NCBI RefSeq assembly: GCF_003334335.1
Contig: NZ_QOWQ01000025.1
Source of the DNA: Escherichia coli
GTDB taxonomy: Bacteria; Pseudomonadota; Gammaproteobacteria; Enterobacterales; Enterobacteriaceae
Length of the DNA stretch: 64,000 bases
Strand: one strand, 5' to 3'
Positions 1-64,000 of this stretch are shown piece by piece (positions within the stretch are counted from its first letter, which is position 1; each line of letters begins with the position of its first letter). The position numbers and the translations under genes are program-made. Below the pieces are notes generated by a model. That model did not search any database, was not told where the DNA came from, and saw only the letters and a list, made by a program, of their open reading frames with translations.

Positions 1-59
1 ACGCGAGGCATCGTCTTAACGAGGCACCGAGGCGTCGCATTCTTCAGATGGTTCAACCC

Positions 60-206
60 TTAAGTTAGCGCTTATGGGTTTCCCCCGCCCTGGTAGTCTT
101 AGTAAGCCGGGAAGCTTATGACTAAGAGCACCACGATGATGATCCACTTCATCATGACCCTTTCCTTATTTATGGCCCCTTCCTCGGGAGGGGCTTTCCC
201 GTTTCA
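60..206 (+). ncRNA. sibB: Sib-type antisense antitoxin sRNA overlapping ibs (approximate ends)
   Basis: Plus-strand region fully antisense to the ibs ORF, ending in a GC stem (175-180 / 189-194) followed by a U-rich tract (195-205). The 5' end is not determinable from sequence. Confidence 0.4.
99..155 (-). CDS. ibsB: Ibs-family type I toxin peptide (19 aa, MMKWIIIVVLLVISFPAY)
   Basis: Manual minus-strand translation gives a 19-codon hydrophobic peptide ending FPAY, matching the Ibs toxin family. K-12 places ibs/sib copies just upstream of mdtA. Which copy (A or B) is uncertain. Confidence 0.5.
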   Translation of the reverse strand: MMKWIIIVVLLVISFPAY

Positions 207-362
207 GCGTCCCGCTGAAATCGTCGGCTTACCTCCTTTCGCCATGCAAGCAGTCTATCGCTAACGCGTAGATAAAATAGTTTCATGTGTTATTACTGGA
301 TGCGTGCTCGCAAATGTGCCCGCCATTCAGACGATTCCCGATAGTGTTTCATAATTCCTCCA

Positions 363-380
363 TTTTTCTCCCTTATTGGC
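363..380 (+). promoter_or_regulatory. BaeR-box-like site upstream of mdtA
   Basis: TTTTTCTCCCTTATTGGC differs at one position from the published BaeR consensus TTTTTCTCCATDATTGGC and lies about 55 bp upstream of the mdtA ATG. Confidence 0.55.
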
Positions 381-433
381 TGGCTACACTAGTATCATTC
401 CGCGAAACGTTTCAGGAAGAGAAACTCTTAACG

Positions 434-1681
434 ATGAAAGGCAGTTATAAATCCCGTTGGGTAATCGTAATCGTGGTGGTTATCGCCGCCATCGCCGCAT
501 TCTGGTTCTGGCAAGGCCGCAATGACTCCCAGAGTGCAGCCCCAGGGGCGACGAAACAAGCGCAGCAATCGCCAGCGGGTGGTCGCCGTGGTATGCGTTC
601 CGGCCCATTAGCCCCGGTTCAGGCGGCGACCGCCGTAGAACAGGCAGTTCCGCGTTACCTCACCGGGCTTGGCACCATTATCGCCGCTAATACTGTTACG
701 GTGCGCAGCCGCGTGGACGGTCAACTGATGGCGTTACATTTCCAGGAAGGCCAGCAGGTCAAAGCAGGCGATTTACTGGCAGAAATTGACCCCAGCCAGT
801 TCAAAGTTGCATTAGCACAAACCCAGGGCCAACTGGCAAAAGATAAAGCCACGCTTGCTAACGCCCGCCGTGATCTGGCGCGTTATCAGCAACTGGCAAA
901 AACCAATCTCGTCTCCCGTCAGGAGCTGGATGCCCAACAGGCGCTGGTCAGTGAAACCGAAGGCACCATTAAGGCTGATGAAGCAAGCGTCGCCAGCGCG
1001 CAGTTGCAACTCGACTGGAGCCGCATCACCGCACCAGTCGATGGTCGCGTTGGTCTCAAGCAGGTTGATGTTGGTAACCAAATCTCCAGTGGTGATACCA
1101 CCGGGATCGTGGTGATCACCCAGACGCATCCTATCGATTTGCTCTTTACCCTGCCGGAAAGCGATATCGCTACCGTCGTGCAGGCGCAGAAAGCCGGAAA
1201 ACCGCTGGTGGTAGAAGCCTGGGATCGCACCAACTCGAAGAAATTAAGTGAAGGCACGCTGTTAAGCCTCGATAACCAAATCGATGCCACAACCGGTACG
1301 ATTAAAGTGAAAGCACGCTTTAATAATCAGGATGATGCGCTGTTTCCCAATCAGTTTGTTAACGCGCGCATGTTAGTCGACACCGAACAAAACGCCGTAG
1401 TGATCCCATCAGCCGCCCTGCAAATGGGCAATGAAGGCCATTTTGTCTGGGTGCTGAATAGTGAAAACAAGGTCAGCAAACATCTGGTGACGCCGGGCAT
1501 TCAGGACAGTCAGAAAGTGGTGATCCGTGCAGGTATTTCTGCGGGCGATCGCGTGGTGACAGACGGCATTGATCGCCTGACCGAAGGGGCGAAAGTGGAA
1601 GTGGTGGAAGCCCAGAGCGCCACCACTCCGGAAGAGAAAGCCACCAGCCGCGAATACGCGAAAAAAGGAGCACGCTCCTGA
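434..1681 (+). CDS. mdtA: Multidrug efflux RND membrane fusion protein MdtA (415 aa)
   Basis: ORF 287..1681 trimmed to the internal ATG at 434 (MKGSYKSRW...), giving the K-12 length. Stop overlaps the mdtB start (ATGA). Confidence 0.93.
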
Positions 1682-4600
1682 TGCAGGTGTTACCCCCGAG
1701 CAGCACAGGCGGCCCGTCGCGCCTGTTTATTATGCGTCCTGTCGCCACCACGCTGCTGATGGTGGCGATCTTACTCGCCGGGATTATCGGTTATCGCGCC
1801 CTGCCCGTTTCGGCGCTGCCGGAAGTGGACTATCCGACCATTCAGGTGGTCACGCTCTACCCAGGTGCCAGCCCGGATGTCATGACCTCTGCCGTTACCG
1901 CGCCGCTCGAACGCCAGTTCGGGCAGATGTCTGGCCTGAAACAGATGTCGTCGCAAAGTTCCGGCGGTGCGTCAGTTATCACTTTGCAGTTCCAGCTAAC
2001 ATTACCGCTCGATGTCGCCGAGCAGGAAGTGCAGGCCGCGATTAACGCTGCGACCAACTTGTTGCCGAGCGATCTGCCTAACCCGCCGGTTTACAGCAAA
2101 GTGAACCCGGCAGATCCGCCGATCATGACGCTCGCCGTCACCTCAACCGCCATGCCGATGACGCAAGTGGAAGATATGGTGGAAACCCGCGTCGCGCAGA
2201 AAATCTCGCAGATTTCCGGCGTCGGCCTGGTGACGCTTTCCGGCGGTCAGCGTCCGGCTGTTCGCGTCAAACTTAACGCTCAGGCGATTGCCGCCCTCGG
2301 CCTGACCAGCGAAACCGTGCGCACCGCCATTACCGGCGCTAACGTTAACTCGGCAAAAGGTAGCCTCGACGGCCCTTCCCGTGCGGTCACGCTTTCCGCG
2401 AACGACCAGATGCAATCCGCCGAAGAGTATCGCCAGCTAATCATCGCCTACCAGAACGGCGCGCCAATTCGTCTGGGCGATGTCGCAACTGTAGAGCAAG
2501 GTGCAGAAAACAGCTGGCTCGGCGCGTGGGCGAACAAAGAACAGGCCATTGTGATGAATGTTCAGCGCCAGCCCGGTGCTAACATTATCTCCACCGCCGA
2601 CAGCATTCGGCAGATGCTGCCACAGCTCACTGAGAGTCTGCCGAAATCGGTGAAGGTGACAGTGCTTTCCGATCGCACCACCAATATCCGCGCATCCGTC
2701 GATGATACTCAGTTTGAATTGATGATGGCTATCGCGCTGGTAGTCATGATTATCTACCTGTTTTTGCGCAATATTCCGGCGACCATCATTCCCGGTGTTG
2801 CCGTGCCGCTGTCATTAATCGGCACTTTTGCGGTTATGGTGTTTCTCGATTTTTCAATCAATAACCTGACACTGATGGCGTTAACTATCGCCACCGGATT
2901 CGTGGTCGATGACGCCATCGTGGTGATCGAAAACATTTCCCGCTATATCGAAAAAGGCGAAAAACCGTTGGCGGCGGCGCTCAAGGGCGCAGGTGAAATC
3001 GGCTTTACCATTATCTCGCTGACCTTCTCACTGATTGCGGTGTTGATCCCACTGCTGTTTATGGGCGATATCGTCGGGCGACTGTTCCGCGAATTTGCTA
3101 TTACCCTGGCGGTAGCGATTTTGATCTCAGCGGTGGTGTCGCTGACCCTGACACCGATGATGTGCGCGCGGATGCTCAGCCAGGAGTCGCTGCGTAAACA
3201 GAACCGATTCTCCCGTGCCTCGGAAAAAATGTTCGACAGGATAATCGCCGCCTATGGTCGTGGACTGGCGAAGGTGCTGAATCATCCGTGGCTGACCTTA
3301 AGCGTGGCGCTCAGCACGCTGCTGCTTAGCGTTCTCTTATGGGTGTTCATTCCGAAAGGTTTCTTCCCGGTACAGGACAACGGCATTATTCAGGGCACTT
3401 TGCAGGCACCGCAATCCAGCTCCTTTGCCAATATGGCCCAGCGACAACGCCAGGTCGCGGACGTGATTTTGCAGGATCCGGCGGTGCAAAGCCTGACCTC
3501 ATTTGTTGGCGTTGATGGCACTAACCCGTCGCTGAACAGTGCGCGTTTGCAGATCAACCTCAAACCGTTGGATGAACGTGATGATCGGGTGCAAAAAGTC
3601 ATCGCCCGTCTGCAAACGGCGGTAGATAAAGTGCCGGGCGTCGATCTCTTCCTGCAACCAACGCAGGACCTGACCATCGATACTCAGGTCAGCCGCACCC
3701 AGTACCAGTTTACCTTGCAGGCCACGTCACTGGATGCGCTCAGTACTTGGGTGCCACAGTTGATGGAAAAACTCCAGCAACTGCCACAGCTTTCTGATGT
3801 CTCCAGCGACTGGCAGGACAAAGGGCTGGTGGCGTATGTCAATGTTGATCGCGACAGCGCCAGCCGTCTGGGGATCAGCATGGCGGATGTCGATAACGCC
3901 CTGTACAACGCGTTTGGTCAGCGACTGATTTCCACTATTTATACTCAGGCTAACCAGTATCGCGTAGTGCTGGAGCACAACACCGAAATTACCCCGGGCC
4001 TCGCGGCGCTGGATACCATTCGCCTGACCAGTAGCGACGGCGGCGTGGTGCCGTTAAGCTCAATTGCCAAAGTTGAACAGCGTTTTGCGCCGCTTTCCAT
4101 CAACCATCTGGATCAGTTCCCGGTAACGACCATCTCCTTTAACGTGCCGGATAACTATTCGCTGGGCGATGCGGTGCAGGCGATTATGGACACCGAAAAG
4201 ACGCTGAATCTGCCGGTGGATATCACCACGCAATTTCAGGGCAGCACCCTCGCCTTCCAGTCGGCGCTGGGCAGCACTGTCTGGCTGATTGTCGCGGCGG
4301 TGGTGGCGATGTATATCGTGCTCGGCATTCTGTACGAGAGCTTTATTCACCCGATCACCATTCTCTCGACGCTACCCACCGCAGGGGTCGGCGCGCTGCT
4401 GGCATTAATGATTGCCGGTAGCGAACTGGATGTGATTGCGATTATCGGCATTATTTTGCTGATCGGTATTGTGAAGAAGAACGCCATCATGATGATCGAC
4501 TTCGCGCTGGCTGCTGAGCGCGAGCAAGGCATGTCGCCGCGCGATGCAATCTACCAGGCTTGTCTGTTGCGTTTTCGTCCGATCCTGATGACCACCCTGG

Positions 4601-4803
4601 CGGCTCTGCTTGGCGCGCTGCCGCTGATGTTGAGTACCGGGGTCGGCGCGGAACTGCGTCGTCCGTTAGGTATCGGCATGGTCGGCGGTCTGATTGTCAG
4701 CCAGGTGCTGACGCTGTTCACCACGCCGGTGATTTATCTGCTGTTCGACCGCCTGGCATTGTGGACCAAAAGTCGCTTTGCTCGCCATGAAGAGGAGGCG
4801 TAA
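1681..4803 (+). CDS. mdtB: RND efflux transporter MdtB (1040 aa)
   Basis: 1040-aa ORF with the typical RND/AcrB-family layout; the protein is recognisable as MdtB. Confidence 0.95.
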
Positions 4804-7800
4804 GTGAAGTTTTTTGCCCTCTTCATTTACCGCCCGGTGGCGACGATTTTACTGTCGGTCGCCATTACCCTGTGCGGCATACTGGGCTTCCGTATGCTGC
4901 CGGTCGCCCCGCTGCCGCAGGTCGATTTTCCGGTGATTATGGTCAGCGCCTCGCTGCCCGGTGCGTCACCAGAAACAATGGCGTCTTCCGTTGCCACGCC
5001 GCTGGAGCGCTCACTTGGGCGCATTGCCGGAGTCAGTGAAATGACCTCCAGCAGTTCGCTCGGCAGCACGCGTATTATTTTGCAGTTTGATTTTGACCGG
5101 GATATCAACGGCGCGGCGCGCGATGTGCAGGCGGCGATCAACGCTGCACAAAGTTTGCTGCCCAGCGGGATGCCCAGCCGTCCGACCTATCGCAAAGCTA
5201 ACCCGTCGGATGCGCCAATTATGATCCTCACGCTGACATCCGATACTTATTCGCAGGGTGAACTGTACGATTTTGCCTCGACGCAGCTGGCTCCGACGAT
5301 TTCGCAAATCGACGGTGTCGGTGATGTCGATGTTGGCGGCAGCTCGCTGCCCGCCGTACGCGTCGGGCTGAATCCGCAGGCGCTGTTTAATCAGGGCGTC
5401 TCGCTGGACGACGTACGCACCGCCATCAGCAATGCCAACGTGCGTAAACCGCAGGGGGCGCTGGAAGATGGCACTCACCGCTGGCAGATCCAGACCAATG
5501 ATGAGCTAAAAACCGCCGCCGAATATCAGCCGTTGATTATTCATTACAACAACGGCGGCGCGGTTCGTCTGGGCGATGTGGCGACGGTGACCGACTCGGT
5601 GCAGGATGTGCGCAACGCCGGGATGACCAACGCCAAACCGGCTATTTTGCTGATGATCCGCAAGCTGCCGGAAGCCAATATTATCCAGACGGTAGACAGC
5701 ATCCGGGCAAAATTACCGGAGTTGCAGGAAACCATTCCGGCGGCGATTGATCTGCAAATTGCTCAGGATCGCTCCCCCACCATTCGCGCCTCGCTGGAAG
5801 AAGTCGAGCAAACGCTGATTATCTCGGTGGCGCTGGTGATTCTGGTGGTGTTTTTATTCCTGCGCTCGGGTCGCGCCACTATTATTCCCGCCGTTGCGGT
5901 GCCGGTTTCGCTGATTGGTACGTTTGCGGCGATGTACCTGTGCGGATTCAGTCTCAATAACCTTTCGTTAATGGCGCTCACCATCGCTACTGGTTTCGTG
6001 GTGGATGACGCCATCGTGGTGCTGGAAAACATTGCCCGTCATCTGGAAGCGGGGATGAAACCGCTACAGGCCGCGCTACAAGGTACTCGCGAAGTCGGCT
6101 TTACGGTGCTGTCGATGAGTCTGTCACTGGTGGCGGTGTTCCTGCCGCTGCTGTTGATGGGCGGATTGCCGGGCCGACTGTTACGCGAATTTGCCGTGAC
6201 GCTTTCTGTCGCCATTGTTATATCGTTGCTGGTTTCTCTGACATTAACGCCAATGATGTGTGGCTGGATGCTGAAAGCCAGCAAGCCGCGTGAGCAAAAG
6301 CGACTGCGTGGTTTTGGCCGCATGTTGGTAGCCCTGCAACAAGGCTACGGCAAGTCGCTGAAATGGGTGCTCAATCATACCCGTCTGGTGGGTGTGGTGC
6401 TGCTTGGCACCATTGCGCTGAATATCTGGCTGTATATCTCGATCCCGAAAACCTTCTTCCCGGAGCAGGACACCGGCGTGCTGATGGGCGGGATACAGGC
6501 GGATCAGAGCATTTCGTTTCAGGCGATGCGCGGCAAATTGCAGGATTTCATGAAAATTATCCGTGACGATCCGGCAGTGGATAATGTCACCGGCTTTACC
6601 GGCGGTTCACGAGTTAACAGTGGGATGATGTTTATCACCCTCAAGCCACGCGACGAACGCAGCGAAACGGCGCAGCAAATTATCGACCGTCTGCGCGTAA
6701 AACTGGCGAAAGAACCGGGGGCGAATCTGTTCCTGATGGCGGTACAGGATATTCGCGTTGGTGGGCGTCAGTCGAACGCCAGCTACCAGTACACGTTGTT
6801 ATCCGACGACCTGGCGGCACTGCGAGAATGGGAGCCGAAAATCCGCAAAAAACTGGCGACGTTGCCGGAACTGGCGGACGTGAACTCCGATCAGCAGGAT
6901 AACGGCGCGGAGATGAATCTGGTTTACGACCGCGACACCATGGCACGGCTGGGAATCGACGTACAAGCCGCCAACAGTCTGTTAAATAACGCCTTCGGTC
7001 AGCGGCAAATCTCGACCATTTACCAGCCGATGAACCAGTATAAAGTGGTGATGGAAGTGGATCCGCGCTATACCCAGGACATCAGTGCGCTGGAAAAAAT
7101 GTTCGTTATCAATAACGAAGGCAAAGCGATCCCGCTGTCGTATTTCGCTAAATGGCAACCGGCGAATGCCCCACTATCGGTGAATCATCAGGGATTATCG
7201 GCGGCCTCGACCATTTCGTTTAACCTGCCGACCGGAAAATCGCTCTCGGACGCCAGTGCGGCGATCGATCGCGCAATGACCCAGCTTGGGGTGCCTTCGA
7301 CGGTGCGCGGCAGTTTTGCCGGCACGGCGCAGGTGTTCCAGGAGACGATGAACTCGCAGGTGATCCTGATTATCGCCGCCATCGCCACGGTGTATATCGT
7401 GCTGGGTATCCTTTACGAGAGTTACGTACATCCGCTGACGATTCTCTCCACCCTGCCCTCGGCGGGCGTTGGAGCGCTGTTGGCGCTGGAGCTGTTCAAT
7501 GCCCCGTTCAGCCTAATCGCCCTGATAGGGATCATGCTATTAATCGGCATCGTGAAGAAAAACGCCATTATGATGGTCGATTTTGCGCTTGAAGCCCAAC
7601 GGCACGGTAACCTGACGCCGCAGGAAGCTATTTTCCAGGCCTGTCTGCTGCGTTTTCGCCCGATTATGATGACCACCCTGGCGGCGCTGTTTGGTGCGCT
7701 GCCGCTGGTATTGTCGGGCGGCGACGGCTCGGAGCTGCGGCAACCCCTGGGGATCACCATTGTCGGCGGACTGGTAATGAGCCAGCTCCTTACGCTGTAT

Positions 7801-7881
7801 ACCACGCCGGTGGTGTATCTCTTTTTCGACCGTCTGCGGCTGCGTTTTTCGCGTAAACCTAAACAAACGGTAACCGAGTAA
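4804..7881 (+). CDS. mdtC: RND efflux transporter MdtC (1025 aa)
   Basis: 1025-aa RND paralogue starting at GTG immediately after the mdtB stop. Confidence 0.95.
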
Positions 7882-9297
7882 ATGACAGATCTTCCCGACA
7901 GCACCCGTTGGCAATTGTGGATTGTGGCTTTCGGCTTCTTTATGCAGTCGCTGGACACCACCATCGTAAACACCGCCCTTCCCTCAATGGCGCAAAGCCT
8001 CGGGGAAAGTCCGTTGCATATGCACATGGTCATTGTCTCTTATGTGCTGACCGTGGCGGTGATGCTGCCCGCCAGCGGCTGGCTGGCGGACAAAGTCGGC
8101 GTGCGCAATATTTTCTTTACCGCCATCGTGCTGTTTACTCTCGGTTCACTGTTTTGCGCGCTTTCCGGCACGCTGAACGAACTGTTGCTGGCACGCGCGT
8201 TACAGGGCGTTGGCGGCGCGATGATGGTGCCGGTCGGCAGATTGACGGTGATGAAAATCGTACCGCGCGAGCAATATATGGCGGCGATGACCTTTGTCAC
8301 GTTACCCGGTCAGGTCGGTCCGCTGCTCGGTCCGGCGCTCGGCGGTCTGCTGGTGGAGTACGCGTCGTGGCACTGGATCTTTTTGATCAACATTCCGGTG
8401 GGGATTATCGGTGCGATCGCCACATTGATGTTAATGCCGAACTACACCATGCAGACGCGGCGCTTTGATCTTTCCGGCTTTTTATTGCTGGCGGTTGGCA
8501 TGGCGGTATTAACCCTGGCGCTGGACGGCAGTAAAGGTACAGGTTTATCGCCGCTGGCGATTGCTGGCCTGGTCGCAGTTGGCGTGGTGGCACTGGTGCT
8601 TTATCTGCTGCACGCCAGAAATAACAACCGCGCCCTGTTCAGTCTGAAACTGTTCCGCACTCGTACCTTTTCGCTGGGCCTGGCGGGGAGCTTTGCCGGA
8701 CGTATTGGCAGTGGCATGTTGCCCTTTATGACACCGGTTTTCCTGCAAATTGGCCTCGGTTTCTCGCCGTTTCATGCCGGACTGATGATGATCCCGATGG
8801 TGCTTGGCAGCATGGGAATGAAGCGAATTGTGGTTCAGGTGGTGAATCGCTTTGGTTATCGTCGGGTACTGGTAGCGACCACGCTGGGTCTGTCGCTGGT
8901 CACCCTGTTGTTTATGACTACCGCTCTGTTGGGCTGGTACTACGTTTTGCCGTTCGTCCTGTTTTTACAAGGAATGGTCAACTCAACGCGTTTCTCCTCC
9001 ATGAACACCCTGACGCTGAAAGATCTCCCGGACAATCTGGCGAGCAGCGGAAACAGCCTGCTGTCGATGATTATGCAATTGTCGATGAGTATCGGCGTCA
9101 CCATCGCCGGGCTGTTGCTGGGACTTTTTGGTTCGCAGCATGTCAGCGTCGACAGCGGCACCACACAAACCGTCTTTATGTACACCTGGCTTAGCATGGC
9201 GTTGATCATCGCCCTTCCGGCGTTCATCTTTGCCAGAGTGCCGAACGATACGCATCAAAATGTAGCTATTTCGCGGCGAAAAAGGAGCGCGCAATGA
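7882..9297 (+). CDS. mdtD: MFS transporter MdtD (471 aa)
   Basis: 471-aa multi-TM protein directly after mdtC; its stop overlaps the baeS start. Confidence 0.93.
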
Positions 9298-10697
9298 AGT
9301 TCTGGCGACCCGGTATTACCGGCAAACTGTTTCTGGCGATTTTCGCCACCTGCATTGTCTTGCTGATCAGTATGCACTGGGCGGTGCGTATCAGTTTTGA
9401 GCGTGGCTTTATTGATTACATCAAGCATGGTAATGAACAACGATTACAACTGTTAAGTGATGCGCTTGGCGAGCAGTATGCGCAGCATGGCAACTGGCGC
9501 TTCCTGCGCAACAATGATCGCTTTGTCTTTCAGATCCTGCGTTCATTTGAACACGATAATTCGGAAGATAAACCCGGCCCGGGTATGCCACCGCACGGCT
9601 GGCGTACCCAGTTCTGGGTGGTTGATCAAAACAACAAAGTGCTGGTTGGTCCGCGAGCGCCGATTCCACCTGACGGTACACGGCGACCCATTCTGGTCAA
9701 CGGTGCGGAAGTTGGCGCGGTGATCGCCTCCCCCGTTGAGCGGTTAACGCGCAATACTGATATCAATTTCGATAAACAACAGCGGCAAACCAGCTGGCTG
9801 ATCGTCGCCCTGGCAACGTTACTCGCGGCGCTCGCCACCTTTCTGCTGGCGCGCGGTTTGCTGGCACCGGTAAAACGACTTGTCGATGGCACGCACAAAC
9901 TGGCGGCGGGCGATTTCACTACCCGCGTAACGCCCACCAGTGAAGATGAACTGGGCAAACTGGCGCAAGACTTCAACCAGCTTGCCAGCACGCTGGAGAA
10001 AAACCAGCAAATGCGGCGCGATTTTATGGCCGATATTTCACACGAACTGCGTACGCCATTAGCGGTGCTGCGCGGTGAACTGGAAGCCATTCAAGATGGC
10101 GTGCGCAAATTCACGCCGGAGACGGTGGCGTCTTTACAGGCGGAAGTCGGTACACTGACTAAACTGGTTGACGATCTTCATCAGTTGTCGATGTCTGATG
10201 AAGGCGCTCTCGCCTATCAAAAAGCACCGGTAGATTTGATCCCACTGCTGGAAGTGGCGGGCGGCGCATTTCGCGAACGATTTGCCAGCCGTGGCCTGAA
10301 ACTGCAGTTTTCCCTGCCAGACAGTATTACCGTATTTGGCGATCGCGACCGTTTAATGCAGTTATTCAATAACTTACTCGAAAACAGCCTGCGCTACACT
10401 GATAGCGGCGGCAGCCTGAAAATCTCTGCCGAGCAGCACGACAAAACGGTGCGCCTGACCTTTGCCGACAGTGCGCCAGGTGTCAGTGACGAGCAGCTAC
10501 AAAAATTATTTGAACGTTTTTATCGCACCGAAGGTTCCCGCAACCGCGCCAGCGGTGGTTCCGGGCTGGGGCTGGCGATTTGCCTGAACATTGTTGAAGC
10601 ACATAATGGCCGCATTATTGCTGCCCATTCGCCTTTTGGCGGGGTAAGCATTACAGTAGAGTTACCGCTGGAACGGGATTTACAGAGAGAAGTATGA
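9294..10697 (+). CDS. baeS: Envelope-stress sensor histidine kinase BaeS (467 aa)
   Basis: HisKA motif (ISHELRTPL) and HATPase region are visible; overlaps mdtD and baeR by 4 bp. Confidence 0.95.
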
Positions 10698-11416
10698 CCG
10701 AGTTACCAATCGACGAAAACACACCGCGTATTTTGATCGTGGAAGATGAACCGAAGCTGGGGCAGTTGCTCATTGATTATCTGCGTGCTGCGAGCTATGC
10801 GCCGACGCTTATCAGCCACGGCGATCAGGTACTGCCGTATGTGCGCCAGACACCACCGGATCTGATCCTGTTAGATCTGATGCTCCCTGGCACCGATGGC
10901 CTGACGCTGTGCCGGGAAATTCGTCGTTTTTCTGACATTCCGATCGTGATGGTGACGGCAAAAATCGAAGAGATCGATCGCCTGCTGGGGCTGGAGATTG
11001 GCGCAGATGATTATATCTGTAAGCCGTACAGCCCACGGGAAGTGGTAGCGCGCGTCAAAACCATTTTGCGCCGTTGCAAACCGCAGCGCGAGTTGCAGCA
11101 ACAGGATGCTGAAAGCCCGTTGATTATCGACGAAGGTCGTTTTCAGGCTTCATGGCGCGGTAAAATGCTTGACCTGACGCCTGCGGAATTTCGTCTGCTG
11201 AAAACGCTCTCTCATGAACCAGGAAAAGTGTTCTCCCGCGAGCATTTGCTCAATCATCTTTATGACGACTACCGCGTAGTAACCGACCGCACCATCGACA
11301 GCCACATTAAAAACCTGCGCCGCAAGCTGGAATCTCTCGACGCCGAACAGTCATTTATCCGCGCCGTTTACGGCGTTGGTTACCGCTGGGAAGCCGACGC
11401 CTGCCGCATCGTTTAG
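10694..11416 (+). CDS. baeR: OmpR-family response regulator BaeR (240 aa)
   Basis: Receiver domain (LIVEDEP...[11 protein letters not shown]) followed by a winged-helix C-terminus. Confidence 0.95.
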
Positions 11417-11606
11417 TTTTAGCGACATGACTTTGTTAGCCGGAGATGGCGTTCAGACCAGATCCGGCAACATTATCCCACGCATGGTCAGCAAACTGAC
11501 ATTATCTCTCCGCCCTGGCAGGCATCAGAAAATCGCTCATACTTTAATCGGTAAACAGCACCTTTAGATGCTGTTTTCGATACGCAATTTCAATCAAGGA
11601 GTCATT

Positions 11607-11939
11607 ATGGCTGGTTGGTTTGAACTCAGTAAGAGCAGTGATAATCAGTTCCGGTTTGTGCTAAAAGCGGGCAATGGTGAGACTATCCTCACCAGCGAGC
11701 TGTATACCTCAAAAGCCTCTGCGGAAAAGGGCATCGCGTCGGTGCGTAGCAACAGCCCGCAAGAAGAACGCTATGAGAAAAAAACGGCAAGTAACGGCAA
11801 ATTCTATTTCAATCTGAAAGCCGCTAATCATCAAATTATCGGCTCCAGCCAGATGTACGCCACCGCGCAATCTCGTGAAACCGGAATTGCCTCCGTTAAA
11901 GCCAATGGCACAAGCCAGACGGTGAAAGACAATACGTAA
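11607..11939 (+). CDS. yegP: UPF0339 family protein YegP (110 aa)
   Basis: ORF 11568..11939 trimmed to the ATG at 11607 (MAGWFELSKSS...), preceded by AGGAG at 11596..11600. Confidence 0.85.
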   Translation: MAGWFELSKSSDNQFRFVLKAGNGETILTSELYTSKASAEKGIASVRSNSPQEERYEKKTASNGKFYFNLKAANHQIIGSSQMYATAQSRETGIASVKANGTSQTVKDNT

Positions 11940-12192
11940 TTACGATGCCGGGCGTGGGTTGTTGGCGTCCGGCTTTATATCCAAATAACGCTTAGTTATT
12001 AATAATTAAGAGTAACCGCCGCCATTAAAATAGTGGGCACTGACGAGCACTCGTTGTGCTTTCTTTGTTTACCATCCCATACTTATCCTCCTGAACATGT
12101 TCATGTGCCAAAATATCTTCTAATACTTTCGTGACGCTATCCGGTTTATGACATACACTGATGTAAGATTTTTACTTACAGGCGGGCGTAAA

Positions 12193-12444
12193 ATGGCCAG
12201 AACGATGACGGTTGATCTCGGCGATGAGTTGCGTGAATTTATCGAGTCCTTAATTGAATCCGGCGACTATCGCACCCAAAGCGAAGTGATCCGTGAGTCA
12301 CTGCGATTACTTCGAGAAAAGCAAGCAGAGTCTCGCCTGCAAGCGTTACGTGACATGCTCGCAGAAGGGTTGAGTAGTGGTGAAGCTCAGCCGTGGGAAA
12401 AGGACGCGTTCTTACGGAAGGTGAAAGCAGGGATAAGGAAATAA
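12193..12444 (+). CDS. ParD-like (RHH) type II antitoxin
   Basis: MARTMTVDLGDELREFIESLIESGDYRTQSEVIRESLRLL is a typical ParD antitoxin N-terminus. The start could instead be the ATG at 12148. Confidence 0.7.
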   Translation: MARTMTVDLGDELREFIESLIESGDYRTQSEVIRESLRLLREKQAESRLQALRDMLAEGLSSGEAQPWEKDAFLRKVKAGIRK

Positions 12445-12445
12445 T

Positions 12446-12742
12446 GTGCGTATTATTAAACTCATGCCAAAAGCCAATGAGGATTTAGAAGGCATCTGGT
12501 ATTACAGCTATCACCATTTCGGCGAACCACAAGCCGACAGATATGTGGAACATCTTTCAGACGTTCTCCAGATTCTGAGTAACAATAATATAGGTACGCC
12601 CAGACCTGAATTAGGCGAAGGTATTTTTGTTCTTCCTTTTGAACGCCACGTCATTTATTTCCTGCAATCACCAGGGGAAATTATCGTCATTCGTATCCTT
12701 AACCAAAACCAGGACGCCACCAGACATTTACACTGGAGCTAA
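12446..12742 (+). CDS. ParE/RelE-family type II toxin (98 aa)
   Basis: 98-aa ORF with a GTG start 1 nt after the ParD stop, giving toxin-antitoxin operon architecture; size and composition fit ParE. Confidence 0.65.
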   Translation: MRIIKLMPKANEDLEGIWYYSYHHFGEPQADRYVEHLSDVLQILSNNNIGTPRPELGEGIFVLPFERHVIYFLQSPGEIIVIRILNQNQDATRHLHWS

Positions 12743-12844
12743 ACCCGCCGATTGCGCTACAATGCCCGCCCTTAAAGTGGGGGCACTCCCCTAACCGCTT
12801 CATCAGGTGAAGCGGATCTGACCTGTCATCAGAACGAGAGAATT

Positions 12845-14206
12845 ATGTTTAAACCGGAACTCCTTTCCCCGGCGGGAACGCTGAAAAATATGCGTTACGC
12901 TTTCGCTTATGGCGCAGATGCTGTTTATGCGGGCCAGCCGCGTTATTCCCTGCGTGTGCGCAACAACGAATTCAACCACGAAAATCTTCAGCTCGGCATC
13001 AATGAAGCCCACGCGCTGGGGAAAAAGTTTTATGTCGTGGTCAACATTGCACCGCACAACGCCAAGCTGAAAACCTTTATCCGTGACCTGAAACCGGTGG
13101 TGGAAATGGGGCCGGATGCGCTGATTATGTCCGATCCAGGGCTGATTATGCTGGTGCGTGAGCACTTCCCTGAAATGCCGATCCACCTTTCGGTGCAGGC
13201 TAACGCCGTGAACTGGGCGACGGTGAAATTCTGGCAGCAAATGGGCCTGACCCGCGTGATCCTCTCTCGCGAGCTGTCGCTGGAAGAGATTGAAGAGATC
13301 CGCAATCAGGTGCCGGATATGGAGATCGAGATCTTCGTTCACGGCGCGCTGTGCATGGCCTACTCCGGTCGCTGCCTGCTCTCTGGCTATATCAACAAGC
13401 GCGACCCGAACCAGGGCACCTGCACCAACGCCTGCCGCTGGGAGTACAACGTCCAGGAAGGGAAAGAAGATGATGTTGGCAACATCGTACACAAGTACGA
13501 GCCGATTCCGGTGCAAAATGTTGAGCCGACGCTGGGTATCGGCGCACCAACCGACAAAGTGTTTATGATCGAAGAGGCCCAGCGTCCGGGCGAGTATATG
13601 ACCGCGTTTGAAGATGAGCACGGCACTTACATCATGAACTCGAAAGATCTGCGCGCCATCGCCCATGTAGAACGCCTGACCAAAATGGGCGTGCATTCGC
13701 TGAAAATCGAAGGTCGTACCAAATCTTTCTACTATTGTGCACGCACCGCACAGGTTTACCGCAAAGCTATCGATGACGCCGCTGCGGGAAAACCGTTCGA
13801 TACCAGCCTGCTGGAAACTCTGGAAGGTCTGGCGCATCGTGGCTATACCGAAGGTTTCCTGCGTCGTCATACTCACGACGATTATCAGAACTACGAATAC
13901 GGTTATTCAGTTTCTGACCGCCAGCAGTTTGTTGGTGAGTTTACCGGTGAGCGCAAGGGGGACCTCGCGGCGGTAGCGGTGAAAAATAAATTCTCCGTTG
14001 GCGACAGCCTTGAGCTGATGACGCCGCAAGGCAACATTAATTTTACCCTTGAGCACATGGAAAACGCCAAAGGCGAAGCTATGCCGATAGCACCAGGCGA
14101 TGGTTATACTGTGTGGCTCCCGGTCCCGCAGGATCTTGAGCTCAATTACGCGCTGCTGATGCGTAATTTCTCCGGGGAAACCACGCGTAATCCCCACGGT
14201 AAGTGA
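12845..14206 (+). CDS. yegQ: U32-family peptidase YegQ (453 aa)
   Basis: 453-aa ORF; conserved Cys-rich U32 motifs (CMAYSGRCLLSGY, CTNACRWEY). Confidence 0.93.
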   Translation: MFKPELLSPAGTLKNMRYAFAYGADAVYAGQPRYSLRVRNNEFNHENLQLGINEAHALGKKFYVVVNIAPHNAKLKTFIRDLKPVVEMGPDALIMSDPGLIMLVREHFPEMPIHLSVQANAVNWATVKFWQQMGLTRVILSRELSLEEIEEIRNQVPDMEIEIFVHGALCMAYSGRCLLSGYINKRDPNQGTCTNACRWEYNVQEGKEDDVGNIVHKYEPIPVQNVEPTLGIGAPTDKVFMIEEAQRPGEYMTAFEDEHGTYIMNSKDLRAIAHVERLTKMGVHSLKIEGRTKSFYYCARTAQVYRKAIDDAAAGKPFDTSLLETLEGLAHRGYTEGFLRRHTHDDYQNYEYGYSVSDRQQFVGEFTGERKGDLAAVAVKNKFSVGDSLELMTPQGNINFTLEHMENAKGEAMPIAPGDGYTVWLPVPQDLELNYALLMRNFSGETTRNPHGK

Positions 14207-14238
14207 TTAATTTCGATTATTTTTCCCGGATGGAAAAT

Positions 14239-14260
14239 TCTTAGAAACCGATCACATACA
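14239..14260 (+). promoter_or_regulatory. Possible CRP site in the cyaR promoter
   Basis: A TCACA half-site (ccgatcacataca) lies about 40 bp upstream of the cyaR 5' end. CyaR is CRP-dependent in K-12; the match is only partial. Confidence 0.3.
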
Positions 14261-14290
14261 GCTGCATTTATTAAGGTTATCATCCGTTTC

Positions 14291-14377
14291 GCTGAAAAAC
14301 ATAACCCATAAAATGCTAGCTGTACCAGGAACCACCTCCTTAGCCTGTGTAATCTCCCTTACACGGGCTTATTTTTT
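14291..14377 (+). ncRNA. cyaR: CyaR (RyeE) Hfq-dependent sRNA
   Basis: GCTGAAAAACATAACCCATAAAATGCTAGCTGTACCAGGAACCACCTCCTTAGCCTGTGTAATCTCCCTTACACGGGCTTATTTTTT matches the known CyaR sequence, including the terminator hairpin and U-tail. Confidence 0.9.
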
Positions 14378-14378
14378 A
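14351..14378. repeat. attL core (AATCTCCCTTACACGGGCTTATTTTTTA), overlapping the cyaR terminator
   Basis: Identical 28-mer is repeated at 48032..48059. Confidence 0.85.
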
Positions 14379-14440
14379 CGTACAATAAATTGAAATAAAA
14401 GGATTTATTTCTGGTCACGTCCACACATTGACCACATCGA

Positions 14441-14466
14441 CAAAAAAGCCCCTCGACTGAGGGGCT
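14441..14466 (-). terminator. Rho-independent terminator downstream of ogr
   Basis: Stem AGCCCCTC / GAGGGGCT with loop GACT, followed on the minus strand by TTTTTTG. Confidence 0.6.
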
Positions 14467-14478
14467 TCCTGTTTGTAA

Positions 14479-14697
14479 TTACATCCACATAATTTGCTGC
14501 CCTGACGGCAACGGGTGCGGTCTTACGGCGTGGACTTCTCCCGGCTTCACGATGTATCGCTGTACCGACTCATAAGTGATGAACGTGGCGCTGCAATTCA
14601 CGTTCTGACACTGGTGATAACGCTCTTTTGTCGTGTCAGTGATATAGCGGCTTGTACGCGCATGTGCGGCATGCTGGCATAAAGGACAATGAAACAT
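14479..14697 (-). CDS. ogr: Late-gene transcriptional activator Ogr (72 aa, zinc finger)
   Basis: MFHCPLCQHAAHARTSRYITDTTKERYHQCQNVNCSATF...; ORF 14479..14760 trimmed to the P2 Ogr start. Confidence 0.9.
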   Translation of the reverse strand: MFHCPLCQHAAHARTSRYITDTTKERYHQCQNVNCSATFITYESVQRYIVKPGEVHAVRPHPLPSGQQIMWM

Positions 14698-14778
14698 CGC
14701 GAGCACCTCTTCCGGTTTTGTTGATGTTGCCATTTTAGTTAATTTATCCTTATAAAACAAACAGATAAATAAAACACA

Positions 14779-15942
14779 TCACTCATCATCTTCTGTTTCG
14801 TACTCCACATCAGAAAGCCTTACCTCAAGCTCCAAAGACGTCGTGAAGCCGCTATTATTCAGAAAATGTGTCACCTTAGTGATTGTCCAGTCCTGCTCGT
14901 CTATGACGCGCTTAAAGCCTGACACTTTAACCGGTGTTTCCGTGTAAATATCTGCCCGACCGGTAGCCAGGCTGATGGAGAACTCCGCGACGCCCCGTTG
15001 CAGTTTGTCCCACTTAGCCTGAGCGGCGCGCATGGCCTGCGCTTTTGTGGCATATACCGTGGTCAGGGCAAAAACGTTGTCAGCCTCACCGGCCATGTAT
15101 TCACCTTCGCGCGCTTCCGGTACTTTTGGCGCTTTCTTCTGCGTGACTGGTTTCGCTTTCGGGTGCTCCAGTGCGCGCAGGTGTTTCTCTTTCTTTTTGC
15201 GCTTCAGTTTTACCTTCTGCTTTTGTGGCTTCGGGTCTTTGGTGTGTAACCACTTTGCCGTTACGCCGGTATAGGCTCCACGGTCAGCAATCGCAAAATG
15301 ATGGCGGTCGCCGTCGCTGCGGGTGATGGTAATCTGCGGGATTTTTTTACCGCTGGCCGTCACCCCCTGCCCCGCTTTGAGAAACAGCAGTTTTCCCATT
15401 TTTACCGACACCTCGCCGCCGTTGCGTTCAGCAAGGCGGGTCAGGAATTTTGCATCAGACTCCTGCGACTGGTCGATGTGCGGGATTTTAATTCCGGCCA
15501 GTGACGGAGCGACACTGGCTTCCAGCCTGTTACGGGAGGCTATCGCCTCAACAATCGCACCGAGCGTGGTGTCATGCCAGGAGCCTTCCCGGCGGGAATT
15601 GAGCGTCCCGCGGAAATCTGCACTCCGGGCGCGGATGGTGACCACATCCGGCGCGCCCCGGTGTTCAACCTCATCAACGGTGAATTTCCCTTTGCATACC
15701 AGGGCAAAACCTTTCCAGCCGATATACACCGTCAGGACAGCGCCACGAACCGGCAGCCCGACCTGCCCGTCGGCATCGTTCAGTTCAATATCAAGCTGGT
15801 CAGCTTCAAAGCCCCGGTTATCCGTCAGAGTCATGCTCATCAGACGGTCGCTGATATTGCCGGTAATATCCCTGCTGTCGAGCATCAGCATGTAATCCGG
15901 CGTCAGCGTACTGCCTGCATCAAATGTCAGCGCATCCAGCAT
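14779..15942 (-). CDS. D: P2 gpD-like tail protein (387 aa)
   Basis: Position and length match P2 gpD. Confidence 0.9.
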   Translation of the reverse strand: MLDALTFDAGSTLTPDYMLMLDSRDITGNISDRLMSMTLTDNRGFEADQLDIELNDADGQVGLPVRGAVLTVYIGWKGFALVCKGKFTVDEVEHRGAPDVVTIRARSADFRGTLNSRREGSWHDTTLGAIVEAIASRNRLEASVAPSLAGIKIPHIDQSQESDAKFLTRLAERNGGEVSVKMGKLLFLKAGQGVTASGKKIPQITITRSDGDRHHFAIADRGAYTGVTAKWLHTKDPKPQKQKVKLKRKKKEKHLRALEHPKAKPVTQKKAPKVPEAREGEYMAGEADNVFALTTVYATKAQAMRAAQAKWDKLQRGVAEFSISLATGRADIYTETPVKVSGFKRVIDEQDWTITKVTHFLNNSGFTTSLELEVRLSDVEYETEDDE

Positions 15943-16421
15943 TATCCCGCCCCCATCATACCTGTGAATCTGGTCGCCAGACTGCCGGCCTTACCGATGA
16001 GCGATTCCGCCTGTTTACCAATATCGCCATAAAGCGCGGCCAGTGATTCATCAACGCGGGTGAGCGACAGCGTAAAATCAATTTTCCGGGGTGTGCCGTC
16101 TGCAAAGAAAATACTCCCTGTTTCACTCACCCTGCTGATGACATACATACCGTAAATCATGCCGGTGCCATCCAGCAACGGCCACGCCCGGCCTTCCTCT
16201 GCCATCAGCCTGAGCGTGGTCATCGTCAGCTTCCCGCCGGTCAGTTCGGGATAAAGCACACCGGCAAGCGTGATGTTTTCCTCGCCCACACCGAGAAACT
16301 GAAGGGCATCCCGTTTACCGATACGGGAATTTGACGGCCAGCGATAATCTGATTCACGCTGCATGGTCTGGTGTGGCAGCGTCTGGCGCATAAAAACAAA
16401 CATACCTAACGCGAGCATCAT
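15942..16421 (-). CDS. U: P2 gpU-like tail protein (159 aa)
   Basis: Position and length match P2 gpU. Confidence 0.9.
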   Translation of the reverse strand: MMLALGMFVFMRQTLPHQTMQRESDYRWPSNSRIGKRDALQFLGVGEENITLAGVLYPELTGGKLTMTTLRLMAEEGRAWPLLDGTGMIYGMYVISRVSETGSIFFADGTPRKIDFTLSLTRVDESLAALYGDIGKQAESLIGKAGSLATRFTGMMGAG

Positions 16422-16435
16422 TTTTCGTCACCTCC

Positions 16436-18883
16436 TTAACCGTCATGCATCATGCTGGCACGGGCGCGCGCACGTTTATCCCGCTCGTATTTTTCGAGCG
16501 CATCCTGTAACTGGCGGTCGAGCTGAGTCCCCGGCGCAGTACCGCCCGTCAGACTGATGTGATATTCGTTTTTACTCTGGTCCACATAAGAGCGGCCAGC
16601 CGGTGCCGTAACCGGCTGATAAGCCTGATAACCTGCATAAGAGCTGGTCGCCGGAATATAACCACCGGTGCCATACGTGGCGGCATGAGTTCTGGCGGCG
16701 GTCTGGTCAAGTGTGTCTGACTCTTTGTTGATAACACCGAGTTTTTCCAGTACCCAGTCAATACCGCTGCGCAGTTTGTTGAACGCATTAAGCGGCAGCA
16801 TCAGCGCGTCAGCCAGTGCCTGCCCGAACATGACGCCCGTGTCACGGCAACGGTTCAGGGTGTCCCGGGTGGCTTTGACCGGGGCAATCAGGTTTTTAAA
16901 CCACTGCCACGCGGCCTGTAACTTTTCACCCAGCCAGTTAAACAGCGGCTTAAGTGGCGTGAACAGTTCCCCCACCGGCGCAAATGCCGCTTTCAGCCCT
17001 TCAACCACACCGCCAAAGAATGCGCTGACAGGCTCCCAGTATTTACGGATAAGCAACGCCCCGGCGACAATGGCAGCCACCACGGCCACAACCGGCCAGC
17101 TAATCGCACTGATGGCCGTCATAACGGCACTACCAACCGTCGTGAAGATTGCCCCCATTGCGCCTGCTGCCGCGATAATGGCATTGATGCCGGTGATAAC
17201 CGGCCAGGCTACGAGGCCAATGGCACCGATGACACCAATCAGCGCCAGTGCACCACCGACAATGATGCCGATGGTTGACGCCAGTGATTTGTTTTTCTGT
17301 ATCCAGCCGTCGAGTTTTAACACATACTTTGTGGCCGTCTGCGTGAGCTTACGCAGTGCGCCTTCCTGCTGGTCAAACAGGTCAGTCCCCACCGCCTCAT
17401 AAGCGGACTGAAACTCCTTAAAGTCACCGCCGAGGTTGTCCTGCATGATATTTACCAGCTCAGCGGTCTTCCCGTCTGAGGCTTTAAACGCAGCGGTCAG
17501 TTTGTCCAGCTTTCCAGTTGAGGCGGCAGTCATCAGCACGGCGGCGGCTGAGCTGGCCTCCTCCCCGAAAATAGTTTTCATGTATTCAGCCTGCTGGGCA
17601 GTACCGAGCCGGTTTTTCTCAAAACTGGCCTGCATTTCTTTCAGAATGGTAAATACTGGTCGGGTGTTTCCCTTGCTGTCTGAGGTTTTCACACCAAGCT
17701 CTTTGAGTGCATCCCATGCTTTTCCCGTCGGTGCCTGCAGGCGGCTTAACACGGCACGGCTTCCCGTCCCCGCCATTGAACCAGTAATTTTTGCGTCATG
17801 CAGCGCCCCGACCATTGCGGCGGTTTCTTCAATGCTGACACCGGCATTTTTTGCCACTGGTGCGGCATAGGTCAGCGCATCGCTCATACCGTCAAAATCG
17901 GCGGCGGTTTTGTTCATCGTCATGGAGAGAACATCCCCGATATGAGCGACCTTATCGTTTGAAAGCTGAAAGGCGGATTTCATCCCCATCAGCAGGGCGG
18001 CGTTTTCTTCCATCGTGCGACGGTTCGCCAGCGCCATATTCAGCGTGACCGGCGTTGCCGCCTGAATGGCATCAACATCCCCACCGGCTTTCGCAATAAT
18101 AATCTGCGCACCGGCTGCATCATCTGCCGAGGCTGCGGTATTGTCGCCGAGCTGGCGCGCCTGCTTGCGTAGTGCAGCCATTTCGGCGGAGTCTTTTGCC
18201 ACACCGAGCACGGCCTGCAATTCTGAGTTTTTCTGCGCAAACTCATAACCGGGCATCAGCAACTTAACTCCGGCCATCGTTCCCGCAGCAGCAATCCCCA
18301 CACCGGCAGCGCCCACTGAGGCCATATTTCCGGCCAGTTCCTTTCCGGCCTGATAACGCTGTTTGACTGCGTTAAGTTTTGCCTGTTGTGCGCTGACACG
18401 CGCCAGTGCATCGCGCTGACGGTTAAGTTGTGCGGTGGTTTCACTGATACGGTTTTTCAGCCCCTGCTCATCATGTGCAAGATTGCGGGTATTAATTCCC
18501 ACAGCGGCCAGTTCCCGCTGCTGGCGTTTAACAGAATCCGTCAGGCGGTTATATTTCGCCTGTAAGTCCTCCGCCGCACGCTTTGCGGATTCCAGCACTT
18601 TCGCCTGAGCACGGGTTGGACGTTCGGTGTTTTTAAACTGTGTGGCAAGGGCTTCGGCCTCCTGCCGTGCCTTTTCAAGTGCATGACCAGTCACGGCGAG
18701 CTGTGCACTGGTCTTGCGGAATCCCTCAATACGGGATGCGTGACCGTTCAGCTCGCGCAGTGATTTTTGTGTTTCCCGGATATCCCCCGACAGCGACCTG
18801 CTCGCTGTACGGATGGATTTAAACGGGCGGGATGCCTGGTCAACAGCCCTGAGCAATACCTGTAATTTTACATTGTTACTCAT
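16436..18883 (-). CDS. T: Tail tape measure protein gpT (815 aa)
   Basis: 815-aa Ala/Gly-rich coiled-coil protein with hydrophobic segments; length matches P2 gpT. Confidence 0.9.
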   Translation of the reverse strand: MSNNVKLQVLLRAVDQASRPFKSIRTASRSLSGDIRETQKSLRELNGHASRIEGFRKTSAQLAVTGHALEKARQEAEALATQFKNTERPTRAQAKVLESAKRAAEDLQAKYNRLTDSVKRQQRELAAVGINTRNLAHDEQGLKNRISETTAQLNRQRDALARVSAQQAKLNAVKQRYQAGKELAGNMASVGAAGVGIAAAGTMAGVKLLMPGYEFAQKNSELQAVLGVAKDSAEMAALRKQARQLGDNTAASADDAAGAQIIIAKAGGDVDAIQAATPVTLNMALANRRTMEENAALLMGMKSAFQLSNDKVAHIGDVLSMTMNKTAADFDGMSDALTYAAPVAKNAGVSIEETAAMVGALHDAKITGSMAGTGSRAVLSRLQAPTGKAWDALKELGVKTSDSKGNTRPVFTILKEMQASFEKNRLGTAQQAEYMKTIFGEEASSAAAVLMTAASTGKLDKLTAAFKASDGKTAELVNIMQDNLGGDFKEFQSAYEAVGTDLFDQQEGALRKLTQTATKYVLKLDGWIQKNKSLASTIGIIVGGALALIGVIGAIGLVAWPVITGINAIIAAAGAMGAIFTTVGSAVMTAISAISWPVVAVVAAIVAGALLIRKYWEPVSAFFGGVVEGLKAAFAPVGELFTPLKPLFNWLGEKLQAAWQWFKNLIAPVKATRDTLNRCRDTGVMFGQALADALMLPLNAFNKLRSGIDWVLEKLGVINKESDTLDQTAARTHAATYGTGGYIPATSSYAGYQAYQPVTAPAGRSYVDQSKNEYHISLTGGTAPGTQLDRQLQDALEKYERDKRARARASMMHDG

Positions 18884-19303
18884 TCGTGTTTCCGCTTCGC
18901 CGGAGTGCCTTTTCGCGCCATGTGATGAGTTCGGTCAGGCTCATGGGATACAGTTCTGATGGCGGCCAGTGAAATATCACTGCCACATCCGCCATCAGGT
19001 CATCGACCGAGAGATTTTTCGGAAACGTTACTGCACCGAGTTCGGCGACAAAAAACCGACCACCTTACCGGCCAGCGCCACAAGGTCAGGCAGTTCCAGC
19101 GCGGCGACCTCCTGCTCGGTCAGCATCGGTGCCGTCATGCGCGGCAGTACCTTAATCAGTGCATCGACTTCGGAGTTTGCAACCGCAGCCAGACTGACAC
19201 CGCGCAGCGTCCCCGCACTGGGTTTCATCAGCGTGACCTGTTCGATAACCTGCTCACCACGCTTGACCGGATTGTCCAGGGTAATCACATTTTCTTTGTT
19301 CAT
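18876..19303 (-). CDS. E: Tail assembly chaperone gpE (19028..19303) and frameshift product gpE+E' (to 18876)
   Basis: E is a 91-aa ORF. The slippery heptamer TTTTTTG (19049..19055, minus strand) lies in codons G-F-L near the E 3' end. Manual -1 frame reading continues to a TAA at 18876..18878, overlapping the T start, as in P2. Confidence 0.75.
19049..19055 (-). other. Programmed -1 ribosomal frameshift slippery site (T6G) for E/E'
   Basis: GGTTTTTTG on the minus strand, conserved in position relative to P2-type E/E' tail chaperones. Confidence 0.7.
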
Positions 19304-19359
19304 GGTTTTCTCACTTCTGAATCAGGGTTAACCGGTCAGCCAGGCTGACCGGATGAAAA

Positions 19360-19878
19360 TCACAGGCCGATATTTCGGCGGTGTTGCTCCAGCCGGTCGA
19401 CGCCGTTCACCTTCTCAATCATGTTGATGGTGTCGATTTCGACCAGCTCCTTACCGTCCATCGTCAGCCGGAAATAGGTGCAGACCACGGAGATTTTCGA
19501 CTCGGTGTCTTCTCCCTGTTTACCCTCGCCGGTGTCGATTTCTTTCTGACGTCCACGCATGACCACTTCGACGGCCACCGTTTCGCCGGTATCGTCGCGC
19601 TGGTAAGAACCGGCAAAACGAATCGGCACGGCATCCACACCGGTTGCGGCGTAAAGCTCCCAGATAACCGAATCCGGGAAGCCACCGAGCGACCACTCCA
19701 TTGACAGCGCATCGTCATCAAGGCCGAGGTCTACCGGTGCGCTTCCGTTCATCCCCGCACCGCGATAGTTTTCGAGCTTACGGGTCAGTTTTGGCAGCGT
19801 GACGGACTTTGCAACGCCCTGATAGCTGTAGCCGTTCAGAAAGACGTTCATTAACTTGAGTTTGCGCGGCATTGCCAT
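19360..19878 (-). CDS. FII: Tail tube protein gpFII (172 aa)
   Basis: Position and length match P2 FII. Confidence 0.9.
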   Translation of the reverse strand: MAMPRKLKLMNVFLNGYSYQGVAKSVTLPKLTRKLENYRGAGMNGSAPVDLGLDDDALSMEWSLGGFPDSVIWELYAATGVDAVPIRFAGSYQRDDTGETVAVEVVMRGRQKEIDTGEGKQGEDTESKISVVCTYFRLTMDGKELVEIDTINMIEKVNGVDRLEQHRRNIGL

Positions 19879-19890
19879 CGGTCAGGCTCC

Positions 19891-21081
19891 TTAATTGCTG
19901 TTAACCGAAGTGACCAGATTTGCCAGGTATTTATCGGTAATACGCTGGCGCAGGGTCAGGTTTTCAAGAGGAGGCACCGGGGTATAGTCGTAGTCGATAT
20001 ACAGTTTTCCGGCCTTGAGGGTTTCCGCATCGTTGGATTCTTCGCTGAACCAGCAGGTCGCATCCACGATATAGCCGTTTGTTTTCAGCTCACGGAATTT
20101 GGCATTGATGCCGTCAACGATGTCGCGAATCAGCGTTGCGGTGATGGGCTTGTCCACCGCCCACATGTGCGCCTCAGCCATCGTGTCGGCCAGCACCTGC
20201 GCGGTGCGGGTGTAGTTTTCAAAGAGGAACAGCGGGTCATCCGAGCAGGTACGGTTACCCCAGAAGCGGAAACCGTCACGGCGAATCAGCGTTGTGACAC
20301 CTGACTCATTAAGCAGGTCAGCATCGGTGCCGGACTCCTGCAAATCCCAGAATACAGAGGCACTGATGCCGGTAACACCGTTTACCCCGACATTGGACAG
20401 CGTTTTATGCCATCCCTGCTCCTGGTCGATTCTGGCACGCAACCCCAGCGCACGGGCGGTGGCATACGCGGTGGCGGTGGTACTGGTGACCGTATCCCAT
20501 GCGAGGAAATCCGGCCAGATGACCATCAGCTCACGCTGGCTGAAATTCTGGCGGTAGGCTTTCACCTCGGAAATGGTCTTACAGCCCCATGCGCTGATAT
20601 ATCCGAAAGCACGCAGCTTCTGACAGACGGATGCCAGTGCAACAGCCACCTCTTTGGTATCCAGTCCCGGCACACCGAGAATACGCGGTTTAACACCGGT
20701 TACCGACTCCGCCGCCAGCAGGGCTTTCAGTCCGGTGTACTGACCGTTTTCGTCGGTGGTGCCGATGATATTGGAAACGGTCTGCGCGAGTTTCGTTTCC
20801 TCGTCGTCGCCGGTGCCGTCTTCCACACGCACGACAACGGTGACCGGTTTTGACTGGTCGGCGATGGCCTGCAACGATGCCGCCAGCGTGCCTTTTTTAC
20901 CGGCCTTTGCAATTGCGCTCTGTACATTGGTTATCAGCACCGGTTTATTGAGGGGGAAGGTTTCCGCATCCGCATCGCTGGCCGTGCAGACCATGCCGAC
21001 AATGGCCGTGGATACGGTGGAAATGACGCGGGTGCCGTCGTTAATCTCCAGCACCTGCACGCCGTGATGATAGTCACTCAT
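19891..21081 (-). CDS. FI: Contractile tail sheath protein gpFI (396 aa)
   Basis: Position and length match P2 FI. Confidence 0.9.
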   Translation of the reverse strand: MSDYHHGVQVLEINDGTRVISTVSTAIVGMVCTASDADAETFPLNKPVLITNVQSAIAKAGKKGTLAASLQAIADQSKPVTVVVRVEDGTGDDEETKLAQTVSNIIGTTDENGQYTGLKALLAAESVTGVKPRILGVPGLDTKEVAVALASVCQKLRAFGYISAWGCKTISEVKAYRQNFSQRELMVIWPDFLAWDTVTSTTATAYATARALGLRARIDQEQGWHKTLSNVGVNGVTGISASVFWDLQESGTDADLLNESGVTTLIRRDGFRFWGNRTCSDDPLFLFENYTRTAQVLADTMAEAHMWAVDKPITATLIRDIVDGINAKFRELKTNGYIVDATCWFSEESNDAETLKAGKLYIDYDYTPVPPLENLTLRQRITDKYLANLVTSVNSN

Positions 21082-21185
21082 CCGTTTAACTCCGTGGTTA
21101 ATGGGTGCAACTATTTTCTGTTGTGCAGAGTATGAGGCGCTATTTGACCTGGCTGGTCAGTGGATGAAACAACAGATAAAGAAAA

Positions 21186-21204
21186 GGCGGGCAATTCGCC
21201 CGCC
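21186..21204 (-). terminator. GC-rich stem-loop, candidate terminator upstream of FI
   Basis: GGCGGGC / loop aattc / GCCCGCC, flanked by an A-run on plus (U-run on minus). Confidence 0.4.
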
Positions 21205-21481
21205 TGTCCTGATTTGTACTCACTCATTTTCCGCCTGACAATTTACATAGCCCAAATGCTATCAAATCTGACAGCCTGCTTTGAGCGAGTAACTAAATTT
21301 GATTTAAATAAATTATAAGGATTCAAATGTTATTGGCACAAATTCCTGAGATGCAAACAGTCACACTAAGTGTTCAAACAAGGTTCTGGACTACGGCTAA
21401 CTCATCAGTTAAGTTTGTTTCCGACCTGTCGTTTCTTCCCTGTCAGGAGTCACTTTTCGTGTTATTTTTTAAGGATGTTTT

Positions 21482-22261
21482 ATGAGTAATGAAACACAAT
21501 CATTCCTTAGTCAATTGCTAATATCCATAATCTCTATATCTTTAGGGTCATTTCTTTTTGCTGGAATCCTAGAGAGCTACAAAAAAGACCAAGATCTTCA
21601 GGAGGAGTTTATAAAGGATTACTTTAGGCCAATGATGAAATTACAAAGTTCTTGTTCATCTTCACATAATGAACTATTTCTAAAGTATGGAGAGTTATCT
21701 GCTTCTTATCAGCTCATGTATAATGAAATAGTACATATGGCAATGAGCCCTGATTCAGAATTAGGACAACATTATGAAGTTCTCCCGATATCTCTTATTA
21801 AAACAAATGAAGAGTTAAAAAAAAGAGTTGAAGATCTTGAAATGACGGTAAAAAAATGCAATGTCGATTTATTCCTTAAGTACGAAGAGCTTGCATTAGT
21901 TACTGGTTCATATCCAGAGTTTAAGAGGCTGGCGAAAAAACACACTGACACAATTAACTCCATCTATTCAGAAAGACAAAAAAAAGCAAAGGGAAATGCA
22001 AAAAATATAGACCCTGATCAACTAATTCCATTGATGCGGAAATATATTGCCATGGATCCACACACCAATGTAAACAAATCCATGCTTGCCAGTGAAATTG
22101 ATAACATATCTAAACTAACAACACAGCATAATTTGATAATGGCAGAATATGAGGAGTTAATTTTCAAAGAAGATAATGATTTATTTATAACTCTTCATGA
22201 TCTTTATGCAATCAAAATTAGTGAAAAGTATTCAGGTGGATTTATCAGTTGGATATTTTAA
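21482..22261 (+). CDS. Cargo island 1 (Z/fun position): hypothetical 259-aa protein, N-terminal TM helix plus helical domain
   Basis: AT-rich ORF on the opposite strand to the flanking tail genes, with an RBS (AAGGA) 7 nt upstream. Hydrophobic segment LLISIISISLGSFLFAGIL near the N-terminus. Sits where P2 carries Z/fun. Confidence 0.75.
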   Translation: MSNETQSFLSQLLISIISISLGSFLFAGILESYKKDQDLQEEFIKDYFRPMMKLQSSCSSSHNELFLKYGELSASYQLMYNEIVHMAMSPDSELGQHYEVLPISLIKTNEELKKRVEDLEMTVKKCNVDLFLKYEELALVTGSYPEFKRLAKKHTDTINSIYSERQKKAKGNAKNIDPDQLIPLMRKYIAMDPHTNVNKSMLASEIDNISKLTTQHNLIMAEYEELIFKEDNDLFITLHDLYAIKISEKYSGGFISWIF

Positions 22262-22339
22262 AACATGATAACTCATCAGATACAATGCTAACTATGTAGA
22301 ACGCGTAAATCTGTGAAGGTTACCAATGTGTTAGGTAAT

Positions 22340-22363
22340 GTCCGCTCCTTGCACAGAGCGGAC
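22340..22363. terminator. Stem-loop between cargo 1 and gene G, possible bidirectional terminator
   Basis: GTCCGCTC / loop cttgcaca / GAGCGGAC perfect 8-bp stem; the flanks are only weakly U-rich. Confidence 0.35.
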
Positions 22364-22412
22364 TGTCAGATTAGGCTTTACTCTGTGCTATAGATATGTC
22401 AGCTCATACAAC

Positions 22413-31561: not shown

Positions 31562-32059
31562 TTAAGCCGGTACGCCGCCAGCGGTACGCCAGACTGTGAC
31601 CAGTTTTTCCAGTGAATGCTCACGCTGACCGTAACCGGCACCCGGCAGGGACGCCCAGATATTGCGACAGCGTGAAATGGCGCGCTCAATGCGCCCCGCC
31701 CGGATGTCATCCAGTGCACCGCGTTCGCGGATCAACTGAATGGCAAGTCTGTCCTGTGACAACGGACTGAAATCCGGCAGGGCAAGCTGTTTGCGGTAGT
31801 GCGGCCAGAACAGGTAAAGCTGCTGATAGCGACCGGAAGCCGTGGACTTTTCACCGCGACGGTTAAATACCTTCGCCGGTCGGCCATGCGCGAACGGGTG
31901 GTCACTGTAGTCGGTGAAAATTTCCGGCTTCCCGTCCAGTCCGGTGACTATCACGTCATAGCCCCGGTTTTTCGTCAGCGGATGATTCGCCGTCCCTTCG
32001 GACACGGCCAGCATGTCGAGAAAGGCGGCGATATTCTGATGCGTGTTAATTACCGGCAT
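31562..32059 (-). CDS. K: Endolysin gpK (165 aa)
   Basis: Position and length match the P2 K lysozyme. Confidence 0.9.
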   Translation of the reverse strand: MPVINTHQNIAAFLDMLAVSEGTANHPLTKNRGYDVIVTGLDGKPEIFTDYSDHPFAHGRPAKVFNRRGEKSTASGRYQQLYLFWPHYRKQLALPDFSPLSQDRLAIQLIRERGALDDIRAGRIERAISRCRNIWASLPGAGYGQREHSLEKLVTVWRTAGGVPA

Positions 32060-32340
32060 TACTGTTTCCCCCTGCCCTTAAAGCGGCGCTGAATGGCAAT
32101 CTCAATCACCTGATAACCGGCGATACCCAGCATGGAGCCAATGCCGCACACCGCAGGCAGTGACAGGTCAGGAAACTGCACCAGAACAACACCGGCAACC
32201 ATTGAGACAAAACCACCGAGCAACATGCGCCCGATAAACAGACGCGGGGTGATGGGTTCACCACCGGCAAGCACCTTGCCGACAACAATCAGCACCCCAA
32301 TCATGAAAAGCGACAGGACGCTTTTTTCTTCTGCTGTCAT
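32059..32340 (-). CDS. Y: Holin gpY (93 aa)
   Basis: Small protein with TM helices at the P2 Y position. Confidence 0.88.
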   Translation of the reverse strand: MTAEEKSVLSLFMIGVLIVVGKVLAGGEPITPRLFIGRMLLGGFVSMVAGVVLVQFPDLSLPAVCGIGSMLGIAGYQVIEIAIQRRFKGRGKQ

Positions 32341-32343
32341 GCG

Positions 32344-32547
32344 TTACTCCCACAGATTGACAGTTTCAGCCACGGGCGCGGTCTGAACGTCGGGCAGTTC
32401 GACGGCGGTGCCGTGTGGCAGCACCGCACCCAGTTCAGCCAGTCCCGGATTTGCGGCGAGCACGGTCTCAACCACGCCCTCAGAGCGCCCGTAATACCGG
32501 ACACAAATGGCGTCGAGCGTGTCGCCCTGTAGCGCAAAGGTCTTCAT
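32344..32547 (-). CDS. X: Tail protein gpX (67 aa, LysM-like)
   Basis: ORF 32344..32616 trimmed to MKTFALQGDTLD..., giving the P2 X length. Confidence 0.8.
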   Translation of the reverse strand: MKTFALQGDTLDAICVRYYGRSEGVVETVLAANPGLAELGAVLPHGTAVELPDVQTAPVAETVNLWE

Positions 32548-33056
32548 CAGATTTGACTCACGATGCAGCGCGGCTTGTCCTGGATGCGCGCCACTGCCCA
32601 GCGCATATCCCGCCACAGCTCATCAATGGTGCTGTCAATGCTGTCGGCCTTCTTGTCTCCTTTCGCACTGGCATCCACGCCGCGGTAACGCTCATAAAGC
32701 GACGCGGTCGCCATCGCACACACGGCGCGCTCGTAGTAAAAAACTTTGATACTTTCACCGTCGATGTCGTCCGCCGGAACGTCCGCCAGACGCGTAAAAC
32801 CGGCGGCAATTTTCTGTTCGCGGTACTCGTACAGCTCCGCATTTGTTTCCGCCATGCCTGACTTGATGGCCTCACGCAGACGGGCGGGGGCGACGGTCTG
32901 CTCAAGGCGCATACGTTCCCGGACGCGCTTCGGGTCGATATCGGGAAAAAAGAACGTGTTTTTAATCACCGGCTCGTCGCCTGCCGGTTGCGGGATGACC
33001 ACCGTACCCTCACCGGACACGGGAGCCTCCTTTCGCGGAATAATCAGCGTCATCAT
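32547..33056 (-). CDS. L: Capsid completion protein gpL (169 aa)
   Basis: ORF trimmed to MMTLIIPRKEAPVSG..., giving the P2 L length. Confidence 0.85.
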   Translation of the reverse strand: MMTLIIPRKEAPVSGEGTVVIPQPAGDEPVIKNTFFFPDIDPKRVRERMRLEQTVAPARLREAIKSGMAETNAELYEYREQKIAAGFTRLADVPADDIDGESIKVFYYERAVCAMATASLYERYRGVDASAKGDKKADSIDSTIDELWRDMRWAVARIQDKPRCIVSQI

Positions 33057-33155
33057 GACTACCTCTGAAAAGTCGGGCGGTGGACGCCGGTACAGCGTCA
33101 GGTGATTCACCCTCACTGACCGGCGTGCCGCCCTGGCGCGGGGCGCATTCGGTTG

Positions 33156-33899
33156 TTAACTGGCTTTCTTTTTCGGGCGTCCACGTTTTGCCGGTGTCAC
33201 GCTCCGGGTCTTACGCGGGGCGCGGGTGGCCGCTTTGGGCTGCGGCTCCGGCTTCGGTTTCAGCTCCCGCTCCAGTCGTTCAATCTCTTTTTTGACGCCT
33301 GCCTGACAGTCGAGCTGTGTCGCACGTTGCAGGTGAGCCAGCGCACCGGCGGCATCACCAGCGTCACGCAGAAACAGACCGGTGATTTTGTGCAGCTTTG
33401 CGCGCACTTCATCAGGCATGTCAGCCGTGGCGGTCAGTTCAATGGTCTCCGTCAGCAGGCGGGTATCCACAGACTCACCGGCAGCGTGAGCACGCATGGC
33501 CGCGAGCGCCACCTCCTCGGTGAACATGTACGGCGGGGGGCGGCGGTGTTTACCCGGCATGGTCAGACCGTACTTCAGGGCATAACGGGCAATCTCCAGC
33601 GCACCGGCAATATCGCCGGTATCCAGACGCCACAGCATGACCGTCATCAGAATGTCATCCTGTGCACCTTTGCCCTGCTCCAGCACGCCGTTCACCCACG
33701 GCAACCAGAACGGCAGCAGTTCGCGTTTTTTCGCGGCCTTCAGCTCTTTTGAATAAATCGCTTTCAGTGTGCGCTGGTCTGCGGCCAGCTTGACCAGCAT
33801 CTGCTCATAGACAGTTGCATGTCGCAGCGGGGCGGCTTCCCGCTGCGCGGTCATCGCTGCCGAGACCCGCATCATGTGGCGCTGTGCGGGACTCGTCAT
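33156..33899 (-). CDS. M: Terminase small (endonuclease) subunit gpM (247 aa)
   Basis: Position and length match P2 M. Confidence 0.9.
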   Translation of the reverse strand: MTSPAQRHMMRVSAAMTAQREAAPLRHATVYEQMLVKLAADQRTLKAIYSKELKAAKKRELLPFWLPWVNGVLEQGKGAQDDILMTVMLWRLDTGDIAGALEIARYALKYGLTMPGKHRRPPPYMFTEEVALAAMRAHAAGESVDTRLLTETIELTATADMPDEVRAKLHKITGLFLRDAGDAAGALAHLQRATQLDCQAGVKKEIERLERELKPKPEPQPKAATRAPRKTRSVTPAKRGRPKKKAS

Positions 33900-33902
33900 C
33901 GG

Positions 33903-34976
33903 TCACGCTCCCGGCTCTGCGGTCGCCTTAGCCGGTGTGGAGAAATCACCGACCTTAATTTTTTCCACCAGACAACCGGCGGCGTAGTCTTCCACCACGT
34001 AATCAATGTTCATTGACTCGTAGTTCTCCACGCGGTCGAGTTTCGGGTTTTCCACAATCACGCGGCGATGGCTGTCATCCATGTAGTAGATGGACAGGTT
34101 TTCCAGCTTCGTGATGAGCATCGCATCCGCCGGAAAGTACGGGACGCGTACCGCCGGCAGGTTACCGATGCGTTTCTGGCTGATGATAACGTCAGCGGCC
34201 AGCATTTCGCTGCTGTCCTGCTCCTTGTTGACGATGGGGAAATACTTGTCCGCCAGTAGCTGACGTCCCACAATCACCACAAGGTCAGGGTCTTCCTGAT
34301 ACCACGGCTCAATCAGGTTGTTGGTCGCATCCATCACCAGTGCATCGAGGCTGGCATAATCACCGCCCTTACCCACGCGGATGACCTCAGAGGTTGTGTG
34401 ACCTTCCTCGTCAGTAACCTTGCTCATCACGCGCGCCGGGGCTTCATTGCGGTATTTCTGCAGCCAGCCGACCGCCACATCCTGCAGCATCGGATTGCTG
34501 CTGCGGTCAGAGGTTTCGGCACGCTTCACACCGTTAAAACCGGCCATGATGAAATCAAGGGACTGGCGTTTGATAATGGCGTTACGGACACGGAGCTGGA
34601 AATCCTGATAACGCGCCCACAGGTCAAGCGTTTTGTAGCGGATATAAAAATCGAAGTTAATCTGGTCGCATTCGTACTTGTTTGACGCCAGCTTCGAGAA
34701 GTCCTTCGGCTGACGCTCGGTGCCACCGGCGGTGTCGGTGGTGCTGGCGATGGAGCCGGTGACACCGATACCAATTTTTTCCCCTTTCATTTCGCTGACC
34801 GGCACAATGTTGATGCGGGTCAGAAAGTCAGAGGACTCCTGCATGGTGTTCATCAGGGTCTGGGTGACCGACGGTTCAACGGTGAATTTTTTCGACACAT
34901 CACCGGCGTCGATGCCGTTCAGTTCGGCAACACGGGACAGGTAGGCATTAAATTTAAAGCGGGTTTCCTGGCGCAT
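33903..34976 (-). CDS. N: Major capsid protein gpN (357 aa)
   Basis: Position and length match P2 N. Confidence 0.92.
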   Translation of the reverse strand: MRQETRFKFNAYLSRVAELNGIDAGDVSKKFTVEPSVTQTLMNTMQESSDFLTRINIVPVSEMKGEKIGIGVTGSIASTTDTAGGTERQPKDFSKLASNKYECDQINFDFYIRYKTLDLWARYQDFQLRVRNAIIKRQSLDFIMAGFNGVKRAETSDRSSNPMLQDVAVGWLQKYRNEAPARVMSKVTDEEGHTTSEVIRVGKGGDYASLDALVMDATNNLIEPWYQEDPDLVVIVGRQLLADKYFPIVNKEQDSSEMLAADVIISQKRIGNLPAVRVPYFPADAMLITKLENLSIYYMDDSHRRVIVENPKLDRVENYESMNIDYVVEDYAAGCLVEKIKVGDFSTPAKATAEPGA

Positions 34977-35034
34977 AGTTTTTCCTGAAATTAAGGGTTA
35001 ATCGTGAAGGTTTTCCCGGACTGACTGACGCCGG

Positions 35035-35889
35035 TCAGCAGTTCGTCATCAGGGCGTCACCGCCACCACCGGTGGCCTTGCTGCGGCGCTGCTGGGTCAG
35101 ACTTTCGGTGTGGTCGAGACTGTTTTTCAGGCGGGTGAATGCCTGGCTGGTTTCATCCGCCCTGTCAGTCACCTCCTGCTTAAGTGCGGAAAAGGCGGTT
35201 TCCATCTCAGCGAGGCGCTGCTCAGTGGCGCTCAGTTTTTCCTGCACATGTTCAGCGACAGCGGTCACCGCTTCATGCACATCATTCAGACGGGCGTCAT
35301 CGCTCGCCTGTTTGCGGCCAAAAATGGATTTCACCTTTTCGGTCAGGGCGGTGAACACGGTTTCAGGCAGGTCTTCAAATTCCAGCTCAACAGGCGTTGC
35401 CACTGAAATCAGGTTTTCAGGGCTTAATTTGAAGCGGTTCAGAGGGTTATGTTTTGCCGTGCGGCAGAATTCCAGGTATTCCGTGCCGAGGCTTGCCGGG
35501 TCATCTGTGACAGCCAGCCCCACCAGATAACATTTGCCGGTGTTGGCAAAGTTCGGCTGAATTTCCATTGAGGTGTAGACCTTCTGCGCGGCCTTGTTCA
35601 TCGCGATAAGGTCATCGGTCGGGGTGATTTTCGCAAACAGCGCCCATTTGCCTTTCAGCGCCGAATCATCGTCAATCTTTTCGGCCTTCAGTTCGGCCAC
35701 ATCGCCATAACGCTTAAAAATACCGTCAGGCAGGATGCCGCGCAGATGTTCCAGGTTAATGCGGCAACCATAGACTCGCGGGTCAAAGGTTTCGGCCATT
35801 TCCTGAATATCCTGCGCACTGATGACACGCCCGTCACAGGTGTCACCCTCAACGCCGATACGAAAGAATTTTGAGACTTTTTTTGCCAT
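35035..35889 (-). CDS. O: Capsid scaffolding protein/protease gpO (284 aa)
   Basis: ORF trimmed to MAKKVSKFFRIGV..., giving the P2 O length. Confidence 0.9.
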   Translation of the reverse strand: MAKKVSKFFRIGVEGDTCDGRVISAQDIQEMAETFDPRVYGCRINLEHLRGILPDGIFKRYGDVAELKAEKIDDDSALKGKWALFAKITPTDDLIAMNKAAQKVYTSMEIQPNFANTGKCYLVGLAVTDDPASLGTEYLEFCRTAKHNPLNRFKLSPENLISVATPVELEFEDLPETVFTALTEKVKSIFGRKQASDDARLNDVHEAVTAVAEHVQEKLSATEQRLAEMETAFSALKQEVTDRADETSQAFTRLKNSLDHTESLTQQRRSKATGGGGDALMTNC

Positions 35890-36062
35890 TGTCAGGAGTC
35901 CTGAATAGTGATTAGAGGAGTCACATGTCGGCATCAGTTTCCCGACGATGCGCATCCTCCGCCATCAGTCCCGGATGGCTTATCACTGACACAACAGCAC
36001 CTTAGCGAATCGCGGGGCGCGACTCAGTAGCCTTGCCGTGTATTCATCACGGCGAGGTATTC
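35890..36062. promoter_or_regulatory. Divergent late promoter region (P_O / P_P) of the P2-like capsid and terminase operons
   Basis: Intergenic region between divergently transcribed O and P, as in P2 where Ogr-dependent promoters sit here. No individual element confidently assigned. Confidence 0.45.
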
Positions 36063-37835
36063 ATGACCATCACCACAGACACCACTCTTTTACACGACCC
36101 GCGTCGTCAGGCGGCGCTGCTGTACTGGCAGGGGTTTTCCGTGCCGCAGATTGCCGCCATGTTGCAGATGAAACGCCCGACGGTGCAGAGCTGGAAACAG
36201 CGCGACGGCTGGGACAGCGTTGCCCCCATCAGCCGTGTCGAAATGAGTCTGGAAGCGCGACTGACCCAGCTCATCATCAAACCGCAGAAAACCGGCGGTG
36301 ACTTCAAGGAAATTGACCTGCTGGGACGCCAGATTGAACGACTGGCGCGGGTCAACCGCTACAGTCAGACCGGCAACGAGGCAGACCTTAATCCGAACGT
36401 CGCTAACCGCAACAAAGGCGGGCGTCGCAAACCGAAAAAGAATTTTTTCAGTGACGAAGCCATCGAAAAGCTGGAGCAGATTTTCTTTGAGCAGTCTTTC
36501 GACTATCAGTTGCACTGGTATCGCGCCGGGCTTGAGCACCGCATCCGCGATATCCTGAAATCCCGCCAGATTGGCGCAACGTTTTATTTTTCCCGCGAGG
36601 CGCTGCTGCGCGCCCTGAAAACCGGCCATAACCAGATTTTTCTGTCGGCCAGTAAAACGCAGGCGTATGTGTTCCGCGAATACATCATCGCCTTTGCCCG
36701 TCTGGTTGACGTTGACCTGACCGGTGACCCGATTGTCCTGGGCAATAACGGCGCAAAACTAATTTTTCTCGGCACCAACTCCAACACCGCACAGAGCCAT
36801 AACGGCGACCTGTACGTCGACGAGATTTTCTGGATCCCGAATTTTCAGGTACTGCGTAAGGTGGCATCAGGTATGGCCTCACAGAGTCACCTGCGTTCGA
36901 CCTATTTCTCCACCCCGTCCACGCTGGCGCACGACGCCTACCCGTTCTGGTCAGGTGAACTGTTCAACCGGGGACGCGCCAGCGCCGCCGAACGCGTGGA
37001 AATCGACGTCAGTCATAACGCCCTTGCCGGTGGGCTTCTCTGTGCGGACGGCCAGTGGCGGCAGATTGTCACCATTGAGGACGCCCTGAAAGGTGGCTGC
37101 ACGCTGTTCGACATTGAGCAGCTCAAACGTGAAAACAGCGCCGACGATTTTAAAAACCTGTTCATGTGTGAATTTGTTGACGACAAGGCGTCGGTGTTCC
37201 CGTTCGAGGAGCTGCAACGCTGCATGGTCGACACGCTGGAAGAATGGGAAGACTATGCGCCGTTTGCCGCGAATCCGTTCGGCTCCCGCCCGGTATGGAT
37301 TGGTTACGACCCGTCACACCGTGGCGACAGCGCCGGATGCGTGGTACTGGCACCGCCGGTGGTGGCCGGTGGCAAATTCAGAATACTTGAGCGCCACCAG
37401 TGGAAAGGCATGGACTTTGCCACCCAGGCGGAATCCATCCGCAAACTCACCGAAAAATACAACGTCGAATACATCGGTATTGATGCCACCGGCCTTGGTG
37501 TCGGCGTGTTCCAGCTCGTGCGCTCGTTCTATCCCGCCGCGCGCGACATCCGCTACACGCCGGAAATGAAAACCGCAATGGTGCTCAAGGCAAAAGACGT
37601 CATCCGCCGTGGCTGTCTGGAATATGACGTCAGCGCCACCGACATCACCAGCTCGTTTATGGCTATCCGCAAGACCATGACCAGCAGCGGACGCAGTGCC
37701 ACCTATGAGGCCAGCCGCAGCGAGGAAGCCAGCCACGCCGACCTCGCCTGGGCGACCATGCACGCCCTGTTAAATGAGCCACTCACCGCCGGTATCAGCA
37801 CCCCGCTGACATCCACCATTCTGGAGTTTTACTGA
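36063..37835 (+). CDS. P: Terminase large (ATPase) subunit gpP (590 aa)
   Basis: ORF trimmed to the ATG at 36063 (MTITTDTTLL...), giving the P2 P length. Confidence 0.92.
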   Translation: MTITTDTTLLHDPRRQAALLYWQGFSVPQIAAMLQMKRPTVQSWKQRDGWDSVAPISRVEMSLEARLTQLIIKPQKTGGDFKEIDLLGRQIERLARVNRYSQTGNEADLNPNVANRNKGGRRKPKKNFFSDEAIEKLEQIFFEQSFDYQLHWYRAGLEHRIRDILKSRQIGATFYFSREALLRALKTGHNQIFLSASKTQAYVFREYIIAFARLVDVDLTGDPIVLGNNGAKLIFLGTNSNTAQSHNGDLYVDEIFWIPNFQVLRKVASGMASQSHLRSTYFSTPSTLAHDAYPFWSGELFNRGRASAAERVEIDVSHNALAGGLLCADGQWRQIVTIEDALKGGCTLFDIEQLKRENSADDFKNLFMCEFVDDKASVFPFEELQRCMVDTLEEWEDYAPFAANPFGSRPVWIGYDPSHRGDSAGCVVLAPPVVAGGKFRILERHQWKGMDFATQAESIRKLTEKYNVEYIGIDATGLGVGVFQLVRSFYPAARDIRYTPEMKTAMVLKAKDVIRRGCLEYDVSATDITSSFMAIRKTMTSSGRSATYEASRSEEASHADLAWATMHALLNEPLTAGISTPLTSTILEFY

Positions 37836-38869
37836 TGAGCAAGAAAAAAGGGAAAACACCGCAACCTGCGGCAAAAACAATCACCGCCAGCGCCCCGAAA
37901 ATGGAGGCATTCACCTTTGGTGAGCCGGTGCCGGTACTCGACCGCCGTGACATTCTGGATTATGTCGAGTGCATCAGTAACGGCAGATGGTATGAGCCGC
38001 CGGTCAGCTTTACCGGTCTGGCAAAAAGCCTGCGTGCTGCCGTGCATCACAGTTCACCGATTTACGTCAAACGTAATATTCTGGCTTCAACGTTTATCCC
38101 GCACCCGTGGCTGTCCCAGCAGGATTTCAGCCGCTTTGTGCTGGATTTTCTGGTGTTCGGTAATGCGTTTCTGGAAAAGCGTTACAGCACCACCGGTAAG
38201 GTCATCAGACTGGAAACCTCACCAGCAAAATATACCCGTCGTGGCGTGGAAGAGGATGTTTACTGGTGGGTGCCGTCCTTCAACGAGCCGACAGCCTTCG
38301 CGCCCGGCTCCGTGTTTCACCTGCTGGAGCCGGATATTAATCAGGAGCTGTACGGCCTGCCGGAATATCTCAGCGCCCTTAACTCTGCCTGGCTGAATGA
38401 GTCGGCCACGCTGTTCCGCCGCAAGTATTACGAAAATGGCGCACATGCCGGATACATCATGTACGTCACCGATGCCGTGCAGGATCGCAACGATATCGAA
38501 ATGCTTCGCGAAAACATGGTCAAGTCGAAAGGCCGCAACAACTTTAAAAACCTGTTTCTCTATGCCCCACAGGGGAAAGCCGACGGCATTAAAATTATCC
38601 CCCTCAGTGAAGTGGCGACGAAGGACGATTTTTTTAATATCAAAAAAGCCAGCGCCGCTGACCTGCTGGACGCGCACCGCATCCCCTTTCAGTTGATGGG
38701 TGGCAAGCCGGAGAACGTCGGGTCGCTGGGTGATATTGAGAAAGTGGCAAAGGTCTTTGTCCGCAATGAGCTTATCCCGTTACAGGACAGGATCCGCGAG
38801 ATAAACGGCTGGCTCGGTCAGGAGGTCATCCGCTTTAAAAACTACTCACTGGACACTGACAACGACTGA
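37835..38869 (+). CDS. Q: Portal protein gpQ (344 aa)
   Basis: Position and length match P2 Q. Confidence 0.92.
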   Translation: MSKKKGKTPQPAAKTITASAPKMEAFTFGEPVPVLDRRDILDYVECISNGRWYEPPVSFTGLAKSLRAAVHHSSPIYVKRNILASTFIPHPWLSQQDFSRFVLDFLVFGNAFLEKRYSTTGKVIRLETSPAKYTRRGVEEDVYWWVPSFNEPTAFAPGSVFHLLEPDINQELYGLPEYLSALNSAWLNESATLFRRKYYENGAHAGYIMYVTDAVQDRNDIEMLRENMVKSKGRNNFKNLFLYAPQGKADGIKIIPLSEVATKDDFFNIKKASAADLLDAHRIPFQLMGGKPENVGSLGDIEKVAKVFVRNELIPLQDRIREINGWLGQEVIRFKNYSLDTDND

Positions 38870-38873
38870 ACAT

Positions 38874-38896
38874 CGCCGCCTGCGGGCGGCTTTTTT
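38874..38896 (+). terminator. Rho-independent terminator after Q
   Basis: Stem GCCGCC / GGCGGC with loop TGCG, followed by TTTTTT. Confidence 0.7.
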
Positions 38897-39144
38897 ACAC
38901 CCCGTCATCCCCCCTCACACGCTCACCACCGCACAAAACACCCCGCAGACACACAACGCCTCAACGGGCAGACTAAGCGCCGTCACGACGCGCTGAGACG
39001 CTGAAAAAATACAATCAGCACCACCGTCAGCGCGCAGTGCTTTCCCCGCCTCGCCCGCCCGCTTCATGGGTCGGTTTTAATGCAGTTGCATAAACATAGT
39101 ACAAGCGCGCCAGTCAAGCCTAGCGCACATACATAGAGAACGTA

Positions 39145-39181
39145 TTTAAACATGCAAAATGATGCACCCTATAGGTGCATT
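39145..39181 (-). terminator. Candidate terminator downstream of cargo island 3
   Basis: Stem ATGCACC / GGTGCAT with loop ctata, followed on the minus strand by CAUUUUGCAUGUUU. Confidence 0.45.
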
Positions 39182-39192
39182 CATATTAAACA

Positions 39193-40194
39193 TCACCGAG
39201 CCATCTTGACTGCATAATGAACACAAAAATAATGTTCTCCCGCATATCTAAAATGATGTTCAATTTTTCTCAAACCTATATATGGAGTCTCCACTTCTTT
39301 AATCCCAACTATCTCATGAGATTCTACACCAATATCTACCGGAGTAATCTCTTTTAGATAATCAATGTATCTCTCACACCAAGCATCAAATTTTGCACCA
39401 GTATAATAAGCAATTAAAAACAAGCGTTTAACATTAATAGGATTATAGTTACCAATTAGCTTTGAATAATGCTTTAATATGTTAGCTTGATCTAGAGATT
39501 TTAAAATCAATGCTTCTATTATAGCAAATAGATTTCCTTTATCTTCAATAACAAGATCTAATTCACCCGCACTTTTACCAGATTGAGACTCTCCCTCTCT
39601 AGTTTGATCTTTTACCTCATAATTCTTAGCTAATAACATATCCCGTATAAAATCATTAAAATCATCTTCACCATATCCTTTAGCAGAGCGACGCCCCAAT
39701 CTTTGAAGCACCCAAGATAAATCACTATCAAACTTTATAAAATTCAAAGGACGCTGCACTCGACCATCCTTTGATATTAAGCTTATACTATTAAGATTTA
39801 ACAAATTAATCCTTTGCCTGATTAATTCATCAATATATCCAGAGTAACTATTATTATCTAACACTACGATATGCTTATCAAAAGTAGTGGCTGCATTAGC
39901 AACTGCACAAACAACTATATCCTTAATATCCTCAGAACTATTCGGCACTGGTGTACGCAATATCTTGCCTGAAGGAGCTTTAGATAACTCAGACTCCCAC
40001 TTCTTAAAAAACAAAAAAGAATCCTTGTTGTTTCCGCAAGACTTTAAATAACCTAAGCGAATTTTTCCATCAGCATCAAGAATCAACTCATTTTCACCAT
40101 TAACAATGGTTTCAATAAAAAAACCGCTAAAAACTTTAACATCAGAAATATTAGCAGCAACAAATTCAGGACACAAACAAACAGCACAAAGCAT
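39193..40194 (-). CDS. Cargo island 3: 333-aa partner/effector protein of unknown family (possible nuclease)
   Basis: AT-rich ORF whose ATG lies 1 nt after the upstream ATPase stop. Contains a D-x3-E-x-K-like stretch (ELDLVIEDKG); no family confidently recognised. Confidence 0.6.
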   Translation of the reverse strand: MLCAVCLCPEFVAANISDVKVFSGFFIETIVNGENELILDADGKIRLGYLKSCGNNKDSFLFFKKWESELSKAPSGKILRTPVPNSSEDIKDIVVCAVANAATTFDKHIVVLDNNSYSGYIDELIRQRINLLNLNSISLISKDGRVQRPLNFIKFDSDLSWVLQRLGRRSAKGYGEDDFNDFIRDMLLAKNYEVKDQTREGESQSGKSAGELDLVIEDKGNLFAIIEALILKSLDQANILKHYSKLIGNYNPINVKRLFLIAYYTGAKFDAWCERYIDYLKEITPVDIGVESHEIVGIKEVETPYIGLRKIEHHFRYAGEHYFCVHYAVKMAR

Positions 40195-40195
40195 A

Positions 40196-49929: not shown

Positions 49930-50709
49930 CTACACCGTAATTAATTTTACCCGTGTCTTCTGCAATGCCAGTTTATCCACCTCTGATACAGCATCATCGG
50001 TAATAATAATGTCAATTTTTTCGATTGGCAGTACCTGATTAAAACCGCGACGGTTAAATTTCGATGAATCGAGAACGGCAATCACTTTATTAGCGGCGGT
50101 GACCATCGCACCGCTAATCGAATAACCTTCATTAAAGGTCGTAATACCATTAACCGCATCAATACCATCAGCACCGACAAACATTAAATCGGCATTAATA
50201 TCCTGCAGGGAACGTTCAGCAATAGATCCATGCATAGATCGCGTTTTATGGCGGACCGTGCCACCGCAGACGACCAGAGTAATGTCTTTATTTTCGGAAA
50301 GGGCAAACGCAGCCGGGAGACTGTTGGTAATCACCGTGATATTTTTGGCGGTCATTAATCCTTCGGCGATAAGCATTGTGGTACTTCCGCTGTCGAGAAT
50401 AACGGTCATCCCTTCATGGATCATTTTGACTGCCGCCTGCGCTATTCTGTTTTTGGGCGCGCTGGCGAGCTGAAATCGCTCTTTAAACCCGACTTCCTGG
50501 GTCTCGGTTTCACTATTACCGGACATTATTTTCGCCGCACCGCCATGAAAGCGCGTAACCACGCCTTTTTGTTCGAGAAAGCGCAAATCGGCACGGATTG
50601 TCGCTTCCGAGGCAGCAAATACTCCCGCCAGATCCTGAACAAGCACGGTTCCCTGTTCATTCACTAATTGGATGATCTTATTCCTTCGCTCGAATGAATT
50701 CATCGTCAT
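49930..50709 (-). CDS. gatR: DeoR-family galactitol operon repressor GatR (259 aa, intact)
   Basis: Uninterrupted 259-aa ORF at the gatR position. Confidence 0.9.
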   Translation of the reverse strand: MTMNSFERRNKIIQLVNEQGTVLVQDLAGVFAASEATIRADLRFLEQKGVVTRFHGGAAKIMSGNSETETQEVGFKERFQLASAPKNRIAQAAVKMIHEGMTVILDSGSTTMLIAEGLMTAKNITVITNSLPAAFALSENKDITLVVCGGTVRHKTRSMHGSIAERSLQDINADLMFVGADGIDAVNGITTFNEGYSISGAMVTAANKVIAVLDSSKFNRRGFNQVLPIEKIDIIITDDAVSEVDKLALQKTRVKLITV

Positions 50710-50808
50710 TTACCCATATTCAATTGTGGCTAGTGTAAACGAAGGGGGACCATTGGTGAATGATCTGTTTTGCACAATACCGGGCCAGCATCACGCTGGC
50801 CCGCGGTT

Positions 50809-51849
50809 TCAGGGAATGAGCAACACTTTGCCCGGCATGGCATTACGAGCGATGTCACGCACCGCCTGGGCGAAGCTTTCAAAGCTTCCACGGTGAGCGA
50901 TTAATGGCTCCAGGCTTAACTTACGTTCTGTCAGCAACCGGCTCGCCGTTTCCCACTCCTGCCCCGGCCAAGGGCTGGAGTAGTTCATCCAACTGCCGAT
51001 AACCGTCAGCTCTTTACGCAATATTTTGCCAAACGTTGCCGATGTTAAATGCAGATCCTGATGCAACGTGCCCACCAGCGCCAGTTGGGCATGAGGACCG
51101 GCAATCTCTACCGCCAGTTCGACAGTTTGCGGTACGCCAGCCGTCTCGAGGATAAGCTGATTAAAGCGCAGCTCGCGTAAAACGCCCTGCATTTGCGGCG
51201 CGCTCATTTCGCTACTGTTAAATGTTTGCATCGCACCGAAAGATTTTGCCAGTGCCAGTTTTTCTGAGCTAATGTCGATAGCCGTCACACTCTTTGCTCC
51301 CAGCGCGACAGCGCACTGAATAGCCAGCAGGCCAATGGTTCCGGCACCAATAATAATAACGTTTTTATTCTCACAACCTTGCGCTAAATGAAAAGCATGC
51401 AGACCAACGGTAATCGGCTCAATAAAAGCCCCATCCTCAATAGGCATATCCGTGGGTAGAGCAAAGACATTTTTTCGGTTAACGACAATATATTCGGCAA
51501 ATCCACCATCACGCCGCGAGCCAATAAAATCATATTTTGCGCACTGGGAATAAAACCCTTTCAAACACTCTGGACAAGTAAAACAGGGTAATAACGGCAC
51601 ACAGGCAACCGCATCGCCAGGGTGTAAATCATCAACACCGGATCCTACCGCATCAATATAGCCGCTAAATTCATGGCCTAACGTTATTGGATAATAATGT
51701 GCACCATTTTTAAATATCCTGGGTAAATCGGAACCACATAAGCCCGAGCTGGCAATTTTTACCCGCACCTCATCCTGATGTTTAATTTCAGGAATGACGC
51801 TTTTTGCAACGCGCACGACACCATCAGTATCATTCACTACTGATTTCAT
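50809..51849 (-). CDS. gatD: Galactitol-1-phosphate 5-dehydrogenase GatD (346 aa)
   Basis: Zn-dependent alcohol dehydrogenase family; position in the gat operon. Confidence 0.93.
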   Translation of the reverse strand: MKSVVNDTDGVVRVAKSVIPEIKHQDEVRVKIASSGLCGSDLPRIFKNGAHYYPITLGHEFSGYIDAVGSGVDDLHPGDAVACVPLLPCFTCPECLKGFYSQCAKYDFIGSRRDGGFAEYIVVNRKNVFALPTDMPIEDGAFIEPITVGLHAFHLAQGCENKNVIIIGAGTIGLLAIQCAVALGAKSVTAIDISSEKLALAKSFGAMQTFNSSEMSAPQMQGVLRELRFNQLILETAGVPQTVELAVEIAGPHAQLALVGTLHQDLHLTSATFGKILRKELTVIGSWMNYSSPWPGQEWETASRLLTERKLSLEPLIAHRGSFESFAQAVRDIARNAMPGKVLLIP

Positions 51850-51896
51850 AAAAACTCCTGATTGTTAAGGGGGATAACCTCCCCCTCAGGTAAAAA

Positions 51897-53252
51897 TTAT
51901 TCTGCGAGAACGGCTTTCTCTTGTTTAGTAAAACCACGCGCTCTACGCCAGGTCATGAAAATACCGGTCAGATAAATTGCGCCGATAATAATGAAACCGG
52001 GAATATTTTGCGGGGAGAAAACCTGAATCAGTAACCAGGTAATGGGAGAACCGCCCTGATCCATTGAAGCCACCATACCCCCGGCTTTTAACGCCCCAGC
52101 ATTAGCCGCCAGTTGGGTGTGCAAACCAATAGTTTGCGTCGCGATCCACAGGGTGATGCTCATAATGATGACACCCGAGATTAAGGTGCGGAACAGATTT
52201 CCACGATGCACCGCGACCGCCATCGCCACGAAGAAGCCGATAGTGGCAAGATCGCCAAACGGCAGTACCTGATTACCCGGAACACAAACAGCAATTAAAA
52301 TGGTGAGCGGAATAAAAATCAGGCTTGCCGATACCACCGCCGTATGCCCCAGCAGTAATGCGGGATCCAGGCCAATCAGGAACTCCTGACCGCCGAACTT
52401 CTCCTGTAAACGACTACGGGCCTGCTTAGCGATGGGCGTTAAACCATCCATGATGGGTTTAATCACCCGTGGCATCAGCAGCATCACCGCCGCCGTTTTT
52501 ACCGCCAGCTGCAATACACCTTTGACATCGTAACCCGCGAGGATGCCGATAATCAGCCCCATCACAAAACCCACGGTGACAGGCTCGCCAAACGGACCAA
52601 ATTTACGCTGAATATCGTCGGCGCTAAATTTAATTCGGTTAACGCCTGGGATTTTCTCGATGATAGTATCGACCAGCACCGCAATCGGCCCCATATACGC
52701 CGACGTACCGTGCGGAATAGCAATGCCTTCCAGCTCAAAGAAATTTCGGGTATCGCGGGCAAACCAGTCGCCGAGCTTATAAACAAACGCCGCGTGAATT
52801 ACCACACCCGCCATCCCTATCATCCATGAACCGGTTGCCAGATGCAGCAACGCGCCGGTGAAGGTCATATGCCAGATATTCCAGATATCAACATTTACCA
52901 CCCGCGTCATACGGGTCAGTAACATCGCCACGTTAACCAGAATCGCAATCGGAATCGCCACCAGCGCAATTTGCGACGCCCAGGTCATTGGTGAAGAGCC
53001 CGGCCAGCCGACATCGACCACATGCAGATTCAGGTCGAAATTTTCCGCCATCGCTTTCGCCGCCGGACCAATGGAATCCAGCATTAAGCCAATCACAAGG
53101 CCAATGCCAACAAAGCCAATCCCGATATGCAGACCCGCTTTAAAGCAATCGCCTGCCTTCATGCCTAATATTTTATAAAAAATAATGATGACAATCGGCA
53201 GCATCACCGTAGGGCCGAGGTCGAGAATATAACGCATGACTTCTGAAAACAT
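51897..53252 (-). CDS. gatC: PTS galactitol EIIC GatC (451 aa)
   Basis: Multi-TM permease in the gat operon. Confidence 0.93.
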   Translation of the reverse strand: MFSEVMRYILDLGPTVMLPIVIIIFYKILGMKAGDCFKAGLHIGIGFVGIGLVIGLMLDSIGPAAKAMAENFDLNLHVVDVGWPGSSPMTWASQIALVAIPIAILVNVAMLLTRMTRVVNVDIWNIWHMTFTGALLHLATGSWMIGMAGVVIHAAFVYKLGDWFARDTRNFFELEGIAIPHGTSAYMGPIAVLVDTIIEKIPGVNRIKFSADDIQRKFGPFGEPVTVGFVMGLIIGILAGYDVKGVLQLAVKTAAVMLLMPRVIKPIMDGLTPIAKQARSRLQEKFGGQEFLIGLDPALLLGHTAVVSASLIFIPLTILIAVCVPGNQVLPFGDLATIGFFVAMAVAVHRGNLFRTLISGVIIMSITLWIATQTIGLHTQLAANAGALKAGGMVASMDQGGSPITWLLIQVFSPQNIPGFIIIGAIYLTGIFMTWRRARGFTKQEKAVLAE

Positions 53253-53255
53253 AGG

Positions 53256-53540
53256 TCACCCCTGTAAGATAGTCAGAATTTTATTTTGTAATGCTTCGAT
53301 ACCGACACCAGAAACAAAAGGCATGCCGTGAACTAACGGAATATCGCCAAAACTACGATCCACCCTGGCAGTGGTACATATCAAATGCACACCATCCATA
53401 TAGGTTTCTATTTCATTAACCCGACACTGGATTAATTCAACAGGAATATTATGACTCTGACACAACTCTTTAATTTCTTCCGCCGCCATCGTAGAGGTCG
53501 CAACCGCGCCTCCGCAAGCGACAATAATCTTGCGTTTCAT
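53256..53540 (-). CDS. gatB: PTS galactitol EIIB GatB (94 aa)
   Basis: Length and position match. Confidence 0.92.
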
Positions 53541-53570
53541 AAATAGTCCTTTTTATTGTTACAGAGGGAT

Positions 53571-54023
53571 TTATTCGTCTGAATCTAAAACATACTTTGT
53601 GAAGTATTCCTTTAACTGGGTTTCAGGAAGAGTGATTAGTGTCTCGACGATATCGGGCTGTTGTAACTTGCCAAATAAACAGCGTAAAAGTTTCAATTGC
53701 TGCTGCGGATTTTCCACAATCAACGCAATAACCAACGATACCGCCACGTCGTTATCATCATCCGCTTGCTGAAAATGAACTTTATTTGTTGGCCTTAACA
53801 GATAAATGGCTGACGACTTAGCATGAATCGCCTCACAATGCGGTATTGCAATGGCGTGCTGCTCAAGCATTATCCCGGTAGGGAATTCTGCTTCTCTGGC
53901 AATTAATGCCTGTGGCCAGGTATCATGAACCACACTTTTGGCGAGCATCTCATTACCGATATGGGTTAAAACTTCGCTACGATCGACAAAAGAAATTCCG
54001 CTACGAACAAACAGGTTAGTCAT
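53571..54023 (-). CDS. gatA: PTS galactitol EIIA GatA (150 aa)
   Basis: Length and position match. Confidence 0.92.
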   Translation of the reverse strand: MTNLFVRSGISFVDRSEVLTHIGNEMLAKSVVHDTWPQALIAREAEFPTGIMLEQHAIAIPHCEAIHAKSSAIYLLRPTNKVHFQQADDDNDVAVSLVIALIVENPQQQLKLLRCLFGKLQQPDIVETLITLPETQLKEYFTKYVLDSDE

Positions 54024-54032
54024 ATACCGTCC

Positions 54033-55295
<1,263 letters not shown>

Positions 55296-55296
55296 A

Positions 55297-56187
<891 letters not shown>

Positions 56188-56293
56188 CTATCGTTTATTT
56201 TCGATTTCAAAACATAATGAAATTATTTGTTTTTAAATGTCGAGATAACGATCACAAAAACGACAATATGAAAATTAATCCAGAATGACAGGC

Positions 56294-56320
56294 AAAAAAA
56301 CGGCCTCCCGGGGGAAGCCG
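56294..56320 (-). terminator. Terminator downstream of fbaB
   Basis: Stem CGGCCTCCC / GGGAAGCCG preceded on plus by A7 (U7 after the hairpin on minus). Confidence 0.55.
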
Positions 56321-56341
56321 TAACGAAGTGTGCGTGTTTTT

Positions 56342-56456
56342 ATGCCGGATGCGGTGTAAACATACGTGGCAGCGCTGTGTAGGCATGATAAGACGCTTCA
56401 GCGTCGCATCAGGCATAGGTTGCCGGATGCAGTGTAAACGCCTTATCCGTCCTACG
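56342..56456. repeat. REP/BIME cluster between gatY and fbaB
   Basis: Several copies of the GCCGGATGCGGTGTAAAC...CCTTATCC REP motif. Confidence 0.75.
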
Positions 56457-56482
56457 GGGTGGTGCTGTTCGTATGAGGCGTA

Positions 56483-57535
56483 TCAGGCAATAGTAATTTT
56501 GCTATCGAGATAAACGTCCTGCACGGCGTTAATCAGTTTCACGCCGTCAGCCATCGATTTCTTGAACGCCTTACGTCCAAGAATCAGCCCCATTCCGCCA
56601 GCGCGTTTGTTGATAACCGCAGTACGCACTGCATCACTGAGGTCAGTTTCACCGCCTGCAGCACCGCCGGAGTTAATCAGCCCTGCGCGCCCCATATAGC
56701 AGTTAGCTAACTGATAACGCACCAGATCAATCGGGTTTTCGCTGGTTAACTTGCTGTACACGCGATCGTCGGTATAACCGTAATTAATTGCTTTATAGCC
56801 GCCGTTATTTTCCGCCATTTTTTGTTTGACGATATCTGCACCGATGGTTGCCGCCAGATGGTTTGCCTGACCGGTCAGGTCGGCGGAAACATGGTAATCA
56901 ACGCCATCTTTCTTAAAGGCGGAGTTACGCAAATAGGCCCACAGCACTGTCACCATACCCAGCTCGTGCGCACGTTCAAAAGCCGCAGAAATTTCTTCAA
57001 TCTGGCGACGTGACTCTTCCGAGCCAAAATAGATAGTCGCACCAACCGCAACCGCGCCCATGTTGAACGCCTGCTCCACGCTGGCATACAGCGTTTGATC
57101 GTAGGTATTCGGGTAACTTAGCGTCTCGTTGTGATTAAGTTTGACGAGGAATGGAATGCGATGCGCATAACGCCGCGATACCGACGCCAGCACGCCGTAA
57201 GTTGACGCCACACAGTTACAGCCCGCTTCGATCGCCAGTTCAACAATGTTTTTCGGGTCAAAGTAGAGCGGGTTAGCAGCAAATGAAGCTCCGGCAGAGT
57301 GCTCAACGCCCTGGTCAACCGGCAGAATAGAAAGATATCCTGTGCCAGCCAGACGCCCGGTGTTGTACAACGTCTGCATATTACGTAACACCGCAGGCGG
57401 GCGATTATTGTCAATCATCACGCGGTCTACGTAGTCATGTCCGGGGAGATAAAGCTGGTCAGAAGGAATAGTCATACAACGGTGCTGTAAAAGGTTGTCG
57501 GCGTCTTTGCCAAGCAACTGCGCAATATCTGTCAT
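56483..57535 (-). CDS. fbaB: Class I fructose-bisphosphate aldolase FbaB (350 aa)
   Basis: ORF trimmed to [20 protein letters not shown]..., giving the K-12 length. Confidence 0.92.
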
Positions 57536-57791
57536 TACTATGCTCCCGTAAATTCCGATTGGATATCGGCTATGGATTGTCCTGGCCCGCCTTTTGCGGG
57601 CAATCATAATCCTGGTCGTTACGGGCGAGTTTTTCCATCTTTTGGATGTTTTTTCAGCGTTTTCTGTTGGCTCGATTCATCAGAAAAAATGTTAGCGCGG
57701 TCAAGTTTTCACCGCAAAGGTATTTAAAAGGTATTATTAAGTGGTATTGTCATCGCGTACCTTACATTACCTGTCATGAAGGAATTAAAAG

Positions 57792-59069
57792 ATGAAAACA
57801 ACAGCAAAGCTGTCGTTCATGATGTTTGTTGAATGGTTTATCTGGGGCGCGTGGTTTGTGCCATTGTGGTTGTGGTTAAGTAAAAGCGGTTTTAGTGCCG
57901 GAGAAATTGGCTGGTCGTATGCCTGTACCGCCATTGCGGCGATCCTGTCGCCAATTCTGGTTGGCTCCATCACTGACCGCTTTTTCTCGGCGCAAAAAGT
58001 GCTGGCGGTATTGATGTTCGCTGGTGCTGTGCTGATGTATTTCGCTGCGCAACAGACCACTTTTGCCGGGTTCTTCCCGTTACTGCTGGCCTACTCGCTA
58101 ACCTATATGCCGACCATTGCGCTGACTAACAGCATCGCTTTTGCCAACGTGCCGGATGTTGAGCGTGATTTCCCGCGCATTCGTGTGATGGGCACTATCG
58201 GCTGGATTGCCTCCGGTCTGGCATGTGGTTTCTTGCCGCAAATACTGGGGTATGCCGATATCTCACCGACTAACATCCCGCTGCTGATTACCGCCGGAAG
58301 TTCTGCTCTGCTCGGTGTGTTTGCGTTTTTCCTGCCCGACACGCCGCCAAAAAGCACCGGCAAAATGGACATTAAAGTCATGCTCGGCCTGGATGCGCTG
58401 ATCCTGCTGCGCGATAAAAACTTCCTCGTCTTTTTCTTCTGTTCATTCCTGTTTGCGATGCCACTGGCGTTCTATTACATCTTTGCCAACGGTTATCTGA
58501 CCGAAGTTGGCATGAAAAACGCCACCGGCTGGATGACGCTCGGCCAGTTCTCTGAAATATTCTTTATGCTGGCATTACCGTTTTTCACTAAACGCTTTGG
58601 TATCAAAAAGGTATTATTGCTTGGTCTGGTCACCGCTGCGATCCGCTATGGCTTCTTTATTTACGGTAGTGCGGATGAATATTTCACCTACGCGTTACTG
58701 TTCCTCGGTATTTTGCTTCACGGCGTAAGTTACGATTTTTACTACGTTACCGCTTACATCTATGTCGATAAAAAAGCCCCCGTGCATATGCGTACCGCCG
58801 CGCAGGGGCTGATCACGCTCTGCTGCCAGGGCTTCGGCAGTTTGCTCGGCTATCGTCTTGGCGGTGTGATGATGGAAAAGATGTTCGCTTATCAGGAACC
58901 GGTAAACGGACTGACTTTCAACTGGTCCGGGATGTGGACTTTTGGCGCGGTGATGATTGCCATTATCGCCGTGCTGTTCATGATTTTTTTCCGCGAATCC
59001 GACAACGAAATTACGGCTATCAAGGTCGATGATCGCGATATTGCGTTGACACAAGGGGAAGTTAAATGA
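57792..59069 (+). CDS. yegT: MFS nucleoside transporter YegT (425 aa)
   Basis: 12-TM MFS protein at the yegT position. Confidence 0.9.
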   Translation: MKTTAKLSFMMFVEWFIWGAWFVPLWLWLSKSGFSAGEIGWSYACTAIAAILSPILVGSITDRFFSAQKVLAVLMFAGAVLMYFAAQQTTFAGFFPLLLAYSLTYMPTIALTNSIAFANVPDVERDFPRIRVMGTIGWIASGLACGFLPQILGYADISPTNIPLLITAGSSALLGVFAFFLPDTPPKSTGKMDIKVMLGLDALILLRDKNFLVFFFCSFLFAMPLAFYYIFANGYLTEVGMKNATGWMTLGQFSEIFFMLALPFFTKRFGIKKVLLLGLVTAAIRYGFFIYGSADEYFTYALLFLGILLHGVSYDFYYVTAYIYVDKKAPVHMRTAAQGLITLCCQGFGSLLGYRLGGVMMEKMFAYQEPVNGLTFNWSGMWTFGAVMIAIIAVLFMIFFRESDNEITAIKVDDRDIALTQGEVK

Positions 59070-60070
59070 AAACAGAACGTATTCTCGGTGCTCTTTATGG
59101 GCAGGCGTTAGGGGATGCGATGGGGATGCCCTCCGAGCTTTGGCCACGCAGCCGCGTTAAAGCACACTTTGGCTGGATTGACCGTTTTCTTCCTGGACCA
59201 AAGGAGAATAACGCGGCCTGTTATTTTAACCGCGCCGAATTCACCGACGATACCTCGATGGCGCTGTGTCTGGCGGATGCGTTACTGGAACGTGAAGGCA
59301 AGATCGATCCGAATCTGATTGGGCGTAATATTCTCGACTGGGCGCTGCGTTTCGACGCCTTTAACAAAAACGTACTTGGTCCGACCTCGAAGATTGCGCT
59401 TAACGCCATTCGCGACGGTAAACCCATTGCTGAACTGGAAAACAACGGCGTGACCAACGGCGCAGCGATGCGCGTCTCGCCATTAGGTTGTTTGCTTCCG
59501 GCGCACGATGTTGATTCCTTTATTGATGATGTGGCGCTGGCGTCCAGCCCGACCCATAAATCCGATCTGGCGGTTGCAGGCGCGGTAGTCATCGCATGGG
59601 CGATTTCTCGTGCCATTGACGGAGAAAGCTGGTCAGCGATTGTAGATTCACTGCCTTCAATTGCGCGACATGCACAGCAAAAACGCATCACCACGTTCAG
59701 CGCCTCACTGGCAGCACGTCTGGAGATTGCGCTGAAAATTGTGCGCAATGCCGACGGCACCGAATCCGCCAGCGAACAGCTTTACCAGGTCGTTGGCGCA
59801 GGTACCAGCACTATTGAGTCCGTTCCGTGCGCCATTGCGCTGGTTGAACTGGCACAAACCGACCCGAATCGCTGCGCCGTCCTGTGCGCTAACCTTGGCG
59901 GCGACACAGACACCATCGGCGCTATGGCGACGGCGATTTGCGGCGCGTTGCATGGCGTTAACGCTATCGATCCTGCATTAAAGGCGGAACTGGATGCGGT
60001 AAATCAGCTTGATTTCAACCGCTATGCCACAGCGCTGGCGAAATATCGTCAACAACGGGAGGCGGTATGA
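59066..60070 (+). CDS. yegU: ADP-ribosylglycohydrolase-family protein YegU (334 aa)
   Basis: Length and position match; start overlaps the yegT stop. Confidence 0.9.
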   Translation: MKTERILGALYGQALGDAMGMPSELWPRSRVKAHFGWIDRFLPGPKENNAACYFNRAEFTDDTSMALCLADALLEREGKIDPNLIGRNILDWALRFDAFNKNVLGPTSKIALNAIRDGKPIAELENNGVTNGAAMRVSPLGCLLPAHDVDSFIDDVALASSPTHKSDLAVAGAVVIAWAISRAIDGESWSAIVDSLPSIARHAQQKRITTFSASLAARLEIALKIVRNADGTESASEQLYQVVGAGTSTIESVPCAIALVELAQTDPNRCAVLCANLGGDTDTIGAMATAICGALHGVNAIDPALKAELDAVNQLDFNRYATALAKYRQQREAV

Positions 60071-61032
60071 GCGGCGCTCGATTACACACGCTGCTGCCTG
60101 AATTAACCTCGCGTCAGCCGGTGATGGTCGTCGGCGCGGCGGTCATTGATGTGATCGCCGACGCTTATGCCCTCCCCTGGCGTGGGTGCGATATCGAACT
60201 GAAGCAGCAGAGCGTTAACGTTGGCGGCTGCGCACTGAATATTGCCGTGGCGTTAAAGCGCCTCGGCATCGAAGCGGGTAATGCCTTGCCGCTCGGTCAG
60301 GGCGTGTGGGCGGAGATTATTCGCAACCGGATGGCGAAAGAGGGGTTAATCAGCCTGATCGATAACGCCGAAGGCGATAACGGCTGGTGTCTGGCGCTGG
60401 TTGAGCCGGATGGCGAACGCACTTTTATGTCATTCAGCGGTGTGGAAAATCAGTGGAATCGCCAGTGGCTGGCGCGATTAACCGTTGCGCCTGGCAGCCT
60501 GCTCTATTTTTCCGGTTATCAACTGGCCTCGCCCTGCGGCGAATTGTTAGTGGAATGGCTGGAAAAGCTGCAAGACGTGACGCCGTTTATCGATTTTGGC
60601 CCACGTATCGGCGATATCCCGGACGCATTACTGGCGCGGATCATGGCCTGTCGACCTTTAGTATCACTCAATCGTCAAGAGGCTGAGATTGCCGCCGAAC
60701 GTTTTGCTTTATCCGCAGAGATAACAACACTTGGCAAGCAATGGCAGGAGAAATTTGCCGCGCCGTTGATCGTTCGTCTCGATAAAGAGGGTGCATGGTA
60801 TTTCAGCAACGACGCTTCTGGCTGCATTCCGGCATTTCCAACGCAAGTTGTAGACACCATTGGGGCGGGCGACAGTCATGCAGGTGGCGTACTTGCCGGG
60901 CTGGCCTCTGGTCTGCCACTGGCGGATGCCGTATTACTGGGCAATGCAGTGGCGTCGTGGGTTGTCGGGCATCGGGGCGGTGATTGTGCGCCAACGCGCG
61001 AGGAACTACTCCTCGCACACAAAAACGTATAG
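60067..61032 (+). CDS. yegV: PfkB-family sugar kinase YegV (321 aa)
   Basis: PfkB signature near the C-terminus (DTIGAGDSHAGG). Confidence 0.9.
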   Translation: MSGARLHTLLPELTSRQPVMVVGAAVIDVIADAYALPWRGCDIELKQQSVNVGGCALNIAVALKRLGIEAGNALPLGQGVWAEIIRNRMAKEGLISLIDNAEGDNGWCLALVEPDGERTFMSFSGVENQWNRQWLARLTVAPGSLLYFSGYQLASPCGELLVEWLEKLQDVTPFIDFGPRIGDIPDALLARIMACRPLVSLNRQEAEIAAERFALSAEITTLGKQWQEKFAAPLIVRLDKEGAWYFSNDASGCIPAFPTQVVDTIGAGDSHAGGVLAGLASGLPLADAVLLGNAVASWVVGHRGGDCAPTREELLLAHKNV

Positions 61033-61752
61033 ATCGCTGCGACAGTGGCTAATGCTGTACTCAATAGGCCGTTGCTGTTGGTCAAGCGCCACTTGCTTGA
61101 TCACCAGCACCGGTATTTTGCTATCTAACTGAATATGTGACTGAAACTCGGCATCCGGCATCCGGGCGCTAACGCGGGAACGCGTACGTTGTGGGTAAAT
61201 GTGCTGGCTGCGGAAATAGTCATAAAGTGAAATCCCGATGGCATCAACATCATGAATTAAATGCGCCGGAACCCACGATTCCTCAATCGATACCGCTTCT
61301 TCATCGACATAGCGAATACGCTTAAGCAAAAAGACATCACTTCCTGCTTCGACCGCCAGCTGCTGCGCGACTTCTTCGGGACATTTCACGACACGCTTGT
61401 TAACCCATAGCGTATCGGGCTTTTTCCCGCGCAATACCACCTGCTGAGAAAAACCTCGCGCTTCTTTCAACGAGTATTCGAAGATGTTGTTGATCTGCGT
61501 GCCGTAACCGCGCGAACGCGTCACCACACCCTCTTCTTCCAGCGCCTGCATCGCCTTGCGCACCGTAATGCGCGAAACGCCGGTTAACTGACTTAAATCA
61601 CGCTCACCGGGCAAAATATTGCCATGCTCCAGCACCCCGCTGCGCACGGCATTTTTTACCGTTTCGGCAAACTTAATATAAAGCGGCGTGTTATCCGCCG
61701 CTAAAATACGCTCGTTCAGTTGGGCAATCAGCTGGGTATGCGCTTGTTCCAT
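61006..61752 (-). CDS. yegW: GntR/HutC-family transcriptional regulator YegW (248 aa)
   Basis: N-terminal HTH (LPGERDLSQLTGVSRITVRKA) plus UTRA-like C-terminus. Confidence 0.9.
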   Translation of the reverse strand: MEQAHTQLIAQLNERILAADNTPLYIKFAETVKNAVRSGVLEHGNILPGERDLSQLTGVSRITVRKAMQALEEEGVVTRSRGYGTQINNIFEYSLKEARGFSQQVVLRGKKPDTLWVNKRVVKCPEEVAQQLAVEAGSDVFLLKRIRYVDEEAVSIEESWVPAHLIHDVDAIGISLYDYFRSQHIYPQRTRSRVSARMPDAEFQSHIQLDSKIPVLVIKQVALDQQQRPIEYSISHCRSDLYVFVCEE

Positions 61753-61803
61753 TTGTCTTTTTCCTGCCGGGGAGTCTGGTGGGAGTATATCACTGCTTCT
61801 TAT

Positions 61804-62631
61804 TTAAGGCGTTTCTTTAATCCCATCAACGAATGCCTGCAACTCCTCCACCGTGCCATTAAATACATTAAAATCCACCGGACCATTGATGCCATCTACC
61901 TGTCCACGGTCGGAATGCTGCCAGAAGCGCCAGGCCATGCCGTCATTGTCCGGACGACGTTGATAGTAGTGAGCCACCCACCACGGATATTCATTGAAAT
62001 AGCCCGCCAGATTGGTGTGATAAAAAACGGCTCCTGAGTAAATAATCGGCTTTTTTCCCGTACTTTTTTCGACCATTTTTAGCCACTGACTTACTCGTTT
62101 GCGTAATTCTTTTGCCGATAATTTTCCCCGTTCTTCTACGTCCAGTACCGCAGGGAAATCGCCTTGTGAGAAATCCACCGTTTGCAGAAATAATCGTGCC
62201 TGAACCGGCGCTGCTACCGACGGGGAGAAATAATGATACGCCCCGCGCAGCAGGCCATTTTCGCGGCTTAGTTGCCAGTTACGCGAAAAATACGGGTCCA
62301 CCAGCTTTTCGCCTTCCGTCGCCTTAATAAAAGCAAACTGTAAGCGGATACCGTTGTCGCGCATTTTTGCCACCCGCTGCCAGTCGATCCGCTCCTGCCA
62401 GCGAGAAACATCTATTCCGTGAATGGTGTAACTGGCAGGAATGCGAATAGCGAAAGATTTAACCGGGCGATAACCGTAGAAATGGATGTAGTCTGTAATC
62501 TGAACTGCTGTCGAATAGAAAAAATTCACCGTCTGACGCGGATAAATTGCAACGATGGAAATTAGCCCAAGAGCGCATAATAGAGAGGTGAGTTTTTTTC
62601 GACTGGTAATTCTTAGCTGCATTGGTTTCAT
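61804..62631 (-). CDS. yegX: GH25 lysozyme-family protein YegX
   Basis: Position and size; the N-terminus looks like a signal/TM segment. Start codon not refined. Confidence 0.85.
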   Translation of the reverse strand: MKPMQLRITSRKKLTSLLCALGLISIVAIYPRQTVNFFYSTAVQITDYIHFYGYRPVKSFAIRIPASYTIHGIDVSRWQERIDWQRVAKMRDNGIRLQFAFIKATEGEKLVDPYFSRNWQLSRENGLLRGAYHYFSPSVAAPVQARLFLQTVDFSQGDFPAVLDVEERGKLSAKELRKRVSQWLKMVEKSTGKKPIIYSGAVFYHTNLAGYFNEYPWWVAHYYQRRPDNDGMAWRFWQHSDRGQVDGINGPVDFNVFNGTVEELQAFVDGIKETP

Positions 62632-62686
62632 CCCTGAATGTCAGTGCCAAAGGCTGACAATAACCAAAGCAGCTATAGTACGGTGC

Positions 62687-63487
62687 TCACCACCAGGCGT
62701 GGAAGTGGTGAACCGGACCAATACCGTGACCAACTTCCAGCGTGTCGGCCTGGGCTAATGCTGATGAAAGCCAGCTTTTTGCCTCCTGTACGGTGTCAGC
62801 CCAGTTTGTATGGCGCGGGCGTAGTGCAGCCAACGCCGCAGAGAGCGTACAACCAGTGCCGTGGGTGTTTTTGGTCATAATGCGCGGTGCGGTAAACCGT
62901 TGTTCACCCTCGCGGGTAAACAGCCAGTCCGGGCTTTGCTCATCATCCAGATGACCACCTTTCATTAGCACTGCGCCACAGCCCATCGCCAACAGCGATC
63001 GCCCTTGTTCCAGCATTTCCTGTTCGGTGCGCGCGTGTGGCGCGTCGAGCAAGGCGGCAGCTTCGGGCAAGTTTGGCGTTATTAATGAAACCTGTGGCAA
63101 TAATCGACTGCGCAGCGTAGCAACCGCCGAAGGTGAAAGCAGCGGGTCGCCGCTTTTTGCCAGCATAACGGTGTCGAGTACCACGTTTTGGATCTGATAA
63201 CGTTGCAACCGTTCTGCCACCGCTTCAACAATATCGGTTTCCGCCAACATACCGATTTTAGTGGTGTCGATTCGCACATCGCTGAACACCGAATCGAGCT
63301 GGGCGGCGACAAAATCAGGCTCAATGCGATACACCGACTGTACGCCACGGGTATTTTGCGCCACCAGTGCAGTAATAACTGAGCAACCATAAGCGCCAAG
63401 TGCCGAGAAGGTTTTAAGATCGGCCTGAATCCCCGCACCACCACTCGGATCAGTACCGGCAATCGTCAGAGCGTTAATTCGTTTCAT
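62687..63487 (-). CDS. thiD: Hydroxymethylpyrimidine/phosphomethylpyrimidine kinase ThiD (266 aa)
   Basis: Length and position match; overlaps the thiM stop. Confidence 0.93.

Positions 63488-64000: not shown

What the first reader, a model, noticed from the sequence alone, without database searches (positions are those of the whole stretch)
60..206. ibs/sib type I toxin-antitoxin copy at the window edge with a variant toxin peptide
A 19-codon ORF on the minus strand (99..155) encodes MMKWIIIVVLLVISFPAY, an Ibs-family hydrophobic toxin, fully overlapped by a plus-strand region ending in a terminator (Sib antitoxin RNA). The Trp at position 4 differs from the K-12 Ibs peptides as I remember them.
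Basis: partly seen in the sequence, partly recalled or inferred. Interest (0 to 1): 0.25.

Follow-up and report, generated by a model that had tools for sequence, protein, structure and literature searches.

The report
IS186-split ibs/sib toxin-antitoxin copy

Summary
The ORF is real: window 99..155(-) encodes MMKWIIIVVLLVISFPAY*, 16/18 identical to K-12 IbsB. It lies in the yegL-mdtA intergenic region, with mdtA starting at 434. Rfam SIB_RNA matches 43..170(+), E=1e-12.

The "variant" peptide is ordinary. The ORF is RefSeq WP_012767741.1 ("Ibs family toxin"), and about a third of 5,426 complete E. coli genomes carry a copy of 77..206 that is at least 99% identical. L4W/L5I falls in the variable P6 loop of the overlapping Sib RNA.

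The sib gene is not intact. Window 1..76 is the right end of IS186 (76/76 identical to K-12 IS186A). It is inserted in Sib's 5' GGGG-TTT-CCCCC hairpin. Only Sib +14..+136 remains (77..199), and the interrupted copy scores 73.9 bits against 138-150 for intact copies. The promoter and first 13 nt lie outside the window, beyond the IS.

ibs and its upstream region are identical to IS-free relatives. At least 39 genomes carry IS186 in a sib hairpin, in both orientations, in three registers, beside several alleles and also at sibE. One lab DH10B case is published in passing.

How the toxin stays silent is inferred, not shown. The candidates are read-through antisense, a paralogous Sib, or low ibs expression.

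Verdict: a known system with an IS-disrupted allele. Interest is modest.

The parts
1..76 (+). Right end of insertion sequence IS186 (IS4 family; RefSeq 'IS421/IS186 family'). The 23-bp terminal inverted repeat is at 54..76. The transposase gene lies upstream of the window and reads in the same direction as sib.
   Evidence: 76/76 identical to the last 76 bp of K-12 IS186A. The IR CATAAGCGCTAACTTAAGGGTTG matches once, at 54..76(-), with 0 expected by chance. The full 1,339-bp element with an identical junction is in JNEC-KY203. Bases 1..~90 match many places per genome and also plasmids.
77..86 (.). GGTTTCCCCC: the right-hand copy of the 10-bp target-site duplication, which is part of the Sib P2 hairpin GCGGGG-UUUC-CCCCGC.
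   Evidence: In JNEC-KY203 the same 10 bp flank both ends of the IS. The K-12 SibB fold places this sequence in the P2 hairpin. K-12 IS186A shows a duplication of 2+N6+2 at GGGG-ATCACT-CCCC. The second copy is outside the window.
77..199 (+). The 3' 123 nt of a SibB-type antitoxin RNA gene (equivalent to K-12 SibB +14..+136). It lacks its own promoter, the 5' strand of stem P1 and the 5' half of P2. It retains P4-P7, both target-recognition regions and the terminator.
   Evidence: Alignment to K-12 sibA-E and to an intact WI-type copy. Rfam score 73.9 bits versus 137.6-149.5 for intact copies. Folds. K-12 annotation of sibB.
99..155 (-). ibs toxin ORF, MMKWIIIVVLLVISFPAY* (IbsB-type, 'WI' allele). 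Stop codon 99..101, start codon 153..155, Trp4 at 144..146, Ile5 at 141..143.
   Evidence: An identical ORF is annotated WP_012767741.1 in JNEC-KY203, CUPS03, TUM18780 and Res13-Lact-ER02-39.
97..123 (+). Sib P5 hairpin with loop 108..113 (CGGGAA), the counterpart of SibC TRD1. It overlaps ibs codons 15-16.
   Evidence: Fold. Variation among repeat copies falls at 105, 108, 111, 112, 117, 119 and 120. TRD1 is defined in Han et al. 2010, PMC2943612.
136..155 (+). Sib P6 hairpin with loop 143..148 (UCCACU). The four bases that differ from K-12 (143..146) are exactly ibs codons 4-5 (CTACTC to TGGATC).
157..173 (+). Single-stranded J1/7 region of Sib, the counterpart of TRD2. It is antisense to the ibs ribosome-binding site (AAGGAAAGGG on the minus strand).
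   Evidence: Han et al. 2010. In SibC, TRD2 needs the P1 stem, and the 5' strand of that stem is missing here.
174..195 (+). Sib terminator hairpin (P7): 9-bp stem, UCGG-containing loop, followed by UUUCC.
   Evidence: Fold. The K-12 sibB 3' end maps to window 199.
200..433 (-). ibs 5' leader and promoter region (repeat-unit homology runs to about 300), then the mdtA upstream region. Unchanged relative to IS-free strains.
   Evidence: Window 77..433 is 100% identical to many IS-free genomes. Repeat-unit homology is shown. The ibs promoter position itself was not determined.
434..1681 (+). mdtA, the flanking gene that fixes the locus as the mdtA-proximal ibs/sib repeat.

Best explanation
Shown: window 77..206 is the mdtA-proximal copy of the E. 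coli ibs/sib type I toxin-antitoxin repeat. Its toxin ORF is the common 'WI' allele of IbsB. The sib antitoxin gene has been split by an IS186 insertion into the G4-N-C4 hairpin (P2) at the 5' end of the sRNA. The window contains only the last 76 bp of the IS and the 3' 123 nt of sib. In the one genome where both junctions can be read, the sib promoter and nt +1..+13 sit on the far side of the 1.34-kb element. The toxin ORF, its ribosome-binding site and its whole upstream region are identical to IS-free strains. The closest relatives lack the IS, so the insertion is recent. The same hairpin has been hit repeatedly and independently in other E. coli.

Inferred: the canonical ~136-nt Sib RNA is no longer made from this copy. 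The toxin stays harmless through some combination of three things. (a) Read-through antisense transcripts that start at the displaced sib promoter or inside IS186 and run into the sib remainder; the transposase gene points the same way here, and only one weak intrinsic-terminator-like site was predicted on that strand. Such transcripts would still carry TRD1, which alone suffices for repression in SibC. (b) Cross-repression by the neighbouring LL-type SibB that the nearest relatives carry, which shares a 53-nt perfect run across the ibs start region. (c) Low activity of the native ibs promoter. I consider (c) plus residual antisense the most likely reason the allele is tolerated. The opposite IS orientation, and backgrounds without a look-alike Sib (DH10B, JNEC-KY203), are also viable.

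The confidence value refers to the structural statement. The functional part I put at about 0.4-0.5.
For: Identity of the locus:
- ORF translation.
- 16/18 identity to IbsB, and alignment to K-12 sibA-E.
- Rfam SIB_RNA hit.
- RefSeq annotation of the identical ORF.

IS186:
- 76/76 identity to K-12 IS186A, and the terminal IR.
- Chromosome homology starts at base 76/77 in 5,300+ genomes.
- Complete element with 10-bp duplication GGTTTCCCCC in JNEC-KY203.
- Rfam score halved relative to intact copies.

No decay of the toxin side, and a recent event:
- 77..433 is 100% identical to IS-free strains.
- Relatives that are 100% identical over 8.5 kb of mdtABCD have an IS-free three-copy array.

Recurrence:
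- 16 genomes with the IS in the same orientation as sib and 23 with the opposite orientation.
- Three duplication registers, five ibs alleles, different repeat positions, and sibE.
- The DH10B case was noted by its authors.

Target rule:
- GGGG(N6/N7)CCCC, both orientations (Lee et al. 2016), calibrated on K-12 IS186A.

Functional inference:
- SibC nt 1-29 are dispensable and TRD1 is sufficient when the RNA is expressed from a plasmid.
- Identical runs of 53, 34 and 31 nt with LL-type SibB, but 16 nt or less with SibA/C/D/E.
- One weak terminator-like site on the sib-sense strand of the IS, and a stronger one on the opposite strand.
- A Salmonella chromosomal sibA promoter knock-out is viable, and native ibsA expression is low in LB.
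Against: - No expression data of any kind, so whether the sib remainder is transcribed is unknown.
- The consensus scan finds no sigma-70-like outward promoter in the IS end or at the junction. No paper in the library reports one for IS186.
- One paper treats an IS186 insertion as separating downstream genes from their promoter.
- Han et al., citing Fozo et al. 2008, state that Sib-deficient cells are not viable if the cognate ibs (other than ibsA) is expressed. This is in tension with simple loss of the antitoxin, although those tests used plasmid-borne ibs.
- The left IS junction, and any LL-type copy, lie outside the window. Their presence in this genome is extrapolated from relatives.
- The junction is shared with JNEC-KY203 even though the flanks are 2% divergent from base 323 on. 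This could mean transfer by recombination rather than an independent hit.
Confidence: 0.85

Rival explanations
1. The toxin-antitoxin pair is fully functional. The end of IS186, alone or together with the flanking sib sequence, forms an outward or hybrid promoter that makes a slightly shortened Sib RNA, starting at or after base 77. This RNA retains TRD1 and represses ibs normally.
For: Both IS orientations are tolerated, and both bring the same 23-bp inverted repeat next to the sib remainder. 5'-truncated SibC (30-141, 42-141, 46-141) still represses ibsC. The ibs ORF shows no decay in any of the 16 IS-bearing loci inspected.
Against: No sigma-70-like site at the junction in the consensus scan. 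Only weak hexamers (e.g. TTATGG-16 nt-TAGTCT) were found by eye. No report of IS186 outward promoters in the searchable literature.
Confidence: 0.2
2. The antitoxin of this copy is simply lost and the toxin is partly derepressed. The IS186 insertion acts as a natural, possibly selectable, switch that raises Ibs levels, giving lower ATP or membrane potential, as proposed for Salmonella IbsA.
For: The promoter is physically displaced. An IS186 insertion was interpreted as polar elsewhere. A Salmonella sibA promoter mutant is viable, has raised ibsA mRNA and shows altered infection phenotypes. Insertions recur in natural isolates from many hosts.
Against: Recurrence is expected from target preference alone, because the hairpin matches the IS186 motif. 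There is no phenotype or expression evidence. Frequency is low, about 0.7% of genomes, with no sign of spread beyond small clones. In the orientation seen here, read-through from the displaced sib promoter is plausible.
Confidence: 0.25
3. The locus is an inert relic. This ibs copy is not expressed or not toxic (Trp4/Ile5 could weaken it), so losing its antitoxin has no consequence.
For: K-12 annotates IbsB only as a 'putative toxic peptide'. DH10B grows normally with IS186::sibB.
Against: The WI allele is kept intact in about a third of E. coli genomes. IS insertions occur equally beside LL, WI, Y and W alleles. Per the review of IbsC mutagenesis, N-terminal residues are dispensable apart from position 5, which here carries a conservative Ile, and toxicity resides in residues 6-19, which are identical to IbsB.
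Confidence: 0.15

Closest known systems
E. coli K-12 ibsB/sibB (b4668/b4437), type I toxin-antitoxin, Rfam RF00113
   Same: Same genomic slot, immediately upstream of mdtA. 118/123 identical over the retained sib segment. The peptide is 16/18 identical. Same terminator, ribosome-binding site and leader.
   Different: Codons 4-5 are TGG ATC instead of CTA CTC (L4W, L5I), which lies in the Sib P6 loop. There is one synonymous change in the P5 loop. The sib promoter and nt +1..+13 are replaced at this position by the end of IS186. In the nearest relatives this WI copy is the third repeat of a three-copy array, with a K-12-like LL copy upstream.
IS186B::sibB in a laboratory DH10B isolate (CP110018; bioRxiv 10.1101/2024.10.01.616104)
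   Same: Same element, same orientation, same hairpin target, intact ibsB downstream.
   Different: The K-12 LL allele. The duplication is GGGGTTTCCC, 2 nt to the left of the one here. It arose in the laboratory, and its authors only listed it.
[quoted passage not shown]
   Same: The same IS lands in a G4-N6-C4 sequence belonging to another type I toxin locus (hokC annotation). Partial junction matches beside hokD/Hok genes occur in many strains. lon-promoter insertions occur in both orientations.
   Different: At hok the IS lies beyond the 3' end of the toxin gene. From my own memory of Pedersen & Gerdes 1999, not checked here, this inactivates the toxin mRNA. At sib it separates the antitoxin from its promoter and leaves the toxin gene untouched.
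Engineered sibA promoter mutant of Salmonella Typhimurium (bioRxiv 10.1101/2025.05.26.656083)
   Same: The chromosomal antitoxin promoter is removed while ibs is kept. The strain is viable.
   Different: Point substitutions rather than an IS. A different species and paralogue. Expression and phenotypes were measured there, but not for this locus.

Membership tests
Ibs toxin family (type I TA) | 18-19-residue hydrophobic peptide with an MMK/R N-terminus and an S-aromatic-x-x-Y C-terminus, homologous to IbsA-E | tested here: met
   MMKWIIIVVLLVISFPAY is 16/18 identical to K-12 IbsB. An identical ORF is annotated as Ibs family toxin WP_012767741.1. The HMM libraries could not be used because the peptide is under 20 aa.
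Ibs toxin family (type I TA) | Encoded entirely inside, and antisense to, a Sib repeat unit at a conserved chromosomal site | tested here: met
   The ORF at 99..155(-) lies within Sib homology 77..199(+), in the yegL-mdtA spacer.
Ibs toxin family (type I TA) | Toxic (membrane depolarisation or growth arrest) when overexpressed | not testable with these tools
   Inference only: residues 6-18 are identical to IbsB, and the N-terminal residues are reported to be tolerant to change in IbsC.
Sib antitoxin RNA (Rfam RF00113) | Covariance-model match above the curated gathering score | tested here: met
   73.9 bits versus a gathering score of 56. Intact copies score 137.6-149.5, and model positions 1-~45 are aligned to IS186 DNA or gaps.
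Sib antitoxin RNA (Rfam RF00113) | Own promoter (TTGACA-15 nt-CATAMT) directly upstream, and a complete 5' end forming stems P1 and P2 | tested here: not met
   Bases upstream of 77 are IS186. The 5' strand of P1 and half of P2 are absent. In JNEC-KY203 they lie 1,339 bp upstream.
Sib antitoxin RNA (Rfam RF00113) | Target-recognition regions (P5 loop/TRD1 and J1/7/TRD2) and the P7 terminator present | tested here: met
   Folds and alignment. Definitions from Han et al. 2010. In SibC, TRD2 function needs P1, which is missing here.
Sib antitoxin RNA (Rfam RF00113) | Expressed as an abundant ~136-145-nt RNA that represses the cognate ibs | not testable with these tools
   No transcript data. No promoter-like site was found at the junction.
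IS186 (IS4 family) | 23-bp terminal inverted repeat and sequence identity to reference IS186 | tested here: met
   IR at 54..76. 76/76 identical to the K-12 IS186A right end. The JNEC-KY203 element differs from IS186A at 1 of 1,339 positions.
IS186 (IS4 family) | Insertion at a G4(N)C4-type target with a short direct duplication | tested here: inconclusive
   The flank GGTTTCCCCC|GCCC fits GGGG-TTTCCC-CCGC (7/8 flank positions). In the window itself only one copy of the duplication is visible, because the left junction is off the edge.

The most novel reading that the evidence does not exclude
The 5' hairpin of Sib antitoxin RNAs is a natural IS186 landing pad. IS186 insertion there, seen in at least 39 of 5,426 genomes, in both orientations, across several paralogues and also in the lab, could work as a recurrent genetic switch. 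It would uncouple a type I antitoxin from its promoter while sparing the toxin, producing subclones with raised Ibs (low ATP, tolerant state). More generally, IS186 may preferentially hit G4-N-C4 hairpins of type I TA RNAs, both sib and hok, and so shape the activity of these loci across E. coli.
Probability: 0.15. Interest if true: 0.55.

Novelty: already known. Interest (0 to 1): 0.3.

Why it matters
For annotation, it matters only in a small way. The Rfam hit and the intact ORF would lead a pipeline, or a reader, to call a complete toxin-antitoxin pair here. In fact the antitoxin gene is severed from its promoter by an IS.

For type I TA biology, these recurrent IS186::sib alleles are ready-made natural antitoxin-promoter knock-outs in wild isolates and in a common cloning strain. 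They bear on an old question: is chromosomal Ibs toxin expression really lethal without its cognate Sib, or are native levels too low to matter?

The mapping of the peptide's variable residues (4-5 and 15) onto the Sib recognition loops suggests that allelic 'toxin variants' such as Trp4 reflect diversification of RNA-RNA specificity between tandem paralogues rather than of toxin function. That is an inference from 17 repeat units, not a test.

Tried and rejected
- **Exact-sequence cluster look-up of the peptide.** The same length limit rules out Pfam, NCBIfam and PADLOC for the peptide. I relied on alignment and RefSeq annotation instead.
- **Orientation-bias test.** If only the IS orientation co-directional with sib were found, that would argue read-through is required. 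Both orientations occur (16 versus 23 genomes), so the idea was rejected as a general requirement.
- **Search for an outward sigma-70 promoter in the IS end or junction, and for terminators inside the IS.** No promoter was found. There is only one weak sense-strand terminator-like site.
- **Compensatory-mutation hypothesis (ibs ORF, RBS or promoter damaged).** Rejected: 77..433 is 100% identical to IS-free strains, and the ibs ORF is intact in all inspected IS-bearing loci.
- **Cross-protection by SibA/C/D/E.** Rejected on sequence: the longest identical run is 16 nt or less. Only an LL-type SibB could do it, with a 53-nt run.
- **Papers not held.** Fozo et al. 2008 (PMC2597788), the 2008 MMBR review (PMC2593563) and SaiSree et al. 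2001 (PMC95536) are not in the library. Supplementary Table S4 of Lee et al. 2016 is also not held, so I could not check whether sib sites were hit in their mutation-accumulation lines. My recollection that SaiSree et al. give the consensus (G)>=4(N)3-6(C)>=4 is from memory only.
- **'Rare variant toxin' reading.** Rejected by the allele frequency.

Full report
**1. What is in the sequence**

The minus strand of window 99..155 translates to MMKWIIIVVLLVISFPAY*, which is 18 residues plus a stop. mdtA starts at 434 and mdtB follows, so this is the spacer that holds sibA/ibsA and sibB/ibsB in E. coli K-12.

Rfam's SIB_RNA model (RF00113) matches 43..170 on the plus strand at 73.9 bits, against a gathering score of 56, with E=1.2e-12. 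A stable hairpin at 174..195 followed by UUUCC ends where K-12 sibB is annotated to end.

**2. The peptide 'variant'**

The five K-12 peptides are:

| Peptide | Sequence |
|---|---|
| IbsA | MMKHVIILVILLVISFQAY |
| IbsB | MMKLLIIVVLLVISFPAY |
| IbsC | MMRLVIILIVLLLISFSAY |
| IbsD | MMKLVIILIVLLLVSFAAY |
| IbsE | MMKLVIILVVLLLLSFPTY |

The window peptide is IbsB with L4W and L5I. The change is four adjacent base differences at 143..146 (CTACTC to TGGATC), and there is one synonymous change at 108.

The allele is not rare. 1,832 records, about a third of the 5,426 complete E. coli genomes, hold a copy of 77..206 that is at least 99% identical. These include E. coli B and O157:H7 strains. RefSeq annotates the identical ORF as WP_012767741.1, 'type I toxin-antitoxin system Ibs family toxin'.

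I compared 17 distinct repeat units taken from the fetched arrays, leaving aside one rearranged copy. Variation among them clusters in three places (folds):
- the Sib P5 hairpin (105-120, overlapping ibs codons 15-16);
- the P6 loop (143-146, codons 4-5);
- the single-stranded J1/7 stretch (172-174).

Han et al. 2010 identified the P5 loop (TRD1) and J1/7 (TRD2), with help from the P6 loop, as the determinants by which each Sib recognises only its own ibs mRNA. They noted that these sit in the most variable parts of the family. So Trp4/Ile5 is the protein-level readout of a variable recognition loop.

A review's summary of the IbsC mutagenesis reports that N-terminal residues are dispensable apart from position 5, and that toxicity resides in residues 6-19. 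The allele is therefore probably still toxic. That is an inference.

**3.

A search of window 1..440 against 5,426 genomes covered 100% in only one listed genome. Essentially all other chromosomes match from base 76 onward, while bases 1..~90 match many places per genome and also plasmids.

Alignment with K-12 shows that the sib promoter (TTGACA, 15 nt, CATACT) and the first nucleotides of SibB are replaced by unrelated sequence upstream of base 77. That sequence is the right end of IS186:
- the 23-bp terminal inverted repeat is at 54..76;
- 1..76 is 76/76 identical to K-12 IS186A.

In strain JNEC-KY203 the same junction is part of a complete 1,339-bp element. The element is flanked by a 10-bp duplication, GGTTTCCCCC, and its transposase gene reads in the same direction as sib.

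The insertion lies in Sib's P2 hairpin, GCGGGG-UUUC-CCCCGC. What remains in the window is Sib +14..+136 (77..199). It lacks the promoter, the 5' strand of stem P1 and half of P2. It keeps P4-P7, TRD1, the TRD2 sequence and the terminator. Intact copies score 137.6-149.5 bits with the Rfam model, while this one and its JNEC-KY203 twin score 73.9. The first ~34 aligned window bases are IS DNA.

**4. Is it a one-off?**

It is not. Junction-spanning queries gave these counts:

| IS orientation relative to sib | Genomes |
|---|---|
| Same direction | 16 |
| Opposite direction | 23 |

Inspection of 16 of these loci showed:
- insertions in the 2nd, 3rd or 4th unit of arrays with 2-4 copies;
- insertions beside five different Ibs alleles (LL..F, WI..F, LL..Y, IL..VSY, LL..W);
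- three duplication registers: GGGGTTTCCC in most, GGTTTCCCCC here, and GGTTTCCC in one;
- one insertion at sibE;
- an intact adjacent ibs ORF in every case.

One event arose in a laboratory DH10B stock, and its authors listed it as 'an IS186B element in sibB' without further comment.

The target fits what is known. Lee et al. 2016 defined GGGG(N6/N7)CCCC, hit in both orientations. K-12 IS186A shows that the 10-bp duplication is 2+N6+2, at GGGG-ATCACT-CCCC next to hokC. Read this way, the Sib hairpin offers three overlapping registers:

| Register | Where seen |
|---|---|
| GCGG-GGTTTC-CCCC | most strains |
| GGGG-TTTCCC-CCGC | this window |
| GGGG-TTTC-CCCC | strain S1-CAM-01-A |

No other paper in the searchable library connects IS186 with sib or ibs genes.

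**5. History of this allele**

Window 77..433 covers the sib remainder, ibs, its leader and promoter region, and the mdtA upstream region. It is 100% identical to many strains without the IS. Strains that are 100% identical over 8.5 kb of mdtABCD carry an IS-free three-copy array: ibsA, Ibs(LL), Ibs(WI), mdtA. The insertion is therefore recent, and no compensatory change has occurred on the toxin side.

JNEC-KY203 shares the junction and bases 1..322 exactly, but it is about 2% divergent from base 323 on (70 differences in 3,440 bases). This means either a second hit in the same register or transfer of the allele by recombination. I cannot tell which.

**6. How it most likely works**

Shown: the antitoxin gene's own promoter is displaced, and the toxin gene is untouched.

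Inferred: the canonical Sib is not made from this copy.

Why the cell tolerates this is open, and three factors bear on it.

(a) Read-through. In this orientation the displaced, reportedly constitutive sib promoter and the transposase gene both point towards the sib remainder. Only one weak terminator-like site was predicted on that strand of the IS. A chimeric transcript would still carry TRD1, which is sufficient in SibC, and SibC lacking its first 29-45 nt still represses. However, the opposite orientation is equally common, and there a better terminator-like hairpin faces the incoming transcription. Read-through therefore cannot be a general requirement.

(b) Paralogue cross-repression. 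An LL-type SibB shares perfect runs of 53, 34 and 31 nt with this copy, including the whole ibs start region. SibA, C, D and E share 16 nt or less. Han et al. found that a contiguous 22-25-bp match at one TRD is enough to retarget a Sib. The nearest relatives have such a copy next door. DH10B and JNEC-KY203 do not.

(c) Low native ibs expression. A Salmonella chromosomal sibA promoter knock-out is viable, and ibsA is poorly expressed in LB. The statement that Sib-less cells die if the cognate ibs is expressed rests on plasmid-borne ibs.

I therefore favour (c) plus whatever residual antisense is present. A junction promoter and genuine derepression are the rival explanations. I found no promoter-like site at the junction and no literature on IS186 outward promoters.

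**7. Comparison with known systems, and verdict**

The locus is a member of the Ibs/Sib family. The toxin features are met. The Sib RNA criteria are met for the body but not for the promoter and 5' end. It is an IS-disrupted allele of a known, annotated system carrying a common toxin allele, so the novelty class is 'already known'.

Two points go beyond the annotation: the recurrent, bidirectional IS186 targeting of the Sib 5' hairpin, which parallels IS186 next to hok loci, and its value as a natural antitoxin-promoter knock-out. That is worth a note to people working on type I TA systems, but it is not a new kind of system. Interest is 0.3.

Noticed in passing
window 14289-14374 (+) and about 14400 onward: CyaR sRNA (Rfam, 100.7 bits) is followed immediately by a P2-like (Peduovirus) prophage. 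Window 14400-22000 is 96-98% identical to the tail genes of Yersinia phage L-413C, R18C and P22H1. The closest IS-free relative lacks it. This explains why the thiM TPP riboswitch, expected at about 30.6 kb by collinearity, is not found in the window.
   Followed up: partly
window 27762-29664 (-): A low-GC island (GC 0.35) inside the prophage encodes a Pycsar anti-phage system: a PycC cyclase (462 aa, E=1e-128) and a PycTM effector (179 aa, E=9e-28) in PADLOC.
   Followed up: partly
window 39193-41863 (-): A second low-GC island (GC 0.33) in the prophage. It holds a 555-aa ABC/AAA ATPase matching PADLOC NsnB, HEC-03B and AriA-like models (E=2e-51), next to a 333-aa protein with no PADLOC match. 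It is possibly a two-gene defence module in a P2 cargo hotspot.
   Followed up: partly
L017 (K-12 15387-16731) and hits H50-H51, H63-H70, H136-H140: IS186 ends also sit directly beside hok-family type I toxin genes (hokC in K-12; hokD/Hok in many strains). The hokC flank GGATCACTCCCCGCCGTTGCTCTTA resembles the sib flank GGTTTCCCCCGCCCTGGTAGTCTTA beyond the G4/C4 motif.
   Followed up: no
yegL-mdtA spacer in L004, L007, L009-L014, L018: The ibs/sib array between yegL and mdtA varies from 2 to 4 tandem ~328-bp units among E. coli strains. The units carry shuffled combinations of alleles (LL, WI or IL at codons 4-5; F, Y or W at codon 15). One array has no ibsA-type unit (L010).
   Followed up: partly
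window 170-286 (-): A single base difference from K-12 (window 285, A instead of C) creates an ATG that opens a 38-codon ORF across the ibs leader on the minus strand. It is absent in K-12 and is most likely a chance ORF.
   Followed up: no
window about 12.2-12.8 kb (by collinearity with L018 35798-36392): The relative's annotation places a ParD/ParE (RelE/ParE family) type II toxin-antitoxin pair between yegP and yegQ. I did not check it in the window itself.
   Followed up: no
L008 (strain Z1323CEC0004): Here the IS186 copy in sib is itself interrupted by ISVsa5 (IS10-like). The DNA downstream of the ibs unit is replaced by an nleA effector region, so an IS-associated rearrangement has its breakpoint in the sib terminator region.
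   Followed up: no

Follow-up and report, generated by a model that had tools for sequence, protein, structure and literature searches.

The spacer between yegP and yegQ in the 64,000-nucleotide stretch of Escherichia coli DNA analyzed here (hereafter the window; contig NZ_QOWQ01000025.1) very probably carries an intact and functional chromosomal type II toxin-antitoxin operon of the ParE/ParD(PF03693) class. The arrangement is bicistronic, with the antitoxin gene first and the two genes nearly abutting. Under the longest-ORF rule, the first ORF spans 12148-12444 (+), encodes 98 aa and stops with TAA at 12442-12444, and the second spans 12446-12742 (+) and encodes 98 aa from a GTG start, so that the single base 12445 lies between the stop codon and the GTG. 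The pair is flanked by yegP, which ends at 11939, and yegQ, which starts at 12845. In strain E2865, whose locus is 100% identical, RefSeq gives the gene order baeS, baeR, yegP, parD, parE and yegQ, and names the two products 'ParD family antitoxin' (WP_001307279.1) and 'RelE/ParE family toxin' (WP_001220181.1). An earlier reading of the letters alone (the sequence-only reading) had described two adjacent ORFs with a 1-nt gap between yegP and yegQ, and its coordinates and flanking genes were borne out, in agreement with RefSeq for the identical locus. The module is known biology, a member of a well-studied toxin-antitoxin family with genes already named in RefSeq; a literature search with the protein accessions and locus genes found no paper on this parDE locus.

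The product of the first gene matched the Pfam family ParD_antitoxin (PF03693; E 4.7e-19), with residues 1-78 aligned to positions 1-76 of the 81-position model, and the NCBIfam model TIGR02606 at 88.4 bits, against a curated cut-off of 46.2. The Pfam scan returned just one further match, a weak one to RHH_1. Among PDB sequences, the antitoxin matched PrpA (7YCS chain D; E 1.9e-27) as well as other partner ParDs, 7YCS being PrpT/PrpA of Pseudoalteromonas rubra (PMC13048266). Together with the ParE_toxin match (PF05016) of the second gene, all of the HMM comparisons that had been proposed for this pair turned out positive.

The translation start of parD is almost certainly the ATG at 12193, giving an 83-aa antitoxin gene at 12193..12444 (+), and not position 12148, where both the longest ORF and the RefSeq call begin. 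Five lines of evidence point to this start. The PF03693 model and PrpA both align from that Met, and all homologues begin there with MARTMTV. The gene caller gives 83 aa at the orthologous locus of a more distant enterobacterium (L010/L011), and the upstream ATG in L010 is out of frame, lying 46 nt ahead compared with 45 nt in the window. Moreover, the sole non-coding block that is conserved at the locus, comprising the candidate promoter and operator, falls within the 45-nt 'extension'. The ParD-type N-terminus recognized by the sequence-only reading (MARTMTVDLGDELREFIESL...) is thus present, but it is read from the internal ATG 12193 rather than from 12148. Likewise, its description of two 98-aa ORFs holds for the toxin, whereas the equal length appears to be a by-product of ORF calling, the antitoxin being most likely 83 aa. 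In RefSeq the antitoxin probably starts 15 codons too soon, so that the coding call runs over the promoter and operator of the module itself.

The toxin gene parE (12446..12742, +; 98 aa with a GTG start) was assigned from its PF05016 match, its PDB matches and its predicted fold. The protein matched ParE_toxin (PF05016) at E 2e-13, with residues 4-90 on model positions 1-88 of 89. The family PF05016 covers the wider RelE/ParE superfamily, and the fold was therefore tested as well. The PDB sequence matches were PrpT (2.3e-12), M. tuberculosis MtParE1 (5.8e-8), Caulobacter CcParE1 (2.3e-7), V. cholerae VcParE2 (6.8e-7) and Mesorhizobium ParE (4e-3), all five being ParE proteins in ParD complexes, and no RelE-type chain with E <=1 was found among PDB sequences. 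An AlphaFold2 model built on 14 homologues (pLDDT 88.6) displayed a strand at E3-6, helices at H8-25 and H27-47 forming an alpha-hairpin, and a three-stranded antiparallel sheet. In a Foldseek search of the PDB with this model, ranks 1-23 were all ParE toxins, the top five with TM 0.83-0.87, while RelE, YoeB and YafQ appeared from rank 24 onward with TM 0.5-0.65. An mRNA interferase of the RelE/YoeB/YafQ type was ruled out on the missing sequence match at E <=1 and on the TM values, which were weaker than those of ParE. The toxin matched no model in the NCBIfam scan, and its NCBI name derives from other evidence. The second ORF had been judged to fit ParE/RelE in size and pattern; the PF05016 match agrees with that judgement, and the solved-structure and fold matches place the toxin among ParE proteins and not RelE-type RNases.

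Residues implicated in VcParE2 toxicity are partly changed in this toxin. Of five such residues, Y33 and H69 are retained, and Tyr, Phe and Asn86 stand in place of F20, W25 and H88. The Asn86 position is Ser in most other aligned homologues and His in all four of the closest solved ParEs, and Y33 and H68 are invariant in this ParE subfamily according to the homologue alignment. In VcParE2, for which gyrase has been shown to be the target and the alpha-hairpin to be the gyrase-contact surface, H88 was called highly conserved and the change of Trp25 to Phe lowered toxicity (bioRxiv 10.1101/2025.07.24.666505).

Candidate signals for expression of the pair were located by comparison of seven loci, namely the window, IncF-type plasmids of E. 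coli, Klebsiella, Pantoea and Citrobacter (two copies), and L010. Upstream of parD, these loci align only over GTAAGATTTnnnCTTACA, the inverted repeat GTAAG-ATTTTTA-CTTAC (GTAAG-N7-CTTAC) at 12163..12179 (+), which was the only conserved non-coding block. This repeat overlaps the transcription start, predicted at about 12165-12167, and is probably the operator of the ParD ribbon-helix-helix protein; PrpA, for comparison, represses its own promoter and leaves a footprint across the -35/-10 region there (PMC7848731). A putative sigma-70 promoter of parDE lies at 12131..12159 (+), with -35 GTGACG (12131-12136), a 17-nt spacer and -10 TACACT (12154-12159). In L010/L011, GTGACG and TACACT are both kept at the 17-nt spacing with about half of the spacer bases different, and the -10 hexamer of the plasmid homologues reads TATAAT, TATAGT or TAAACT and lies 3-4 nt upstream of the inverted repeat. 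A sigma-70 consensus scan with a threshold of 9/12 reported no promoter on the + strand, because the hexamers proposed here match at 8/12; the proposal thus rests on cross-locus conservation and not on the consensus scan. For parE, a Shine-Dalgarno-like AAGGAA occurs at 12436..12441 (+), inside the 3' end of parD and 4 nt before the GTG, which suggests translational coupling. In the plasmid homologues, parD and parE overlap by 14 nt, compared with the 1-nt gap in the window. All intact homologues keep the GTG start, which fits a toxin translated less than its antitoxin, as measured for PrpT/PrpA.

The borders of the module were defined by alignment with the K-12 empty site. The window is identical to K-12 up to 11973, which is taken as the left edge of the parDE-specific segment since the identity stops there, and unambiguous identity restarts at 12754 (GCGCTACAATG), placing the right edge at about 12753. 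The segment of ~780 bp (11974..12753, +) is replaced by ~20 bp in K-12-type genomes, and its G+C content is 0.43-0.49 compared with 0.52-0.57 in yegQ and baeR. Left of the segment, the yegP terminator hairpin occupies 11947..11973 (+), reading GCCGGGCG...CGTCCGGC followed by TTTATAT, and the terminator-like site scan placed a stem at 11961-11973. Another terminator-like hairpin (GAGCAC-TCGTT-GTGCTT followed by a T-run; 12045..12061, +) is located upstream of the parDE promoter and may insulate parDE against read-through from yegP. The left end of the segment also contains an AT-rich palindromic stretch at 11988-12016 (ACGCTTAGTTATTAATAATTAAGAGTAAC), which bears a partial resemblance to the sequence upstream of the Klebsiella plasmid copy.

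The region downstream of yegQ was surveyed as well. An Rfam search of 11000-15500 at a permissive E-value found nothing within the parDE segment and returned only the CyaR (RyeE) sRNA at 14289-14374 (+; RF00112, 100.7 bits), which lies between yegQ and the end of a prophage. This P2-like (Peduovirus) prophage extends from 14400 to ~48000, just downstream of yegQ and CyaR, and includes ogr (14479-14760, -) and gene D (14779-15942, -); 81-84% of 14400-38000 matches the phages L-413C, R18C and pro147 at 96-97% identity. In K-12, this site presumably holds only an ogrK remnant. The prophage carries a two-gene cargo at 39193-41863 (-) adjoining a probable replication gene (42103-44415). The 555-aa cargo protein (40196-41863) matched the PADLOC ATPase models NsnB (2.3e-51), HEC-03B, PDC-M55A and AriA, and the 333-aa partner (39193-40194) had no PADLOC match. 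The cargo is probably an anti-phage system in a P2 hotspot.

The distribution of the module was surveyed in 5,426 complete E. coli genomes, with separate counts for three states of the yegP-yegQ spacer. The parDE pair was found in 1,844 of the 5,426 genomes (about one third), and the empty state of 146 bp in 3,183 of 5,426 (59%), K-12 and O157:H7 included. A 5.3-kb island encoding PcfJ, DUF1266, DUF4034 and a hypothetical gene occupied the spacer in 298 of the 5,426. The presence/absence counts, with K-12 lacking the pair, confirm the earlier suggestion of a strain-variable accessory module. The spacer is therefore a three-state site (empty, parDE, island), and it offers a natural presence/absence series for chromosomal ParDE function. 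Isolates of bovine, human and avian origin, and one from an echidna, have parDE DNA that is 100% identical. Compared with the intact plasmid homologues, pS was 0.80-0.94 and pN 0.05-0.08 for parD, and pS 0.74-0.79 and pN ~0.21 for parE; with synonymous sites saturated and pN low, both genes appear to be kept by purifying selection.

Two observations bear on the history of the locus. In the island strain A0 34/86 (L009 1407-6733), the island genes are oriented opposite to yegP and yegQ, and the last 19 nt of parE are retained at the yegQ-side junction, indicating that parDE predates the island there. In the more distant enterobacterium (L010/L011, 3627-4398), the order is baeR-parD-parE-yegQ with an 83-aa ParD and a 1-nt gap as in the window, and nucleotide identities to the window are 86% for yegQ, 82% for baeR, 79% for parD and 74% for parE. 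This locus lacks yegP, showing that yegP is not universal at the site. Taken together, the island scar and the L010/L011 synteny suggest an old resident upstream of yegQ that has been repeatedly lost, rather than a recent insertion, and the comparison points to long residence of parDE at this site with deletion or replacement in the majority of E. coli lineages; separate insertions into this one site are a possible alternative. The K-12 empty site was also considered as the product of a deletion at TTTA microhomology, but the sequences concerned (TTTACCAGAGCC... and the parE 3' end TTTACACTGGAGC...) are too short to decide, and the scar at the island junction is the firmer evidence. An exact-pattern scan for the operator and the parD start, a strict search across 100,044 species genomes, returned three loci, in Buttiauxella noackiae, Citrobacter braakii and Superficieibacter sp. 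In the DNA retrieved for these three, neither baeR nor yegQ was present and two of the three had a damaged toxin gene, so they give no help in dating the insertion.

Related modules are widespread on plasmids. Homologous DNA at 69-71% nucleotide identity was found on 881 enterobacterial plasmids, 592 of them conjugative, and it often adjoins a replication initiator gene. Klebsiella, Pantoea and Citrobacter carry intact copies on IncF-type plasmids, and another intact one lies on a Salmonella contig that also has plasmid-type genes; with these copies, ParD shares 90-92% amino acid identity and the toxins just 63-67%. The operator repeat is common to the chromosomal parDE and the plasmid copies. 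The cousin on the E. coli IncFIA/FIB/FIC plasmid NZ_CP113494.1 (L005 2345-2890) is a pseudogene, in which parD is frameshifted after 50 codons and parE contains an in-frame stop (DI*HYGY). Genes for a RepB initiator and a tyrosine recombinase lie close to this copy. BLAST matches to many other E. coli plasmids showed the same identity (68.6%) and the same span.

By analogy with characterized ParDE systems, the following mechanism can be proposed. The ParD ribbon-helix-helix dimer would bind GTAAG-N7-CTTAC over the transcription start and repress the operon, and the C-terminal half of ParD would wrap around ParE and neutralize it. With its GTG start coupled to the parD stop, parE would be translated less than parD, leaving the antitoxin in excess. 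Once the labile ParD is depleted, free ParE would trap DNA gyrase on DNA, and the trapped gyrase would cause double-strand breaks, induce the SOS response, make cells filament and either arrest their growth or kill them. In net effect the module is most likely selfish, an accessory element that stabilises itself. That DNA gyrase is the target of this ParE is favored on analogy, with gyrase stated as the target of the ParE family (PMC6614396), but is held with distinctly less confidence than the functional-operon reading because of the residue changes relative to VcParE2 and because no target of PrpT is stated in the PrpTA literature found. ParE toxins act on gyrase, the quinolone target, and one comparative study found that gain of a ParDE-family module tends to precede quinolone-resistance mutations in E. 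coli, an observation that concerns ParDE-family modules generally (PMC10575684).

The most substantial alternative, itself unlikely, is that the pair has the ParE fold but belongs to a PrpT-like subclade that acts on something other than gyrase or has an attenuated activity that is bacteriostatic. PrpT, the nearest relative with a solved structure, has no stated target in the literature found, and in its native host it leads to lysis and the appearance of ghost cells (PMC7848731); some ParE toxins, such as PaParE1, are described as non-toxic (bioRxiv 10.1101/2025.07.24.666505); and the toxin has Asn in place of the conserved H88, where most other aligned homologues have Ser, and Phe in place of Trp25, the very change that weakens VcParE2. 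On the other hand, PrpT both kills and filaments E. coli (PMC7848731), which fits DNA damage, the model confidently includes the alpha-hairpin of the gyrase-contact surface, neither Y33 nor H68 varies within the subfamily, and those ParEs with a target stated in the literature found all act on gyrase or topoisomerase IV. A decaying, non-functional remnant would be compatible with absence from 59% of the genomes, with some truncated toxin variants in the protein collection and with the frameshifted homologues on E. coli IncF plasmids, but it is highly improbable for a locus in which both ORFs are full length against their profiles, purifying selection is strong, the promoter, operator and GTG start are conserved, and identical DNA recurs across cattle, human, bird and echidna isolates.

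Contributions to persistence or phage defence had also been raised in the sequence-only reading, and neither found support. An abortive-infection or phage-defence module would be triggered by the decay of ParD once an infecting phage had stopped transcription in the host. A role against phages is possible for toxin-antitoxin systems in general (PMC7167474), the site holds another accessory island in other strains, and one homologue, in Yersinia mollaretii, lies beside holin and lysozyme genes. However, neither protein matched any family in PADLOC-DB 2.0 at E <=0.1, a comparison with PHROGs returned just generic antitoxin families or families of unknown function, there are no defence genes adjacent to parDE, and the nearby P2-like prophage is unrelated and parted from it by yegQ and CyaR, leaving this explanation very unlikely. 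Somewhat less remote, though still quite unlikely, is a main function residing in ParD, either as a DNA-binding regulator or as an anti-addiction factor that neutralizes plasmid ParE or binds plasmid sites in the way PrpA binds iterons. The antitoxin is far better conserved than the toxin relative to the plasmid cousins, the operator repeat is present in the plasmid copies too, the homologous plasmids are numerous, often conjugative and with the module beside the initiator gene, and PrpA regulates plasmid replication (PMC7848731); yet the toxin is intact and under purifying selection, which implies that the whole pair is maintained, and the E. coli IncF copy of NZ_CP113494.1 is a pseudogene. 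The narrower proposal that chromosomal ParD acts as an anti-addiction or cross-regulatory factor against plasmids bearing the cousin module is speculative and improbable; it derives from the high ParD identity and the shared operator set beside the lower toxin identity. If true, ParD would blunt post-segregational killing or alter plasmid copy control in the third of E. coli carrying parDE, and would influence which plasmids these lineages keep or lose. The unequal conservation of antitoxin and toxin makes this plasmid cross-talk testable.

Among characterized systems, PrpT/PrpA of the P. rubra plasmid pMBL6842 (7YCS, 7YCU, 7YCV, 7YCW) is the best solved match for both proteins, with a TM of 0.87 for the model. 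Both systems pair a ParE with a PF03693 ribbon-helix-helix antitoxin encoded by the first gene, the sizes are alike (98-aa toxin and 83-86-aa antitoxin), and the N-terminal strand is nearly identical (RTMTVDLG here and RTMTVDTG in PrpA). PrpA is produced in excess of PrpT (PMC7848731). The two differ in that PrpTA is plasmid-borne and PrpA binds iterons, limiting copy number (PMC7848731), whereas the module here is chromosomal with no replication origin nearby. In addition, prpA and prpT overlap by 8 nt in place of the 1-nt gap here, the PrpA motif TTTG(T/A)AAT differs from the repeat GTAAG-N7-CTTAC, and PrpT and the present ParE share 32% identity in structural alignment.

ParD2/ParE2 of Vibrio cholerae (7R5A), ParD1/ParE1 of Caulobacter (3KXE) and ParDE1 of M. 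tuberculosis (8C24) have the same fold and operon architecture. Their antitoxins were matched by the present ParD with E 3e-12 to 9e-11, and their toxins, V. cholerae ParE2, Caulobacter ParE1 and M. tuberculosis ParE1, all linked to gyrase in the literature found, are 26-31% identical to the toxin here in structural alignments; VcParE2 differs at the H88 and Trp25 positions described above. ParD/ParE of plasmid RK2 shares the toxin superfamily and the addiction-module logic. Its ParD is placed in PF09386, a family with no relation to PF03693 (PMC7848731), and an RK2-type ParD was rejected here, the Pfam scan of the antitoxin having given no PF09386 match. ParDE-I (YacA/YacB) of IncI1/IncF resistance plasmids is likewise a ParE-superfamily toxin-antitoxin system on enterobacterial plasmids with gyrase as the predicted target (PMC6614396). 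Its toxin and antitoxin are only 15% and 21% identical to Caulobacter ParE1 and ParD1, and database annotations call its antitoxin Phd- or RelB-like (PMC6614396). It was considered as a plasmid cousin and rejected as another lineage, set apart by its authors' own description.

The closest parallel in genomic setting is a small module that also sits between core genes in some E. coli lineages only, the chromosomal ccd of E. coli O157 in the folA-apaH spacer. An anti-addiction role has been proposed for chromosomal ccd. It differs from the present module in its toxin, CcdB, which belongs to an unrelated family, and it has been used to illustrate how plastic the insertion sites of toxin-antitoxin modules are (PMC7167474).

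Follow-up and report, generated by a model that had tools for sequence, protein, structure and literature searches.

A complete P2 prophage occupies the classical P2 attachment site at the 3' end of the small RNA gene cyaR (ryeE) in the 64-kb stretch of Escherichia coli DNA analyzed here (the window). The window contains an exact 28-bp direct repeat (AATCTCCCTTACACGGGCTTATTTTTTA) in exactly two copies, both on the + strand (14351-14378 and 48032-48059), and we are almost certain that these copies are the pair of recombinant junctions produced by P2 integration at the cyaR 3' end, which served as attB. No evidence against this P2-integration reading was found. The preferred P2 site in E. coli is named locI. 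The features of the locus are collected in Table 1.

To define the overlap between the repeat and cyaR, the sRNA gene and its terminator were located in the window. Rfam analysis matched CyaR (RF00112) at 14289-14374 over its full length (model positions 1-85; 100.7 bits compared with a gathering score of 47; E 6e-19), and the position downstream of yegQ is the one that cyaR has in annotated E. coli genomes. The gene was delimited from GCTGAAAA to the last T of the T run; its 87 nt correspond to the length of cyaR in K-12. The intrinsic terminator is formed by pairing of 14342-14352 with 14359-14369 around a loop at 14353-14358; UAUUUUUU follows the stem, and the T run spans 14372-14377. Folding of 14335-14378 gave -15.9 kcal/mol (z = -7.4), and a terminator scan and the Rfam consensus structure concurred. 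By these stem coordinates, the repeat starts at base 10 of the 11-nt 5' arm and so takes in the last two bases of that arm; the loop, the complete 3' arm and the U tract follow, and a single additional base closes it. The 27-bp P2 core is the final 27 nt of the 87-nt CyaR, both ending at 14377. The exact repeat, the Rfam match and the fold thus confirmed the position of the repeat given in the original prediction, together with its claim that the repeat begins inside the CyaR terminator hairpin and includes the U tract. No CyaR-terminator-like hairpin was found by folding at the int-side copy, because the 5' arm is absent there.

Beyond the repeat, the left copy continues with CGTACAA (phage) and the right copy with TGCATAA (host). 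The two copies share an A (14378 and 48059), and the first difference between them, C versus T, falls 2 nt beyond the last U of CyaR. The prediction had described two differing bases here, cg versus tg; the dinucleotides were read correctly, but the G is common to both, so that only the first base differs. Its labels for the two junctions also had to be exchanged: in P2 usage, attR denotes the ogr-side junction beside cyaR and attL the int-side one.

Table 1. Features of the cyaR locus and the P2 prophage in the window. Coordinates are window positions; P2 features are those of the P2 record.
Feature	Position	Strand	Basis and remarks
yegQ/trhP, host gene upstream of cyaR	12845..14206	+	ORF; yegQ/trhP annotated at the homologous position in E. 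coli genomes
cyaR (ryeE) sRNA gene, 87 nt	14291..14377	+	Rfam RF00112; GCTGAAAA to last T of T run
CyaR intrinsic terminator hairpin	14342..14369	+	11-bp stem with one U.G pair; 6-nt loop UCUCCC
cyaR-side att core copy, ogr junction	14351..14378		Exact repeat; 27-bp P2 core plus one shared base
IHF site of P arm (predicted)	14376..14409		P2 protein_bind feature 24324-24357, gap-free alignment
P2 (Peduovirus) prophage body, 33.65 kb	14379..48031		Order ogr-D-U-T...H...N-O/P-Q, cargo, A, cox/C-int
P-arm Int arm-type sites (predicted)	14413..14440		GTCCACA at 14419-14425 and TGACCACA at 14429-14436; P2 feature 24293-24320
ogr/F operon terminator	14445..14468	-	P2 regulatory feature 24265-24288
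ogr, late-gene activator, first prophage gene after cyaR	14479..14697	-	Matches P2 ogr 24036-24254
int, P2-type tyrosine integrase, transcribed towards the core	46939..47952	+	98% DNA identity to P2 int; NCBIfam tyrosine recombinase families
P' arm, predicted Int arm-type repeats TGTCCACA	47918..48015		Repeats at 47925-47932 and 47936-47943; P2 feature 24470-24496
Cox-binding region (predicted)	~47942-48015		Transferred from P2 feature 24399-24472 via gap-free alignment
int-side att core copy	48032..48059		Exact repeat
Host flank (B'), putative decayed P2-type P arm	48060..48119		One arm-type repeat TGACCACA kept, at 48094-48101
yegR, host gene downstream of the site	48217..48534	-	ORF; yegR annotated at the matching unoccupied-site position in strain E2865

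The DNA between the two copies was compared with known phages. P2, L-413C, R18C, Wphi and relatives covered 80-84% of positions 14379-38000 at 96-97% identity, with the gaps corresponding to cargo loci, and the int-C-cox region was 98% identical to P2. The ogr product matched NCBIfam NF007241 (176 bits compared with a cutoff of 116; residues 22-93 of ORF 14479-14760). The attP core annotated in the P2 record AF063097 (24356-24382) was identical to window positions 14351-14377 at 27/27 bases. When window positions 47932-48059 were joined to 14379-14480, the product aligned to P2 attP without a gap; recombination of attP with attB inside the core therefore accounts exactly for both junctions, and the repeat is the prophage attachment core that it had been predicted to be. 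The window thus resembles the P2 system in its identical 27-bp core and in the same layout of int, ogr, Int-arm, IHF and Cox sites, and differs from it in its other cargo loci (~80% coverage) and in the extent of the identity between phage and host, which is 28 bp here (host 6 T followed by A) compared with 27 bp in hosts with 7 T. The core may be quoted as 27 bp because identity to attP ends at that length in a 7-T host.

The Int, IHF and Cox sites listed in Table 1 are transfers from the P2 annotation and are sequence-based predictions. The P2 Int system has been described as comprising a core and arm sites (consensus tgTGGaCa), with a simple attB that is identical to the core (PMC3448106). 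A literature search found no published P2 Int cleavage positions; the core itself suggests an overlap of TTACAC(G), lying between the imperfect inverted repeat AATCTCCC / GGGCTTATT. The hairpin of the ogr terminator is also terminator-like on the + strand (14446-14467), ~70 nt downstream of the CyaR terminator. A promoter-like CTTACA-17-TACAAT (14358-14386) across the core and the phage arm was rejected as not meaningful, with one such site in the window compared with 1.4 expected in shuffles.

We also examined the unoccupied form of the site. A synthetic empty site of 400 nt, made by joining the two host flanks, was found at 100% identity over its full length in other E. coli, between yegQ/trhP and yegR. 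Junction probes of 77-87 nt were then counted in 5,426 complete E. coli genomes. The unoccupied arrangement, with cyaR, core and host flank contiguous, was present in 4,187 genomes (~77%); cyaR and core followed by a P2-type arm were present in 1,209 (~22%), K-12 included; and the junction of int arm, core and host flank was present in 660. In K-12, the ogrK remnant occupies the equivalent position in the yegQ-yegR interval: ACGCGTAATACAATG... comes after cyaR, ogrK and a D fragment come next, and the remnant terminates in a partial second core (TACACGGGCTTATTTTTTT). Since the K-12 flank after cyaR is of the phage type (ACGCGTAA), the CyaR studied in K-12 is already in a phage-type context. 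Among species-representative genomes, the exact core was found only at the cyaR end or at P2-type junctions, in Escherichia and several Kluyvera species, and a P2-like arm followed the core in one Kluyvera genome.

In the proposed mechanism, P2 Int, a heterobivalent tyrosine recombinase, would have joined attP to the attB that P2 prefers in the bacterium, the cyaR 3' end, with the strands exchanged at a point of the core that precedes the end of the T run. In the lysogen, the promoter, the seed region and the 5' stem arm of cyaR would be those of the host; from the phage would come the distal terminator, including at minimum the end of its T tract, and all sequence downstream of cyaR; and the original host copy would now reside 33.7 kb away, beside int. 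With identical phage and host cores, cyaR is rebuilt base for base, and the gene is intact because the phage brings its own copy of the cyaR end.

Identical cores hide the point of exchange, and a natural polymorphism in the T run, of 6 or 7 T, was used to reveal the origin of each tract. P2 attP carries 6 T. Unoccupied flanks fall into two main haplotypes, ...TATCCCTGGTCACC with 6 T, which is the type of the window, and ...TATCTCTGGTAACC with 7 T. Unoccupied sites with the TCTCTGGTAACC flank haplotype had 7 T in all three that were fetched (strains Y5, WCHEC020032 and PSJ-14 are unoccupied and of the 7-T type), and the 7-T type accounted for about 10 of 60 evenly spaced rows of the unoccupied-site matches (roughly a fifth). 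Analysis of 122 IMG/VR junctions containing the exact 27-mer revealed 6 T at 42 of 43 cyaR-side junctions; on the int side, 7 T was found at 19 of 21 junctions of the TCTCTGGTAACC haplotype and 6 T at 37 of 37 of the other main haplotype, these IMG/VR junctions, like the RefSeq genomes, being phylogenetically non-independent samples. In three IMG/VR contigs containing both junctions, the tract had 6 T beside cyaR and 7 T beside int; the complete genome of strain 120899 agreed. K-12 has 6 T at cyaR, and a 7-T tract persists in its partial distal core. Among the 660 int-side junctions of complete genomes, a 7-T probe matched exactly in about 3 of 10 sampled full-length rows. Only one complete genome, HMDUC-17, had 7 T on the cyaR side followed by the phage arm (7 T + ATGCGTAATACAATG); its sequence resembles what a variant attP, or else gene conversion or exchange rightward of the core, would leave. 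With 6 T on the cyaR side and 7 T on the int side, the T tract adjacent to cyaR in lysogens is phage DNA and the host tract has moved to the int side, which places strand exchange 5' of the end of the T run. The marker thus supports the predicted rebuilding of the cyaR 3' end from the copy carried by the phage, and the cyaR tail and downstream flank of K-12 appear, from this pattern, to be phage-derived.

Two other explanations of these observations were weighed. The repeat could be a chance match, or a target-site duplication left by another mobile element, with no site-specific recombination involved. A short direct repeat as such would fit this explanation, but it is vanishingly improbable: no match with three or fewer mismatches was obtained in 100 dinucleotide-preserving shuffles of the window, the repeat is the annotated P2 attP core, its arms rejoin exactly into attP, the P2 integrase gene lies 80 bp from the int-side copy, and a precise empty site exists. 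The difference of 6 and 7 T between junctions could instead have arisen by independent slippage and hold no record of the exchange point. The marker is a homopolymer that can also change in this way, T runs of 6-8 are prone to slippage, and there are exceptions to the pattern, namely an 8-T junction on the cyaR side, 6 T at 2 of 21 int-side junctions of the 7-T haplotype, and the 7 T at cyaR in HMDUC-17. However, 7 T was tightly tied to two flank SNPs (3/3 fetched empty sites and 19/21 int-side junctions). It was seen beside cyaR with a phage arm at 0 of 43 IMG/VR junctions and in one complete genome, compared with about 3 of 10 sampled rows among the 660 int-side junctions. The 7-T tract sorts by junction, unlike the outcome of random slippage, and we consider slippage a very unlikely source of the difference. 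Integration of P2 by recombination within the core is the reading retained for both the repeat and the T tracts.

A separate question is whether the prophage measurably alters the site or efficiency of CyaR termination in this strain, as the original prediction had raised, since the sequence beyond the core is ACGTACAA when the site is occupied and ATGCATAA when it is empty. The DNA immediately downstream of a terminator has been reported to influence its efficiency in vitro. The flanks diverge from the second base after the T run, and readthrough RNA would fold differently, with AUAAGCCC in the host flank able to pair with GGGCUUAU and the phage flank contributing the second terminator-like hairpin at 14446-14467. 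There is also scope for modulation of this leaky terminator: its readthrough in delta-hfq cells was 41% in a double-terminator assay (PMC9765468). Against this, occupied and empty sites agree from the hairpin through the U tract to the base that follows, which leaves the CyaR-coding sequence unchanged; the difference at +2 is a single C/T; a T at +2 is also found in some P2-like phages themselves (ATGCGTAA arms); and K-12, in which CyaR was characterized, already has the phage-type flank. We therefore regard such an effect as improbable and, in this strain, unlikely to matter. Both copies in the window have 6 T, so the prophage leaves all 87 nt of CyaR, hairpin and U tail included, unaltered; judged from the DNA, integration is silent for the CyaR-coding sequence here. 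The swap of 7 T for 6 T in 7-T lineages is a more concrete variable than the difference in flank, and it does not apply to this strain because both of its tracts have 6 T.

Comparison of the host flank with the phage arms pointed to an earlier event at the same site. Homology was evident between the host flank (48060-48119) and the P2 P arm (14379-14454), interrupted by a single ~16-bp gap, and identity to 14406-14454 was 71% over 49 nt; the local alignment scored 22, compared with 7.6 +/- 1.3 (maximum 13.5) for shuffles. The flank with the decayed arm is also present in unoccupied sites, and Escherichia sp. MOD1-EC7003, from a cryptic Escherichia clade, has a more complete relic in which the IHF-site segment is retained. 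Read most simply, these alignments mean that a far older P2-like prophage left its scar at the 'empty' site of E. coli; alternatively, the phage may have acquired host flank. A fossil P2 arm in the host flank would mean that the locus has been in use by P2-like phages since before E. coli diversified. In some lineages (e.g. E. coli E69) the core is followed by an alternative host flank (GTACCACGACTTTC..., T/C-GTACCACGACTTTCATCCTG...) that is unrelated to the fossil arm, and three IMG/VR junctions showed P2-type prophages at the core beside this flank, which fits an attB that requires the core alone. A third AATCTCCCTT copy at 48109 was considered as the remains of a second core and rejected, as it corresponds in the alignment to the fossil arm's decayed ogr terminator and is not conserved in other flank haplotypes (AATCCTCCTT, ATTCCCCCTT). 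A perfect 11-bp inverted repeat (AGCACGATGCC...GGCATCGTGCT; 48122-48154) is located ~60 nt downstream of yegR and lacks a T tract on either strand.

The core and its variants were also sought in other genera and in viral contigs. A degenerate core pattern (AATCTCCCTTNNNNNGGGC) was too loose, matching at least 120 loci of unrelated sequence in viral contigs. A core variant guessed from the Rfam CyaR consensus (AATCTCCCTTGCGCGGGC) gave one viral-contig match, which lacked a T tract and did not resemble an att site; the viral contigs thus yielded no evidence for phages with cores fitted to the cyaR of other genera. Klebsiella phages with a 74%-identical int region were rejected as users of this site, as another terminator-like sequence, without the CyaR core, is found beyond their int. 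One of these sequences, GGCTAACGCACCCGACGGGGCTTTTTTT beyond int in phage ST16-OXA48phi5.4 (2670-2720), suggests that a different RNA or terminator is the target in Klebsiella. In Kluyvera sichuanensis and K. georgiana, the 3' arm of the CyaR terminator was identical to the P2 core and the 5' arm was variable: GCCCGTGTAA pairs perfectly, GCCTGTGTAA of E. coli forms a U.G pair, and GCCCGCGTAA of K. sichuanensis leaves a C.A mismatch. A variable 5' arm with a constant 3' arm may be the footprint of a 3' arm supplied by phage, in a sample that is biased because it was picked by exact core match. A contig of a Collinsella-assigned MAG begins with an E. coli-type cyaR-core-ogr-arm junction and is most likely E. 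coli contamination or mis-binning.

The prophage also carries loci that depart from P2. Between Q/cos and gene A, where P2 has tin/old, a two-gene cargo was found on the - strand (39193-41863). One gene encodes a 555-aa AAA/ABC-type ATPase (PADLOC NsnB, 2e-51, with HEC-03B, PDC-M55A and AriA; PHROG 21420), and its 333-aa partner had no match in Pfam, PHROGs, PADLOC or NCBIfam; we list the pair as a candidate anti-phage system. In strain 120899, this cargo position is taken by a different AAA ATPase. At the P2 Z/fun position, between FI and G, a 259-aa ORF on the + strand (21482-22261), opposite to the tail genes, matched PHROG 7729 (unknown function) and gave no significant Pfam match. Three tandem 132-bp units (24231-24720), 81-87% identical over a 226-nt reference copy, are located inside the ORF of the tail-fibre gene H (22944-25238, - strand). 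In the host DNA, the window opens with a Sib antitoxin RNA (RF00113, 73.9 bits; 43-170), which lies before the mdtABCD-baeSR region, and two 98-aa ORFs (12148-12742) precede yegQ. The yegP-yegQ interval of strain 120899, which corresponds to these ORFs in position, has an annotated ParD antitoxin and RelE/ParE toxin.

The overlap between the P2 core and the cyaR 3' end is already known, and the window is one more instance of it. PMC3603311, citing Wassarman et al. 2001, describes ryeE of E. coli as a previously recognized target of phages, and Table 2 of PMC3032704 places three elements at 'cyaR RNA', namely Wphi2 (P2 type) in strain W, ogr-D' in K-12 and P2*B in strain B. Wphi2 and P2*B share the insertion site of the window prophage with no essential difference. 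No description of which part of cyaR becomes phage-derived was found in the passages of PMC3032704 and PMC3603311 that were consulted. Related arrangements include phage 186 in tRNA-Ile, HP1 in tRNA-Leu, Fels-2 and SopE-phi in ssrA, and Salmonella phages at ryeB/sdsR (PMC3448106, PMC3333887, PMC3603311). As in these cases, the att core lies over the 3' end of a small structured RNA and a replacement copy from the phage preserves the gene; what differs here is the target, an Hfq-dependent sRNA with its intrinsic terminator and U tail inside the core. P2-type integrases mostly use intergenic sites and not tRNA genes (PMC3448106).

Taken together, these data describe a textbook-style case of a temperate phage that targets the 3' end of an sRNA gene with a spare copy, so that the host gene survives. 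For annotation, the prophage ends are fixed to the base and cyaR is intact in this lysogen. The use of the 6T/7T polymorphism to identify the phage-derived part of cyaR goes slightly beyond the literature consulted. The length of the U tail affects Hfq binding and termination of sRNAs. We put forward tentatively, and as an unlikely proposal when taken as a whole, that P2-type lysogeny edits the CyaR tail in 7-T lineages, bringing in the phage 6 T and leaving the host 7 T beside int; that the K-12 allele is phage-rewritten; that CyaR dosage or readthrough could be shifted; and that the empty-site flank is a fossil P2 arm at a locus used before E. coli diversified. The origin of the 6-T or 7-T tract is relevant when CyaR termination or Hfq binding is compared between strains, with a small effect expected. 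If the proposal is true, CyaR dosage or readthrough could differ between lysogens and non-lysogens in 7-T lineages.

Follow-up and report, generated by a model that had tools for sequence, protein, structure and literature searches.

Predicted -1 ribosomal frameshifting at the E/E+E' site in the tail operon of a P2-like prophage of Escherichia coli

Long-tailed phages share a conserved frameshift that lies between the genes of the tail tube and the tape-measure protein, as stated in the passages on this subject in PMC3091744 (for Xu, Hendrix and Duda 2004) and in the review PMC5009743. In phage P2, according to PMC3091744, which cites Christie et al. 2002 (J Bacteriol 184:6522, the source for E and E+E') and Xu et al. 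2004, the 91-aa E protein and the 142-aa E+E' protein have a common start codon, and the longer one arises through a -1 shift at TTTTTTG; no RNA structure was found downstream of this site. Both products, E and E+E', are essential according to the P2 literature, and the P2 GenBank record describes E+E' as '-1 frameshift; essential tail protein'. The function of such protein pairs has been described for phage lambda, where gpG, together with the G portion of gpGT, forms a coat on the tape-measure protein, while the T domain, which is made by frameshifting only, recruits the major tail (tube) subunit so that polymerisation starts (PMC5009743). The 30:1 ratio of G to GT is critical in lambda, and both proteins are absent from the virion (PMC5009743). 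The efficiency of frameshifting in P2-like phages is 2- to 3-fold above the roughly 1:30 of lambda (PMC5009743).

Here we describe the corresponding site in a stretch of 64,000 nucleotides of Escherichia coli DNA (GCF_003334335.1 NZ_QOWQ01000025.1), the whole of which is termed the window below. An earlier note, made from the sequence alone, had pointed to a conserved E/E' programmed -1 frameshift in this DNA.

The prophage and its E/E' locus

A BLAST comparison of the whole P2 genome with the window revealed a complete, colinear P2-like prophage at 14351..48059. Its ends carry two identical copies, in direct orientation, of the 28-bp att core AATCTCCCTTACACGGGCTTATTTTTTA (14351..14378 and 48032..48059). 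The flanking DNA belongs to the E. coli chromosome (genes yegR, yegS and gat), and the prophage has an intact ogr gene. The tail genes are located on the minus strand in the order FI, FII, E, T, U, D, which is colinear with P2, and gene E is found between FII (tube) and T. The F operon begins with the sheath gene FI (19891..21081, 396 aa, 390/396 identical to P2 gpFI), followed by the tube gene FII directly upstream of E (19360..19878, 172 aa, 172/172 identical to P2 gpFII). On the other side of E are the tape-measure gene T (16436..18883, 815 aa, 800/815 identical to P2 gpT), gene U (15942..16421, 159 aa, 156/159 identical to P2) and gene D (14779..15942, 387 aa, 383/387 identical to P2), U and D being the genes that complete the FETUD operon. 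All five genes around E have their full length and an uninterrupted reading frame, at 98-100% identity to P2. The earlier note had taken the frameshift as support for a functional tail module, which appears reasonable in view of these genes, and from their sequences the module can fairly be inferred to be intact.

The prophage also carries three low-GC cargo islands that occupy the classical variable slots of P2. One of them is a Pycsar system and two include proteins with no match in Pfam or PADLOC. The frameshift itself is of less interest than these defence-cargo islands.

The 601 bases between 18800 and 19400 were compared with phage records, 74 of which are 95-99% identical, P2 (AF063097) being among them with 98.0%. 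The matching stretch of P2 is annotated with FII, E, E+E', T and a 'site of -1 translational frameshift'. Gene E, as given by the ORF list and by translation, covers 19303..19028 on the minus strand (19028..19303 in ascending order) and its zero-frame product is the 91-aa gpE, a tail assembly chaperone. Its stop codon is TAA (19030..19028) here and TGA in P2. Close to the 3' end of E, direct reading gives the zero-frame codons GGT (19057-55), TTT (19054-52) and TTG (19051-49), i.e. an in-frame heptamer of the X XXY YYZ type, T TTT TTG, at 19055..19049 on the minus strand, in which codons 84-85 of 91 are Phe-Leu. This is the sole in-frame slippery heptamer within E, it matches the P2 join at 19684 and it adjoins the misc_feature at 19685 of P2 by which the frameshift site is annotated. 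The T6G slippery sequence proposed in the earlier note was thus found in the proper frame. The note had placed 'GGTTTTTTG' at 19049..19055; these positions hold the T6G, but the two G's of that string are located outside of them, at 19057..19056.

The -1 frame is bounded on both sides of the heptamer. By direct reading, a TAA stops this frame at 19067..19065, 4 codons 5' of the heptamer, and together with the stop codon of E this confines a productive shift to 19064..19031, an interval with no slippery site besides the heptamer. The -1 ORF is open from 19064 up to the TAA at 18878..18876. Translation of the -1 frame from the re-read G19049 yields VAELGAVTFPKNLSVDDLMADVAVIFHWPPSELYPMSLTELITWREKALRRSGNTNE (57 aa), so that the E' extension, 57 codons and the TAA, occupies 18876..19049 on the minus strand. 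The note had claimed a continuous extension up to this TAA and had named an early -1 stop after the slip site as the observation that would speak against it; both reading and translation find the 57 codons open, with no stop before 18878..18876. The E' stop sits inside ATGAGTAA at the beginning of T. E' has 8 nt in common with the T ORF, the last base of its final codon GAG is also the G of the T start ATG (18883..18881), and E+E' ends 5 nt past this start codon. The overlap of E' with the start of T holds in this sense, but the TAA itself lies 2 nt after the ATG and not on it, as the note had it.

E' exists only as the C-terminal portion of the predicted 142-aa E+E' fusion. The gpE part matches Pfam PF10109 (Phage_TAC_7) with residues 7-85 (E 8.8e-12) and PHROG 103 'tail protein' (6e-45), and the fusion matches PF06528 (Phage_P2_GpE) with residues 104-139 (E 2.3e-21) as well as PHROG 1756 (tail protein) with residues 82-142 (2.5e-28), the latter alignment beginning at the slip site. 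A search of NCBIfam with E and E+E' gave no family, and a PDB sequence search gave no solved homologue, its sole match being irrelevant (E 0.88).

Both deduced proteins are identical to those of P2 (gpE in 91/91 aa, gpE+E' in 142/142 aa) and the P2 record annotates the same site, which bears out the view of the earlier note that the tail-chaperone frameshift of P2 is reproduced here. In the 428 nt that encode E+E', P2 differs at 8 nucleotides, and every one of these differences is a synonymous third-position change in the frame read there: 6 lie 5' of the slip, in the E frame, and 2 lie 3' of it, in the E' frame. Note that one of the two downstream differences changes the E stop from TGA to TAA, yet it is a silent change from GTG to GTA in E'.

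Chance, conservation and the coding signature of the -1 frame

An open -1 frame might be thought of as a chance feature of GC-rich DNA, with no product, and a part of the statistics of the window is in line with this. TTTTTTG occurs 30 times as compared to 21 +/- 5 expected from shuffles, and 4 of 100 shuffles reach 30, i.e. the excess is weak at best and the heptamer cannot be called enriched; moreover, the -1 frame is open for at least 57 codons at 7.3% of the codon positions in the long ORFs of the window. The 63 other selected ORFs contain 76 in-frame slippery heptamers, just two of which have a -1 extension of at least 30 codons beyond the zero-frame stop, one being in an antisense ORF and the other reading into the downstream gene. 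The whole E/E' arrangement is not explained by chance, and the evidence from the single sequence is only moderate; we regard homology and conservation, rather than single-sequence statistics, as the decisive evidence.

A more sensitive search retrieved 87 further records at 60-80% identity, from phages of Klebsiella, Yersinia, Salmonella, Erwinia and Burkholderia. We examined P2 and eight diverged relatives from other Peduoviridae genera (186, PSP3, EtG, Kp4882-2, ENT90, vB_YenM_31.17, ST15-OXA48phi14.1 and vB_YenM_42.18), with the same mechanical test on each; the diverged relatives reach down to about 65% nucleotide identity. An in-frame heptamer near the end of the E homologue is present in all nine (T6G in eight, T6C in vB_YenM_42.18), and in all nine the -1 frame continues from it for 57 or 58 aa. 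Other in-frame heptamers in the E genes of the relatives lead to extensions of just 0-16 aa. In 10/10 phages the E' stop is located inside ATGAGTAA or ATGAGTGA at the start of the tape-measure gene (ATGAGTRA overlap), and the heptamer is near-invariant in these ten while the flanking third positions vary.

The differences in the E' frame, given for codon positions 1/2/3, are 6/4/15 in Kp4882-2, 11/8/16 in 186, 18/11/32 in ENT90 and 13/11/32 in YenM_31.17, and the remaining diverged relatives have a similar excess at the third position. Such an excess is the signature of a translated -1 frame, and it argues for purifying selection 3' of the slip site. Against a chance origin stand the length, the sequence and the coding signature of the extension, which are conserved in the eight diverged relatives down to about 65% identity, as well as the PF06528 match at 2e-21. 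The Pfam match, the conservation and the third-position excess together refute the chance reading, to which we give no credence at all.

The question of how E' is translated deserves a separate comment. RefSeq/PGAP splits the identical sequence into two CDSs, a 'phage tail assembly protein' and a 39-aa 'GpE family phage tail protein', and several phage records likewise annotate E' separately. According to this E' would be a separate gene that starts at the internal ATG 18995..18993 and needs no frameshift, and an ATG or GTG is indeed present at this position in 10/10 phages. It is the earliest possible start (ATG/GTG/TTG) in the -1 ORF, there being none before codon 19. However, the -1 frame is open already from the heptamer in 10/10 phages and not merely from the ATG, and residues 9-18 of E' (FP..LS.DDL), which are upstream of this first possible start, are conserved at the protein level across the relatives. 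As this motif is conserved and the -1 ORF is closed on its 5' side and has no earlier start, it would be translated only by frameshifting from E. The alignment to PHROG 1756, beginning at fusion residue 82, i.e. at the slip site, and the invariance of the heptamer amid varying third positions also speak against a separate gene, as does the P2 record, in which the joined product is the one named an essential tail protein. In addition, no Shine-Dalgarno-like sequence was seen before the ATG by direct reading of GTCGATGACCTGATG. A separate 39-aa gene is thus very unlikely in our view. In practical terms, automated annotation (RefSeq/PGAP, many phage records) splits off E', and the 142-aa product needs to be restored by hand.

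RNA elements near the slip site

The 116 nt around the site fold more stably than shuffled sequences (z = -3.2, in a single-sequence fold). A 5-bp hairpin, CGCCG-AACU-CGGUG, is located at 19047..19034, and it is pairable in 88% of the cells in the alignment of the ten phages as opposed to 26-56% for slid controls. It begins 2 nt after the heptamer, which is too close for a classical stimulator. In the ten phages the hairpin displays no covariation beyond shuffles, as 239 of 500 column shuffles do equally well, and covariation makes an unfavourable contribution (+1) to the consensus fold. The pairs that do not vary fall on Ala/Glu/Gly and Pro codons which are conserved in the two overlapping frames. 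A downstream stimulatory RNA structure was rejected for these reasons, i.e. covariation is no better than in column shuffles and the pairs are explained by conserved codons.

Upstream of the heptamer there is an SD-like AAGGTG at 19066..19061, at a distance of 5 nt, which is present in seven of the ten phages and replaced by GAGGTG in an eighth. It encodes a conserved Lys-Val. In dnaX, the upstream SD-like spacing that stimulates -1 shifts is 10-14 nt, and the 5 nt found here is shorter.

A second, G.U-rich hairpin (19076..19055) ends exactly at the T run and is terminator-like, if weakly so, by a simple scan. It is of interest in connection with transcriptional slippage, by which RNA polymerase would place one U too many in the transcript of T6, so that ordinary translation, with no slip of the ribosome, would yield ...GFF-VAELG.... 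The homopolymeric T6 run needed for such an event is present, and the hairpin that precedes it could pause the polymerase. Efficient transcriptional slippage, on the other hand, generally requires a run of about 8-9 or more A/T, as compared to which six is short. Conservation concerns the heptamer as such, in a fixed frame and with G (in one phage C) as its last base, and not just a long T run; this is what slippage of tandem tRNAs predicts. The P2 event is also regarded as translational in PMC3091744 and PMC5009743. We consider a transcriptional origin extremely improbable. The two mechanisms would differ in the peptide that spans the junction: transcriptional slippage would lead to VVGFFVAELGAVTFPK with Phe85 (VVGFFVAELG...), +34 Da relative to the Leu85 form, whereas ribosomal -1 slippage after Leu85 would lead to VVGFLVAELGAVTFPK (VVGFLVAELG...).

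It can also be speculated that the slip site is not 'naked' and that the two hairpins, 19076..19055 and 19047..19034, tune the efficiency of frameshifting or pause RNA polymerase, while the strictly conserved ATGAGTRA overlap could also couple the translation of T to the few ribosomes that have shifted frame. We think that this is improbable. If true, the flanking hairpins would help to explain why the efficiency in P2-like phages is 2- to 3-fold higher than in lambda.

Proposed mechanism and comparison with known systems

The anatomy of the site, its identity with P2, its conservation and the coding signature of both frames were observed directly in this work. On the basis of these sequences we predict, with a high degree of confidence, that ribosomes undergo at this site the programmed -1 frameshift known for E/E+E' of P2, and no feature of the sequence speaks against it. 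The majority of ribosomes would read E to its own stop and make the 91-aa gpE, and a minority would slip back by one base on U UUU UUG, with tRNA-Phe (UUU) in the P site and tRNA-Leu (UUG) in the A site. The tRNAs would re-pair on UUU UUU, G19049 would be read twice and reading in the -1 frame would continue with GUC GCC GAA..., the product of the slip being the 142-aa E+E' (...GFL-VAELGAV...NTNE). By analogy with lambda, the shared N-terminal Phage_TAC_7 domain may bind gpT, and the E' (GpE) domain, which occurs in the fusion only, may engage the tube protein gpFII. A fixed rate of slippage would then set the ratio of E to E+E' without any regulator.

The E/E+E' site is already known: GenBank has carried an annotation for it ever since the P2 genome record, and primary papers and reviews cover it. 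Of 5426 complete E. coli genomes, 1582 (about 29%) contain it at 95% nucleotide identity or more. The significance of the present case is that it confirms the intact tail operon of the prophage, and it carries little weight as a discovery.

It is instructive to compare the site with other frameshifting systems. The dnaX-type sites, where an SD-like element upstream and a hairpin downstream act as RNA stimulators, differ from it in having a conserved stem-loop 5-9 nt past the heptamer, with covariation, which was not encountered here. The similarity to the G/G-T genes of lambda is in the position between the major tail (tube) and the tape-measure genes, in the two products with a common N-terminus and in that no downstream RNA structure is obligatory. 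The P2-like phages differ from lambda in that they are contractile-tailed, and the heptamer of lambda, G GGA AAG, is unlike the T TTT TTG found here. Among the relatives, orf51/orf52 (gene H) of phage 186, gp23/gp23.5 of PSP3 and EtG_27/28 have the heptamer, a 57-aa extension that ends in ATGAGTAA and a conserved E', even though the N-terminus of their E part is 20 aa longer (111 aa) and the nucleotide identity is about 75%. The closest counterpart is the gpE/gpE+E' pair of P2 (AF063097) itself, which shares the position within FI-FII-E-T-U-D, the product lengths of 91 and 142 aa, the heptamer, the frame and the 8-nt overlap with T; the present copy differs from it in that it is part of a resident prophage that has other cargo genes at the three variable slots.

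Prophage boundaries and accessory islands

The element is a complete P2-like prophage of 33.7 kb, bounded at both ends by an exact 28-bp direct repeat, AATCTCCCTTACACGGGCTTATTTTTTA (14351..14378 and 48032..48059), which is the P2 att core. Its insertion site adjoins yegR/yegS/gat in the E. coli chromosome.

Three regions of this prophage carry accessory genes. The first is a low-GC island (35% GC, minus strand, 27762..29664) that lies between S and V in place of P2 orf30. It encodes a Pycsar cyclase, PycC, of 462 aa (PADLOC PDLC00764, 1e-128) and a PycTM membrane effector of 179 aa (PADLOC match, 9e-28) whose gene overlaps that of PycC, i.e. the island is a complete Pycsar anti-phage system. 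The second island (32-36% GC, minus strand, 39193..41863) occupies the P2 old/tin slot and adjoins cos. Here we find a 555-aa AAA/ABC-type ATPase, whose top PADLOC matches are NsnB (2e-51), HEC-03B, PDC-M55A and AriA (3e-28). The ORF that comes next encodes a partner of 333 aa, which has no match in PADLOC and, even at E <= 10, none in Pfam. The two genes probably constitute a two-gene defence system in which the effector is uncharacterised. The third region, which separates G from FI, is the Z/fun slot, a known hotspot of lysogenic conversion, where a 259-aa ORF (21482..22261, plus strand) lies in 38%-GC DNA and runs on the strand opposite to the tail genes. This ORF has no PADLOC match and no significant Pfam match, and is an uncharacterised moron.

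Annotation and RNA structures around E/E'

In RefSeq/PGAP and in several phage records E' is annotated as a separate 39-40-aa "GpE family phage tail protein", and not as a frameshift fusion with E. E. coli 50579417 (NZ_CP033884.1, 609..728) is an example of such a stand-alone annotation. The E/E' DNA of this strain is identical to that of the window. An internal stop makes its tape-measure gene a pseudogene; the tape-measure gene of the window is intact.

Two minus-strand hairpins border the slippery run. A 5-bp stem (19034..19047) begins 2 nt 3' of the run; among the 10 phages 88% of its cells are pairable, and its covariation is no higher than in shuffles. On the other side, an 8-pair stem (19055..19076), four pairs of which are G.U, ends at the slippery T run and was flagged as terminator-like.

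A further minus-strand hairpin (19332..19352), with a perfect 9-bp stem and a 3-nt loop (CCGGTCAGC-CTG-GCTGACCGG), is situated within the 56 nt that separate the stop codon of FII from the start of E, and has no T run on its 3' side. A "partial terminator tI" is annotated at the equivalent position in phage 186. The hairpin could cause E, T, U and D to be expressed at a lower level than the sheath and tube genes, or else stabilise the upstream mRNA.

The tail fibre region compared to P2

The homologue of the tail-fibre gene H (22943..25238, minus strand) encodes 764 aa in the window as opposed to 669 aa in P2, as deduced from the P2 H coordinates. Since the P2 segment 13252..13461 aligns with 79-88% identity at three or four sites in the window gene that overlap or adjoin one another, the sequence suggests internal tandem duplications of ~130 bp, especially at 24249..24720. 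Gene G and the C-terminal part of H are only ~82% identical to P2, the host-range determinants have therefore diverged.

What the first reader, a model, noticed from the sequence alone, without database searches (positions are those of the whole stretch)
21482..22261. Single membrane-anchored 259-aa gene replacing Z/fun between tail genes FI and G
The FI-G junction carries Z/fun in P2. Here it holds a single AT-rich gene on the opposite strand to the tail operons, with its own RBS and a 400-bp upstream region. The product has one N-terminal hydrophobic helix followed by a charged, predicted helical domain (ELFLKYGELSASYQLMYNEIVHMA...EELKKRVEDLEMTVKKC) and no motif I recognise. The arrangement suggests a single-gene exclusion, abortive-infection or anti-defence function.
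Basis: partly seen in the sequence, partly recalled or inferred. Interest (0 to 1): 0.65.

Follow-up and report, generated by a model that had tools for sequence, protein, structure and literature searches.

The report
Membrane-anchored defence candidate in P2 hotspot
A P2-like prophage of E. coli carries, at the spot where phage P2 keeps its anti-T5 gene, a mobile one-gene cassette. Its product is an uncharacterised inner-membrane protein that probably projects a disulfide-stapled helical bundle into the periplasm, and it is most likely a new anti-phage protein, although no function has been tested.

Summary
The ORF is real: 21482-22261 (+), 259 aa, 32% GC, between FI and G of a P2-like prophage. 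It is gene L-413Cp20 of Yersinia phage L-413C and occurs in 13 of 5,426 complete E. coli genomes.

It belongs to a small family of about 260-aa proteins that is under purifying selection. The family has no Pfam, NCBIfam, PADLOC or PDB match.

What I add:
- **Topology.** Flank charges, a relative fused behind a cytoplasmic caspase domain, and a Cys58/Cys126 pair that is lost together all place the helical domain in the periplasm.
- **Context.** Relatives outside phages sit directly beside type I RM, an Mrr-type nuclease and a type III CBASS operon.
- **Cassette.** The gene is a roughly 1-kb cassette bounded by 24-bp hairpin units. The same junctions delimit cassettes carrying PD-T7-1 and PD-T4-3 family genes in other prophage-like contigs.

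Best reading: a single-gene, envelope-level anti-phage protein. I put an entry block (superinfection exclusion) ahead of a membrane-based abortive mechanism. Anti-defence is not supported. Function is inferred, not shown.

The Z/fun locus is already a known defence hotspot, so this is a good candidate rather than a surprise. The hairpin-junction cassette arrays are the more unusual by-product.

The parts
21482..22261 (+). CDS of the 259-aa protein (same gene as L-413Cp20 / NP_839869.1; PHROG 7729)
21503..21574 (+). Codons 8-31: the single transmembrane helix. Its second half (LGSFLFAGIL, aa 21-30) is the most conserved block of the protein and contains small-residue spacing (S18xxxG22, S23xxxA27).
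21653..21655 (+). Cys58 codon (TGT), one half of the co-varying cysteine pair
21857..21859 (+). Cys126 codon (TGC), the other half of the pair. All five family members that lack Cys58 also lack Cys126.
21290..21481 (+). Cassette-specific 192-nt leader, with SD AAGGA at 21471-21475. It is about 80% conserved at nucleotide level with chromosomal homologues. No consensus sigma-70 promoter was found and there is no Rfam match.
21274..21289 (.). Left cassette boundary: a truncated 'B' hairpin unit (GCCTGCTTTGAGCGAG)
22340..22363 (.). Right cassette boundary: a complete 'A' hairpin unit (GTCCGCT-CCTTGCACAG-AGCGGAC)
21265..21274 (.). P2 backbone inverted-repeat arm AATCTGACAG. Its partner CTGTCAGATT lies at 22363-22372.
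22363..22372 (.). P2 backbone inverted-repeat arm CTGTCAGATT
21082..21264 (-). Conserved P2 backbone upstream of FI, not part of the cassette. It contains the pF late promoter region (by position relative to the P2 annotation) and a terminator-like hairpin at 21185-21205.

Best explanation
The gene is the cargo of a mobile, roughly 1-kb single-gene cassette in the Z/fun accessory slot of a P2-like prophage. It most likely protects the lysogen against other phages from within the cell envelope.

The protein is a bitopic inner-membrane protein, N-in/C-out. It has a cytoplasmic tail of about 10 residues and one highly conserved TM helix. The remaining roughly 225 residues form a periplasmic helical bundle whose longest helices span about 7-8 nm. 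A Cys58-Cys126 disulfide staples the bundle. The C-terminal hydrophobic tail (GGFISWIF) returns to the membrane surface.

The membrane-proximal collar and the TM helix are conserved, whereas the distal tip is variable. My preferred mechanism is superinfection-exclusion-like. The variable tip meets a component of the incoming phage's ejection machinery in the periplasm, and the conserved TM/collar acts at the inner membrane. Genome entry is thereby blocked without killing the cell.

Shown here: the gene is real, the family is conserved, its contexts are defence-rich, and the cassette has defined ends. Inferred: topology and disulfide (strong inference), defence role (moderate inference), entry block (weak inference).
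For: Gene and family: 91 representatives at 50% identity, almost all 250-300 aa; dN/dS 0.08-0.33; GC 0.31-0.36 in every host, so it is horizontally mobile.

Topology:
- There is a single hydrophobic segment, and the N-flank is more positive than the C-flank in 76 of 98 members against 1 opposite.
- P0119 has an intact Peptidase_C14 caspase domain (aa 2-219, i-E 7e-17; the SGHG and DAC motifs are visible), then one TM, then the family domain. This places the family domain outside the cytoplasm.
- Cys58 (95%) and Cys126 (93%) are the most conserved columns of a 100-sequence alignment. 79 of 100 members have exactly two Cys, and all 5 members lacking Cys58 also lack Cys126.
- Both Cys lie 30 residues from the ends of the helix-1/helix-2 hairpin in the AF2 model (pLDDT 80, pTM 0.71).

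Defence association:
- The locus is a published defence hotspot (PMC9519451).
- A relative lies directly after hsdMSR in Vibrio sagamiensis.
- A relative lies directly after an Mrr_cat nuclease in Enterobacter ludwigii.
- The caspase fusion lies after a type I RM with an AAA_13 gene.
- One member starts at the base after the NucC stop of a complete type III CBASS operon.
- Another member has a 951-aa Peptidase_C14 protein 1.1 kb away.
- The same A/B hairpin cassette format carries genes matching the PD-T7-1 and PD-T4-3 models.
- Pycsar and an ABC-ATPase pair occupy the other two accessory sites I examined in this prophage.

Autonomy: it is always a lone gene with its own conserved leader. Relatives at 78% identity or less are not in P2 tail regions, so it is not a phage assembly function.

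Entry block specifically: there is no cytoplasmic domain to sense or signal. The distal tip is variable while the membrane-proximal core is conserved.
Against: There is no experimental datum for any member, and I found no paper mentioning the gene.

There is no homology to any known exclusion or defence protein: PADLOC gives 0 hits, Fun(Z) is unrelated, and PHROGs gives only an unknown family. Fold searches return only generic or designed helical bundles, so the fold gives no functional lead.

In the close relatives the N-tail has no basic residue and KK follows the TM, so their own charge signal is weak. The topology rests on distant relatives, one fusion and the Cys pair. I could not read the model coordinates, so the Cys-Cys distance is unverified.

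The caspase fusion, the CBASS adjacency and the unusually conserved TM helix fit a signalling or pore-forming (abortive) mechanism at least as well as a passive block.

Several contexts are uninformative (Marinomonas, Pantoea, L016, Burkholderia plasmid). No sigma-70 consensus promoter was found upstream, and an AT-rich gene may be H-NS-silenced.
Confidence: 0.4

Rival explanations
1. Abortive-infection sensor-effector. The periplasmic bundle detects the incoming phage or envelope damage. The conserved TM helices then oligomerise (small-xxx-small face) and depolarise or permeabilise the inner membrane, killing the infected cell. In fused relatives the same signal activates a cytoplasmic caspase-like protease.
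For: The TM half 21-30 is the most conserved block of the protein (0.68) and has S18xxxG22 / S23xxxA27 spacing. That is more than a simple anchor would need. A Peptidase_C14 fusion and a Peptidase_C14 neighbour imply signalling across the membrane. One member abuts a CBASS operon. Single- or few-TM proteins are usual suicide effectors in CBASS and Pycsar, including the PycTM of this same prophage.
Against: The 259-aa form has only about 10 cytoplasmic residues and no partner gene. The CBASS operon beside P0072 is already complete with NucC, so that neighbour is not needed as an effector. There is no similarity to any TM effector model in PADLOC. Constitutive carriage in a viable phage (L-413C) requires tight control of any toxic activity.
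Confidence: 0.27
2. A non-antiviral envelope function ('lysogenic conversion'). Examples would be immunity against a periplasm-acting bacteriocin or T6SS/Rhs effector, or modulation of an envelope process that benefits the host.
For: In Pectobacterium the gene lies in an Rhs/PAAR toxin and orphan-immunity region with a SymE toxin nearby. UniProt names two members 'lysogenic conversion protein'. Periplasmic membrane-anchored helical proteins are a common format for immunity proteins (general knowledge). Some contexts show no defence genes.
Against: In no context examined is it adjacent to, or co-oriented in an operon with, a toxin gene. In Pectobacterium it keeps its own leader and sits about 4 kb from the Rhs module. 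Immediate neighbours are antiviral systems in five independent contexts (plus the P2 hotspot). The 'lysogenic conversion' name is an annotation label, not a tested function.
Confidence: 0.15
3. A phage-benefiting function: anti-defence, lysis timing or virion assembly.
For: It lies between two tail operons and is carried by a viable phage (L-413C). T4 RI-type antiholins are also N-terminally anchored periplasmic helical proteins (general knowledge).
Against: All relatives at 78% identity or less lie outside P2 tail regions, in chromosomal islands or on a plasmid. Only 6 IMG/VR contigs carry it, all 98-99% identical copies. Over 98% of P2-type FI-G loci in E. coli carry other cargo (13 of 1,010), so it is dispensable for the phage. 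Known anti-defence proteins act in the cytoplasm, whereas this domain is predicted to be periplasmic.
Confidence: 0.05

Closest known systems
P2 Fun(Z) (NP_046777.1), the classical occupant of this locus
   Same: Same slot between G and FI. Same orientation, opposite to the tail operons. AT-rich accessory gene. Annotated in the P2 record as blocking growth of T5 when cloned.
   Different: Fun(Z) is 528 aa. BLASTP against the 259-aa protein finds no significant similarity (best E 0.41 over 14 residues).
Classical superinfection-exclusion proteins (T4 Imm and Sp, P1 Sim, HK97 gp15, P22 SieA); comparison from general knowledge, sequences not tested here
   Same: Prophage- or phage-encoded single genes whose products sit in the inner membrane or periplasm and block genome entry of other phages. 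They need no cytoplasmic sensor.
   Different: No sequence relationship was detected: PHROGs returns only unknown family 7729, and tblastn against 50,697 phage records finds only L-413C. The long disulfide-stapled bundle and the family's mainly chromosomal distribution are not features I know from those proteins.
Periplasmic four-helix-bundle sensor domains of chemoreceptors (Pfam 4HB_MCP type)
   Same: An N-terminal TM helix followed by a long antiparallel helical bundle outside the membrane. One AFDB family member is auto-named '4HB MCP domain-containing'. The caspase-fused relative has a receptor-like layout.
PD-T7-1 and PD-T4-3 single-gene defence systems (Vassallo et al. 2022, PMC9519451)
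   Same: Genes of these families are carried as roughly 1-kb single-gene cassettes delimited by the same A-18 nt-B hairpin junctions, in a lambdoid prophage and in a contig of unidentified element type. The same paper places three of its systems at the P2 fun locus.
   Different: The proteins are unrelated; PADLOC models give no hit for the 259-aa protein.
Transmembrane effectors of CBASS/Pycsar (for example the PycTM at 29125-29664 in this prophage)
   Same: Small membrane proteins found in defence loci. One family member directly follows a CBASS operon.
   Different: Those effectors are paired with a cyclase and a nucleotide sensor and usually have two or more TM helices. This gene is solitary, has one TM and a large periplasmic domain, and matches no effector model.

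Membership tests
P2 Fun(Z) | Sequence homology to Fun(Z) | tested here: not met
   BLASTP best E 0.41 over 14 aa
P2 Fun(Z) | Position between G and FI, on the opposite strand to the tail operons | tested here: met
Known and candidate defence families (PADLOC-DB v2.0.0) | Match to any of 5,027 defence-protein HMMs | tested here: not met
   0 families at E <= 1
PHROG 7729 (unknown function) | HMM match | tested here: met
   E 2.7e-125 over aa 79-259. The profile lacks the N-terminal 78 residues, presumably because some phage annotations start at Met79.
Pfam / NCBIfam curated families | Any significant HMM match, for the query or for 59 diverse members | tested here: not met
4HB_MCP-type periplasmic sensor | N-terminal TM helix followed by an extracytoplasmic antiparallel helical bundle | tested here: inconclusive
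   AF2 gives an all-helical model. Periplasmic location is inferred. There is no profile match.
4HB_MCP-type periplasmic sensor | A second TM helix and a cytoplasmic signalling module | tested here: not met
   Only one hydrophobic segment in 99 of 100 members. The protein ends at aa 259 with a 9-residue tail.
Superinfection-exclusion proteins (functional class) | Prophage-encoded, envelope-located, single gene | tested here: met
   Met by prediction only
Superinfection-exclusion proteins (functional class) | Blocks genome entry of other phages without killing the host | not testable with these tools
   Needs plating, adsorption and DNA-entry assays
Abortive-infection membrane effectors (functional class) | Infection-triggered membrane damage or cell death | not testable with these tools
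   Needs growth curves at high and low MOI, and membrane-potential dyes
A/B-hairpin-bounded cassettes (P2 'Z-region' type; GenBank AJ512685 annotates left and right inverted repeats) | Cargo flanked by a B unit (GTCYGCT-nTGAGCGAnn-AGCRGAC) on one side and an A unit (GTCCGCT-CnTGGCACAn-AGCGGAC) on the other | tested here: met
   Truncated B at 21274-21289 and complete A at 22340-22363. The same ends occur around chromosomal copies.
Integron gene cassettes | attC recombination site and an IntI integrase nearby | not tested
   A family member is named from Vibrio sp. DAT722, a strain I recall from integron studies, but I did not examine that locus. The A-18-B junction here was not compared formally with attC models.

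The most novel reading that the evidence does not exclude
The 259-aa protein founds a new class of envelope-resident phage sensors. In this reading a periplasmic, disulfide-stapled bundle recognises the incoming ejection machinery, and in some relatives it is wired to a cytoplasmic caspase-like protease. The gene also travels as one unit of an under-described cassette system. In that system roughly 1-kb single-gene defence cassettes, separated by a 66-bp double-hairpin junction (A unit, 18 nt, B unit), are exchanged between P2-like phages, lambdoid prophages and chromosomal arrays of Enterobacterales, with no recombinase gene recognised beside the arrays I examined. This could be the missing recombination substrate behind the rapid swapping of prophage defence loci.
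Probability: 0.2. Interest if true: 0.75.

Novelty: new variant of a known kind. Interest (0 to 1): 0.5.

Why it matters
If it is confirmed as a defence gene, it would add a family in which the whole working part of the protein faces the periplasm. That would make it a useful handle on how bacteria detect or stop phages during genome delivery, a step for which few dedicated proteins are characterised. The caspase-fused relative suggests that the same outside-facing module can drive an intracellular protease.

Separately, the hairpin-junction arrays offer a concrete, testable sequence basis for how single-gene defence cassettes move between P2-like phages, lambdoid prophages and chromosomes. 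A 2026 preprint on P2/P4 hotspots states that this process is still to be elucidated (10.64898/2026.02.27.708500).

Tried and rejected
- **Profile and sequence searches found nothing.** Pfam, NCBIfam and PADLOC gave no hit, and PHROGs returned only an unknown family. A per-member Pfam scan of 59 relatives showed no consistent family.
- **PDB searches found nothing meaningful.** Profile searches returned only designed bundles or noise.
- **No homology to Fun(Z)**.
- **The CBASS-effector idea was rejected.** The family member after NucC is not needed as the effector, because the operon is already complete (TRIP13, HORMA, HORMA, CD-NTase, NucC).
- **A Cys/His metal site was rejected.** His62 (73%) and His85 (55%) are much less conserved than the two Cys, which co-vary as a pair.
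- **The 52-aa upstream ORF is not a conserved gene.** ORF 21327-21485 overlaps the main start by ATGA. In homologues it stops after about 16 codons or lacks the ATG.
- **The leader gave no clear signal.** There is no Rfam match, only a weak consensus structure with little covariation, and no sigma-70 consensus hit on the + strand.
- **No ERIC repeat is present.** No match to the ERIC2 primer sequence, recalled from memory, occurs in the window.
- **Two restriction cassettes are unrelated.** The E. coli 'restriction endonuclease' cassette at the P2 locus is not the Enterobacter Mrr_cat cassette.
- **Literature.** No paper mentions the gene's accessions. Garcia 2008 on L-413C is not held in the library. 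I did not attempt to open Nilsson 2004, which I could only find cited in reference lists.

Full report
**1. Observation**

The window holds a P2-like prophage of E. coli. Host genes mdtABCD-baeSR and trhP lie to its left. The prophage extends to an integrase-like gene at 46939-47952.

Between the sheath gene FI (19891-21081, -) and the tail-fibre assembly gene G (22413-22940, -) lies one ORF, 21482-22261 (+), of 259 codons. An AAGGA Shine-Dalgarno sequence sits 6 nt upstream. GC falls to 0.32-0.34 over the gene, against about 0.56 in the tail genes. The strand is opposite to both tail operons, as it is for fun(Z) in P2.

The same 259-aa CDS is annotated as a hypothetical protein in Yersinia phage L-413C (L-413Cp20, 98.6% nt identity) and in E. 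coli GB089. About 1,010 of 5,426 complete E. coli genomes carry the conserved flanks of this locus, but only 13 carry this insert.

One correction applies. The left 208 bp of the 'upstream region' (21082-21289) is conserved P2 backbone. It contains the pF late promoter region, located by position relative to the P2 annotation, and a terminator-like hairpin. Only 192 nt (21290-21481) belong to the insert.

**2. The protein family**

A word-indexed search of 5.8 billion proteins found 45 clusters, nearly all exactly 259 aa. They come from Enterobacter, Pantoea, Pectobacterium, Superficieibacter, Teredinibacter, Vibrio and Marinomonas. An exhaustive profile search of 1.84 billion representatives found 91 proteins at E <= 0.001, almost all 250-300 aa. 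Only 6 of about 100,000 species representative genomes contain a close relative, so the family is real but rare.

dN/dS against the window copy is 0.08-0.33. The gene is 31-36% GC in every host, so it is a functional, horizontally moving gene. No Pfam, NCBIfam or PADLOC model matches, and PHROG 7729 (unknown function) covers aa 79-259 only. Scanning 59 diverse members individually against Pfam gives no consistent family. There is no sequence match in the PDB and no similarity to Fun(Z).

**3. Structure and topology**

AlphaFold2 with a 24-sequence alignment gives a confident all-helical model (pLDDT 80, pTM 0.71). It has a TM helix at 8-31, then helices 37-88, 101-141, 144-172, 178-190 and 196-250, and a short C-terminal tail. 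Fold searches return only generic or designed helical bundles and other family members. One AFDB member is auto-named as a 4HB-MCP protein.

Three independent lines place the helical domain outside the cytoplasm:

- **Flank charges.** Members have a single hydrophobic segment, and the N-flank is more positive than the C-flank in 76 of 98 members, with 1 opposite. Distant members begin MKKKTKA-, MKKWQRNT- or carry long basic N-extensions.
- **A domain fusion.** One metagenomic relative, P0119 (512 aa), has an intact Peptidase_C14 caspase domain at aa 2-219 (i-E 7e-17; SGHG and DAC motifs). This is followed by a basic stretch, one TM helix and then the family domain. A cytoplasmic protease in front of a single TM puts the family domain in the periplasm.
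- **A co-varying cysteine pair.** In a 100-sequence alignment the two most conserved columns are Cys58 (95%) and Cys126 (93%). 79 sequences have exactly two cysteines, and all five sequences lacking Cys58 also lack Cys126. In the model both lie 30 residues from the ends of the helix-1/helix-2 hairpin (88 and 96), so they sit at the same height. This is the signature of a structural disulfide, which forms in the periplasm.

I could not read the model coordinates, so the Cys-Cys distance remains unverified.

Conservation is highest in three places: the second half of the TM helix (LGSFLFAGIL, 0.68), the juxtamembrane segment together with the 131-150 turn, and the C-terminal tail. It is lowest in 81-120 and 151-240. 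From the helix lengths, the conserved parts all lie at the membrane-proximal end and the variable parts at the distal tip. This last step is inference.

**4. Genomic contexts**

Only copies at >= 98% aa identity sit between P2 tail genes: L-413C, the E. coli genomes and 6 IMG/VR contigs. More distant relatives are solitary genes in other settings:

| Organism or sample | Context |
|---|---|
| Vibrio sagamiensis | Directly after hsdM-S-R, followed by DUF4440 and an HNH protein |
| Enterobacter ludwigii | Directly after an Mrr_cat nuclease |
| Metagenome, caspase fusion P0119 | After a type I RM with an embedded AAA_13 gene |
| Metagenome, P0072 | Starts at the base after the NucC stop of a complete type III CBASS operon (TRIP13, HORMA, HORMA, CD-NTase, NucC) |
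| Metagenome, P0139 | A 951-aa Peptidase_C14 protein lies 1.1 kb downstream |
| Pectobacterium | An Rhs/orphan-immunity region |
| Teredinibacter | Next to an IS110 transposase |
| Burkholderia | A conjugative plasmid |

Other contexts are uninformative.

Within this prophage, the orf30-equivalent site holds Pycsar (PycC at 27762-29150, PycTM at 29125-29664). The tin/old hotspot holds an ABC-type ATPase plus a 333-aa partner. Vassallo et al. 2022 describe the fun locus as a second defence-enriched locus of P2-like phages that held three of their systems (PMC9519451).

**5. The cassette**

Alignment with other P2-like phages shows that conserved backbone ends at 21289 and resumes near 22338. 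The insert is bounded on the left by a truncated 'B' unit (21274-21289, GCCTGCTTTGAGCGAG). On the right it is bounded by a complete 'A' unit (22340-22363, GTCCGCT-CCTTGCACAG-AGCGGAC). Backbone arms AATCTGACAG and CTGTCAGATT lie outside these units.

The 192-nt leader and the 3' flank, including the unit halves, are conserved around chromosomal copies of the gene in Phytobacter, Superficieibacter, Citrobacter, Enterobacter and Pectobacterium. The unit that moves is therefore leader, gene and ends together.

Where two cassettes are adjacent, the junction is always an A unit, 18 nt, then a B unit. Examples are:

- E. coli EcPF40 P2-like prophage, between a DUF3800 gene and a 461-aa gene
- Citrobacter amalonaticus
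- Enterobacter ludwigii, where the Mrr_cat gene is itself a cassette
- A lambdoid prophage, after the ren gene, where one cassette matches the PD-T7-1 model (PADLOC E 9e-157)
- IMG/VR contig L059, whose element type I did not identify: an array of at least four cassettes, one matching the PD-T4-3 model (E 1.7e-137)

An intact junction occurs in 434 of 5,426 E. coli genomes. Of the 120 IMG/VR contigs fetched with an exact A unit, 70 show no P2 FI or G gene within the fetched locus.

GenBank AJ512685 (P2-EC67 Z-region) already annotates left and right inverted repeats. From memory, Nilsson et al. 2004 proposed site-specific recombination at this locus, but I did not read that paper. Two recent hotspot preprints do not mention hairpins or inverted repeats.

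**6. Interpretation**

The gene is not a structural or assembly gene, because its relatives are mostly outside phages. It is autonomous, because it is always solitary and keeps its own leader. It also keeps company with restriction, CBASS and other defence genes in five independent settings, and it shares a cassette format with genes of two defence families described by Vassallo et al.

I put the probability of an anti-phage role at about 0.65. Because nearly the whole protein is predicted to be periplasmic, with only about 10 cytoplasmic residues, it must act at the envelope.

- **Entry block, about 0.4.** I favour a superinfection-exclusion type mechanism. It needs no cytoplasmic sensing and fits a variable distal tip on a conserved membrane-proximal core.
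- **Abortive membrane mechanism, about 0.27.** This is favoured by the unusually conserved TM helix with small-residue spacing and by the links to caspase-like proteases. It cannot be excluded.
- **Non-antiviral envelope or immunity role, about 0.15.**
- **Phage-benefiting or anti-defence role, about 0.05.**

**7. Novelty and score**

That this locus holds unknown defence candidates is established, so the finding is not surprising in kind. What is new here is threefold: a protein family with no curated model, a probable periplasmic disulfide-stapled architecture with a caspase-fused relative, and the hairpin-junction cassette context.

I rate it a new variant of a known kind, with interest 0.5. 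The cassette-array observation is the part most worth independent follow-up.

Noticed in passing
window 21274-21289 and 22340-22363; L042 2507-2572; L026 2535-2600 and 3606-3671; L031 6124-8882; L047 6164-7403; L059 2245-5310: Single-gene cassettes of about 1 kb are separated by a fixed junction: a 24-bp hairpin 'A' (GTCCGCT-CnTGGCACAn-AGCGGAC), 18 nt, then a 24-bp hairpin 'B' (GTCCGCT-nTGAGCGAnn-AGCGGAC). Such arrays occur at the P2 FI-G locus, after ren in a lambdoid prophage, in contig L059 (element type not identified) and in chromosomal islands of Citrobacter and Enterobacter. Cargo includes genes matching the PD-T7-1 and PD-T4-3 models and an Mrr_cat nuclease. An intact junction is present in 434 of 5,426 E. 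coli genomes. No recombinase gene was recognised beside the chromosomal arrays examined (L026, L031). The P2 part was probably described by Nilsson et al. 2004 (not read).
   Followed up: partly
window 27762-29664 (-): A complete Pycsar system in an AT-rich island at the P2 orf30-equivalent site: PycC cyclase at 27762-29150 (PADLOC E 1e-128) and PycTM effector at 29125-29664 (E 9e-28).
   Followed up: partly
window 39193-41863 (-): A two-gene system at the tin/old hotspot between portal gene Q and replication gene A. The 555-aa ABC/AAA-type ATPase matches NsnB, HEC-03B, AriA and GajA-like models. The 333-aa partner has no PADLOC or NCBIfam match.
   Followed up: partly
L004 8001-9539 (protein P0119): A metagenomic relative fuses an intact Peptidase_C14 caspase domain, one TM helix and the family's periplasmic domain, and lies beside a type I RM with an AAA_13 gene. 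A second member (P0139, L168) has a 951-aa Peptidase_C14 protein with a weak Amidase_2 match 1.1 kb downstream.
   Followed up: partly
L163 1706-6085: A family member (P0072, 270 aa) begins at the base after the stop codon of NucC in a complete type III CBASS operon (TRIP13, HORMA, HORMA, CD-NTase, NucC). An unannotated 284-aa gene follows it.
   Followed up: partly
window 21290-21481 (leader) and 21327-21485 (52-aa ORF): The 192-nt leader is about 80% conserved at nucleotide level among homologues whose proteins are only 62-80% identical, including an invariant AAGGTTCTGG block. There is no Rfam match and only a weak predicted stem-loop. The overlapping 52-aa ORF (ATGA overlap with the main start) is open only in this lineage.
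   Followed up: yes
L008 9127-9513; L031 9041-9397: A DUF4440 (SnoaL-like) gene lies immediately next to the family gene in both Vibrio sagamiensis and Enterobacter ludwigii, in different orientations. This may be coincidence or a second linked cassette.
   Followed up: no
L029 8001-8775: The Pectobacterium sp. PL152 copy aligns in two overlapping tblastn pieces, which suggests a frameshifted pseudogene.
   Followed up: no

Follow-up and report, generated by a model that had tools for sequence, protein, structure and literature searches.

An uninterrupted gatR downstream of the galactitol genes in an Escherichia coli strain, very probably encoding a functional repressor

The minus-strand open reading frame next to gatD in the 64,000-nucleotide stretch of Escherichia coli DNA analyzed here (the window) is very probably (about 0.93) a wild-type, functional gatR that closes a gatYZABCD-gatR cluster at its 3' end and encodes a DeoR/GlpR-family repressor. 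The intact condition is already known, being the ordinary wild-type state of a well-known gene, and the disruption by IS3E, which is well documented, is peculiar to K-12 strains of the MG1655 type. The constitutive gat expression data obtained with MG1655 should not be assumed for the window strain, which is expected to induce the gat operon only with galactitol present.

The open reading frame listing gives an ATG start, a TAG stop at 49930-49932, and neither internal stops nor frameshifts between them (Table 1). The reading frame opens with ATG-ACG-ATG, and the second ATG corresponds to the start used in RefSeq. In public data, GatR is common in both the 259-aa and the 257-aa form, with 1000 contigs or more for each; the exact protein of the window is likewise found on at least 1000 contigs, in some sources under the name "galactitol utilization operon repressor." The matches to the HTH_DeoR and DeoRC families show that this is a genuine gene rather than a chance reading frame. 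Also, the C-terminal part matches the structure of a DeoR C-terminal domain (PDB code: 7l6l; E 1.9e-11). The uninterrupted 259-aa DeoR-family frame described in an earlier, sequence-only reading of this DNA is borne out by the listing, by both domains, and by a gap-free alignment to K-12.

Table 1. Positions in the window of gatR, its parts, and the surrounding features of the gat locus
Feature	Position	Strand	Basis
REP-like palindrome between the convergent gatR and yegS stop codons	49885-49918	.	Folding, z -3.9 on one strand and -5.8 on the other
gatR coding sequence, uninterrupted; 259 codons, counted from the first ATG, and a TAG stop	49930-50709	-	ORF listing, alignment to K-12/HS
DeoR C-terminal sensor (effector-binding) domain, DeoRC, residues 85-238	49996-50457	-	Pfam PF00455, E 4.1e-51
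Patch of 34 nt, codons 157-168, with 9 of the 20 K-12/HS differences, all synonymous	50206-50239	-	
GTC triplet, IS3E duplication site of MG1655, between codons 101 and 102; unoccupied here	50405-50407	.	
DeoR-type helix-turn-helix DNA-binding domain, HTH_DeoR, residues 8-60	50530-50688	-	Pfam PF08220, E 2.9e-16
Second in-frame ATG of gatR; RefSeq/PGAP start, 257-aa form WP_001295426.1	50701-50703	-	
G+C-rich hairpin, 9 pairs, no T-run, just past the gatD stop in the 99-bp gatD-gatR spacer	50781-50803	-	Folding, -21.1 kcal/mol, z -2.1
gatD, galactitol-1-phosphate 5-dehydrogenase, intact, 346 aa	50809-51849	-	
gatC, PTS IIC component, intact, 451 aa	51897-53252	-	
gatB, PTS IIB component, intact	53256-53540	-	
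gatA, PTS IIA component, intact	53571-54023	-	
gatZ, tagatose-bisphosphate aldolase subunit, intact	54033-55295	-	
gatY, tagatose-bisphosphate aldolase subunit, intact	55324-56178	-	
Predicted gatY promoter, TCGACA / 18-nt spacer / CATTAT (56243-56214), with CRP-like half-matched site	56214-56256	-	Promoter scan

The gene lies directly downstream of an intact gatYZABCD and is convergent with yegS, an order common to K-12, HS, MDR_56, and ARS-C301. The minus-strand neighbors correspond in order and length to gatD, gatC, gatB, gatA, gatZ, and gatY of K-12, with fbaB beyond them and yegS on the opposite side, and all six structural genes of the window are full length. In contrast, gatC of MG1655 is a pseudogene because of a 2-bp insertion, which the window gene lacks. 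The sequence-only reading placed the frame before gatD; this stands in window coordinates but not in the sense of transcription, where gatR is downstream of gatD, both being on the minus strand. Loss of gat function despite an intact repressor does occur in natural isolates. For example, MDR_56, whose gatR DNA is 100% identical to that of the window, carries an internal stop in gatZ (positions 3415-4677 of the compared stretch), whereas gatZ of the window is intact.

Between the yegS and gatR stop codons, two strong hairpins are predicted at 49850-49925, and one of them, GCCGGATGCGGTG...CCTTATCCGGCAT, is REP-like in the appearance of its sequence. The scan for intrinsic terminators returned none in the gatD-gatR spacer or in the 3' flank of gatR, and the folded hairpins on either side of the gene are not called terminators because they have no T-runs.

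A comparison with MG1655 confirms the earlier statement that gatR of K-12 is split by an insertion sequence. In the RefSeq record (NC_000913.3), gatR (b4498) is annotated as a pseudogene in two pieces with IS3E, carrying insE5 and insF5, between them. The element is 1258 bp long, is flanked by a 3-bp GTC target duplication, and interrupts the gene between codons 101 and 102, near the beginning of the sensor domain, a site at which the window has no insertion. One place in a published study (PMC5850726) names the element as IS1, which is rejected because the RefSeq record and the other papers give IS3E. The first K-12 fragment aligns to nucleotides 7-305 of the window frame and the second to nucleotides 306-780, with no gaps. 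Moreover, if IS3E and one GTC copy are removed from the K-12 gene, a 780-nt frame is obtained whose protein is identical to that of the window over 259 of 259 residues. The alignment against K-12 gatR that had been proposed as a check was thus run, and it contains no gap, frameshift, premature stop, or amino-acid difference. At the DNA level, the identity between window and K-12 is 97.4%, the 20 differences being all synonymous.

The gatR DNA of strain HS is the same as the IS3-free K-12 gene, so that HS and the window share the protein (WP_001295426.1 in HS, 259/259 identical) as well as the 121 bases upstream of the start codon, and differ by the 20 synonymous changes, 9 of which fall in a single 34-nt patch. 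This comparison bears directly on function. Replacement of the MG1655 pseudogene by the HS fragment from yegS to gatD was reported by Sousa et al. to give regulated gat expression (PMC5850726). In mice, constitutive mutants of the restored strain later arose through new IS insertions in gatR, and whether gat expression is regulated or constitutive affects the evolution of E. coli in the mouse gut (PMC5850726). The literature also supports the claim that the IS disruption makes gat expression constitutive in MG1655: constitutive expression in this strain has been ascribed to the insertion in gatR (PMC5850726, bioRxiv 10.64898/2026.01.05.697630), and the disrupted repressor has been made responsible for high or constitutive expression in strains of the MG1655 type (PMC3045373, PMC4072538). 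The identity of the protein and of the 121-base upstream segment to those of HS, together with the complementation of MG1655 by the HS fragment, gives good support to the proposal that repressor control is likely retained in the window strain. In a CRISPRi study, the natural strains LF82 and CFT073 were found to benefit from the silencing of gatR.

By the expected mechanism, the N-terminal helix-turn-helix of GatR would bind operator DNA at the gatY promoter and keep the galactitol PTS and catabolic genes off. Then, the C-terminal DeoRC domain would bind an inducer formed on galactitol uptake, and repression would be released. Other DeoR-family repressors respond to phosphorylated intermediates, and by analogy the inducer of GatR would most likely be one as well. 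CRP probably adds catabolite control of the gat genes. For the window strain, inducibility is inferred, as are the place of the operator, the nature of the inducer, and the promoter of gatR; the details of operator and inducer are drawn from what is known at the level of the family.

The pattern of the differences from K-12 and HS is itself informative. With 23% of sites synonymous, the occurrence of 20 synonymous and 0 non-synonymous changes would have a probability of about 2e-13 under random change, and this excess indicates that the coding sequence of gatR is under strong purifying selection. The differences in the 34-nt patch are clustered to a degree reached in 0 of 20000 permutations over third codon positions, and the patch looks like a short recombination tract. 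Among 5111 matching records, about 900 are at least 99% identical to the window gene, which suggests that its allele is probably a minority type.

The region upstream of gatY is the presumed target of GatR. The scan returned a single promoter-like site there, with the intrinsic terminator of fbaB further upstream, and a CRP-like motif (TGTGA-N6-TCTCG) would overlap the predicted -35 hexamer. Its sequence is well conserved across five strains (the window, MDR_56, ARS-C301, HS, and K-12). A search for repeats in it gave no convincing candidate for a GatR operator, and the E. coli operator was located neither by the sequence searches nor in the literature examined. The word TTTTCATAT was also considered and rejected as evidence of an operator: its 24 matches across the window, compared with 17.8 expected, are not significant, and two of its three exact copies overlap the ATG-AAA starts of gatY and gatZ.

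This region matters for the strongest rival reading, in which gatR is intact but the circuit does not work, either by a change in the gatY operator or promoter or because gatR is not expressed, so that the gat genes would be constitutive or uninducible. The window differs from K-12 and HS at about 10 positions over about 130 bases upstream of gatY, with a small indel further upstream, and an operator change is for this reason formally possible. Among the differing positions are one in the -35 hexamer (TCGACA versus TCGATA), one just past the -10 hexamer, and two in the leader; a few changes, that in the -35 hexamer among them, are private to the window. Moreover, the consensus scan found, at its thresholds, no promoter for gatR in the gatD-gatR spacer. 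Nonetheless, the core, which runs from the CRP-like site up to the gatY start codon, is nearly invariant in the five strains, the spacer upstream of gatR is that of HS, whose fragment functions (PMC5850726), and the 20 synonymous and 0 non-synonymous differences point to a protein maintained by selection. A non-working circuit is therefore considered highly improbable. Somewhat less so, although still unlikely, is an elaboration of the functional reading in which the repressor is identical, but the gatY changes (a -35 hexamer nearer to consensus, the base by the -10 hexamer, and the two leader bases) could shift basal or induced gat expression quantitatively relative to HS-type strains; in the same elaboration, and as a separate matter, the 34-nt patch of gatR could mark a short recombination import.

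In a second rival reading, the frame would not be GatR but another DeoR-family paralogue, for instance AgaR or SrlR. In a profile search, the best NCBIfam models are indeed those of AgaR (232.9 bits) and SrlR (226.3 bits), and the RefSeq product name is merely generic; NCBIfam contains no GatR-specific model, which accounts for that name. However, neither score reaches the curated equivalog cut-off, which is 260 bits for AgaR (NF040755) and 350 bits for SrlR (NF007753). Also, the frame occupies the place of b4498 between gatD and yegS, and its protein is identical to the product of b4498 freed of IS3E. On the cut-offs, the synteny, and this identity, the paralogue reading is rejected as scarcely conceivable. 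Because the top models stay below their cut-offs and a GatR model is absent, the frame is identified as gatR by synteny and by direct comparison with the named K-12 gene. That the apparent integrity is an artefact, an overlooked frameshift or missense change inactivating GatR, is just as remote, since nothing was found in its favor and the alignments to HS and K-12 contain 0 gaps and 0 amino-acid differences, by which hidden missense damage is rejected.

The likeness of GatR to these paralogues is nonetheless considerable. AgaR and SrlR, DeoR/GlpR-family repressors of the N-acetylgalactosamine and glucitol PTS operons, share the HTH_DeoR and DeoRC domains with the window GatR, as well as strong full-length profile similarity, yet with scores below the cut-offs. 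The operon and the substrate differ, whereas the expected logic would be common, namely control of a PTS and catabolic operon by a repressor that responds to a sugar phosphate. GatR of Salmonella Typhimurium is also a gat repressor, likened here by description, in a different species and with a different organization of the gene cluster. According to a report citing Nolle et al. 2017 (PMC7972205), it represses the gat promoters via a helix-turn-helix motif, and deletion of the motif abolishes repression.

The generality of the intact gene was addressed with complete E. coli genomes. A gatR match is present in 5110 of 5426, in all cases at 95% identity or more, and in 4757 of the 5426 the match is full length, by which is meant one hit spanning 80% or more of the gene; the counts reflect coverage, so that point frameshifts or disruptions go undetected. 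A partial copy only is found in 353 genomes. Nearly all of these are accounted for by the 346 genomes in which a 66-base probe across the K-12 gatR::IS3E junction is covered. Three junction genomes were sampled (ER1709, one from a conjugation assay, and one whose description reads "laboratory developed"), and they look like laboratory or K-12-derived strains. The 4757 full-length and 346 junction genomes lead to the conclusion that E. coli normally has an intact gatR and that the IS3E disruption is a feature of laboratory lineages. With the gene intact in so many genomes, the finding informs on K-12 and not on the window strain. Even within K-12, gatR is reported to be undisrupted in at least one strain, NCM3722 (PMC3045373).

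A break of another kind was observed in BL21(RP) (NZ_CP084683.1), a laboratory B-strain derivative, where gatR is truncated at nucleotide 232 of the frame and joined to a truncated tynA (positions 4001-4549 of the compared stretch). This rearrangement is independent of the IS3E event of K-12.

Elsewhere in the window, the interval from cyaR to yegR contains a full-length P2-like (Peduovirus) prophage of about 33.7 kb (14351-48066). It is bounded by 35-nt direct repeats at 14351-14385 and 48032-48066, and the left one overlaps the cyaR sRNA gene (14289-14374) at the 3' end of that gene. The site holds just the cryptic remnant PR-X (ogrK) in K-12. The prophage carries an integrase gene (46939-47952, plus strand) and a frame for a gpA-like replication endonuclease (42103-44415, minus strand), and over about 84% of a 24.7-kb stretch it shares 96-97% identity with Yersinia phage L-413C, phage R18C, and related phages. 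Inside it, at 24231-24720, three tandem repeat copies with a spacing of about 132 nt are 81-87% identical and probably belong to a tail or tail-fibre gene. Finally, positions 43-170 match the Rfam SIB RNA family (73.9 bits), the Sib antitoxin sRNA of ibs/sib type I toxin-antitoxin loci, which agrees with the presence of an ibsA region upstream of mdtA in strain HS.
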